Source: Chrysomallon squamiferum (Eukaryota; Animalia; Mollusca). From it: a DNA stretch of 64,000 nucleotides. The DNA is taken from assembly GCA_012295275.1 (NCBI GenBank), contig CM022676.1:12958001-13022000 (forward strand), read 5' to 3'. Below are positions 1 to 64,000 of this stretch, piece by piece. A model generated the notes under the pieces. It was given only the letters and a program-made list of their open reading frames with translations. It was not told the DNA's origin and made no database searches. Each line of letters opens with the position of its first letter. The first letter of the stretch is position 1. A program made the translations under genes and the position numbers.

Positions 1-589
1 AAGTGATCATTGTAAGCTGGTTTTAATTTCATTCAGCTAATTTGCTATATTACTTTTATTTACATTTTGTTCTAAACGACAAAATGATTCCGCTTCAGTT
101 TGGAGTTGGGTTTTGATACAAATAGAAAACGTAATTCAGAAGATAATCTTTTGTAGTTCTGATATCTCTACAGTCACTTTCTAATTTTTACGAATTAGAT
201 GCCTTAGATTAAATATATACAATTAAGTGATAAAATAATTTGTTGATTAATATTTAATATTTTGTTAGAAAAGTACATACATTAGATGTAAAATAATGAG
301 GTACTGACCTATTCATTAAACAGTCACCATGTAAACAGCTGTAGATTATTTGCTACATTCATGAATGTAATAAATGTTGTATACGTTTTGCTGAGTTAGG
401 GGAATGATGTAACCTACGACAAGAAATCTTCTCTCGTTTTATAAATACAAATATTTTATAAATAGTCACAAGATATGATTTTCTGACAAACAATTAAAAC
501 AAAAAAAATAAAAAAAAATAACATTCTTGTGAAATGTAATGAATAAAGTGAAATAAATATACAAAAAAATAGACACATTAATATAATGC

Positions 590-677
590 AGCGCTATAGA
601 AACGTGACACAATAAGTTAACCTAGATAGACGACACTCGTGTACCCGCAAGAAACAAGTTTAGTCACAACATTCACA
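590..677 (+). promoter_or_regulatory. Conserved promoter/5'UTR cassette preceding leader exons
   Basis: GCGCT..TAACGTGACACAATAAGTTAACCTAGA..CTCGTGTACCCG(C/G)AAGAAACAAGTTTAGTCACAAC recurs at ~955, 13710, 16778, 28092, 29580, 29825, 31725 and partly 37208. Confidence 0.65.
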
Positions 678-732
678 ATGGCGCCATTGAGATATGTACT
701 AGTTTCTGTCATGATTGTTATATGTAGTACAG
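678..732 (+). CDS. Leader (signal peptide) exon A1, MAPLRYVLVSVMIVICST-G
   Basis: 55-nt ATG exon ending G|GTAAGT, hydrophobic, preceded by the conserved promoter cassette. Confidence 0.8.
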
Positions 733-1326
733 GTAAGTTTCATTCATTTATTTTTTTATTTGGTTATTCATTTATTTATTTATTCATTTGTATTATTCAG
801 ATTTATGCCGGTTAGAGCTGGTTATTATTATTATTATTATTATTATTTAGTTATTCATCTTGTTTATTTATTTCTATTATTTTTTATTTTAGTCTTGACA
901 AGAATGAGATTTTTATACCTTAACCGAGATAGAAGTAGACGCTTTATTACAGTGAGAGCGCTGAAGTAATAACGTGACCGAGTAAGATAACCTAGATAGA
1001 CTGGCTATAACTTGAAAGAAACAAAGTAAATCACAACATACACTATGGCGATAGCGGGATACATACTTGTTTCTGCTTCGATTGTTGGCTGTTGTTTAGG
1101 TAAGTTTTATTGTTACTATTTAATTCATACATAGAAAGAAATATGTTAGATATTACCGATAAAAACTGTGTACTGAAAAGTTATTCAGTCTGTGCCCTGG
1201 TTAAAACTAGTTTGGTGTATATTATTTAAACTGCACGTCGTCTCTGTGAAAAGTGAATGAATCGGACTATGAAGTCCCATAAACTGTAAGGAACGTTAAA
1301 CATATCAGATTTGCGACGTATATTTT

Positions 1327-1388
<62 letters not shown>

Positions 1389-2655
1389 TTATGTAATAAA
1401 TATATAAATAATAGAAAGAGATGCGATTAAGATTTTGTTTCATTTCGAGTGCTGTGTTCTACAGTGATAGTAAAATGTATAGTGACAGCTAGTATAGTGT
1501 TATAATGTTACAGCTCATTGATACACTGATTATGAAAAGTCTTGTATGTGATGTAAATGTTTTAAATGTATACTCTGTTATTAGGAGATGTACGTCCTTA
1601 TATTAATGTTGAATATTGTTATCAGTGCAGTTGCATAATTACACTGTACAGCTATCTGAATTATCCATTTCTTCATTTGTTCCTCAAAGTGAATGTTTCT
1701 TATGTTTATATATTTATGTATAATTATTTACCTATATTGGTAATTAATATAAGCTAAATTGTACTAACAATTAATCACTTGCAATACCATTTAAAGAATA
1801 TTTTAGTCAATATTTTATGTGACAGAGACAAGAAGTATTATTTTTGTAGAAGGAAAGAGCTAATTTTCTATAACAAATGAAAAGTAACTAAACTGACTGT
1901 ACTTCATTCAGTTTTATCTAATTTATCGTGAATGAAGTTGATGTTTTTATACTATTAATTAATTAAAAGACTGAAAGACATAGACAAATTCCCCGTAGGA
2001 AAAAAATAAATAAATAAAGACTCACGCTTGGATTATATTTCACATAATGGAGTTGTCGGAAATGATCTACTGAAATACTTCAAATTGTTACTCTATAAAT
2101 GATCTTCGACAAAAAAAATCATTGAATAAATAAGAGCAAGAAAACATATCTATTGCAAAATGTATATAACAGTTATTCTTATCACTCTTGCAATCCGGAC
2201 ACCATTTGTAATATATATATAATTTTGTTTTCCGTGAATAAAATTCCTTGTTCAAACTAAAGTAATGTACGTAACACTATATCAAGTGGAATTATAAGAT
2301 AACCAATCTTATAATTATATAACAGCACATAACACATTAAAATCAAATTGATATACGTACTCTTACACTGTTCTTTATTCAGAACATTTTGTATCCTTAT
2401 AATATCTGGTTTCAGTTGACAGTTATCACTGTAGTGACCAGTTAGTACAGTGTGTAATGAATGATAATTAAAATCGTTATTTCACAACTATGTGAACCAC
2501 TAAATAATTCAAAATTCTAGAGGACTGTATGGTAGTATACGTGCAAAATACATCGTATTATGTGAGGTTGAAGGCCGAGTACATTGGAAAAATGTTAGAC
2601 ACTGAATATCTGAAACAATTAACATGCGGTTTGAATTGTTTTAGTGAAGAACAGA

Positions 2656-2715
<60 letters not shown>

Positions 2716-5700
2716 GAAAAAAAATAAAAAAAAACTCTATTTAATGTTTTCAAATCTCCATTTTTTTTTTTTTAAATGTATTCATTTATTATTTAATTTT
2801 TTTTCCGTACAGGTGTTTCACTGAAGATATCTGGTTCTTTGTCTTATGCAGTGTTCAATGAGAAATTTACATTTACTTGTTCTGTGTCACAGGCTGCTGG
2901 TCTTAGTGACCTGGCACTATTTTATAAAATAAAAGAAGGAAAACAGATTCAAATGGGTGCTTTACGACAGACTGTTGATACTTGTTCTTTATTCGGTCGT
3001 ACTCCTGGCTACACTCCAGTGTGTGGAGAAGGGACAGACGCTGGATCATCAAGTGTAAAGAACTACACACTGACCATAAACAGAGCTTCAGCTGATGATG
3101 AAGCACTCTGGTGGTGTCAACTGTTTCCAGCTTTAAAGAAGAGCAACAGTTTTACTTTACCTGTTTACTGTAAGTAATTATCATACTAATTAATCATTTT
3201 AAAAGTACAATGTTAAACATTAAACTAAATAAAATGATATTAATTTGTGTGCGTGTAACATCAAGTAAAATTACATTTCCATACGTAGACTGTAGATAAC
3301 GTTTATTAAATACTATTCTAATTTTATTATTTTAGATGGTCCAGACTCTGTTACACTCAGTTTAACATCACCTGTTGCAGTGGTAGAAGGACACAGTCTC
3401 AGTGTTGACTGTGTTGCTGTGTGTAAGCCAAGCTGTTCCTACTCGTGGAAGCTGGGAAATGATGAACTCACATCAAACTCTCAACTGAGACTGACAAACA
3501 TCAGCAGGAATGAAGCAGGAAATGTTTACACGTGTACAGTGACAAACTCTGAAACAAAACAGTCTGAAAGTAACACTCTAACACTGACTGTCTTCTGTGA
3601 GTTACTCAGATTTTTCTTTGATATTATTGACATCGTTAAAATTTAACAGATAGCATTTAAATCAGTATAAGTCTAAAACAAAAGAGACAAAAAGTAACCA
3701 GTTCACACTGACAGCTTATTGTGAGCTATATTTTTAAATATTATTTAGTTTGTATTAAAATATCTATTTAATTTTGAGTCTCGTTTTCACTAGTATTAAA
3801 TTACAGTAACAACACCAAAACAAAACAGTCTGAAAGAAACAACTTCAGACTGACAATTTACTTTGAGTTATTCAAGTTTCATTGCAAAACATGAATGTTT
3901 AATAGTATTTACCTCTAATTAACTGAACTTAATGGAGTATTGATTTTAATCTCTTCTTGTTTTAAATTTAAATGCAAAGCTTAGTTAATTGTTACAATAT
4001 TAGACTCAATAATTTCTGTAATACATAACAGTGCTTTTGTCACATTTATTATTATTATTAGTAGTAGTAGTATTAGTATTAGTATTAGTAGTAGTAGTAG
4101 CAGCAGTAGTAGTAGTAGTATGTTTTGTTTTTGTCACAGTTAAATATTCTTGAATTTTGTTTAATAGTGTAAATTACGTATTTCAAAAAGTTATAAATTA
4201 TAGACTAGGAATAAACATACGTAATATTAAGTATAAGAAAAAAGTGGAACAACGTGAATAAGAAACCTTATGATGGGAATGCTAATCATAATTACATGAA
4301 GATAAGAAAAGTATACATAATTGGAACAAAAATAAAACGAATAAATTAAATATGCTTAAGAGAGATCTAATCAGAAGATATTAATTAACTTCATTAAATA
4401 AGCAGCAATGAGAAGAACAATATTTTTGTGATTAAGTAATAAATTTAATTGTTATATTTTATTTAGTTTTTTTCTTTATATACTTTTATATTAATAATTA
4501 ACCAATTAATAAATTATTTGTCTTGTTTATGACATCAGATAAATATATGTGTTTTTGGTGCAAATGAAAATATTCCCAATCTCTTACTGCTTTCAACAAA
4601 ACAGTCGCCTTCCAACATTCATAAAAACAGTCTACAGTTATGTCAAGAGCAGTAAGAAGAAAATCACAGAAATCAGACGTGATATTGCTCGTACGAGTTT
4701 ATGCCGAAACTATAATACATTTTGCAAACGTAAAGTGTAACAAATTACTGATTTGCTCTTTCATTTCCAGATCCACCGAGTTCATCTCCAGTTGTTTCGG
4801 GAACAACGTTTCCTGTGTTTGAGGGTGACACTGTCACACTGGACTGTTCTACGACTGGTGGAAACCCGAAACCAAATCTGAACTGGATATGTTATAATCC
4901 TGTACACTGCTCTGACAGAGAAGAAACCAGAACGTGTACAATATCTTTCATAGCTAACAGGACTCAGAATAACAAAGTGTGTGAGTGTATTTCTAGTTGG
5001 AAGTATGGCGTCTACAACTGTGGAAAAAGCAGAAGCTTGACTATTTATTGTAAGTGAATTTTATATTGTTTGTAATTGATACACATATCAATATATATTA
5101 CTGGCTAAGTTCAGAATGTTCAGTCGTTGGTTATTGTTGTGGATTAAAATACATAAATACATGCAATTCAACGATTACAACTTGAAATATTTACGTGTAA
5201 AAACAAATATTGTAAGTTAATCTTGAATATCTACTTCAACTCGGTGTTTAGTGTTAGCCATACTTCATGATAAATATATACTTCAATGCATTTGTTTACA
5301 GTAAGATATACTTAATCCTAAATATATATTTCAACTGAATGTTTATTGTAAGTTATTCTTCAAGTTAAATACCTACTTCAAGGTTGTATATATATATTTC
5401 AATTCATACTTAAATATATACTTCAGCTGAACGTTTACTGTAAGTTGTATATCAAGTTAGATATCTACAAGTTAGATATCTACATAACTGCACTGTTTAC
5501 TGAAAGTTATACTTCAACTTCAATATTTACATCATTGAGTATTTACCTTGAGTTATACTTCATGTTAAATATATACTTCATTACATACTTCAGTTCAAAT
5601 TTTGTTATCCTTAAAATTAGATATATACTTTATTGTACTTCAGCTTTAAAATCTACTTCACTTCAATGATCAGTACAAGTTATACTTCAGATTGAATATC

Positions 5701-8700
5701 TATTTCAATACATGATCGGTGTAAGTTATTCTCAAACTCATGTTCACTATAAGTTGCAGTTCAGATTGAATATTAACTTAAGCTCAGTGTTTTCTGTAAA
5801 TTATCTTCATGATTATTCGTCTCCTTCAGTCTAACTATAAATTGTTACAGGTGTTGTTCAATCTCCAATTGTTATTTAATTGTTGTTTTTGTTTTACCAA
5901 AGTACTGTTTCAGTCATGTGCTTTTCCTGTAAATAATTGTCTCAGTAATGTATTGTTAAAATGTCTTGTGTACGTTACTTTGTTTATATTTTGTTTAGAT
6001 TATCCTAGAATTACAATATCTTTATCACAATCAAATCCTGTAAAGGAAGGTTATGATTTGACCTTGACCTGCACACCAGACAGCAACCCCAGCTCTGTTC
6101 AACTCAAGTGGAAATTTGAGGGAGATATTCAAGTAAATAATGGAATACTAGACTTGAAAAACCTCAGTAGAGATAATTCTGGCAGTTACACATGCGAAGC
6201 AAATGTAAAAGCCAGTATCCATGGAGATCTGTTGAACTCGTCTGAAACTAAAGTTAATGTCAATTGTAAGTCTTGCCTTAACATTGTCACTGTAATATAA
6301 TTACTGCAGTTATATGAATAACTGAGATATTGAGATTTTAAGTTGTAAGAGAAGGCAATATCTGAAATGTCTAATTTTTTTAAAATTAATTAAATTACAG
6401 AAAAACTTTATCTGTATTTTACTTATTTCAGATGCTCCTGATGTCAGCTTCCCATCTGAAAATTTAACAGAAAACATGTTACTAAAAATAAACTGTTCTG
6501 CTGATGGTCGTCCTGACAACATGAACTTCTCAGATTTCAAACATTACTGGAATGACGTGCTTGTTAGAAAAGTGACAGGCAGACATGTTGGACGTAACAA
6601 ATACAGTTTGATGTTTGTTTCTGCTTCGTATCAGGACAGTGGAACATACCAGTGTAGTGTGCACAACGGGATTCCTGACAGAAGTGGAACTTTGGAACAG
6701 ACTGGCTACAGTGTTGTTTATGTTAAAGGTAAAAGAAAGGATTAATTATTATGTTTCATGTAATTTTTAGAGGTATTTAAAAATATAATTTCTAGATATG
6801 CTGGTAGAATATAATTGAATAGTATTGAGTTTTATTCAAGATAAATTTTAAACTTTTTATTGATAGATTTTAGCATAATTTTCTTTTTCATTTATGTAAA
6901 CACTCACCACAACTTATCTACAGATTCTGTTCTCCATTATACACAATCAATTCGAATTTAAAACGTTTAAGTAAATGAAAAGAGATATGCTTAACATAAA
7001 TGTTGCATTTGTGACAAGGATTTTTATCTACGTTTATTAGTCACTTGTATTTTGGTCTTTTTGTTGCAAGCAAACTTATTCTGAACTTATTCTAAACATG
7101 TACGATATTTCTTCATGTAGATATTGTGACAACTGTATGACTTTTGGGGTATTCTAGCATTTTGTCTGATCCTCTGAGATTCCTATCAAATAATAAGCAA
7201 TAAGATCTCAGAAAAGAACAGTTTAGAAATATTAGTCAAGCAGTTTCTAAGATGAGTTGCTGATCAATTGATTTTTTTATAAACGGAAAAACTGGTATAT
7301 TTCATGATTTCTGTTATAATTTATGTTAGATTAACATAATTATTTGAAAATGATTTTTCATTTCTAAAATATTGATTCAAAAATAAAAAAGTCTTTGTTG
7401 ATTAAAACATGAGAGTCATATATAATAATATAAAAGTATCAGTGAAAAGCAAATTTTTCCTTTTAAATGTATAGCATGTGTTACAGCTCACTTATAATAT
7501 GGATTTACATGTTATTGTTTATATTATAACTAATTATATGAATGTTGTGTCAGTGGTTTAAAACATTATATATATATATATATATTTCATATTTCAGCAA
7601 AACCAAAGATCACTATGGAAACTAATCATGACATTGTGAGAGCTGAAACTGGAAAGCCACTTTTATTAGTAAAAACTGTGTTTTGTGATCCCACTATGAA
7701 CAGTTATACCTGGAAGAAATCTGACAGTGAAACAAGTTTTAATAATATGAATGTTGAGGAGAGAAATGTCACACTGAAAATTCACGGCAAACTGATTAAA
7801 GACTCAGGATACAGAATTTCACTGAAAATCACAAACTTCACACAAGATGACACTGGAACGTACAAACTGACTGTCTGTAATGAAGTTGGATGTTCTCAGT
7901 TTTCTGTGAACCTAACTGGTGTAGGTCCAACTCTTCCTCCTAAAGAGTTCCAAAAAGAAAGAGAATCAACATCAGACACAGTGTTCTTGTCATGGCTACC
8001 TAACTACCCAGGTGGTAATTTCAAACAAAGATTTATACTGCAGTACAAACCACAAAGTGACTCTAACTGGATTACTTGGACAAGTAAATGGTTTGATGAC
8101 TCAACACAAGGACAGAAAATATTTTTTAACATCACCAATCTCAAAGAGAAAACAGTTTATGATGTGAGAATCTCAGCTGAAAACACGAGAACTTCAGATA
8201 ATATGAGCAATTATGTCACCATTCAAGTAACTACAAAAGGTCATTTAACATTTTCTATTAATATTATAATTTTTAAGATAATATTCCACCCACGAAAGAA
8301 ACCCTATATAATTGAAACTTAAATGAATACTTTGATACATGTGTATTCAGTGCAAATGCAGGGTTCGAATTTTACCACAGCACCGATGGTTAATGGCTGC
8401 TTTGCCTCTTTGCTTTTCCAACAATCCCATTGGATGGATTGGCATTACAGACTATACATTGGACATATACCGGTTTCCCTTTCTGACATTGGTCTATCCA
8501 GAAGCTCTAGCTGAGCTGACTTCACGAAACCGATCACTTGGATATTATCTGGTCCTCCCTAATACAGTAACTGCAACGGGCACGAGAAAGTCGTGCAACT
8601 GGTAATAATGACGATTTATCCTTACTTTGCCCACTTAATGCCTTCCTTGGGTGAATAGCTTAGCAACTAGATGAACCTTCCCGATAATCAGTTTCCCGGG

Positions 8701-10001
8701 AAAAAAAGCTGGTTGAAAAGCTCTGTACTGCCTGAGCTTTGTGAATTAAAACGTAGTCATCTGCCGCTATGCCTGTATCCTGTCATTTTGATATCCCGAT
8801 TCTCCAGATGAATACGTAACCTATCTAGTAACCCATTTTAATGTCCTATAAGATCGACAATTGACTAAACCTTGTATCTTATTCTACCTGATGAGAAGCC
8901 ACCGATTTATCAAACAATCCTGATTTCTTAGCCTCGAACTCCCTATAAGACAGACCACGTGTTTTCTTTAATTCGCTATTCTTTAAATGATAATCCTCAG
9001 GCTGCAACTCATACGCCTGTGATACTGCAGCCCTCTCAGCACCCACTGAGTTATAGGCTAAGCTGGCCTTTCCCTTAAATCTCGACACAGCTCACAACGT
9101 CCATTTAGACAGCGGACAATTTAGTTGCTTTGCGACCCGTTCAAAAAGTTGGAAGTACAGGCACTGACCTTTACCTTGCCTGTTGTCTAGCTTGCTCTGC
9201 ATTCAACTTTAACTCGTGTTCCCTCTCGAATGATTCAAATAAACGTAAGTTTGATAAGTTAGTGGCTATACTGAAACTTGGCAAAGTGGTCACGTGGTCG
9301 CTACAACATCTGAATGAATGTTAATGTGTTGTGTGATTATTGATTGAATGCACTGAAATAATGAACTTCCCCGGGCTGATCCCTGCAGATTATTCATCCA
9401 AAATCATCTGAATGCTAATACAAATAGGTTAATGATAACTCCTATTTAGATAATGAAATAATCATGCTATCAGTTCATGACATGTTTGTTATATGGCTCA
9501 GTCGAAAAAAGATTGTGCCCAATTCATGTCATGTCAGATTTATCATAAGGTGATACAACTGGTACATTTGAAGGGTGTGTCTGGTGTACGTTTAACACAG
9601 CAAACTGGAGGTAATATTCAGGCTGCAATTAGCAAGTGATGAATAACATTACCATTTAGCTAGGATAGACATTAATAATTGAAAAACAATAGTCAGCAAT
9701 AAATAAACAATGACAATCAATCCTAGTCTTTCATCATCAAATGCTTCTCGAAAACTTGATAAAAGTTGTCTTCGTGCTTCCACTTTCGGTAAATGTTTGC
9801 CTTCCTGCCCCTCTAACGTGCTTTGCACTCAATAAATAAATAAATAAAATTCAATCCCTGCAAATTGCAGTCAAATGTTTATGACTAGCTCTTGCACTGT
9901 AGTGAGTTAGTTCATATTTAGCACCATGATATCGTAGCATATTGTATATTATTATAAATATGTGCAATAAAATATAATAATAATAATAATAATAATATTA
10001 C

Positions 10002-10053
<52 letters not shown>

Positions 10054-11052
10054 TTTATTTTTATTATTAGTATTATTAAAAAGTTAAATAAATGTTTTCA
10101 TGTCTATTACACAAGAATGAAAAGTTAAGTACTTTATATTTGGTATTCCAATGATAACTGAACATGTATTTTTCCAGACATAATCTTTTATATTTATCTA
10201 TGTTTTTTTATCAATTATATCTTTAGAAGAGCAAAATGGTATTATACTTTACAGTTGTTATTTATCTATTACAGCTTCAGAAGAACAGAGTGGTTCTAGT
10301 TCTCTGCTTGGTGCAGCTGTAGGAGGAGCTGTTGGTTCTGTGACTGTCATTGTTGTCACAGTGACACTGATTGTGTTACTTAGAAGACGTGGACCATTTT
10401 CAAACAAATCTGGTATCTTATTTGACTGGCTTTAAATGTCTGTAAACTAAACAATAACAGTAATTGTTTTGTAAGTTATTTTGTTCTTTCTGAACTCCTC
10501 AATGGGATAATGTATATCTTTCCATTTTTACCTTTCACAATAAGATATAGTAATATCAGATGAAATTATGTAATTTTATTAATATTAGTAGTACTAGTAG
10601 TAGTTGTAGTAGTAGTGACTAATATTGTTTTTTATTACAGCTGTGTGTTTACACAATGGAGAATGTAGTAATGTTTACTCTATCAATTTCTGAATTTTGT
10701 TATCTTTACAGTTATGGAACATCCTAGACCAGTTACAGACCAAACATACGAAGGACTTCAACAACACAGAGAAACTACTGAATACTCAAGAATTGAGATG
10801 TACGAAAATCTGAGACAAACCGGTAAAACAGTTATAACATGTTTTTCGTTATATGAGTAAACCTATCTGTTAACCATAAAGACAAATACAAATGTTATTT
10901 AATTTAATTTTTATTCTTTTAATCAACTGACAGATGCTGGATCTCACACTGTAACAGCTGACCACACGTATGAAGGTCTGCAAGAAAACAGAGAAGAACA
11001 ACAATACACCAAACTGAACCTGTATGAAAATTTGAAGAAAAGTGACAAATGA
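678..11052 (+). CDS. Gene A: type I membrane Ig-superfamily receptor (SP - V-like Ig - 5 further Ig - FN3 - TM - two ITAMs), ~841 aa
   Basis: Exons 678-732 (or 1045-1099), 2813-3169, 3336-3596, 4771-5049, 5999-6265, 6432-6728, 7598-8239, 10275-10412, 10712-10822, 10934-11052. All introns are GT-AG and phase 1; the joined CDS is 2526 nt, open, ending TGA 11050-11052; AATAAA near 11164. Confidence 0.85.
1045..1099 (+). CDS. Alternative leader exon A2, MAIAGYILVSASIVGCCL-G
   Basis: Second 55-nt paralogous ATG exon with intact G|GTAAGT and its own upstream cassette (~955-1044). Confidence 0.72.
2813..3169 (+). CDS. Gene A V-like Ig exon (V1)
   Basis: 357 nt, AG/GT phase 1; FTFTC...YTLTIN...DDEALWWC pattern; three paralogs downstream. 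Confidence 0.9.
3336..3596 (+). CDS. Gene A Ig exon 2 (C2/I-set like)
   Basis: YGPD...VDC...YSW...LRLTNISRNEAGNVYTC; 261 nt, phase 1. Confidence 0.9.
4771..5049 (+). CDS. Gene A Ig exon 3 (C2-like)
   Basis: EGDTVTLDCSTTGGNPKPNLNW...ANRTQNNKVCEC; 279 nt, phase 1. Confidence 0.9.
5170..5830. repeat. Degenerate ~40-bp minisatellite-like tract, paralogous to 41390-41900
   Basis: Recurring TGTTTA(C/T)TGTAAGTTA..CTTCAAGTTAAATAT.TACTTCAA units; the paralogous spurious ORFs 5445 and 41513 are near-identical. Confidence 0.65.
5999..6265 (+). CDS. Gene A Ig exon 4
   Basis: EGYDLTLTCTPDSNP...W...LDLKNLSRDNSGSYTC; 267 nt, phase 1. Confidence 0.9.
6432..6728 (+). CDS. Gene A Ig exon 5
   Basis: INCSADGRP...YQDSGTYQCSVHNGI; 297 nt, phase 1. 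Confidence 0.9.
7598..8239 (+). CDS. Gene A exon encoding the membrane-proximal Ig domain plus fibronectin type III domain
   Basis: DDTGTYKLTVCNEVG then P..P...VFLSW...FILQY...NLKEKTVYDVRISAEN (FN3 signature); 642 nt; donor GTCATT is weak. Confidence 0.88.
8340..9300 (-). mobile_element. Degenerate Gypsy/Gmr1-like LTR retrotransposon fragment (gag region)
   Basis: Higher GC island; KGKA...AYELQPEDYHLK..ELKK..GLSYREF...LFDK resembles the AYELVPEAYRQKF gag motif of SCAN-related Gypsy elements; boundaries approximate. Confidence 0.6.
10275..10412 (+). CDS. Gene A transmembrane exon
   Basis: ASEEQSGSSSLLGAAVGGAVGSVTVIVVTVTLIVLL-RRR stop-transfer; 138 nt, phase 1; absent from the ORF track. Confidence 0.85.
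10712..10822 (+). CDS. Gene A cytoplasmic ITAM exon 1
   Basis: VMEHPRPVTDQT-YEGL-QQHRETTE-YSRI-EM-YENL-RQT; 111 nt, AG/GT. Confidence 0.85.
10934..11052 (+). CDS. Gene A terminal cytoplasmic ITAM exon 2
   Basis: DAGSHTVTADHT-YEGL-QENREEQQ-YTKL-NL-YENL-KKSDK*. Confidence 0.85.
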
Positions 11053-11400
11053 TATTAATTATTATAGTTTGCATTGTATACGTTTTTCTTACAGTGTGAT
11101 AGGCACTGCATTGTATCTACTAACACTTAGATTTCATGTTTTCTTTGGAAGAAGCTAAAATTCAATAAATAGAAATTAATTGTTTCATCAATTTATTTGC
11201 TGCTTGCGTTTTGATGTTGCAGAAAGAATCTAGTGTTTACATCAGAATACATTTCTAAAGAACTGTAAAAAAAACTGTAAAAAAAAAAAAAAAGAAGAGA
11301 ATACCAGTTATCAAAAGAATAATATTAATAAAGGAACTGAAAAGCAAACGTATAAACTTGACATAAAATAAATTCGTAACCAGAAAAATAAATTCATCTG

Positions 11401-11504
<104 letters not shown>

Positions 11505-12084
11505 AACTTTGTACCTCAGTGAATAAAAGAAACTATTAGTTACTTTTATTACAATGAAAATTCGGATGTATTTTCCAAGTTATTTAAGTAGTCTCTCTTA
11601 CAGTTTATGTGTTAAGTAAATCATTTTTTCTACTTCCTTTAGTATTTTCTCTTTGTTTTTATTAGTATTTACTTTTTGCTCATTTATCTTCTTCTAGATG
11701 TACTCTTTAATATGTTGTTGTTGAAACCTACTGAGATCGTATAATTAGAGTGGATCTGTTGAATTAATAATAAAAAAAAAAAACAGAATCGCTAATACTA
11801 CAGCTTCATCGTGTTTGTTGTTATATCAAAATATCAACAAATTATAATAATTATCGCAAATATTTAAGATCTATGTGAAAATATACAAATTAGTTCTAAC
11901 AACATTGTATATGGAAATATAATCAAACAAGTGTTTATATTAAACATAATTTCGATATATTGGTGGACAGTTTTGTGGAAATTCTGATTCGAGTGTATTC
12001 GAGTGCGCAACAATTCGTTCTTTAGGGATTTTAATAAATCCAAAATCAAGGTCCTTATCATTATCGTCATCCTATTTCTCAGAA

Positions 12085-12085
12085 A

Positions 12086-12167
<82 letters not shown>

Positions 12168-12611
12168 GTTATTGCTATTATTATTACTATCTGCATCATC
12201 ATTATCATCATTATTATAATTAAACATTAAAAGTGAAATAACTGTAATTTAATGGTTGACAATAATGTAAAATGTAGATTTTCTTCTGCCATTGTTAATT
12301 TAAATAAAATTATTGTATAACCTTTTAAACATAATAATACAGTATATGATAAAAGATAAAATGTTATTTTTTTATAAAATAGTAATAATTATGATACAGA
12401 ACATTTCAATTAAAACAACACTAGTTGTGTCCTTCCTGTACTGTACGTGACTAACAAGAAATAAACATTCAGTGAGTTCTGAAAGTGACGTAAACTTCCA
12501 ACATTTATCCAAAACTGTTTTTCTCATTTGTTCTTTTTTCTTCTTGTTTATCATTATTAACGATATAACAACAACTACTACTACTACTACTACTACTGTT
12601 TCTATTACTGT

Positions 12612-12646
<35 letters not shown>

Positions 12647-12775
12647 TTACTACTACTGTTACTACTACTACAACTACTACTACTGTTATTACTACTACTA
12701 CTGTTACTACTGCTACTACTACTCCTACTACTGCTACTGCTGTTACTACTTCTACTACTATTAGTATTACTTGTG
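12085..12775. repeat. (AAT)n/(ATT)n and (ACT)n microsatellite tracts
   Basis: Direct reading; source of the poly-I/V/T ORFs. Confidence 0.9.
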
Positions 12776-12903
12776 TCGAAGATAGATAATATTGTCTGTG
12801 TTTAATGAAAAACCCTGTCATCTAAGAAACTGTTTCTTTAGATGTACTTCTTTTGCGTGTACTAACTAAAGATATTTCATTAACGGACTAATTTATGTAT
12901 ATG

Positions 12904-13064
12904 CAGGATTGTCCAAAAGTAGTTGGACAGTATGTGGGTTTTTCTATTATTGTACACAATAAAATTTAACTGCCAATGTAATAATTGTATTAGTAAATAT
13001 AACTGTATATGTAATCTTAAAATAAATGTTATCATTTACTGTTCACAAATTTTGGACCATCCTG
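12904..13064. mobile_element. Small MITE, Tc1/mariner type
   Basis: Imperfect terminal inverted repeats CAGGATTGTCCAAAA...TTTTGGACCATCCTG. Confidence 0.55.
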
Positions 13065-13095
13065 AATGTATGTATGTATGTGTGTGTGTGTAATA

Positions 13096-13158
<63 letters not shown>

Positions 13159-13802
13159 TATAGATAGATAGATGGATAGATATTAATAATTAAAATCAGT
13201 AAATAAACTGTTTTTAACTGTATGCATGTAAATAAATAAAGTTCAGCGTGACCATCCTTAAAACTATTTTACAGGAAAACACGCGATGAGGAACTTCCAA
13301 ATGCAGTTTATATATCTTATAGTTCCATTAATTAGAAGTATGCCGAGTGTTGTGTGACAAACTAACACAGCTTGGAAATTTCCTCTTTGTCTGTTTCATT
13401 CTTAAATTCCACGCTTTTAACATAAAGGCTTCGTGACTGAAATGAGGCAAATACAAATTGTGGTCCGGGAAGCGGGCGGTTGGATGAACATGAAACCGAA
13501 TCGGGGAAGTAAACATATATTTTGACATATTAATGCACAATATATGTTTTGGTAGGTATATTGTTTAAAAGAGAGTTTCTCATCCCTTTTAATAAGAATA
13601 AATATATAAATACAGACAGACAGACAAACAGACAACACACGCAGACATATATCTCAAACTAAAGCGACGATCTATAACTCTGATAAAAATAGACCCAACA
13701 CTATAGCTAGAGCGCTGTAGAAATAACGTGACACTGTAAGATGACCTAGATAGAGTACAACTCGTGTACCCGGAAGAAACAAGTTTAGTCACAACATTCA
13801 CA

Positions 13803-13857
13803 ATGGCGCTGTTGAGATATTTATTTATCTCTCTGCTGATTGTTAGATACAGCACAG
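13803..13857 (+). CDS. Gene B leader exon MALLRYLFISLLIVRYST-G
   Basis: 55 nt, G|GTAAGT, conserved cassette upstream. Confidence 0.8.
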
Positions 13858-14463
13858 GTAAGTTTATTAAACTTTTACACTAGAAAACTCGTTTGACTCT
13901 AACCTGTGCTCAGCGACTCACCACTTGTTATTTTATATCGTATAATTATTGCTTGGTGACACTAGATGGGCATATTCCAGTCTTCCGAATGTTTTACATG
14001 TTTAAAAACTGTATATATATATTTTTCTTCATATATCTCTGTTGTTTCTTCAAAGCCTTTCTCTGCATAGAAAAGAGAAATAATAATCATTATTTGCTAT
14101 TCAACCACTATCAGTATTTAAGTTTATTAATTTATAAAGTAATCTGAGGAGAATAATGCTAGCATGATAAACTGAGATCACTGCCTCCTGTTGGGAGCTT
14201 TCTTAGCACTGGGAACTGTAACAAGACCATATATAACAACTGCAGCCTGGGGTTTATGGGGAACGTTCTCATAAAATAGTAATTGCAAGATATTTTTTTT
14301 ATTTGAAATCTAAATTTTATATATATATATATATATATGTTGTAAAAATATTTTTAATTAATACGAAGTTGAAACAGCATAACAAAACAAAACTAAATCC
14401 TCATACGATCTTTCTTCCTAGGACATACTTGTTTTATTCGTCCTCCTCCTCTTTTTTTTTTTA

Positions 14464-14494
<31 letters not shown>

Positions 14495-14692
14495 CAAATG
14501 AAAAATCTTTCAGAAATTAATTTGACCTAAGACCTAGTAATATCTCATACTTAAATACGAACTGGACCTGATCTATAACGGGTTAAGGGGGAAACGGGAA
14601 AACGTGGCCCGGATGTCTACTGAAGTAGTATTCGTTGGCTTTGCTATTATTTCTAATGAATACAATAATTAATAGCTCATACAGAAGCACTC

Positions 14693-14737
<45 letters not shown>

Positions 14738-16370
14738 GCAACAACAACAACAACAACACATTCAAAAATAATTAAAGAAATAAAGGTGTCACAACACTTC
14801 AAAACTAATTTATGTGGTTATAGCCTAAAAGTTAAATCTAACGTCCTCTTCGAAACCTGACTTTCTTGATTCCTGAACTTGAAATATCCAGGAGCACAAG
14901 GTCTAAATCTGGAAGTCGTTATTTGATATCAATAGTTTTAACAATGAAGTTGTATTATTCATTCTGTGGGCTAAAATATTTGTTATGTTTAATGGATGAC
15001 GTAAGTATGACCGTGACAGAAACTGTTATGGACCTGGATGTGGATCTGTACTCGTCAGTTACCCTTTCACCTCGTCTGTGCAGCCAAACATTAACAACAA
15101 ACAAATTATTTACCACAGTGAACTTACACGCACTAAGATTCCCTCTCATTGATTATACTGTGGACATTATAAATAAATAAAATATTAATAAAATAAATGT
15201 TTTGAATGATTTATAATATTTTCGGCTCAAATTAAGTTTCAACGGATCTGATGTAAGTATACGTGTCCGCCCGTTGCTAAGATTAAACCATTGCAAACTG
15301 TAATTTATTTTTACAAAATTCAGTATATGAAAATAGCATTAGGAAACAGATCTTATAAAAATAAAATTCCTTTATATTAAAGACACTTATTATTAATTTT
15401 CAATTGAAAATTGTACCAGTAGACTTAGTATTTTTGTCTTGACCTTTGTAGCTTCATAATTTCATAGGACGTTTGACCATGTGTATAACACACTTTTCCA
15501 AAAAAGATTTTCCACATCAGCCTGGAGTTGCTGAAACTGTGTTATAAATCTGAATTAAGTACGTAAATATAAATATATATATAAATTATGTACAATTAAA
15601 AAATAAAAGTTTCAGGAAACTGAAATAAAATGCCTTAAATCTATTAATATACATGTACATACAAACTCGAAGTTGTCAGCAAAATAGTTTAATTTTCAGG
15701 AAGTCTGATTTTTCAAAATGAAAATATTTGACGCATTTCCAATGGATGAGTACATTTCATATTTTAAGAAGCGTACACTCTTGCATATTTTGTGAATTAA
15801 TTAAGTAACAAAATCAATAATGATCACACCTCAGATGAATGTGACTTACATATGTTTGAACTTTAAAAAAAAATTAACGTGCTAATCAGAGCAAGCTGTT
15901 GGGATGCAAAATAAAACGACTTAATCAATCACCCATTGTTCTGTAATTACTCAGTGAAACAATACATTGACCATTCCAATGCTCTGAGTTTTCAAAGGCT
16001 AATTTCAGTTAAATCAGGGGTCTCGTAGTCTAGAAAAACTTTGTTATTAGAGGATATTACTTTCACGTCGAGACCTAGAGGTGTCTGAAAGATAGAAAAC
16101 TGAAGTTTCAAAACTGGACTGTTTATGTATTTGTATACATACATAGATAGGTATATATCAGCTGGCAAATATTTTAAGATTATCAAGTTTGTATTGATTG
16201 GTGCTAATTAAAGGACTGTGGAACACATAATAGTTTGATTTTGATTTATCTAAAATGACAAACCACAACTGTATTATAATGTATCACTCTAAACGATGTT
16301 GCTTTTATTTGTTATGTTACTTTATTATTATTACTAATTTTATTTTTATACATTTTTTATTTTTTTTTAT

Positions 16371-16407
<37 letters not shown>

Positions 16408-18176
16408 TTGAAGTTTATATAATCGGCAAGCAGTTGGACCAGTTATGCTAAACACAATACTGTAGTTATGTCCTACCATTGCCTGACTAACAAGACAAAA
16501 AGATTTAGTAATTTCTAAATCTGACGCGAATTTCAAAATTATCCAGGATTTTTCTTCTTCTTTCTTCATCATCATCTTCTTTTTTTTTTGTTGTTGTTTA
16601 GCGCGTTTTAGAAAGACTGACACTTTAATGATTACAATGGTAAAGAGATCATTTCTTTCTGTCTACTTCCCTTAATGCAGAAAGCATGTTGTGATTTCAT
16701 TAAATGGATGATACCAGGCTGGCTGATAAACTTGATACAACTGAGATAGAAGTAGACACTTTATAGCAGAGTGAGAGAGCGCTGTAATAACGTGAGACAA
16801 TAAGTTAACCTAGAGTACAACTCGTGCACCCGTAAGAAACAAGTTCAGTCAAACTATACACAATGGCGCTAATGGGATACTTAATTGCTTCTGTCATTAT
16901 TTATAGAAACAATCTGGATAAGTTATTGAAATTGTTAGTTAGTTGTGTAACATCAGTATATAACTGTAGAAACTTAAGCTGAATCTTTTCGAGATTTTTG
17001 AGACTTTAAGCTACGAATAACCAATGGAGTTTTCACTGAGGACGATATAAGTATGTTGAATTCAGTACTGTGATTTATTGTAGCGTTCTTTTAGTCAATC
17101 TGTTGTAAAGACGATAAACATTTAGAAATAAAACTCTTCTCTGATTTATTTTCAACGTTTTCACTTTAAGCTGATAATTATAACAAAACACAGATTGTTT
17201 TCACTTTGGTTTTCTCATTGTACCAATGATTCGTTTGTGACGAGCGCTAATTTCATCGAGCGAAAATCTCCATTATAAAGAAAGTTTCAATGTTATGTAT
17301 CGTTCCGTGATTTGTTTTTTCAATAAACAGAAACATTCGCGATATTTTTATTTTTTATTTTTTTATTCACAGGTATATCACTGAAGATGTCTGGTTCTTT
17401 GTCTTATGCAGTATTCAATGAAAAATTTACATTTACTTGTACTGTGTCACAGACTGATGGTCTCAGTGACTCAGTAAAATTTTATAAACTGATTGAAAGT
17501 AAAGCAGAACTGAAAGGTTCTCTCTATCAGAATGGTGGTAGTTGTTTTGTATTCGGTCGTACTACTGGCTACACTCCAGTGTGTGGAGAAGGGACAGACG
17601 TTGGATCATCAAGTGTAAAGAACTACACACTGACCATAAACAGAACTTCAACTGATGATGAAACACTCTGGTGGTGTGAACTGAATACAGCTTTAAACAA
17701 GAGCAACAATTTTACTTTACCTGTTTACTGTAAGTAATTATCATATTAACTAAACAGGTATTGGAATTTTAATCAGTTTAAAGGTGCAATGTTAAACATT
17801 ACAATTAAATAACAAACTGAAATTAGTGCGTATGTTTGTGTGTGTGTTTGTTGGTGTGCGTGTGTAACATCAAGTAAAATCACGTATACACACCCACATA
17901 TATACACACATATACAGTATAGATAATTTTTATCTTAATTATAATTTGTTTTATTTTAGACAGTAAATTATAAACAATATATAACTACTATTGAATTCAG
18001 GCCACATGTCAACCTTATAGAGAGAAAATATTGGTGCCGATTCTTACGGTTTTGAAAGATAATTAAAATCTCAGGTCGCGAATTGTTTCATAGCTGTTTA
18101 CGCTGAATCATCAAATATTTCAAAATATCATCGGAGTCTGTGATCTGTTATTAACATCCGGCTGCAATTATTATAG

Positions 18177-18227
<51 letters not shown>

Positions 18228-21200
18228 TAATAATAAAAATATAAACAATGACAAAAGTATTCTTCAATTTTTTTTTCAAATTTATATTTATGTTTTTTGT
18301 AGATGTATCAGTGAATATATCTGGTTCTTTGTCTTATGCAGTGATGAACAAGAAATTTACATTTACTTGTACTGTGATCTTAGAAACCTGATACAGTTTT
18401 ATAAACTAAATAAAACAGAAGGAAAAAAGAAAGTGATGGGTTCTCTCTATCAGACTGGTGGTAGTTGTTCTCTATTCAATCAGGCTACTGGCTACATTCC
18501 AGTCTATGGAGAAGGGACAGACGTTGGATCATCAAGTGTAAAGAACTACACACTGACCATAAACACAACTTCAACTGATGACGAAACACTCTGGTGGTGT
18601 CAACTGAATACAGCTTTAAAGAAGAGCAACAATTTTAATTTATTTGTTTACTGTAATTATGATATTAATCATATAATTATTCGATTTCAGCCATTTTTGA
18701 ACTGCAGTATTATACATTAACATAAAATAACATAATTACGTTAATTTGAACGTGTGTGTCTACACGTGTGTGTGTGTGTGTACACTTTAGATAATTTTCA
18801 TCTTTTATTACTTAGATGGTCCAGACTCTGTTACACTCAGTTCACCTGTTGAAGTGGTAGAAGGACAAAGTCTCAGTGTTGACTGTGTTGCTGTGTGTAA
18901 GCCAAGCTGTTCCTACTCGTGGAGGCTGGGAAATGATGAACTCACATCAAACTCTCAACTGAGACTGACAAACATCAGCAGGAATGAAGCAGGAAATGTT
19001 TACACGTGTACAGTGACAAACTCTGAAACAAAACAGTCTGAAAGTAACACTGTAACACTGACTGTCTTCTGTGAGTTTACTCGTTGTTTTTGTTTTTGTT
19101 GTTTTGGTTTTTTTCTTTAATATTATTTATGTCAAGTTAACTATTTCATTTACAGCATTTACATCAGGAAAGATCTTTAACAAAATAGTAACTAAAAGTA
19201 ACTAACTGACACTGAGCGCTTACAGCGAGTTATTCATTGTTTAGTTTATATTATTATGTAATTTATATGAAATTAGAACAAAAAAATGTTTGAATTTACA
19301 GTAACAAACATTAAAACGAAACATGAAAAAAACCCATTTGAAACTGACAGTTTACTGCGATTCATTCAATTCTTACTTAATATTATCCCAAATTAGCTAC
19401 AGATTTAAAGGAATATTATTTTCAATCTTGTTTTAAATTTCAGTATACAATTTAATTAATAAGATTAGACCATATATTTTGTTTAATAAATGACAGTCCA
19501 TTCTGTCAGATTTCGAATTTTATATTTTCTGTATCTTTGTTATTGTCATAATTAAGGATTCTAGTATCATTCTTCACAGAGTAAATTATGTATTACTTGA
19601 CGGAACCTCATTACTGCCTCTTTGTCAAACTTATTTGTAGCCATAATTTTTATTCTGTCTTGTGAATTATATAATATTCATAAAACACTTATTTTCATAT
19701 GGCCATTTAAAGCAGTATGATTCATACATTTTATACTCAATATATTATTATATTACAGTTCTTATATTAAGCTGTAATGTAGAATCATGTTTATAAATTC
19801 ATATTTTCACGGTTCTTCAATGTTTACCTAATTAATGCCGGAATATGGGAGTAACTACACACCAATTAAATATCAGAAAGTATGCAGACGTCCATGGGCT
19901 GTTTAGAATCTGTATTTTATAATTAGGAGAAGTTTAGTTATTTTATAAACTAAGAAACACTGGGATTAACAAAAGGAAAATAAGCATTTAAAGTTGCAAA
20001 GTAAATTCAGAAGGCTGTTTCCAGACTCAAGACAAAGGATCACTCAGGCAGTGGTAATTATTGTTTAAATGTTTTGTTTTTTTATGTAACATACATATTG
20101 ACTGATAGAAGATAGCCAAGTGTATTTCTGTTGAATTTTTACTATGTTATTCCGTGGTACTTACTTAAGCTTGAAAACTAAGTAAGAAACTAAGATAACG
20201 TATTTTAATAACTAAAAGCTTAGTTAGAAAGTTAGAATAACCAAATGGGCTTAATGAGAATAATATTATCTATCAACGTTATTTGCCTTTTTATCGTGAG
20301 AATCTTACAATTAAATTATATGTTACCGTTGATGCTTAATTTATGTGAAATATATATAACTCGATTTGCTCGTATATGAAATCAGTTTTCTTATTTGAAA
20401 TACCATTAATCCGTTCCACACCCCCCCCCCAAAAAAAATGGTATCCTCCCAAAAGTTACATGGTCGATAGTAATACAGTCTGGAAAGCAGTCAAGCAGTA
20501 AGTAACCTGGGCACCCCTGTTTTGTGAATAATCAACTAGTCTTGGTGGTGGGCAGCATGTGTTCATGGTTACTCAGTTACATGGAGATGTTGCTCGTAAA
20601 CAGGAGAAGATCTTTGAAGCAGACATGTTTACACAGCGGATCCGCAGGGCTATCAGACTAGCTGTACTACCACAAGACAAAATTCAGGACGCATGGATTG
20701 AAACCATGGACTCGACACCAAATGTTCCTCATCCCCAAGAGTTCGGTGACTACGTGGTCGTCAACTGGATTGAAGATGATGCTCCTGGAACAACCATGAG
20801 ACCAATGGGCTACGCACCAACAACAATCTGCATCAATTGCAGCAGAAAGGCAAGACGCCCCTTCAATTCTTAGATGTTGTAGGCCGCCGGTTTACATACC
20901 GCGATCATTTATGAGCAACTCAATAAGACCGATGGCCCCTTTTAAAAATTTGATTCAATAATATCTAGGGTTACCATATTTTTATAAACCAAAGACAGTA
21001 CAAAAGAAATCTATATTCATGTTTTTATTTATTCCTCTTTCCAAGTCAAGTTGATAAAAGCTAAAATATACCTTCAGTCAGGAACGATCTCGCGACCCCC
21101 AGAAAAAAGGCTGGAGACCCCTCTGATGGTCGCGATCCCCAGGTTCAAAAGCTATGCTGTAGGTTATCTACTGAAACTTAAGTGATCAAGTTATCTGGAT

Positions 21201-24200
21201 GAAATAAAATAATTATTTACCTTTCTTTCATTTATTGCCTGTAGACAAAAATACATACAACTATGTGGGATCACACCATTTTGTATCTGGGTAACGGGCA
21301 GATGATTAAGTGACACCAAACCTTGACCTGTGTTGTTATAAACTGTATGACAAATAATCATATGACCCAACTTTTGTTTTGTAACGTGTTTTTAAATAAG
21401 AACAAATGTATTTATAAATCACAAATATTGTATAAAAATAAAATAAAAGAGAATGTAAACAAATAAATTGGTTTTTTGAAGTGTACTTATCTTGGCGATC
21501 GAAACATTTATTTTAACGCCTTTGGCTGGAGTTACAGCCTTTATCGATTCCGTCATGGTATATCTCGTAGAAGTACTACGCTTGTACTGCCTAGCCAAGT
21601 CGACTATATGCACACATCGCTCATGTTTTTCTATGAATTCAAGCTTTAATTCAAGGGACATTATCCGCTTAGTCTTCTCTGCACTGTCCTCTGCACTCAC
21701 TTTCTTAGGAGCCATAGTCTGAAAAAAGACATTTGGCAAAATACAGCACAAAACGCGAGCACAACACAACAGAGATGTTTCCGCGGTGAGGTAACCACGT
21801 GAAGTAAACAAGTGACACGCGGGATCCTGGGCGGATGTTGTGTTTTTTTTCGTTGCGGCAACTAACGGCCGCGTATCTGAAGCTCACTTTAATTCGAATT
21901 TTCGCTCGCAACTCGAAGCAAAAAATCGATATGGCGGCTGCTCGTAACTCGAGGTATCTCTCTCTCAGATGACGCTATTATAGTCTGCTATCGTTTAGAC
22001 GGGACGAGCCAAGTTTAAGATATTATAAATAAAACCAGTCAGACAAGTCACTGTGACAGTTACGTATATTTAAAATTATAAATTACACAGGAGGAATACG
22101 GAGAAGAAAAAACAACAGCAACAAAGAAACATTCAATTTAGAGTAACAAAGAGTTGGAGATTTTATGATGGAAATGTTACTCATATAAANCAAACACTTT
22201 CAAACCTTCATGAAAGCAGTGTAAAGATGACAGCTGTCAGAAGTAATTCTCTTTTATCTTAATTACTAACGTATCAGATGCTTGTAAGAGTTTCTACTGA
22301 AACCAAACATAAGACATGGATTTAATAATTTTGTAACGTAAAGTGTAATATTTTTTCGACATTTCTCGATTTATGAAAACACTTGATGAAAACACTTCTT
22401 TTTTTTTTTTTTGATGAAAACTGAAAATTTGATGAAAATGCTGATTCTCACTTTCATTTAAAATAAAATTATTTTTCAGATCCACCAAGTTCACCTCCAG
22501 TTGTTTCAGGAACAACATTTCCTGTGTTTGAGGGTGACACTGTCACACTGAACTGTTCTACAACTGGTGGGAACCCAAAACCAAATCTGAACTGGACATG
22601 TTATAATCCTGTACACTGCTCTGACAGAGAAGAAACCAGAACATGTACAATATCTTTAATAGCTAACAGGACTCAGAATAACAAAGTGTGTGAGTGTGTT
22701 TCTAGTTGGAAGTATGGCGACTACAACAAGAGGAAAAGTTTAATCATGTTTATTCACTGTAAGTAATTTTTATATAGCTTGTAATTAATACCCATGATTT
22801 TTCTGTTTCTGTTATGGATTATGAATTTGATTTCTCAGATATTTGTTGTACACCTAAATAGTTTAGGAAAAGTAGGTTTCAGTTTTTCACGAAGGATGGG
22901 TGAAAACATCCACTAGAAATTGAACAAGGATTCGCAGTGTGTAATATTTTTCATATTTCCATTTGAACCTCAATATAACTTTTAAAATACTCATGGGTTA
23001 AGACAATAAATCTTGCAAAATAGAAGTTAGCACACACATTTTTGTGTATAGCGTTTTATAGACATTAACATGAAATTAATAATAATATATACATCTCAAA
23101 AAAAAAAACAAAAAAAAAACAGATGTAATTATATTTCTTGTTTATATGAGAAAATGTGAAAGAAAAAGTGAAGAGAAAACAAATCCCCACTTACCTAAAT
23201 TAAAATGAGAATCTTTTAAATAGATCCTCCAAACAGACCAACACTTTCATCAGATCCTGAACAGCCATGGCTAGAAAACACAGGAGGCTCTTTGATTTGT
23301 TCTTTACCTGACAGCGGTAAAGGAAATCCAGCAGCTCAGTTTTACTGGATTAGAAATGGAACCAACATACAACACACAGGATTTAACTTGTCACTGACAC
23401 CTACAAAGGAAGACAATGGAGTGTGGTACAAATGTTCAGCTGGGAATCTCTTCACAGACAGAACTGGGCAACAGAGACCTGAATCTAATTCTCTTCATAC
23501 GAATGTATATTGTATGTTGTTCAAATGTTTCGTATGTTGTTGTTGTTGTGCTGGTGGTGGCTGTGTTTTTCATTGCATTATTATTTTCTCATTAAGTAAA
23601 TAAGTAAATAATGTTGACATAATTACGAAGATATTTGAAAAAATATTTGAATATTTTCTTTTGACATGCTGATGTCATCCTTATAGATAATAAACAGAAA
23701 TAAACATATTATTTCATCTGCCTTTCATAACTGTACATTTCTTCACAATGTATGTTAACTGTAGTTTTCTGTGGAATAATGCAATCTGTGATTTCTGTTT
23801 TCTGTTTGCTCTTAGTTTAAAATGTTTTTTGTATGTTTGCTTTTATTTTTATTACATATAATTTTTTTGTTCAATCTCTGTAGATGCACCCAGAGTGAGA
23901 ATTTTATCAGAGAATCACATCAGAGTTGAACTGGGAAAACTTGTGATACTACGCTGTACAGCTGACAGTAATCCAGACAGTGTTGTATTTGAATGGCGAA
24001 CTGGTACAAAACACCTCACTGACAGTTCTCTGTTTCAAATCTCCTCATTTCAACAGTCAGACCAAGGAGAGTACACGTGTTCAGCAACTTCAAAAACTTC
24101 TTTTAACACTTCAATGTCAGGATCTGCCAGTGTCATTGTTACAGGTAACTTTTTCCTTTTCGTATAACATATTTTACCAAATACCATTACACTTTTTACA

Positions 24201-27200
24201 TCTGTGTCAGAATTAGCCAGTGTCATCCTTTATATGTAGACTTTATTAAAATGTATATACAGGTAACGGACCAATTATCCGGCGTCCTGAAATCCGGAAA
24301 AAACAGTAAACTGGAGGTTTTATCCTGACGCTATTTTCACACTTCACGCGCACGGGTTTTGTACTCACCAGACCGGAACTACTCTTTCAAGCCGCGTGGC
24401 GTTCATTCACCCGCTGGATTTTTTTACGTGTCCAGTCGTCACAATTGTATATCGTCAGTTTTCTTTATGTTTTTAATTTTATAAAAGTTTATACCTAATT
24501 ATTTACGTATTTAGATGCCTCGGTACATACATACGTGAGTGACTGAACTTAAATCTCCAAGTATAATCTAAAGATACATAAACATCATTAACATGTATGA
24601 GGTTCATTTCTATTTGTTTAGATATAAATTATTGATACATTCCTGCAAGACACTTGGGACATTAATATATGGTAAACACTGTAACTGGTTCTTTCTTACG
24701 GAACACAGGACAGTAATGGTCTGCCAGTATTTGTCAGAGCGTGAGATGTCATTAGTGTGACTGTGATGAAAGCTAGTTCAAGAGGGAAGAAAGAAATACG
24801 TTTAGGCCAATTGTCTGTAAAATAGCTACGCTATTGTTATCTATAATGTTTAACTATAATTGTCTATCATGTTGTACAGTCAGACAGAGAATTTAAAAAT
24901 ATATGTATAATCGAAATCGAACTTATGTACTTTGGTATAGATATATAAACACAAACGTGTGTGTGTATGTGTGTGTGTGTTTGTGTGTGTGTGTGTCATT
25001 CCTCACATATAATATTCAAATGTTTTGCTGTTGAAATTGAAACACAACAGAAATAATTGTTTACATTTTAGTTCTTGAATCAGCTCCTGAATGGTGTTAC
25101 TGCACAAATGTGTTAGAAACTTCAGTTGATTTCAAGTGGAAATACAACACAAACAAGTTCACTAGATTCACTGTTGAACAACGCTTGTCTACTGAAGACC
25201 AGTCTACCAGTCTGCAAGTGTCAGACAATAAGACACACGACAAGACTTTTTCTTTACACATTTCTCATCTCAAGTCCAATTCTTCCTACCACTTTAAAAT
25301 TTACTCTTCTGCAAATAAAACTGACAGCCGTTACTGTTTGACTGTTTGTACCACAGGAACAATACCTGTTCGTAAGTAAAGTAATAGACACAGTTTTCGA
25401 TTCTTCATTTAATGGTTGTTTTACAATACTTGTATAAAGGTATAAGGTGAATCTCACATTGTCCAAACTATTTACATTATTTAATAAAAGATCTTTAGAA
25501 GAAAGAATAATAATAAAGCAAATAAATTTCAATAAAATTAAACGTTAATGCGGTCATTGATTTATGTAGTTAAACTTGTTATTATAATTACAGTAGAAGA
25601 ATCTTCGTCCAAGGCAACACTTGGAACTAGAGTAGGAACTGGAATTGGAACTGGAATTGGAACTGGAATTGGAATTGGTCTTGTGGTAGGAATAGTTCTG
25701 ATCTTCGTTGATGTAACAGTTATTCTACTCATCTTGAAGAGAAGAGGTTACACATTCCGAGGTCAGCTAAATTTTATATTCATTCATTAGTTAGTGTTTT
25801 ATTCTTTTGAATATTTCATATTTATTTTATTTAATTGTTTATTCTAGAATTATCTTTCTTTCGTATTTTTGTTTTGTTTCATACTTGTCTATCTGTTTAA
25901 TTTTATACATACATACATATACATAAAAAGAAACAATTATCTATATATATTCTTCTTTTTTTCATTATTTGTATAATTGTTCTGTTCTTTCATCGCTTTT
26001 TAAAATAAATTCAAATTATTTCAAGGCAACAGTACTTTTTTTAGCTTATAAATTAGAATTTTAAAATATATCTTTCAGGTTCAGACAGCAAAAATCAAAA
26101 TGAAATGCAAACGTGAGTACTGTGTTGAAATGTTTCTAAATACTACTATGATAACAGCTATTCAGTGCCTGTTTTCTAAATTACCTGCAGACTTTGTTTT
26201 GTCATAGAAACTTGTATGTATAACGTGCATAACTATATCATATCATTACTTATGTTTAAAGTAAAGTTTGCTGTAAAATTGTATCAGGAATGAAAATATA
26301 TTAACTACTAATAAAATGTCTACACTGTTGCATAACCGAAAAAAATGAGTCTGCTAAGTTTGTGATTGTCCCGTTAATGAAATCCTACTAAGACCAAATA
26401 TACTCCATAAGATACTAGTATTTTATTTATTTATTTATTTAATTTGTATTATTGTTCTTATGTTTGACAGATATCAAGATGTGTCTATGGATTCGGTCCA
26501 GGAAACAGCTGTTCGTTCAGGTAACATTAGATAGCGAATGTTTTGAATATCTTTATTTTATTACTAATTTTATTAGTAAACTTTTCTTTCCATGAAAGCT
26601 GTCTTTTATTATTTAGAACGATTCAAATTGAACTAGATCTTGAAACACAAATCAAGATGGTTGCGGAAATTTAAAATCAGATGCGTGTTTTCCATACACT
26701 AGCGAACATTATATTCAGACTCATGCACTCAGAGAGACAGAGAGTTACTTATAGTCAGGCATACACACATTTTATTCAGCATGAATCAGTAACAATAATG
26801 CAAGGACTTGCAGGTGACATACAAACTGCCTACGTCAAAGCCATTCGTTGTCAACAGACACTGTGTGGAATATAAATCGTCGGTCCACTTTGTCATACAG
26901 AAATTTGTTGAAGTATTCGGTTCTGTGACGAAATAGAAGTTTCCCTGAATAGAGAGATTAATATAATTTCTCCAGGGAAAGTGACTGGCATATCTTCTTA
27001 GTTATTGTTGTTTTTCCGCATGTTATCAACTGGGTTTTTAATGACTAAATATTCTATAGTTTTAAATTTCCACACTCGACAAAATAATGTATGAAACACA
27101 ATAATGTATCAAATTGTGAATTAATTTCTCTATGCTGATCACTGTGTAATCTAAGTAAAATTCGGACATATTTTCGAACATATAAAAAACATATATATGT

Positions 27201-27757
27201 TTGTTTCTTTTTTCGTTTTGTGTTGTTAAATTGAAATTTCAACCAAGACTGAAAGAATATTATTAGATTTGTTGTATATACGATAGAGTTTTAAATTAAA
27301 AGAAACTGCAATGAATTAAATGAATTAAATGTAAGCGCCTAAATATTTTTCTCAATTTCGGTAACAATTTCTGTAACAAATATTTTGTAGAAAATATAAC
27401 TGAATCCAAAAAAAAAAAAAATGTTTTCCGAAATGTATTTAAAGAGTTTATAAAAATATTAATAAATTTATAGAACATTCTCAAATACCTACAACTCAGT
27501 ACGAGTGTCTACAGTCACGTGATGCACCTGCGTATGAAAAGCTGAAGGTGTCTGATAACAGACCGAATTCAGGTAATAGCTTTTATTTAGAATGTATCAC
27601 TTTCATTTATCATATTAAAATTTATCCAACTACGACTAGAATTGGCAATAAATCATTACTGTGTTGAAATGTGTATTAGTAAAGAAAATCTCAAATGTTT
27701 TTATTCCCTATTCGTTATCAGCAGACGTATATACCAATAGTTAATACTAATAATGAC

Positions 27758-27800
<43 letters not shown>

Positions 27801-27983
27801 GTAATAATAATAATAACAATAATTATAATGATAATAGTGTATTTTAGAAAACTCTGTAAGAAATTACGGCTTTCAGAGTTTCTGAAGTTATTTCAATTTA
27901 TTTTTATCCCAAATATTTGTTGTACTTTTTATTTATTTTTTCTTTCTTTCTTTCTAGGCAATGTATATGGAAATACACTGTAA
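13803..27983 (+). CDS. Gene B: type I membrane Ig-superfamily receptor (SP - V-like Ig - 4 further Ig - FN3 - TM - ITAM tail), ~723 aa
   Basis: Exons 13803-13857, 17373-17729, 18816-19070, 22480-22758, 23224-23511, 23884-24144, 25072-25371, 25594-25761, 26079-26112, 26471-26520, 27474-27572, 27958-27983. GT-AG introns; joined CDS 2172 nt, open, provided the pseudo-V at 18303 is skipped. Confidence 0.8.
16863..16917 (+). pseudogene. Leader exon copy with dead splice donor
   Basis: MALMGYLIASVIIYRNNL followed by G|ATAAGT instead of G|GTAAGT. Confidence 0.7.
17373..17729 (+). CDS. Gene B V-like Ig exon (V2)
   Basis: 357 nt paralog of 2813-3169, intact splice sites. Confidence 0.9.
18303..18652 (+). 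pseudogene. Frameshifted V pseudo-exon
   Basis: 350 nt: 13-nt deletion after TCTV giving an early TGA, 6-nt insertion, and Cys->Tyr in PVCG relative to V1/V2. Confidence 0.85.
18816..19070 (+). CDS. Gene B Ig exon 2
   Basis: Near-identical to 3336-3596; 255 nt, phase 1. Confidence 0.9.
20559..20930 (+). mobile_element. MULE-like transposase fragment
   Basis: IRRAIRLAVLPQDKIQDAW...FGDYVVVNWIE resembles the Mutator-like C-terminal region. Confidence 0.5.
21490..21958 (-). mobile_element. Tigger/pogo-like DNA transposon 5' fragment
   Basis: MAPKKVS...MSLELKLEFIEKHE...VDLARQY (CENP-B type HTH) and a terminus-like TACCTCGAGTTACG. Confidence 0.65.
22480..22758 (+). CDS. Gene B Ig exon 3
   Basis: Paralog of 4771-5049; 279 nt, phase 1. 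Confidence 0.9.
23224..23511 (+). CDS. Gene B Ig exon 4
   Basis: PWLENTGGSLIC...GNPAAQFYW...PTKEDNGVWYKC; 288 nt, phase 1. Confidence 0.88.
23884..24144 (+). CDS. Gene B Ig exon 5
   Basis: LRCTADSNP...FEW...SDQGEYTC; 261 nt, phase 1. Confidence 0.88.
25072..25371 (+). CDS. Gene B divergent FN3 exon
   Basis: TSVDFKW...FTVE...HLKSNSSYHFKIYS (L-x-P/S-x-x-x-Y-x-F motif); 300 nt, phase 1. Confidence 0.75.
25594..25761 (+). CDS. Gene B transmembrane exon
   Basis: (GTGI)3-GIGLVVGIVLIFVDVTVILLIL-KRRG; 168 nt, phase 1. Confidence 0.85.
26079..27983 (+). CDS. Gene B cytoplasmic exons (26079-26112, 26471-26520, 27474-27572, 27958-27983)
   Basis: Splice in frame to GSDSKNQNEMQT-YQDV-SMDSVQETAVRSEHSQIPTTQ-YECL-QSRDAPA-YEKL-KVSDNRPNSGNV-YGN-TL*. 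Confidence 0.78.
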
Positions 27984-28016
27984 TTAATTCAACATCCAGA
28001 CATTACTAAGATGAAA

Positions 28017-28022
<6 letters not shown>

Positions 28023-28092
<70 letters not shown>
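28023..28092. repeat. (AG)n microsatellite
   Basis: Direct reading; abuts a promoter cassette remnant. Confidence 0.95.
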
Positions 28093-28095
<3 letters not shown>

Positions 28096-28200
28096 TGTAG
28101 TAATAACGTGATACAAGACTATTGCCTAGATGGAGTACAACTCCTGTACCCGCAAAAAATACTTTCTTGTTTCTGTCATGATTGTTTGATACTGTCTATA
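28090..28200 (+). pseudogene. Degenerate promoter+leader cassette (ATG region deleted)
   Basis: GCGCTGTAGTAATAACGTGATACAAG...CCTAGA...TGTACCCGCAA joined directly to CTTGTTTCTGTCATGATTGTT. Confidence 0.65.
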
Positions 28201-29579
28201 TTGGTAGTGTGACACCAATATAAAATCCTAGCAACTTCAGCAGAATCTTTTCAAAAATTTTGGAGTTTAACCTATTGAGTTTTTGTGTGCTGAGAATGAT
28301 AGAAAACTAGAACAGTATCTAATTCAGTACTTTGATTTCTTGTAACTTTTATTTAATTAATCTGTTGTCAAGACGATAACTTAAAGTGAAGGAACTCTTG
28401 TCTGATATATTACAACGTTTTCAAGTTAACTAGAGATTACGATTTGCCTGACCTAGAAGCATATTCTATAATTGTAACAAAACTCAAATTGTTTTTATTT
28501 TTATTTTCTCGTTGTACCATTGAATCGTATTATTGTTCTATTGTTGTTTTTGTTTGTTTTGTTTTTTGTTCGTTTTTTGTTTTGTTTTTTTTGTGCTCAT
28601 TGTTTTTTTGTTTGTTTTTTTATGCTTTTTTTTATCAATAGCTGAATGAAACAAAATATATTCTCCATTACAAAGAAAATTTCTGCGTTATGTATCTTTC
28701 CAGAATGTGTAAACGTGCATGTGAATTTAATGATTTCATATTATTATACAAACACAAACTGATAATAAGTGTTGTAAGATGATAAGAAATCAAGTGACAA
28801 ATAGAAATAATGTAATATAGTATCACGTGGCCCACACCATTAAATATCTTGTAGGTTTTATTAAGGCTCAGTCTAGGGTAACAAGGTGCTTTAATGGCCA
28901 CCTAACAAGTAATATAAACACTAAATTGACAGCAGTCTATATAAATCGATAATTATCTCTATCGACTAGAGAAATAAACACAACACAAGTTAAAGTACAA
29001 GTTAATTATTTAATTATGATATACAGGTGACTTAATAATACTACATTATATAATCGATCAAACATATTTAAATAATTTTGATTAATGATACGAATAAGGT
29101 CATATGGGGAACCAAGAATTACAATACTCGCTTGTTGTACGCCTGACTGAGTTCTCGTGTTGGACTTTTCCTTCTCTCCTTAATTACCAAGTACTAGGTT
29201 TTCTAAAACAACGCCATGGAATTCAAAAATTGGCAGCAGAAATGGAAGCCACGGATGTGATTGAACTAACAGTTAGTTACCCAATTTGAATTCCATGACA
29301 TAAAAATAAACAGGCTGATGTCGCATAAAGATAAATTTGTTATGCAAACTGAATTTTTTGACATATACCAAACTATAATTAGACTATTTATTAATATTAA
29401 AAAAATTGTTCCAGAAATATTCGAGATATGACTTTAAGTAAATCAATTAACTGTAAATTTAATTTGGCAATTGTGTTTTGTTACTTAAACGAAAGGATAT
29501 AATATAATAAAGTGGCGCTAAATAATAAATATATGAAAATTGTAAACGATTTTGTAAAATGATAACGATGTACTGATGA

Positions 29580-29875
29580 TGCAACATAATAAGTTAAGCT
29601 AGATACAGTAAGTGTATCCGGTGGAAAAATTGTTTAGACAATACACACAATGCCGCTTTTAAATATATGTACTTAGTTTTTTTCTCGCAGTAGTAATGAA
29701 ACAATGAAACAATGATACTTTAGTAAGTTCTTCTTTTCATTTCATAAACATGTGTTTACTTAATTTAATAGTTAATAATAATTGTATATAAGTGAGAAAG
29801 AAGTAGACTCTTTAAACTACAGAGAGCGCTGCAGTAATAACGTGACACAATAAGATAACGTACAAAGTACAAACC
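29580..29875 (+). pseudogene. Two further degenerate promoter/leader cassette remnants
   Basis: AATAAGTTAAGCTAGA...CACAATGCCGCT (ATG 29650, early stop) and AGAGCGCTGCAGTAATAACGTGACACAATAAG (~29823). Confidence 0.55.
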
Positions 29876-30764
29876 TTCAGTCAGTCTGTATGCTGGTCAC
29901 AGCTGATTTTGTGTTAAAACATCTTAAACGTTTGTCACTATATCATTATTTAAACTGCACAACTTATCCATAACAAGTGAGTCAGTATCCAACGTAATTG
30001 AATATTAAAATTGGAAAATACAATGTTGACTTATAACTATAACTGTAGACGTTTTTGAACTACATTGGTTGTTCGTCACAAGTCAATGAATCGTACATTA
30101 AAAACACATTTTTAACTTAAGCCTATGAAATGTGTTAAATATCAGGACGGGACGTATAAACATACATATCTATGTACATGTATCTATCTATCTGTATGTG
30201 TGTGTTTTATACACACGCACACACACACACACATTGTATTAAAAGGCTAATTACATAAAACTGTTTCATATTTCTTCGTTTCTTTTAACTTTTTTTTTTT
30301 TTTTTTTAAAAGCATCAAACGTTTTACTCAATGATGCACGCATCTCTGTACTTAAATCAATGGACTCCTCTCAACTTTCTCAGTAGATTGTTATGATTAG
30401 AGCACTGCTTAAACTGTTACGAATTTAGACCGTTGAAACCATCCCTGTGTTTCCTCTATAATACTATCCACATCCACTGGATAAATAACCCAATTTGAGT
30501 TATTTATTAATTCACAAACACATTTAGTAATAATAAGAAATAAAATAACATTTCTTTCCCAAAGTGGTTGTAACATTTGCAGACACGCAGATGCTAGTGG
30601 CTCCCTCTAAAAACACCATAGCTTATAAAAAAAAGTAGGAAATCATGGGAATTCTAGAATCTTTTATTCAGTCTGGCTTCAACTTGTATGTTCAAACTGG
30701 AGTGGCTTACTTGCCTTTATTTCAGATCTATATGAAACAATAATATTAATAATAATAATAATAA

Positions 30765-30795
<31 letters not shown>

Positions 30796-30812
30796 AAAGA
30801 AATAATAAATAA

Positions 30813-30879
<67 letters not shown>

Positions 30880-31814
30880 ATACATAAATAAATAAATAAA
30901 TAAAACCTATAACTGATAAAATAAATAAAAAATGATTTTGTACATTTACTCTTCTTGAGGTAATGCCGTGTTTGGTATCTTAGTTTTAATTAATGAATAA
31001 CTCATTTCCTTTAATTTTCACAAAGTTCCAGTTTCGAATATTGTGGTGTCCTTGAGATCCCAAGTGTTCATAAGCGTTTGTTGCGATATCAGATTTCAGT
31101 AACATTACACTGACTAACATGAGAAATATGAAATTATTCAGAAATTACACGCAATAATTTTAACTGTTTAATTGTTTAAATTAAAAGTTTCTGTGTCTTC
31201 GGACTCGACTGAAGAAAAATGACGACTGTGGAAAACGATTCTGCTTCATAATTGGTTCATTCATCTTAAACTGAAGATAGAATAGCTAACTTTAATCATT
31301 CTGATAAAAACAAGTAATTTTCCTCCTCCTCCAAAAAAAAAAATAAATAAAAAAGGATTCTAACACTTAGGTTTCTGACATAAATGAGATTATTTCGTTT
31401 TTTTTTCACTATTAGTAAGAAGGCCAAAAATGTTCATCTGTTGAGATTTCCTGAATAACTCTGTCTTGAAATCTTTGTGATTATGTCGTATCTTTTGATC
31501 CGTCTGTCATTTCGTTATTTATAATAATGTTTAAAATGTTATAAATAAATAGAAACTACCCAGAAGAAGCTACATTGGTATGAATAATTCAGTTTATTGT
31601 AAAAGACATTTGGTAATTTAGTTGTCTTATCTAAACTAATGAAATAGATAAAATGATATGCTAAGTAAGAAACAAAGTGAATTAAATATATGAAGGAAAA
31701 GCAGACACGTTTACACAGAGACAGTGCTGTAGTAATAAAATGACACATTAAGTTAACCTATATAAAGTACAACTCGTGTACCCGGAAGAAACAAGTTTAG
31801 TCACAACATTCACA

Positions 31815-31869
31815 ATGGCGCTGTTGAGATATTTACTTGTTTCTGTTTTGATTGTTAGATATTGTTTCG
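31815..31869 (+). CDS. Unit C leader exon MALLRYLLVSVLIVRYCF-G
   Basis: 55 nt, intact donor, intact upstream cassette. Confidence 0.8.
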
Positions 31870-32692
31870 GTAAGTAGTATTATTATTTTAGCTCATATTT
31901 TAAAACAAACATGTGAGATATTACAAGGAATAAGATTCATGTATAGAAAACGCAAAACCTTCATTCGGTGTCATTCAGGGTTTTGTGTTAAAATTTGACT
32001 TAAGGTTTTATCACAGTGTTTTATTTAACTCAAATTCTTCGATGAACTAAGCTAAAATACATTAATCAGTTAAAGATTTCAATAAATCTCTATTATAAAT
32101 CACTTAACTCCATACCTGTGGTAAAGCGGTGTCAGGGGCGGGGCACACAGTAAGTCATTCATTCGTTATCTAAGCTTCGTGTTAACTGCCACGAGAAATC
32201 ACAGAATACACACATTTCACAGCATCCACTGAGCCATTCACTGCGTGACTGTATCACTGACCGTTCTGTGAGGACCCCAAATCATAGAACGATTTCTTTG
32301 TAGGATTGTTTTCATAATCATGTTCCTTACTTGCATTTGTTTAATGATATCGTCTACGTAGTAAATTAAACAGAATGTTTTCTCTGTGAATGGAAGGTGT
32401 ACTGTTGACTGATATAGATATAGGAAAATAATGTTCCATGTTTTTCCCAAGAAAATTATTAGTATATGGTTACACACACACACGCACACACATACACACA
32501 CACACATAAACACACACATTCACACACACACACATACACCCTACAGCGACACACACTCACATTCACACACACAGACGCACACATATATTGTGGGACGTCA
32601 TAAGCGCGCCGACAAAACCGCGTTACTTTAATGTCAACTAATGAAACAGAGTGGTAGATCTTCCAAAATGCTGTGTGTTTGCATGTGTGTGC

Positions 32693-32725
<33 letters not shown>

Positions 32726-32749
32726 ACTGTGTGTGTGTGTTTGTGTGTG

Positions 32750-33330
32750 TGCATTAGCGGCATAAATGACAACAGTACATCGTCGTTCCATGCTTTTAAT
32801 CAGAGCATTAATCTCAGGAATAGTAATTGCGTTCTATTCCCTATTCACAGCAGTTTCCCGTACCCTACGGCCTCCATATATGACACCTACCATCTGCAAA
32901 CTGAACACAAAACCTGGATTCGTCTGTGAATAATGTCTGATCCCATTGTCTGAGTCGCCAGTGTTGATGCACTCTGGCCCACCTCAGATGTTCCTGAATG
33001 TGACGCACTAACAGAGAAACAGCTACAACAGAGCAACGTGATTCTAACCCAGCATCATGGAGAAGGTTACGGACTGTTTGAGCATGGATTCTAGTGCCTG
33101 TGGTTTGTTGCAAAGTTCGGGCTAAACGTGAAGCACTTTCACACCTGTCTTCCCTTGAAGCAGTTAATCGTGGACTCACATCACGTGGTCGATCTCCACT
33201 TGCCGAGTTTGGTGTACACGTTGTCAGAGTCTGATATGGTACTGTCATTAACACGAAAGTACTGAGCGACGTCGTGTACGCGTTGGCCGGCGTTAAGCCG
33301 TCCCATTGTTTCATGACGTTGAATTTGACG
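32750..33330 (-). mobile_element. Tc1-like transposase fragment
   Basis: QTVRNLLHDAGL...RWARVHQHW...LFTDESRF...DGR. Confidence 0.8.
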
Positions 33331-34052
33331 TCAGGCCTGAATGGCGACCCATTATAACAGGATAAACTCTTCCTTTAGTTCTTGGATAATGTTGGTTCAG
33401 TACATCAAAACGTGCAGTACACATAGCGGCGTCCGTTATGACAAATGGTGTTCTTTTCATTACTCAAAGCAGTAGGGTATGCAACCAACATATTACCAAG
33501 TTTCATTACTTTATTTTAATTTATTTGGAAGCAACAGTCATTTAGAAAAAATTGATAAACTTTGTTTGTTATGTAAATTGCCCCACGAGTGTTCGGAACG
33601 TTGCTTTGGCTCTCGCAAACTTGGGTATTTTTTTTAAATTTCTGAATGTCCAGCATTAACACGTGTTGTGACATTTTCCATGTGATGGTTCTGTAAGTTG
33701 ATAGACAGTGAGCTGTACAAATCCAACAACACCTTCAAACACTCTGTCCCTCCACAGAGTTGTTTTCTCCTCTTGCACTGAGTTGTGGTAAATCTTTTCG
33801 AAATCACAGAAGTCGGCTGCAGGTTTTCTTTCAATGCATAAATAGTACAATGTTTTATGAAAGATAATTAAAACCGTTACTTCACAAGACTATGAATAGT
33901 TTGATAATTATGTACTCTGAATCATTAAACAATTCAAAGTTGCAGCGAACTGACTGGTAATCTCCCCTTAAACTACACTTATTAAAGCAAGATTGGCGGT
34001 AACACTGATCTAGTAACATGTCATTTGAATTATAATAATTCTGACAGATAAC

Positions 34053-34110
<58 letters not shown>

Positions 34111-34177
34111 TATTATAAACAATAAGAAAAAACATTGTTTAATTTTCATCAAATTTCTATTTGTTTTTCTTTTGCAG

Positions 34178-34534
34178 GTGTATCACTGAAGATGTCTGGT
34201 TCTTTGTCTTATGCAGTGTTGAATGAGAAATTTTCATTTACTTGTTCTGTGTCTCAGGCTGATGGTCTTAGTGACTCAGTAAAATTTTATAAACTGATTG
34301 AAAGTAAAGCAGAACTGAAAGGTTCTCTCTATCAGAATGATGATACTTGTTCTTTATTCGGTCGTGCTTCTGGCTACACTCCAGTGTGTGGAGAAGGGAC
34401 AGACGCTGGATCATCAAGTGTAAAGAACTACACGCTGACCATAAACACAACTTCAGCTGATGATGAAGCACTCTGGTGGTGTCAACTGAAAACAGCTTTA
34501 AACAAGAGCAACAATTTTACTTTACCTGTTTACT
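34178..34534 (+). CDS. Unit C V-like Ig exon (V3); the following Ig2 exon is absent
   Basis: Intact 357-nt exon; the downstream intron matches gene A up to the Ig2 acceptor (34755) and then diverges. Confidence 0.85.
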
Positions 34535-34631
34535 GTAAGTAATTATCATATTATCTAAAACATTCTTGGATTTTCATCCTTTTCAAAATGCAGTATAACA
34601 CAAAATGTACCTGACTCAATCAAATTAAAAA

Positions 34632-34666
<35 letters not shown>

Positions 34667-36686
34667 AGTCTGTGCAGAATATCAAGTAAAATTACATTTC
34701 CATACGTTTACGTAGATAATGTGTAAAAAAGAATATTTTAATTTTATTATTTTAGATGTTAAATTCAGTTGTCTTGAAAGTGGAGATAAACTAAAAAATT
34801 ACAAGTAAAGAAAAATCACAGAAACAAGTAACTGTTGTAAGGTTATTGTCACATAGACTGATAATCTTGTCTTTGTTTATCACAAAACCCGGATATCTAT
34901 GAAACAATCTTAATTAGATACATTTCTTTTTGCGATTACTAACTAAATATATTATATTAATCTACTATTTTCTACATATATGAACTCTTGAAATTATCTA
35001 TGTTCTATGTATAAAGACAGAAAAGATAAAATAACGACAAATATTAAATAAATATATACTAGTAACTATGATCAGTAAATAATGTGTTTTTAACTGCAGA
35101 TATATGCAAATAATTAAACTTCATGTTCGTATATTCGAATTACCCTTTGATAGAAAAATACACGATGACGAACATTTCAATGCAGTATTTGAATTTTAAA
35201 CTTAAATTAATTATCAAGATATGAGAGTTTGGTGCGACAAACTAACACAGCTTTGAAGTTGGTCCGCTCATGTATACAGGTTAAGAGTTTCAGACTGGGT
35301 TGAAAAAAATTCCGGTTATATACGACAGCGGTTTCATTTATCATGCGAGAGAATTTATTTATTTATTAAATTATTTATTTAGATGTTTTTTTTTTTTTGT
35401 TTTTTTTTCGATATCTTCATAAGACAGTGTAACGTGTCATTAACGGCGTATTTTAATACATATAAACTTAAATTTACATTAACATAATAACTTAATTCTC
35501 CCGTGACAGATTATGTCTTTAATTATTTTAATCAAAACCGTAAATAATTCACTTGCGTTTATTATATTTTATATTAATGCAATATATATATATATAAACA
35601 CATTTGTAAAGCAAAAGATATCTTAAAACTAACATTATCTTCACACAGTAGAATGCCTGGACAACAAGATTACTGAAACTGGAAGATCGATTTAGATTTT
35701 AACTATTTAATTTAGAAAAGAATTAAAGATATTGCAAAGCAAGAACAAATGTCTTCGAAGCTATCAGATGATCCTAATTTTATGATATTTGTGCTTGAGT
35801 AAGTATGTGTGTATTACAAGTTTTTATAGTAACATGTATTTTATACATTAGTAGACAGAATATAAACATCAGTTAACTTACTGTCGCATTAAAACAGAAT
35901 AAATTTTACACCCCTGATCTGTGAGACTTAATGGCGGCGTTCACGTACTTTTTAATTTCTCCCATAACTGCTGATGCTGTTTCATGTACTATATTTTTTT
36001 CTTTCTCTGTTCATCTCTTTATGTTATCAGTTTGAAAGGAGATATGCAATATTAATAATTAGTTTAAATTTCTCTCTTTTACTGTTTTCATAAAGTCAGC
36101 GTTTTTATTTTGTATATAACGGAACGGCAAAGTAAGCAACATAAATATATTTGTCTGTTTATGAATCATAATAATAACCAATTGTACAAGCTGATCATTA
36201 TTATTTTAATTATGTGATCAAACAAAAAATCAATCAATAAATAAGTCAATAAATTAAAAAGATTTTTAAAAAATCAGTTCAAATCAAGTAAATTAAACAT
36301 AAATAAATAAATAAAACAAAATAAAATAAAATATAATACGTTATATACTGTAATAATTAAGTAGCATTCAGATTTATTTATATGTTTTTTTGTGTGTGTG
36401 CGTGTATGTGTGGGTGGGTGAGTGAATGTTGTATCCATAATCCACATATATTACTGTACAAATTCGTATAAAAGAGATGCATACTAATAAATTGTGAACT
36501 AAACAAGCCTAAATTAAAATGTAAACGGATTAAAGGAAACTATCGATGCACATAAATACACAGAAAGATTATTTTGGTAGATTAACTTTTATTTTCGAAC
36601 CATGCTTTCTTTCTGTTTTTCTTCTTCTTCTTCTTTTAGCTATTATTATTATGTCTATTATCATTATTATTATTATTATTATTATT

Positions 36687-36719
<33 letters not shown>

Positions 36720-38204
36720 ATATTATCATTGTTGCTGTCGTTGTAAAAACAAAGGTTAAGAAAATGTACTTCCTGTAAAGCGGTATACAAGGGAATGTTA
36801 GGTTGTGCTGCTCGAATGAATATTCTCTAAAATATTCGCTCAAGAAATTACACAAAAACAACTCTTAAACCATCCATTCCAAATCTGATCACATTCTTCA
36901 CCGATCTGTATACATACTTTCTCTTTTTCTCTAATTCAGATTGTGTAAACAGTGTTGCTTTGTACTTGTTATATTACTTTATTATTATTATTAATTTTAT
37001 ATTTATTTATTATTTACTTACTTACTTTATAACCAAGCAGATATATCAGTTATGCTCAGCACAAGACTATATTGGTGTCCTACCTCAACTTGACTAAGAA
37101 AACATAAAAATTCAGTAAGTCCTGAATGTGACGCGAGTTTGAACATTTATCCAGATTTGTTTCGTTTTCTTCTTTTTCTTGTTATTGTTGTTGTTCTACT
37201 TCTTCTTCAACAAGTTTAGTTACAAAATACACAATAACGGTAGTAGGATACTTACTTGTTTCTGTCATGATTGTTAGATACAGTCTGGATAAGTTATTGA
37301 AAGTGTTAGATTAGTACATCAATATATAATCGTAGACCTGGTTTTCCTGCCCTGTAAAGGAGATATTTACATATAATTTCTTCGTCCATACGGGACTTTA
37401 GACCTGTAAACAGAAGCTCCCGTCTTTCTTTTCAAATTTTAAAACTTCTGTAAAGTCCGTCGTCCATAGCTCAGTTCATGCTCAGCCCTTGTGTAACAAT
37501 GTGGTGTTACCAGCCATTCTAAGTTTCGCGTTTTATGTCAAACTTATGTCACTTACAACAGTGAAACATTCTCACTTCTACACTATGTATGAAGCTAAGT
37601 AATGGTGTAGCGTCTGTAATGTGTTTGTTCACTCTTGTTACACTGTGTGTCTAACCATGCCGGGTCGGGTTGGTTGTCTACACTGGGCGTGGCTGACGCG
37701 AACCTGTTAGTACCGTAGTTCTTATAACTGATTCATTTCGGATATGTATATAAACGTTCATCCATCCACCCATCCATCCATACATACATTTATACATAGA
37801 TTAATTATACATAGCAGTTTGAGACTTCGTTTTTTTTTAATTTTGATGAAAACTCGGACAAACAATTCAATGATTCATTTCAGTCCAAGAATACATGTCC
37901 TGAAATATACTGTTAAGATCAAAAAGGTAAAAGACAGCAGAGAATTTAAACCGTAATGTGAACAAAACTACTGAGTTGTAATTAACAGCAGGACATCTGT
38001 CATATTTATATACCTTTACCTAGCCAGAAAAGCATACACCATTGTCTGTGATAAACCAGTGAGATACTAGCAGCTGCAATGCCGCACTGAGTAGAGTTGA
38101 TTTTGTTATCGATAATACCTCAGCTCTGCACTTCAATCAGTGGACTCCTTTCTACCTTCACACGGGGCACTGCTTTACGTGTTACGAACCTCGACCGTTG
38201 AAAT

Positions 38205-38650
38205 AAATGTATGTTTGGCAACACAGATACTTTTTATTTTTTTTTAATGAAGTTGTGCTCTGGTATCATGTGTCATTATTCAGTAATTCTATTCGTAATA
38301 TCACAAATAACATTTTATGAAAATAAGAACAACAACAATTAAAAATAATAATAACAGTTATGATCAATAAATAAACCGTTGAAAACTTCCTTGCATCATC
38401 GTTTTATCGCTATGTAAGATATCTTGAAACAAGAGTTCTTCCTCTTAATCCGCAGAAATAGTCTTTTGAAAATCATCATTTAGAAAGAAATGTATGTTTG
38501 GCACCTAATTACTTTTTTTTTCTTTTTAATAAAGTTGTGCTCTGGTATCATGTGTCATTAATCAGTAATTCTATTCGTAATGTCAGACATGACATTTTAT
38601 GAAAATAAGAACAACAACAATTAAAAATAATAATAACAATTATGATAAAT
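38205..38650. repeat. Local direct duplication of ~150 bp
   Basis: AATGTATGTTTGGCA...AAGTTGTGCTCTGGTATCATGTGTCATT...AATAAGAACAACAACAATT at ~38206 and ~38489. Confidence 0.8.
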
Positions 38651-41600
38651 AAATTAATTAATTAATTAATACAAGTTACAAAGAAATGCAACACCGCAAT
38701 ATCATATCCTGCTGTGAACAGAAGTGAAGATTATTTTTGTTTGTTTGTTTGTTACGTTGTTGTAAAGTGTACTGTTCTACAGTTGTAATGAAATGTACTG
38801 TCGCAGTTTGAGATGGTGTAGTGTTACAACACACTGACACACACTGCTGAGCTTAAAGAATACAGTTAGAAAATAGGTCAGATTCCAGAAAATGTCAGTT
38901 TGGATCGTATCTACTACATTTACATTACTCAGTCAATGATGATATCCTCGACACGAAACTTTTTGAGGTGATGTAATTGTTTTCACCGTTCATGAAGGTA
39001 AACCACTTTATATGTAATTATTTACATAGCCTGGTAATTAATATCAATTAATTGTATTCTGACAATTAATCACCTTCAATTTTTAGATTATACTGTTTTA
39101 ATAATATTTTAGTTAATATGAAATAGCATGCTTCTTAAAACATTAAATACTTAATTAATCAAAAATAAAGTTAAATAACAAAAAGGTGAGAGAGGCAAAG
39201 TATCATTCTTGCAGAAGCTACGTTTGTGTAGTAAAGGAAAGAAAAAACTTTGCTTTATTCTGTTTTATATAGTGTATCGTTAATGAAGTTGATGTTCTTG
39301 TTATATTAATCAATTAATTAAAAGATTTAAATATTTATTTATTATTATTATTATTATTATTTATTTATTTTTGTATTAATCAGTTAAATGTTTCAATAAA
39401 CCTATACTGTATATTACTACACTCCATAACTGTAGTAAAGCGGTGTCAGGGGCGGGGCACACAGTGAGTCATTGATTCGTTATCTAAGCTTCGTGTTAAC
39501 TGCCACGAGAAATCACAGAATACACACATTTCACAGCATCCATTGAGCCATTCACTGCGTGTCTGTATCACTGACCTGTCAGGGAGGACTAAGTGAATAC
39601 TTTTAAACTGATATTTCTTTCTTATTTAGGTCAGATCTCCATAACGTCACTGACAGTGGTGAAGGATTAGATTACTGTTTCTTTTCTTTTTTTTTATTCC
39701 ATATTTTAAACAGTAAAGAAGAACAGATAGCATTATAATACGAATATCTTTCAGAAACTCACGTAAGAGGCGTCAGTTTTAAACTGATCTGAAATTCAGG
39801 TTGCTCAGACTGATAAAACTACAAGTTTCTAAAATTTCTCCGAAATGATGAGAGAGAATTCCGCCGTACAGTAAATATGATGCAAAATCAACCAGCGTAT
39901 GGATGTATTTATTACCTGCATGTTATATTATGAATGTTCATTTACGGATTATCAGACACTTTTAAATGAGATGCTCTCTGTACAACAGATTTACGGCCTT
40001 GGCAAATAATTTATCGTACGTATTAAACGTCAGACCAAGTCATGTAGAGTAAGCATTGGAAGGTCGAGGTAAAAGCTTACCCCTTTTTTGTGTTGCTGTT
40101 TTATTAACTTTCGTTTTCATAATAATGTTCCTACGCCTGTATTAATTTAATGATATCGTCTATTTAACAAATTAAACTAAATCATTTTTCTATAAAAGGA
40201 ACGTGTCTTCTGACTGATACTTGCAAATAATTTTCCTCATTTTGTCCAAGAAAAGTATTGATTTATTGTTACATATGTACATTATCGTTTACTTATATTC
40301 AGTGAGAGTAACTGGGAAACAGGTTTGTTTCCTGTAATATGTAATCAGAAACAGTTTCGCGTAGAGCTAATAATTTCAGATATTTTCAGATCCACCAAGT
40401 TCATCTCCAGTTATTACAGGAACAACATTTCCTGTGTTTGAGGGTGACACTGTCACACTGAACTGTTCTACAAGTGGTGGAAACCCAAAACCTAATCTGA
40501 ACTGGACATGTTATAATCCTGTACTCTGCTCTGACAGAGAAGAAACCAGAACATGTACAATATCTTTCATAGCTAACAGGATTCAGAATAACAAACTGTG
40601 TATTTGTACTTCTTCCTGGAGATATGATGGCTACACTGAAAACAAATCTACAAAGATGATTATTTACTGTGAGTTTTATGTTACCTCAGTCTAAAATGAA
40701 TTATTCTTCTACTTTCCCGCCCTTAACTTTTAATGCAATTATTCTTCTGTTATTATTTTCTAGACTGTTCAAGATATTGATTCGTTATACACCGAATACA
40801 TCTTTCGCAACAGAAAACTTTTGATTTTTGTTGGTTTCATTAGATTTTGTTTTCTGCTTTATTTATAAAAATATATTTGCTTCTGTGCATGTGTTTGCTT
40901 GTGTGTGAACATAGATGTGTGCATATATAATTATAAACACATTTCTGTGGGTGTGTGTCTATGTCTGTACTAAAAATACTGTTCACTTTTTATAATTAAA
41001 ATAATAAACATCCATTTGAAAGTTACAGTTTTGAATTTATCTATGATCAGTTGTTTATCATTAATATTATTCACATCACAGTAGTATTATTAACATATTT
41101 GCAGTGTAACTATTCCAAATTAAAGTGCAATTTTAGTTTGCAGCTCATCAGTTTAGTACTTAAAATGTAATTTATTTTCAGATCCGCCTAGTCAGCCATC
41201 TTTGTATTCAAAACCCAGACAACCCTGGCTTGAAGGAAAAGCAGGTTCACTGATTTGTTCTTTACCAAGAGGTGACCTTGGAAATCCACCAGCTAAATTT
41301 CACTGGATTAAAAATGAACATAACATTTCATTTGTGGGATCCAACTTCTCATTCACACCAACAAAAGAAGACAATGAAGATAAGTACAAGTGTTTATTGT
41401 AAGTTATTCTTCAAGTTAAATACCTACTTCAAGGTTATATATATATACTTCAATTCATAGTTAACAGTATATCATACTTAAATATATACTTCAGCTGAAT
41501 GTTTACTGTAAGTTGTATATCAAGTTAGATATCTACAAGTTAGATATCTACATCACTGCACTGTTTACTGAAAGTTATACTTCAATATTTACTTCCTTCA

Positions 41601-44600
41601 GCATTTACCTTGAGTTATACTTCATGTTAAATATATACTTCATTACATACTTCAGTTCAAATTTTGTTATACTTAAAATTAGATATATACTTTATGGTAC
41701 TTCAACTTTAAAATCTAATTTACTTCAATGATCAGTATAAGTTATACTTCTGATTGAATATCTATTTTAATTCATGATCAGTGTAAGTTATTCTCAAACT
41801 CATGTTCACTATAAGTTGTATTTCAGATTGAATATTAACTTAAGCTCAGTGTTCTCTTTAAATTATCTTCATGATTATTCGTCTCCTTCAGTCTAACTAT
41901 AAACTGTAACAGGTGTTGTTCTATCTCCATTGTTATTTAATTGTTGTTTTTGTTTTACCAAAGTACTGTTTCAGTCAAATAATTGTCTCAGTACTATATT
42001 GTTAAAACGTATTGTGTACGTTACATTGTTTATATTTTTTTTTTTTAGATGATCCTAGACTACAAATATCTTTATCACAATCAAATCCTGTATGATTATA
42101 TCTTCATGATTACAGGCCTACTTCAGTCTAACTAAGAACTTATACAGATGCTGTTCAATGTGCCTTGTTATTTTATTTTTTTTATTTACTTTTTTATCTT
42201 ATTCTTACTAAATTGTTTCATTAAAGTATTCTTCCTGTACAAATTTTTCTGAATAATGTATTGCAAAGAATCTTGTGTATGTTACATTGTTTATATATAT
42301 ATTTTTTTTTTTAGATTATCCTAGACTACAAATATCTTTATCACAATCAAATCCTGTAAAGGAAGGTGATGATTTGACCTTGACCTGCATAGCAGACAGC
42401 AACCCCAGCTCTGTTCAACTCAAGTGGAAATTTGAGGGAAATATTCAAGTAAATGATGGAATACTAGATTTGAAAAACCTCAGTAGAGATAATTCTGGCA
42501 GTTACACATGCGAAGCAAATGTAAGAACTAGTAACCATGGAAATCTTGTGAACTCGACTGATTCCAAAGTTATTGTCAATTGTAAGTCTCATAATAGCAT
42601 TGTCACTGTAATATAATTACTGCAGTTATATAAATAACTGAGATATTGAGATTTTAAGTTGTAAGACAAGACAATATCTGAAACGTCTGATTTTTTAAAA
42701 ATTAATTAAATTACAGAAAAACTTTAACTCTATTTTGCTTATTTCAGATGCTCCTAATGTCAGCTTCCCATCTGAAAATTTAACAGAAAACATGTTACTA
42801 AAAATTAACTGTTCTGCTGATGGTCGTCCTGACAACATGAACTTCTCAGATTTCAAACATTACTGGAATGACGTGTTTGTTAGAAAAGTGACAGGCAGAC
42901 ATTTTGGACGTAACAAATACAGTTTGATGTTTGATTCTGCTTCGTATCAGGACTGTGGAACATACCAGTGTAGTGTGCACAATGGGATTCCTGACAGAAG
43001 TGGAAATTTGGTACAGACTGGCTACAGTGTTGTTTATGTTAAAGGTATGAAAAACAGTAATGATGACAGATTCTAATTTGGAAGATTGGAGTAGATGAAA
43101 CCTCTTTTCCTAGAAGAAAGAAGAAATGTTTGACAAAAATAATAGAGATGTTCAAATTAGTCATGAAAGAAGATTTATTTGTTTTATATGCAAAGTAAAT
43201 ACGTGTACCTAAAGGGCTTTGGTTTCCATGAGCAATTGTCATGAACAGCATTGTTTGAACAGTAGAGTCAGAGTCGTTGAGTTAAATCGCAATGATTCTT
43301 CTAAGTAAACATCAAATGTCTACAACTTCAATATTGTCATTTTTTTCGTTTTATCCAAAATGAACTGTGCTATCTGATAACAAAGATATTTTTATATTTT
43401 CTTTAATTTTTTTTATCAGCTTATATTAATCTGAATATAATAATTAATTTATCACACAATGACAGTGATGTGTTGCTCAGCATTTGATTTTTGCATAAAA
43501 TCTCAAACTCTATTATTAGATTAATACAATTACTTGAAATATTAAATCAAAACAAAATTTATTTACTGTTTCAAGCATTCTGGTCATGTATAATAATATG
43601 AAAATCTCCGTGAAAATGAGAATTGTGTTGTTTATGTAGATAACATGTTCCAACACATTCTAATGTGGGTTTGCTATTGTTTATTTTATTACAAATTACA
43701 TGAAACTTGTTTTAGTGGTTTACAATATAATTTTTATTTTTTATTTTATTTTATTTTATTTTTTTTCATGTTTCAGCAAAACCAAAGATCACTATGGAAA
43801 CAATGCATGACGTTGTGGGAGCTGAAGTTGGAAAGCCAGTTTTATTAGTGAAAACTTTGTTTTGTGATCCCACTATCAACATTTATACCTGGATGAAATC
43901 TAAGGGTGAAACAAGTTTTAATAACACGAATGTTGAGGAGACAAATGTCTGACAATCACAAACTTCACACAAGATGACATTGGAACGTACAAACTGACTG
44001 TCTGTAATGAAGTTGGATGTTCTCAGTTTTCTGTGAACCTAACTGGAGCAGGTCCACCTCTTCCTCCTAAAGAGTTCCAACAAGAAAAAGAATCAACATC
44101 AGACACAGTGTTCTTGTCCTGGCTACCTAACTACCCAGGTGGTAATTTCAAACAAAGATTTATACTGCAGTACAAACCACAAAGTGACTCTAACTGGATT
44201 ACTGCTTGGCAAAGTAACTGGTTTGATGACTCAACACAAGGACAGAAAGTGTTTTATAACATCACCAGACTGAAAGACAAACCAGTTTATGATGTCAGAA
44301 TCTCAGCTGAAAACACAAGAACTTCAGATAATATGAGCAGTTATGTCACCTTTCAAGTAATTACAACAGGTAAACATATCTCTGACATTAAACATACCAC
44401 AGAAGCTGACATCCCAGCAGTTGCTATTAATTTGACATTCCGTTATTTTATTATAACATTAGTATTTATTTCTGTTTTTGTTAAGAGAACACGCTAGGCA
44501 AAAAATGACAACATTTGAATAAACAAAATTGTTTTTTAGTTTTTGGTGGGTTTTTTACATAATAATGATCCATAACAGCACCCTGATAGCCATAATAAGT

Positions 44601-45450
44601 GGAAATATGATTTATTCATTTGTATTTCTTAATCATTGCCTTTCTTTATTCTTTGTATTTTATTTTATTTTGTTTTATTATTATTATTTTTTTTTTTTTT
44701 TTTTTTTTTTTTGTTACTGTTTTTACATGTTTTGAAAGATGCTGTATGAAAACTGTTTGTGCTACAGTTTCCAACTTTGGAATATATATATTTAAAAACA
44801 ATAAGAACAAAATTTCGGAAAGAAAATCTTGGAAAAATGTACTATTCTTTTCATTATAACCTTTATAGATCTTTGTGATGTTTCAAAATAGGAATGATAA
44901 AAATTCTTTCTTCTTGTTTTTTAAAATTATTTCAGTTGAAGTATGTAAATGAAGACTAATTTCTTTCTGTTGTTTTGTAGAAATACATGGCTATGACGAA
45001 CCCAAGGAGTTGAAATGATATTTATATATTGGTTTAGGTTGAAGAGGTTCATGAAACGTGGTACTATAGTATTTTTTTCTATAATAAAATAGTCATCTCT
45101 CTGTTGTATTCTCATTTCTTTTTTCTTTTCTTTTTTAAATGTAACCGCAAGGGATAGTTTACATTTACTTTTTGCAAACAGAGAAAAATAAAGTATTTGA
45201 AAAATTAATAAGTTGTGTAAATCGTGAAAGTAACATAATGAAATTGACTCAAACTGCTGTTTGACTAAATGAAATACTAAGTAAATATCTAAGCTGTATA
45301 ATTTAAAATGACACAAACTATAGTAAAAAAATTTAAAGTTTTATATTGACAATGCTAGCAGATCAGAATATTTCACATAATAATTATGTAATTTCTACTC
45401 ATTTGACAAATATATGTATATGTGTCTGCATACATCTATCTATGCAAATA

Positions 45451-46937
45451 TACTCTCCAAAAAAGGAAACGCAAAATGGTTGATTTCTTTGATAACTGTT
45501 GTAAACTGACACATATCAATGTACAAACTATGAATATAATGACATTTGGTGATTCAAACATATAGCTTTTGTTACAGGCGCCAAAAAGCAGGTAACACAA
45601 AATAAAGGCTATGGTCGTGGTTATTAGCCAAACCGTCCCCGCATACAAATCACGTTACCAGTGCATGTGCATGTGAGGCAGATGAAACTTGAATACGAGG
45701 GTTATAAAAATGCAAGGTTTTCGAAAACTTCTGTTCCTTATTTTTGTTCTGACCCAACATCAAACAAATGCCACGACTGAGTGAAGCGCAACGAAACAAC
45801 GTCATCGGCCGTTTACAAGCTGGCGAATCCTTGTCGGCCGAAGCCCGGGTGTTCCATGTATCCCCAAGCACCATCTTGAGACTGTGGTATCAGTTCCAGT
45901 AACACCAAACAACAGGTGACCGTCCCAGGTCAGGTAGACCACTTGTAACCGCCAGGGCCCAGGACCACTACATACAGGTACTTCAACTACGGGAAAGAAC
46001 CACCACGGCAACCTCTACTGCTTCAGCAATACTATCTCTGCGTAGAATATCGGCTCAGACAGTGCGCAATCGTTTACGCGAGGCAGGTATTCGAGCTAGA
46101 CGGCCTGTAAGAAGAGTAGTTTTGACTCAACAACATCGTCGACTACAGCGTCAGTGGTGTCAACTGCACAGAGTCTGGCCTCAGTTACGATGGAGAACTG
46201 TCTGGTTTAGTGACGAGGCTCGATTTCTGCTTTGTTGAGCTGATGGAAAATGTCGAGTTTACAGACGTCGTGGTGAATGTTTTGCTGCAAACTGCATACA
46301 GGAAGCGGACAGATTTGGCGGTGGTAGTGTGATGGTGTGGGCAGCAATCTCATCCACTGGCAGGACTGAGCTGGTTCACATCCAAGGCAACTTAACGGCA
46401 CAGAGATACCGAGATGAAATTTTGCAGCTACATTATGAATAATGGTAACGCTGTATTCCAGCACGACAATGCGAGACCACATACAGCCAGACTCACAACA
46501 GCGTACCTACACAACAATAACATTCAGGTCCTGCCCTGGCCCTCTAAATCTCCGGATTTGAACCCTATTGAACATTCATCAGATGAGTTGGATAGACGAC
46601 TGAGGCAGCATCAACCACAGCCACAGAATCGTGTTCAGTTGGCTTTATTACTACAGACAGAGTGGGCCACCATTCCACAAGGTGTAATTCGTAATGTCAT
46701 TACTGCCATGGGAGGGAAATGTCAGGTAGTTCTGGACTCCCATGGTGGGCACAAAAGGAATTAATATTATACTGTTATAACCTTGAACTTTAACATTTTC
46801 AATGTAATACCATCAATATTAATGAATTGCGAAAGTGTGTGTAAAATGTGAACATTCTGCTGCTTTCTGTTGATCCATTAGATAGATATTCCCAATGTCA
46901 ATAAAATCTATTGTTGCGTTTCTTTTTTGTTAGAGTA
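45451..46937 (+). mobile_element. Near full-length Tc1 (DD34E) transposon, inactivated
   Basis: TIRs TACTCT(CC/AA)..AAAAA.GAAACGCAA flanked by TA; ORF remnants MPRLSEAQR, WFSDEARF, FQHDNARPH, SPDLNPIEH with 34 residues D-to-E; internal stops and frameshifts. Confidence 0.9.
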
Positions 46938-48712
46938 TATTTGTGCATGCAAAGATTACAAAACTTCAGACATTTTATTTATTTATTTTTTTTTTTTTTT
47001 GAAGGTAAGAAAAATGGATTATCTGCGTAAGTTTATTTTGCTTACTTCTAATTTACATCTTAATTTAATAGACATTTAATCTGCCTGGCAAGTTGTAACT
47101 ATTATCAATGCTGATATAAAAAATTGTTAAATACAGACTTAGTAAATAATCAGTATGCTTTAGTTTGTTCAACTTGTAATTTGCTATACGGCAACAAATA
47201 AAAACAATATGTCTTACAGTATTACTCACAGGTATCTATCAATTTTAAATGTCAAAAGTAACAAAGTAACAATTTAGAAGTTGCATTTTTTCATTCAGCA
47301 TGAACAAACAACTTGTTGATACTGGAAATGTCTATTTCACACAGATGTTCGTGTTCAGTGCTCTTTGAGTAAAACTGTTTAATCTGTTACGATCTGTCTA
47401 TCTGTTATGCACTTCAACATTGTGATTTCTTCTTGCAGATATGATGATATAAGTCTCAGACCAGTAATGACTCAAACCAGATCTGGTAAATCTTCTATAA
47501 CAGCTAAATTTATGATTATTTTATTGCAACTGTAAAATCATTTATTAAGATGCTCTACATGATAATAATAATAATAATTATTATTATTATTATTTATTTA
47601 TAACTGAGAATTAAAAATATAACAAAGTGACACATACATACCTGTTGGGTTATATTGGTCTCACAAAATATAAATGTTCAACTAACATTTTAGCTAAATT
47701 TTTCTTATTAAGTGATTAATTGTAATTCACAGAAAATGCATCTGAGGCTGATCAGACAAATCAAACATACGAAGGACTACAGGAAAGGAGAGCTTCGGCA
47801 GATTACACTAAATTTCATTTGTATGAAAACATCAAGAAAACAAACTGTAAATATTTACTCAATTTAATTTGTCTTTTGTTGTTGTTGTTTTTTATTATTT
47901 ATTTACATTATTTATTTATGATTATTTATTTATTCATTTATTTATTTATTTATTTTTACATTTTATTTACTTTTTTCCTTATTTATTTACTATTATTATT
48001 ATTTTTTATCTGCAAGAGTATAATTAATTCTTAAAAATAATGTTTATGGTTTTTTGCTACAAAAATAAAGTCTTAATATATCTTATAAACTTCCAAAATA
48101 ATTTTTTTATTTTTGTGATCCATTCATAATTAATTATGAATAAAAAAGTGCGATTTAAAAGTATCTGGACACAGACACTGTCATCAGATACAGGGCAGAT
48201 CAGTTTACTTTAATTTCTTATAGGAATGTCTGAACAAAATAAAACTTTTACTGAATAAATTTCAAGATGATTACTGAAATGAACTAGTAAAGTGCTAAAA
48301 TGAAGCATTTTGTAGAAATGTTATTTTATTTATATATTTATTTATTATTATTATTAATTACTATTTGCTATGAATATTGATAAAATAATGACATACAAAT
48401 AGGAATTTTAATAGATTAATCCTCTGATTAGACATAATTATAGCAAACTCCATTTATCAAAATCAAGGGATTATTTACTCTATTCAGATCCCAAAGCTAG
48501 ATTTTAATGATAATATTATGTAATAACTGTGAAGTTGTATAGGAGTTTATTTATTTTGTTATTAATCCTAATTGTTTCATTTAAAATTTACTCTCTGAAA
48601 ATCATCTAATTTTCTATTTTCAGTTGCAAGTGATTTGTAAGTTGTGCTTTATGGATCAAAAGAAACATTGGTTGTCATATTGATCTGCTTCTTCTTGGTT
48701 TATTTTTATTTT

Positions 48713-48759
<47 letters not shown>

Positions 48760-48999
48760 TATTATTATTATTATTATTATTGATTCATTCATTAAGTTTA
48801 CCTGATAGTTAGTTTCATGATTTAAACTAACAAATACCAGATGATTATTTTCTTCATTTACTAACAGTAGCAGGTGTAATTATACAGTATTGTGTGTATA
48901 TGTTATAGGATTACTGCCCTTTAGTTATAAAGTCACTAGAGTTTCCCTTCCAGTGTATCATTATTCTAATGTCTACCATTGAACTAATTGCAATATATT

Positions 49000-49750
49000 A
49001 GTTCCTTCATACCAGACATTATCGAACACACAGGCTGTCTTTAGATTAAATTTGGTCTTAACAGCATAATATTGCAATACATAGACGTTGTTGGTTACAT
49101 TTATCCCACACTGAAACTAGCACACCAGATGGAATTACTATATTCCTGGTGAGTATGGACCACTGTTATAAAAAGTTATGTAACTGTACTCTCATCAACG
49201 TATGTCAAACCAAGCATGGATAATGCAGTATTAATTTGGTACCAAGATTATAATGAAATTTGAATTCCTTGTCTATTTTTGATTGTTTTATTTCCAACAC
49301 TGTGCCATTAGACTTCCATTTGTCTCACCAAACACTAAATAAAATGTCTGGAATCATGACAGAAAACTCATCAACAAATATTAAATCAGTGCCATATACC
49401 ATGTTTGGCGGTTCATAATGAACAGCTCAATTAATATTGGTCCAAGAGAGAGCTTTGTGGGATGCCACTTAATACATATTTTTTTCTCTGTTAACTGCAA
49501 CTTAACTCATCCATTTACTTTGTCTTGCCACTTATGTCATACACTTTCAGTCTTCTGATCAACATTCGACATAGGTAACTGAATCATTAATCTGCCAGCT
49601 TATAGTAATAAGACCCTCCTTATTGATAAACCAGTAAAATGTCTGCAATATATTAGAAATACTCTTGACTGATTAGTCTGAATGTACAATATACATAGAG
49701 CAATTATTAATCACTGAAGCAAGTAACTATGAATAATCAGATTCTCCATG
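49000..49750 (-). mobile_element. Highly decayed LINE reverse transcriptase remnant
   Basis: Minus strand SGIPQSSL(L)GPIL near 49430-49470 resembles the GVPQGSxLGP RT motif; boundaries approximate. Confidence 0.45.
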
Positions 49751-49899
49751 AGTGACATAATTTTTTTGTTGGGTCTCCCAGGGATACAATTAGCAATGCT
49801 ACGAGTAAAAAACTGAAACTGATTATCTAAGGCAGCCATTTTTCAAAATGGCCACCACCAAACTTAATTTTGAACCAGATTTTATCATTGCAGATATAT

Positions 49900-50530
49900 T
49901 TATTTATAGTCGCACCAGTATTCAGTACATTGGATGGTTCATTTTGTTAGGTTTTTATCTTAGCAATATACCTAATCAGTACCTCCAAAACGTGATATAA
50001 CTAAATACATACAACGATTTGAAAGGAGGGAAATCATATACACAAATTTTCATTTCACACAAAGAAATTATTAGCTGATGAAATAAGGAAGTATGTATCC
50101 CATATAGATTTGCATGTGATTAATTTAATTTTAGCAGGACAGATATTTACAGACAAATAATGGACACATCATCATGAGAGGCCACTTTCAAAATGGATTC
50201 TAACAGTGACAGTCTCTTTGGGTAAATCAATTAATGGATTTAATTTTAATCTCAGTCTTGTAGGTTGTAGGTTCTAATAAACCATTCTAATTTGCATAAA
50301 TGCAGAAAGAGAACCAAAATGGCCATAAATACAAACTATAACAAACAGTTTTGCAAATGTTTCCAGTTTTCATGAACCAATTATTTCTTTGTGTGAAATG
50401 AAAAATGTTTGTGATTGATACCCTCCCCTGAAATCACTGATACCGTATTTTTTAAGTCCTAAAACATTCCAAAGATGATACCCTAATAAAAACCATCAAA
50501 CCTTCTGAATAGTAGTGCCACTGTGAATAA
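49900..50530. mobile_element. Inverted-repeat element (MITE-like)
   Basis: TTTTCATTTCACACAAAGAAATTATT (~50047) inverted at ~50378, with flanks extending the imperfect palindrome ~150 bp. Confidence 0.55.
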
Positions 50531-53501
50531 ATGTAACATTGCTAATATATCACTCGTCGAAGAATTTAAATTTACATGGACTAATAATTGTGTATATTGT
50601 AAAATATGTGAGTTTTTTGTAACCCTCTGCCTTCAAATCCCTCTAGCAAATTAGAGATATCACATTTTGAGAGTACTACCAGTCCAAAAACATCTCTGCC
50701 TACAATCAAATCTTTGGAAAATTTGGGGTGCTACAATAAAAAATTTAGCTGGGAGTGTGTTTAACATTTTTCATTTGTTATTTAATATCAGTGCTTGAAC
50801 ATTTTGTTTCATAAATATCTATTTTTTAATTTTTTTAACCAAAAATTCTATATACAAAAGTAGTAGCAAAAAATATTTATTTGCAATCAAAAGAACAGTA
50901 GAAAATTTGTATATATAAAAACACTGTAAGCATGTTTTATCACTCAAATGTAAATATGAATAAAAATATTATGAATATATGGCACAGCACACACTATCAT
51001 TTTAAGTTTTTCATTTTTCAATACTGTTAGTGGTATTGTCAAGTGTTTTTTTTATTTTTTTATTTTGGAAACCATGGTTTAAATTATCTAGGAGTGTTAC
51101 CTTCAAGTTAACATAGAATAATGTTGTTGTCATTGCTTTTAGAGATATATATGTTAAAATAAGCTGTTACTTCCAAATATCATAATAAAAATAAACAGAA
51201 TTTTTTTTTTTAAACTGGAAAATTTTGCCTCGTTTTGATATATATACAGATTACAAAAGCATCAATACGTATATGAATCTGTTCATTGGAAATTTCTTGT
51301 TGAGAATTTTGTTAAAATTTTTTAATGTTAGAAGCAGTGACCTTCATTCAAAAAAGTAACTGACAGAAATATCATTCTATATTCTATCAATAGAACGGAA
51401 TATTATGCTAAAACATGAACAAAATTAAATATTCTAAGCAAACTGGAAACACAAGAATACATCACTAACTTGTCTTTGAAGTGAGAATAATTACAGAAAA
51501 TAACTAATAAAATTCAGTTAACTAATGTTCAATATAAATATGGCAATAATGAATAATAATAAAAAATGATAAACATGGAAATGTATATAAAAATTTAAGC
51601 GAAAACTATGATAAAATAATCAGAAAATATGATTTTTATGTCATCAAAAAAGAGAGGAAACATCAATGAAGATTCATTTAATCCAACAGACACATGCCAA
51701 AATGACATTTTCAAATAATTCTGTTGGATTAATTATGCATGCCTCTATAACAATTTTGTTTTACTGATCAAAAAACAAACATTTTAAATGTATGAGGAAC
51801 ATAATCTTAAAACAGGTAGTTACAAAAGAATTAAACCATTACCACAAATTTGTCTTTTAAAATGCATGTTCTGATTTTTTGTTTATTAGTGTAAATATTT
51901 GAAATAAACATATTCATGTTTGATTCATTAAGATCTAACAGTTATGAAATGGAAACAAATATAAGCAATTGCCACTTAAATGAACAGTAATGTATAAAAT
52001 GATATAACACAGACTGCATTTAGTAAACAAACAAAACGGTATGCAACAAAGTTAATGGAATGTTTTACAATGATTTGAATAACTGATTAAGCAATATTCA
52101 CAGATAAACAAATTTTTAGATAAAACTGTCAAAAATGAATAATGTACATTTGACAATCTCTAATACAAATGCACACACTTACTAAAAAGACAAGGTTTGC
52201 TGCTGGCAAACAATATACATTTTAATTCATTTCAAGTGTTTTATAATATAATGAATATTATTGTTTTTGAGGTTACTGATTGTCGAAAATATTACCTAGT
52301 ATAACAAAGGTTCTAACAGCTTTACAGAAGTTTGATGTTTTTTAAGTTTTTTAATTAACATCAACACATTGGTTTTTTAATTATCAATAGCAATAAAATG
52401 ATGTAATTTTATTCAAATTATTCATGTTATCAGTTTCCATTTATCCAAAAATAATGGGCATTCCAATTATTATCAAACAGACATTTTTACTATCTCAGAA
52501 AATAGACACACACAGACACACAAACACACACACTTATTAAATGTTCAATTAAAGTACGGAAATATTATTAACAAAAAAAGTATATATTTTCTAAGTTATA
52601 GAAAACATTTATATTTAGCTGGAATAAATAAAATACTTATACAGTTGAAATTCTGTTACACTTCCAATTACATGGACCACAGAAAACACTGTTAGATAGA
52701 CATCAATACACTGTATAAATAAAAACTGTAAAAAATATAAATGTTTGAAAATAACGCACTTTTATATTTTACTTTTACAAAATCATACAATGAAAACTAA
52801 ATTAATCAACAAAATTAGTCATTTGTATGGCTAATCACTATAACACTATTGACATGCTTACTGAATCAGCATTAGAGATACATAAGTAAGGCTAACACAG
52901 TAGGGTCTCTGTGTATAAAAAATACTAGAAAACTTGCAACTGAAAGACAATGGATATAATAATCAAACTCACTTTTACAGCTTTTCTATTTTAAATGAAA
53001 AACAAAAATTCTGACACATAGCATAACTTATTTTAACACAGATAACTGGATTTCGTTAAAAGGTATATTTTCCACACTTAACATCTGGTAGGTTTTTAAT
53101 GTCTTGGGAAAGTGGATACATTACTGGTTAGCACAAAACATCTACATCACATTATGTAACTCTTGGAAAACATTTTCAGAATGATTAGTGAATCACATTT
53201 TTCTAAAATTCTAACTAAATGAATCATGTGTATATTTGTATCAAAAACTTCTTTTCAAACACATTGCATATGTAATGAAAACCATTTAAAGACGTGTACA
53301 CTGCATAGTACAAAATAATAACTACTCTTTAAAATAAATGTAAAAGATCAAATATATTTGCATTTAAAGTAAATATATAGTACAAATTTATAAAATTTAG
53401 TGTATAAAAAATATATTTACTTACATATATTTCTGGAATGCAATTTGTTTGTTAGTAAAAAATAAACAGTTTCCTAACATAACTCATTAAGTAGAAAAAA
53501 G

Positions 53502-54260
53502 TTATTTTTCACTCTTAGGTTCTGTTTGTTTGTCATCTTCATCAGGAAGTGGTTCTGCTTTCTTGTTCCAGTCAATGGAGACGTACTCCACTTTGTCCTG
53601 TGTTTTGTGAACTTGTTTACTTGGTTGTGTGTTAGAGAAATCTATACCAACATACAGCAGCCCATCTTCATCTCGTCCACACTTTGCTCCCTGAAACAAA
53701 CAAAAAAACACATAACTACTTAATATGAAACCCCGTCCCTGAAGAAATTTCTTTGAATTATAAGCCTACAGTCAGATCTCTTCATAACTTTCCTCTTTAT
53801 AGCATTTCCTCCTTTATCACCTCAAAAATGGCTAAGCACTGACTGTCTGTATTTAATTACACAAATGATTAACTTTTTAAAATACACACACATGTAACAT
53901 TTTTTTAAACACACACAAACCTAATTTTTTTAAAGTATAATTTTTTGTTTTAAATTAATTTTTTTTTTCTGAAAAATACAAAATTAACTCTTTTTTATTT
54001 AATACACACAAATTTAACTTTTTTAAAAACACTAATTTATCTATTTATTAAATAAATACAATTTAACATTATCCAAATTCACACAAATTCAGAGCAAATA
54101 TTTATACATTTCTTTAAGAAAAATCAAGGCAATGTTAATAAAGAGATTTGATTGTCAATGTGTCTCAACACTGGAATACATTGATTTTTGGACAGGTTTT
54201 GTTTCTAATTTTTTCTTCTTTTTTCTCTCACATTATAAAGAGACTGAACTTTTTTTTTTC

Positions 54261-54299
<39 letters not shown>

Positions 54300-57200
54300 A
54301 CTTTAAATAAATTAAATCTTTTGGGATACCATTTATTTTATCTGTTTTCATTTTCTTTGCCATCAATTTCAATATTTGGAACCAATCGCAATATCAATGG
54401 CCTCAAAGTTTTGTAAGATCTTGTTAGATCTGTTTTTACTGGGCATAATATTGGTAAAAACTATTCTTTATTTACCATGGATTCAGGTGTCTATTCTATC
54501 ATTTTATTTATTTTTTAATTTAAAAAACAATATATACATATATATATATATATATAATTTTTTTTTTTATTATTGTTTCTATACATATTTAAATAAATAA
54601 ATGGTGTGCATAAATGTAGATTTATTACCTGGATATCCTGACCTGTAGCACCCTCTCCTTCAAACACTGCATTGGCATATGTAACATCATCCCTTACAGC
54701 ATCAACATTTTCATAAACATCTCCTACACAAAAGTAACATTTTAGTGAGCCAAATGGAATATGATCACTGATAAATTGATAAATGTATTGATAAATTCCA
54801 AATAACTATTTTTGAATCAGACAGTTCCCTGTTCATACCATGTTTTTATCATCAGAAATTACTATAATTATCATCAGTAAAAACTACTGAAATTAAGAGT
54901 TTCTAAGTAACTGTGTGTCATGTCATGAAATAAGTAGTAATATTAAAATATTTGTTTAAAGCCTTAAGCAATTTTCAAAATACATTTTCAAAATAAACAA
55001 CCAATAGTAATAATACTACTAATAATATTAACAACAATGGAATACTAACATGACATAAAGAATTAAATAATTTTATATCTTTTCTTTCCATAAGGATTAC
55101 TATATAAATATTTTTTCTGCATGATATTATAAATACACACACACACATATGCAGACACACACAAACAAACACACACACACACAATTTCATGCACACATAA
55201 ACATTTCTTAAAATATAAATTATCTGAATGAAACCTTTCTGTGCTTGCTTCACTTTCTTTTCAGCACCTACAGAAATAATAATAACAACAACATCAACAA
55301 CAACAACAACAGTAAAAGTATATCTAGAATATTAAATTAAATGGAATTTTGCTTAACAAAACATATTACATATTACTTAATTATTATTTAACCCAGAAGA
55401 ATGACTCTTTGAATGATAATTTGTAACAGTCTGGAAAGTTTCTCAAAAGTAATTTTTTGGTTTTAGAAAATGAAAATTGCATTTGCCATATTTGGTCTAA
55501 GTGTATAATAATACAGTATATATATTTTTTTCTTTTAACAAATAAAGATGTACAGTTAAAAAGATAGTGGAATTCATCACCAGTATCAGAATAACATAAA
55601 TGACATTCTGACTTCTCATTTAATACTAAACCATCTACCAGTTTGATGTTACTGGTTCTAAACCTACATAATGTTGTAGCATCCTTTTGTTGGCAACTTT
55701 AACAGATAATGTTCTAATTTAAATTCATCTTTAAACATTCTGTAATTAATTACTTTAGATCACTCAAGTTAATCAGGATGTTTTAGCCACAAAACATCCA
55801 CTTGGACACATGAATATGTGTTACATAAACCACATTCATCTAGTATAGCTTTCATAGAAGATAACCAAGGACTTAATACAGCATTTATACTATGGTTATA
55901 ACGATAACAACATGAATAGTACACCTGACAATTTATACTCTTTACAGTTAACAACCTTTGTCCAAAATGTAATCATTCTTACTTTAACACTTATAACATT
56001 GGGTATCTTCCTAATTCACCACAAATCATAGAGCTTGTTAACTCATAATATATATTTGCAAAACTTGAGATGAAGTCTTGAATTATATCTAAATTACTAA
56101 AAGGTGTAGTTGATGTTGTAAATCATCTGCTGTTTCTACTAACAGTACAGTATCATCAGCAAATAAAAATACAAATAATTTATGATATACATTAATATGT
56201 TTGCAAGAAAACCTGTTATTGAGTGTATCTATACTGATCTTGTTGTATTAGTCTCTAATTAGATTATGTAATACCACTTGGCAGCTGATGTATCCCTGAC
56301 ACAGAAGGTGTTGTTGATCAAGATAGTTATCGTCTGTTTATTAAACATACTTTGTTTTAGTTGCTTAATACATAGTCACCTGGCTTTTCCACTCTTTGGC
56401 ATAAGCAATGAGATCAATGGACGAATCACAGGGAGACATGTTTGTCCATGAGAAACTTTAAAGTTCAGGCAGGTAACTACATTTTTGGCACGTTGTTTAA
56501 CTCAGATGTGATTGTTGTGACAAGTAATATTATTTTTATTATGGTATTATTCAATTATTTTAGAGGGTGTATGGGTTTCTATCTGTGCCAAAGTAACTAA
56601 TCTCAAGTCAGTTGCTACTACCTGGGTAGGTTCCTGTGAAGGATGACATGATATCAGAAGTTACAAAGACCTATTTGATATCACTTATTAAAAGATACTG
56701 TAAATTACTTCATTACATAACCCTACTTATTCAATTTACAAACCTTTTTCTTTCTTTTTCTTTTCTTTTTCCTTTTTCTTTAACTTTAAATCTTGTTTTT
56801 CCTTCTTTTTTTTCTCATTGGCAGATTCTGTTTGGCCTTTTTTACCTGTAATTTGTGGGAGAAGTAGCATTAACTGATAAAACAGTTATCTATTTTTCTT
56901 ATTTGACAATTAAGAGATTAAACAAAGAAAGGCATATTTTTTATTAATGATGCAGTCAACAAATTTTATCTGTGAAACTAATAATTATGGTTATGGACTG
57001 CAGAAGATAAAAAAAATAAAAAATAAAAAATACAGCATGTTATGATGACCTAATAAATATTTAACATAAAGTGTGTGGAGATATTTATACTCAAAAATCT
57101 TTACAAATTTCAATTAATTTGGGTCCCTATATAATTTCATGGTTTACTAAACAATGACTAATTGATGGCATTTAGCAAAGTCAGTCAGGACATCACCGGA

Positions 57201-57827
57201 TGTCAACACATTTAGAACATCTAAGAAAATGTAGAGTTCAACATTAATAATACGCCTAAAGTCCCAAACAGCCCTTCAGGTTATTTACTATTATGTGTTT
57301 TTAATGTTGTTTTTATTACCTTGTTTATTCTGATTAGCTGTAGACTCACCAGTCTTTGTTTTCTTTACAACAGAATATTGACTTTCAGGATTTTCAACTA
57401 TTAACCCAGAACTTGCACTTGGCTGAGGATCAATTTGACTTGAATCATTTCCTGTTATAATAAATACAACATATTAAACAAATGTCACTCAATTAAATAT
57501 AAAAATGTCAGCAACATCAGACACTGGATTCTTTGAGCAAAGTATATTATAAATATGAAATATCTAATTTCTGAAAATATGTAATTCTTTAAACCAATAA
57601 AAGCTAAATTATTAGTATTATTATAAGTATTGTTTCATTGTGTATTGATATTTGTTCGTTTCTCTCTTTCTTTAAAAAACTGAAATGAACAATGTGTGAT
57701 AGTAAATCATAATTTTTGTACCAAATGTTGTAACAGTTAAAACAAAAAGACAAATATTCACTGATATTGTTGAGGAAGGAAATCTTGTATGAGATGTGGT
57801 GGTGAGTTGGTATCCTTTATTATAACA

Positions 57828-57875
<48 letters not shown>

Positions 57876-59176
57876 GTTATTATTGTTGTTGTTGTTTTTT
57901 TGTGTTACATCTTAAAATTACTAAAATAATACACCAGACGTCAAAATTAGACTGGAAAATACAGCAGAAATAGATAACTGATAGTTGATGGATGGATAGA
58001 TAATGATGGGTAGACATTAAAATTCACTCTTTTTTAAGAGTTAAACAAAGAGGAAATCATATTCATTATCATATTTCAACTTATTTGTATACAGCATTGT
58101 TTTAATATGAATATGGCTGAAAGTAAATGTACATATTTTTAACAGTAACAATAATTGATGAGCTGTATATACAGTAAGAAAACAATTTTGACTTTTTATA
58201 TTATTATATACTCTCAGAAAAAAATATTTATTTTACTTTTATTTTATTTTTATTTTATTTTTTTATTTTAATAAATAAACTAATACATACCTGATTGTCT
58301 TGATTTACTTAAACTGTTATCTTTTGATGTAAAGTACAAATCATTGTCTTCCAACACTGGAGGGGAAAAAAAAAAAAGAAGGAATATCAACTATCAAGAA
58401 AAATAAAACATCATGCCAAAAAAAAATATAAATAAATAAATAAATAAAATTACTTTATTTGGACATCTAAATATTAATTATTTGGAATGATCAAAATATT
58501 ACTGATAAATTCAGAAGAGATGAATTATCTATCAATTATTTCATTATTAATATTATTACATTTCTTCTTTTCTTTGCTTTTTAAACATTTATGTCATCAG
58601 ACTTGAAATACAAATCATTTCCTCCAACACTGAAACCAAAACAAGATCAATGTTTATTTCTACTGGATTCTTGAGTTAACTATATTTCATATCCTGTTTG
58701 GAGTATTTTAGTTTTACATGATATTTTTATGAATCACACCTGGCAATACTTGACTCTTTAATCTGTCATCACGATTCATGTAGTACAACTCATTGTCTTC
58801 TAGAACTAAAAGATGAATCAGTTATTTAAGCAATAAATATATTCCATATTAACAGAGCCTGATTACAAAACATCTGAATGCAGCAATTTTATCCCTTTAC
58901 AAAGAAAGTTGTGTTGTTCTGATATATGTCACACTGATGGCTGGTATTTTTTTTCTTTATTTTGTATTTATTTATTTTATTTATCTTTTTTTTTTTCTGA
59001 CCAAAAAAGAAAATCTTAAGATCAAATCTGCTTGTCCTTCAGGTGATCACTTCACAACTGCACCGTTTTATATTTTTTCAGGGTCATTAAATTTGCATAT
59101 ATTAAGAGTTTGTTAATTTCAGTTAAAACAAAACTGATTACCTGGCAATACACATTCTGCATTACTACTTGTTTGC
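53502..59176 (-). CDS. 3' (cytoplasmic) exons of a tyrosine-motif protein, probably an ITIM-bearing receptor; 5' part not found in window
   Basis: Minus exons 59176-59142, 58805-58740, 58356-58291, 57451-57320, 55267-55235, 54723-54629, 53690-53502 splice in frame with GT-AG; motifs NELY, NDLY, SQYSVV, DVYENV, LLYVGI, VEYVSI. Confidence 0.75.
55600..56260 (-). mobile_element. LINE reverse transcriptase remnant
   Basis: Minus strand KLFVFLFADDTV at ~56145-56182 (RT catalytic motif); boundaries approximate. Confidence 0.55.
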
Positions 59177-61441
59177 CTGCAAAGCAAATAAAAATAATAT
59201 AAACATTACTACAGAGAGAAAAGCTTAATTTTTTCAGGTTTAATTTTATTATTTTTAACTTCAAATAATTTCCACCATAAATTTTATAAATTAGTTATTA
59301 TTGCTATTGTTTTGTTGTTTTGAAAGTCATCTAAAATCTTAATGGAGTCACTGTAATATAGACATGACAGCAGCTTCAAGGATCAAGTAAAACAAACATT
59401 GTACCACTGGAAAGGAAACTGGCTAATATTTTCCAAAGCATTTTCTGTATAAACATATTTTTAAATCTTTATCATCGTATTATAACTATTTTAAAAGTGT
59501 AGCCAAGGCTACAACATGCAGAAAACCTAAAGCAATATTTTTATTCTTTTTTATTCTTTTGTTTTTTAATTACTTTATTTTTTAATTATTTTTATTATGT
59601 ATTTATTTTTATTGATTATTATTATCTTGTAATTTTTTAATCTGTTGGTTGCTTTTTTAAGTCGAATTAAAGCATGGGATATCAGAAGATGGCTTCAAAT
59701 GAAGGATGTAAAATTAGTAAAATACAAGCAAACAAAAGAATCTTCAAATGTGTTGAATGGTTCCAGTGACATTATGATAAATTGTAAGAAAAAGGAAAGC
59801 TTACTTTACTTAAAGTCAATAATTTTCATTAAAAAGTTTCATGCTTCAATTGGAATTTATTTTTGAAAAAACATTCTAAATAATTAACACCTTGAATTTT
59901 TTTACACAGACTCCATGTAAATGATATATTTAATTAATAAGGATTTTCTACAGAGACATTTATTAAATTTTATTAATGAAAATGGCAAATCATAAATTAT
60001 AAAATAATATGGATATTTAACAAAAACATGTGCAAACAATGTCATATAAATTATGCTATGTTGCTTACATTCCAACATTATTTTTTTTTTTTTCCCATAG
60101 CATATAAATTGGACAATATCACACAATAGAATATAAATAAAGAAAGAATGTTTTAAAAAATCAATTTTTATACAATATATGCAAACTAATTATCTGCAGC
60201 TTTATACAACTGTGAAGATATTAAAAATATTAGTTACTGTTTTATAATCATTATACCTTGCAATATATTCTAAACAACTAATAGTTTTTAGTAAATGTAT
60301 GAAAATATTATTTTACAAGTATTTTTTCACATACATGAAAGATTTTTTAAATTTCTATCTATACATATATATGACTTTAGAATCTTGAAAAATAAAAGCA
60401 TGCAAATATATATCAGTTCAATACTAATCATGCATGTGCTATATCATAGGAAGCATACAACAGCATATGAATGTAGATTCCATTTCTCTGTCATTTATAC
60501 ATACATCACTCTTTAGTCACTGCACTTATTATAATTTTGTGGAAATCCATTAGAAAATAATCATGGATCACTTTAACAATAATTATGGATTTTGTGTTAT
60601 ACCAATATATGTCCAGGATTTCTGTCCATTTGAAATGCATATGTGTATTATTTTGTGTTCTTAATTCATCCTACATGACAGCACACAAAATAAGACTGCC
60701 TTGAGTTGAACAGGATTAGTATCCAAATGTCACAAACAAAAAAAAAACTGTAAAACAATAAATCAAAAAATGTTTTATAATTACCATTAATAATCCACAA
60801 AGAAACAGAAAGTTATTATTTTAAAACCCATTCCTTTCTATAAAAATTAAAAAACATGATACTTAAATGTAAATTCCAGATAAAAAAAAAAAAAGACAAA
60901 TTTGTCTATGACACATATAGTTGTCAAACAGAGATAAAACATAATAAAATGTGTTGTGATGAAAATGTCTGCTTTATTCTCTTCAATGAGGTGGGCACAA
61001 AAGCAGACTCTGACTATTTCTTTACAATTAATTTCTTAGGGTTGGGAATGTTCTGTAATCTTTGTGTAATTTTTATGATATGTTATTTGTTATTTTATAA
61101 GAAAGACAAAATTTTATTCTGTAAAGATTGCTAAGCTTTTACAGATGTCTCATTATTTTATTAAGTTTGACTATTCAAATAAAATATAGCATGCAGGATT
61201 TTATTTCAAATTATCATAATATTAATGTTTACAAAATGGTATTGAGGGCTGACTGGAAACATATTTTAATTTCAATTTGTAAATACAATTTCTCAGTTTT
61301 CATTTCCTAAGTTTTATATTTTGTTTAGATCTAGGATCTGTTCAGTTTCTAAATGAATAATTTAGGCCAAATTCAGGTGGTTATCTGTTTATGTCACATA
61401 ATCTGCATGGTATTTTTCATAATGGGTTACCCAAGCATAGT

Positions 61442-62640
61442 TACCGTATATACTTTGTGTACAAGGCGACCTTATGTATAAGTCGATGTGTATTTTAAGA
61501 CCACAAATTGCGTCATTTTAGGTATTACTTGTGTATAAGTCGACTGTAGAGATTCAGGCACCGTCACTATTTTAGACCAGTGTGACAGCCATGAAGCCTA
61601 CATTGTACGCCTACTGTAACATAACTTGCACGAGCTGTAACTTGCACGAACATACCATAATAACGTAAATGCATGTATTACACGAGCTATAGCCTAAATG
61701 TATCATAAATAGTATCTTTAATGTAATAGGTCTAACATGGAGACCTAACTTTTACCGTTATATTTAGCCGTTCTATGATATTTTATAAAACTTTATGGCC
61801 ATAGCCCCAAAATATTGTATATGATGCCAGGCAAACGAAATAAATATACTGCACAACGGTTTGGGTAATTAGATTTGCTGAAATTTAACAATTCTGCTGC
61901 TGGACGGGAGTATGGAGTCAGTGAAAAACTTGTTGGGACTGGAGAAAATGATTTACTAAATTACTTGAAATGCCAAAAAGTGAAGTGTGCTTTGACAGAA
62001 GCAAAAAAGTCAAAACATCCGGAAGAAAAGACACTTTTTGAGTCGGTCAAGCAAAAGTAGACAAGACGGCTGTATAAGTTACAAGGGTGCTATCCGTTTA
62101 CAAAGCAGTTGGCTAAGAAGGCAGGAATTACGGATTTAAAAGCCAGTCCGGTGCACGCTGTTCATGAAAAAGCATCATTTAGTTCACAAAAAAACAAAAC
62201 CGCCCAGTGTTTACCCAGAGAGCTTGATGATAAAATAAATAAAGCCACAGATTTGGTTATCCGTCACAGAGAAAAATGCGCTTTGCTTTTGTATTGCGTA
62301 ACATGGATGAAAACGCCAATGACGTTTGACATGCCATCGAATAACTGTTAACAAGATCGGGAGAAAACCATTTAGTGGAAAACGACAGGCCATGAAAGTC
62401 AAAAATCACCGTTATTTTAGGCTGTATGCAGACGGAACAAAGTTTAAACCTATGGTAGTTTTCAAGCGCAAAACCATGCCAAAAGAAAATTTCCAGCGGC
62501 GTATTAATACACCGCACATCCAAAAAGGGTGGTTGGATGCGGCCGGATGCAAGCTCTTGGTTAACCAAGTATGGAGCAATCCATTCAGATGGATTATGAA
62601 AAGAAAAAGTCTTTGTTAGTATAGACATGTTCAAAGTTAA
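61442..62640 (+). mobile_element. pogo-family DNA transposon, frameshifted and 3' truncated
   Basis: Terminus TACCGTATATACT...GTATAAGTCGA; NNSAAGREYGVSEKLV (Brinker-like HTH), TPMTFDMPSN, ADGTKFKPMVVFKRKTMPKE (DDE_1-type). Confidence 0.8.
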
Positions 62641-62839
62641 TACCCAGATTCCCGTAAAAGATTCGGCGCCCACCCCAGTTCTACGCTATTCATAAACTTC
62701 GACGCACAAACATCGCCTGGAACACCACCGGCGCATTTTTGAACTGAAGTGGATGTTAAAGGAAAAGACGTTCACAAAGCAATGGCGAGAAATCAGCCAT
62801 GCGAGCGGCGCGACGCCCGGCGCGCCAATCCCGGGCTTG

Positions 62840-63577
62840 TATTTCTGACTGGGTAGACTCACAAACAAAGAAAATAATAAAAATACTGACAGCTGTAGAC
62901 AACATGGCGGAATCTCGGAGAAGCTAAATAACTACAATGAACAACAAACCGGACCAGGAACAAGATAACAGAGTAAAAGATAGTTGCTAGCATGATAACG
63001 GGTTTTTCCTTCCCTTGTTTACTCAGTTACAGAACAGTGTAGTGTATCTGTGTGATAAAAATAAAACTTGTTTTAGATAAACTCGCGCATGACAAAGAGT
63101 ACGACAAAACAGATTAGAAAACAATAGAAAACTGGATACATTATACTGTATGTGTGTGTGTGTGTGAGACTATGTGTGTGCGTGAGAAAGACAGAGAGAA
63201 ACATAGAAAGAAAGATATTGTAAACACAAACACTAATACACCTCTCTCTGTTTCTTTTCTCTCTCTCTTTCTGTCTGTCTGTGTGTGTGTGCGTGTGTGT
63301 GTGTTTATTCTTTAATCTACTTACTTAATATTTCTGACTGGGTAGGTGACATACACAAGAAGAAAATAATAAAAATATCAACAGCTGTAGACAACATTTA
63401 TGTATAAATAACTTGGACCAGACCCAGAAGAAGATAACAAGTAAAAGATTAAAAGAGTAAAAGTGTAAAAGATTGTTGTTAGGATCGTATCAGGTTTTTC
63501 CTTCCCTTGTTTACTCAGTTATAGAACAGTGTGGTGTTTCTGTGTGATAAAAATAAAACTTGTTTTAGATAAACTCC
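62840..63577. repeat. Local direct duplication of ~250 bp
   Basis: ATTTCTGACTGGGTAG...GTTTTAGATAAACTC at ~62841-63084 and ~63331-63576. Confidence 0.8.
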
Positions 63578-64000
63578 CGAGAGAGAGAGAGAGAGACAGA
63601 GAGAGAGAGAGACAGAGAGAAAGAGCGAGAGAGAGAGAGAGAGAGAAATAAATAAAACAGGCAGAGACAGATATATGTATATTTGTCTGTGTTTAGTTTT
63701 GGTAATGTTTAGTCATTTATATACAGATAAATTTACTGAACAGAGGTATTTCACATTTCACTGCGCATGTGCGCGTTGCTGGGTAATTCGAGGACGAAGA
63801 TCGCGAGATCTCGCCAAAATAGAAATCGGTTACAAAATAAATGGTTTATTTAAAGAGTTTTCTTAAGCATAAAGTATGTATACTTGTGAGTGTTTGTGCT
63901 AATTACACCTAACAATAACTGTAATTAGACAAGATACTGGTTTTAACCTATAAGGAAATACGTTGCTCACATTTCCTTCATAAAGAAAAGATTTAACTAA

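Follow-up and report, generated by a model that had tools for sequence, protein, structure and literature searches.

The question raised by this locus is whether two small neighbouring exons, each encoding three closely spaced tyrosines, form the signalling tail of a receptor, and what such a three-tyrosine module would do. The window, i.e. the whole 64,000-nucleotide stretch analysed, is AT-rich animal DNA whose forward strand holds three tandem Ig-FN3 receptor units. The two exons (T1 and T2) are spliced tail exons of a single-chain Ig-FN3-transmembrane receptor, encoded by unit A, and we consider it fairly probable that each three-tyrosine cassette would act as an activating unit.

Unit A and its tail exons

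The model of unit A, obtained by gene modelling and tblastn, comprises ten exons (1045-11052) in an open frame of 841 codons, with AG/GT splice sites throughout and every intron in phase 1. According to Pfam, the order is signal peptide, V-like Ig domain, five further Ig domains, FN3, transmembrane (TM) span, T1 and T2:

1045..1099, + strand: signal-peptide exon (gene model and tblastn)
2813..3169, + strand: N-terminal V-like Ig exon (Pfam V-set E 0.0065, under the cut-off)
3336..3596, + strand: Ig exon 2 (gene model; Pfam Ig_2 E 1.6e-9)
4771..5049, + strand: Ig exon 3, CD80-like C2-set (gene model and Pfam)
5999..6265, + strand: Ig exon 4 (gene model and Pfam)
6432..6728, + strand: Ig exon 5 (gene model and Pfam)
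7598..8239, + strand: Ig 6 + FN3 exon (gene model, Pfam, loose ends of RNA contigs)
10275..10412, + strand: TM exon (gene model; RNA joint to 10712 in runs X1 and X2)
10712..10822, + strand: tail exon T1 (111 nt, AG/GT, phase 1 at both ends; gene model and RNA)
10934..11052, + strand: tail exon T2, last coding exon (AG, phase 1, ends in TGA; gene model and RNA)

The signal-peptide exon at 1045 was picked as the nearest exon with an ATG; a second similar exon begins at 678. The TM span contains no charged residue and is followed by an RRR stop-transfer sequence. The signal-peptide exon and its upstream sequence occur in seven copies (678, 1045, 13803, 16863, 28154, 31815 and 37234), several of which are decayed, and the window also holds three V exons and a broken V copy (18305-18651).

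The earlier note had described two duplicated tail exons with YEGL-x8-YxxI/L followed by YENL, and this is exactly what is encoded at 10712-10822 and 10934-11052. T1 reads YEGL-x8-YSRI-x2-YENL, with the tyrosines (Y1, Y2 and Y3) at 10747, 10783 and 10801, and T2 reads YEGL-x8-YTKL-x2-YENL, with the tyrosines at 10969, 11005 and 11023. Both fit the ITAM consensus D-x-x-Y-x-x-L-x8-Y-x-x-I/L, as given in the accessible text of PMC6994640 and PMC2832619, followed after two residues by Y-E-N, and both pass the spacing test Yxx[L/I]-x6-8(9)-Yxx[L/I] with a spacer of 8. The third site has the pY-x-N core of a Grb2 SH2 (ITT-like) site, described in the available part of PMC4263166, and is YEN or YQN in 10 of the 10 modules compared. 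The module lies in the cytoplasmic tail, in frame behind the TM exon, and the RNA joints agree with this position.

Pfam ITAM (PF02189) is the sole family match for each of the T1, T2 and unit D exons, with scores under the 22.2-bit cut-off (T1, 19.7 bits, E 0.0011; T2, 13.1 bits, E 0.14; D, 17.0 bits), and the three exons match one another at tblastn E-values of 2e-7 to 2e-8. Motif counts alone are weak evidence in such an AT-rich window: the bare ITAM pattern gives 62 six-frame matches, many in microsatellites, against a shuffle mean of 28.9, and a loose three-tyrosine pattern gives 10 against a mean of 2.4 and a maximum of 9 in 100 shuffles. YEGL is found three times (shuffle mean 0.5, maximum 3), each time at the start of a full module. 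We regard the T1/T2 module as real because the YEGL matches open modules, the exons match one another, the frame is open behind the TM exon and the exons are spliced in RNA. Against solved structures, T1 and T2 gave one non-significant match each (E 1.1 and 1.8), and a supposed resemblance between the first half-site and the Ig-beta ITAM was therefore dropped. Given its length of 111 nt and its phase of 1, T1 can be duplicated or skipped in frame.

Small shares of five sequencing runs were found, four of RNA (one study) and one, X5, not of RNA. Four runs (X4 left out) were mapped to 10100-11390 at 90% likeness, yielding few contigs of low depth. The TM>T1 joint is present in two of the three RNA runs mapped (X1 and X2, one contig each), with GT-AG ends at the predicted intron, and the T1>T2 joint in one of the three (X1, one contig, GT-AG), in a contig that equals the window over 70 letters of T2. 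The loose ends before the TM exon are FN3-exon sequence in all three runs (X1, X2 and X3), and the X1 loose end equals window positions 8208-8237. The non-RNA run X5, which covers intron sequence, contains neither the TM>T1 nor the T1>T2 joint. This RNA support is thin, yet it falls on borders predicted beforehand, and splicing-in of the exons, on which the earlier note had made its reading depend, is seen at both joints. Since the TM>T1 contigs differ from the window, they may come from paralogs or alleles. Three more joints with non-canonical ends (X1 and X3) look like paralogs with a different second exon. An extra mini-exon considered at 10641 was rejected, as the RNA contigs join 10412 directly to 10712. 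Other RNA contigs from X1-X3 follow the TM exon to about 10388 (10387-10389) and then continue into other sequence; these are paralogs that share the TM but not the tail.

Paralogous units and conservation of the module

The same strand carries two further units, B and C/D, the latter with a separate tail:

13803..27984, + strand: unit B paralog (open 723-codon model)
27474-27572, + strand: unit B ITAM exon, YECL-x7-YEKL (gene model)
27958-27984, + strand: unit B YGN-site exon, next after the ITAM exon (gene model)
31815..44369, + strand: unit C/D ectodomain, broken paralog of unit A (gene model and tblastn)
47439-47485, + strand: unit D tail, small exon (gene model)
47733-47846, + strand: unit D module exon (114 nt, AG/GT, YEGL-x8-YTKF-x2-YENI)

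Unit B is a chimeric, shuffled paralog with a V-Ig domain, four Ig domains, FN3 and TM, and represents a third tail type, in which a single ITAM is followed by YxN one exon later. Its V, Ig2 and Ig3 exons are 72-95% identical to those of unit A; the membrane-proximal Ig, FN3, TM and tail differ, the TM exon having a GTGI repeat.

Unit C/D has a net loss of 49 nt in its Ig6 exon and a truncated Ig exon at 41182, and neither tblastn, blastn nor a hydrophobicity scan found a unit D TM exon behind its ectodomain. A Tc1-like transposase lies between this ectodomain and the D tail. Transposase-like remnants in or beside the cluster (~45450-46940 on the + strand, 32868-33374 on the - strand, 20532-21883 and 61869-62616) are, judged by eye, presumably Tc1/mariner-like and pogo/Tigger-like.

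The recurrence of the module in unit D, also claimed earlier, holds in that the copy is real, but this copy, in which F occupies the second +3 position and -3 is N, is degenerate and stands behind a broken gene. Because F replaces L/I at the second +3, unit D misses the ITAM consensus as written in the window. At this codon all contigs covering it in X1, X2 and X5 read L, and in RNA run X1 the splice 47485>47733 is seen for a related copy that differs by 12 letters. None of the contigs matches the D exon exactly and none from X4 lies over unit D, which is not proof of silence. Unit D is degenerate and probably not a working gene; the best reading is that it belongs to an expressed subfamily but has itself decayed or been misassembled. 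The D tail is as distant from T1 and T2 (pS 0.5-0.8) as T1 is from T2, and the A and C/D ectodomains are separated by a dS of 0.03-0.25; old tails would thus appear to sit on young ectodomains, an outcome expected of shuffling or conversion.

Outside the window, the Ig 6 + FN3 exon identified four proteins of Gigantopelta aegis, 59-62% identical (4 among 430 candidates), which would place the host among related gastropods. One of them, P0002, has two modules of the form YEGL-x8-YSxL-x2-YQNL and a final YSNL. Its modules are spaced 37 residues apart, as T1 and T2 are, and its Pfam ITAM score, 18.3 bits, is also under the 22.2-bit cut-off. Another, P0084, has one module, so that the copy number is one or two both in the window and in Gigantopelta. 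The two Gigantopelta modules are identical at 21 of 23 positions, T1 and T2 at 13 of 23, and cross pairs at 11-15 of 23. As the Gigantopelta pair is far more alike than T1 and T2, the duplication there is either of separate origin or has been homogenised. When the Gigantopelta tail alone was the query of a word-index search, the sole match among 241 candidates was the query itself.

Four more proteins with the module, all from Haliotis and with one module each, were found by HMMER with P0002 among the best 150 of 812 matches. In these the spacer is 8 or 9, the gap 2 and the third site YENT, which indicates that this site is kept as YxN rather than YxxL and that the third +3 hydrophobe is dispensable. 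The abalone proteins are about 30% identical to the unit A gene, and the four module-bearers do not group with the window and Gigantopelta proteins in a quick tree, so we do not claim one-to-one orthology.

All 10 modules (window, Gigantopelta and Haliotis) contain Y1, Y2, Y3 and N, the homolog modules having been chosen by a pattern that requires these four residues. Thus the tyrosines, whose absence from homologs the earlier note had set against its own proposal, are kept in both genera. D at -3 of Y1 occurs in five of six snail modules (T1, T2 and three of Gigantopelta), the exception being unit D, with N, and is not kept in the four abalone modules.

The suggestion of selection on the motif with a diverging spacer is supported by the comparison of T1 with T2, where the seven Y/+3/N codons have a pN of 0.10 and the remaining codons one of 0.33 (pS 0.69 and 0.44, respectively); the contrast between key and other codons is smaller in pairs with unit D. 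The mapped contigs differ from the window at 17 listed positions, 13 of them inside the T1/T2 modules (nine residue-changing, four silent). Eight of the nine residue-changing letters fall in the spacer and one at Y2+2, leaving none at a Y, +3 or N codon, for which the chance, calculated by hand, is about 0.06. For the V domain, dN/dS between paralogs is nominally 1.08-1.19; as values near 1 are also found in other ectodomain exons against the broken C/D unit, the V domain is not singled out.

Mollusc relatives with two tail types

The family set consisted of the best 150 of 812 HMMER matches to full-length P0002, a query that included the tail and so favoured ITAM-tailed matches. With P0002 and P0004 set aside, 61 relatives among these 150 have a TM span and a tail of 40-450 residues. 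A strict ITAM is present in 18 of the 61 (shuffled mean 0.4, maximum 4), and 7 of these 18 were matched via ectodomain and TM only. The three-tyrosine module is found in 4 of the same 61 and a terminal ITIM-like pair, a pattern defined after inspecting the tails, in 11, while YxN is frequent even in shuffled tails (42 versus 22.4). Thirty representatives were looked up, and the 26 that are named all come from molluscs and have adhesion or 'uncharacterised' names, such as the automatic NCAM-L1-like, syg-2-like, turtle-like and nephrin-like.

In a quick tree of the 61 membrane-proximal regions the ITAM and ITIM tail types interleave, with ITAM/ITIM sisters in Mya (support 99) and in scallops (95). 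The tail labels are pattern-based, those of P0094, P0051 and P0080 being wrong by eye, and their clustering is weak: taken over all groups, 29 of 200 shuffles reached a value as low. Pairs whose ectodomains are alike but whose tail motifs are opposite occur in Mya (P0097/P0098, 50% over 397 aa) and scallop (P0027/P0033, 61% over 370 aa). A paired activating/inhibitory family is therefore likely, 'opposite' referring here to the motifs, and the unit A receptor is likely the activating arm of this fast-evolving mollusc family with ITIM-like members, most probably serving innate immune or self/non-self recognition. Recorded on contigs of equal length within each species, ITAM-type and ITIM-type members are probably on one chromosome in Mya arenaria (P0097, P0098 and P0092) and in Haliotis cracherodii (P0079 and P0047).

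The window itself contains a candidate of the second type:

53502..59177, - strand: tail exons of a convergent gene (family-tail match)

This gene ends in an ITIM-like tyrosine pair, LLYVGIDF ... EYVSIDW (exon 53690-53502); its tail is 74% identical to the Gigantopelta fragment P0158 and matches the inhibitory-type tails of the receptor family. Its ectodomain was not found within the 64-kb window. We consider it a candidate inhibitory partner of unit A. The region 53502-59177 is a run of small tyrosine-bearing exons, of which those at ~58800 and ~58350 look like mutual duplicates.

Signalling model and alternative explanations

In the mechanism we propose, ligand would cluster the receptor through the V-like domain, and a Src-family kinase would phosphorylate Y1 and Y2, which are 12 residues apart, allowing the tandem SH2 domains of Syk (or Shark) to dock. 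The docked Syk would then phosphorylate Y3, which would recruit a Grb2-type adaptor and link the receptor to Ras-ERK or actin effectors. The distance of 6 residues from Y2 to Y3 falls short of the ITAM consensus and speaks for two different partners. As the cassette fills one phase-1 exon, its duplication or loss leaves the frame intact, and signal strength could be tuned by gaining or losing the exon.

The likeness to multi-ITAM CD3-zeta put forward in the earlier note stands as a functional one: in both, a single tail carries at least two ITAMs one after another, CD3-zeta having three. It does not extend to the architecture, since in unit A a single exon covers the three tyrosines and the signalling chain also carries the ligand-binding part, whereas CD3-zeta is a signalling subunit without a ligand-binding ectodomain; we also know of no YxN after each of its ITAMs. 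Among solved structures, no sequence match of T1 or T2 to CD3-zeta was obtained. Classical ITAMs are split over two exons (PMC3528668, in the part available), a feature of the ITAM subunits (CD3-zeta, Ig-alpha/beta, FcR-gamma) that is absent here, where the three tyrosines share one exon. With an unsplit motif and an ectodomain of its own, unit A falls outside the vertebrate ITAM-subunit group; by its motif, it would nevertheless work like an ITAM receptor.

The oyster receptor CgIgR (Crassostrea gigas) is also a single chain with Ig domains, TM and a cytoplasmic ITAM; CgSyk is found in its precipitates, and in haemocytes it drives the phosphorylation of ERK. As CgSyk binds an ITAM receptor, the pathway exists in molluscs (PMC6994640, accessible text). 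Compared by description, CgIgR differs in having five Ig domains and one ITAM, and FN3, an adjoining YxN and a repeated cassette go unmentioned in the accessible text (PMC6994640). The Hydractinia Alr cluster likewise encodes V-set/I-set Ig, FN3-like and TM receptors whose tails bear ITAMs, in part overlapping, or ITIMs, and which were shaped by duplication and exon shuffling (10.1101/2022.03.04.482883 = PMC9546547, as far as available). In contrast to unit A, and again by description, these are cnidarian allorecognition proteins with highly divergent tails, and the available text gives no fixed ITAM+YxN exon cassette (PMC9546547). Teleost G6f-like (PMC3528668) and marsupial CEACAM1-related proteins (PMC2832619) combine an ITAM and a Grb2-type YxN in one tail, and CEACAMs form ITAM/ITIM pairs in clusters (PMC2832619); they have one ITAM and, in the portions seen, no repeated one-exon cassette. 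The likeness of their tails to that of unit A is convergent. In the B-cell receptor, as in our proposal, ITAM-bound Syk phosphorylates a nearby YxN and Grb2 amplifies the signal, but there the ITAM (Ig-alpha/beta) and the IgG-tail ITT are on separate chains according to the accessible part of PMC4263166, whereas in unit A the ITAM and YxN lie within 22 residues of one chain. Hence ITAM-bearing invertebrate Ig receptors (CgIgR, Alr) and ITAM-plus-YxN tails (G6fL, marsupial CEACAMs) are already known. Neither a tandem one-exon ITAM-x2-YxN cassette nor a paired mollusc Ig-FN3 family was found described in the open-access literature searched.

Some observations count against the proposal. In fish G6fL the YxN tyrosine is dispensable in an NFAT reporter (PMC3528668, in the part seen), amphioxus SYK can be inhibitory (PMC13344425, likewise), and the homologs go by adhesion-type names in the databases. 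These names (syg-2-like, nephrin-like, turtle-like, all automatic), together with an Ig(n)-FN3-TM layout in which one C2 domain is CD80-like, would suit an adhesion molecule of the nephrin/SYG-2/sidestep kind. Its tyrosines would bind single-SH2 adaptors that arrange the actin of junctions or synapses, and the agreement with the ITAM would be incidental. True nephrin-type genes are, as far as known, few-copy and conserved, whereas the copies here are tandem, recently duplicated and partly broken, with swapped tails, and identity falls to about 60% with the nearest named snail and about 30% with abalone; the strict ITAM spacing seen in 18 relatives out of 61, where 0.4 would be expected (best 150 of 812), also makes this reading unlikely. 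Alternatively, the tyrosines could be read in another SH2 register, with Y1 serving as a hemITAM on dimers, or with Y1-Y3 or Y3-Y1' (18 and 19 residues apart) engaging an SHP2-type protein, so that the tail would be a scaffold or inhibitory. In the snails, the contexts of Y1 (TYEGLQ) and Y3 (YxN) are indeed the most conserved, while Y2+3 varies between L, I and F, and Y2 of T1 has T at -2, which we take to be an ITSM-like context. But this T is missing from T2, D and the Gigantopelta modules and is altered in one contig variant, the abalones keep Y2 with L/I at +3, the contigs over D read L, and the family has a separate, distinct ITIM-like tail type; we consider this register distinctly improbable.

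A general sorting signal is a tyrosine plus a hydrophobe, and each site fits this pattern, so the YxxL/I repeats could be endocytic or sorting signals of an uptake receptor, with no need for phosphorylation. Sorting would not require the fixed spacing, the acidic -3 or the invariant N at +2, and abalone Y3 has T at +3, making this explanation very improbable. We give hardly any credence to the view that T2 is neutral, left behind by exon duplication in a cluster undergoing decay: the broken unit C/D and the varying module number speak for it, but T1 and T2 keep every Y and N although at least about half of their synonymous sites have diverged, both are spliced, and Gigantopelta has its own two-copy form.

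The activating-tail reading can be extended, more tentatively, to a possible large paired Ig-FN3 immune family of molluscs, like CEACAM/LILR/KIR but independent of them, with a portable one-exon ITAM + Grb2-site cassette kept since the split of vent snail and abalone, shuffled onto near-identical ectodomains and duplicated per lineage to set signal gain. If true, a single chain would do the job of Ig-alpha/beta plus the IgG tail in B cells, and two questions would become testable: does amplification through ITAM-Syk and Grb2 predate, and run parallel to, the antigen receptors of vertebrates, and do molluscs keep the activating and inhibitory receptors of one family in balance when facing microbes? 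Functional mollusc ITAM receptors so far rest, in the sources as accessible, on very few oyster proteins; this locus is a gastropod example of a conserved exon-sized signalling unit and hints at a wide family concealed under adhesion-molecule names.

Two further observations concern individual relatives. The predicted Gigantopelta protein P0001 passes from its TM into transposase-like sequence, probably a gene-model error hiding the true tail. The tails of the relatives P0134 and P0075 contain tyrosine blocks as long internal repeats, present four times in P0134, which suggests that tail-exon duplication recurs across the family.
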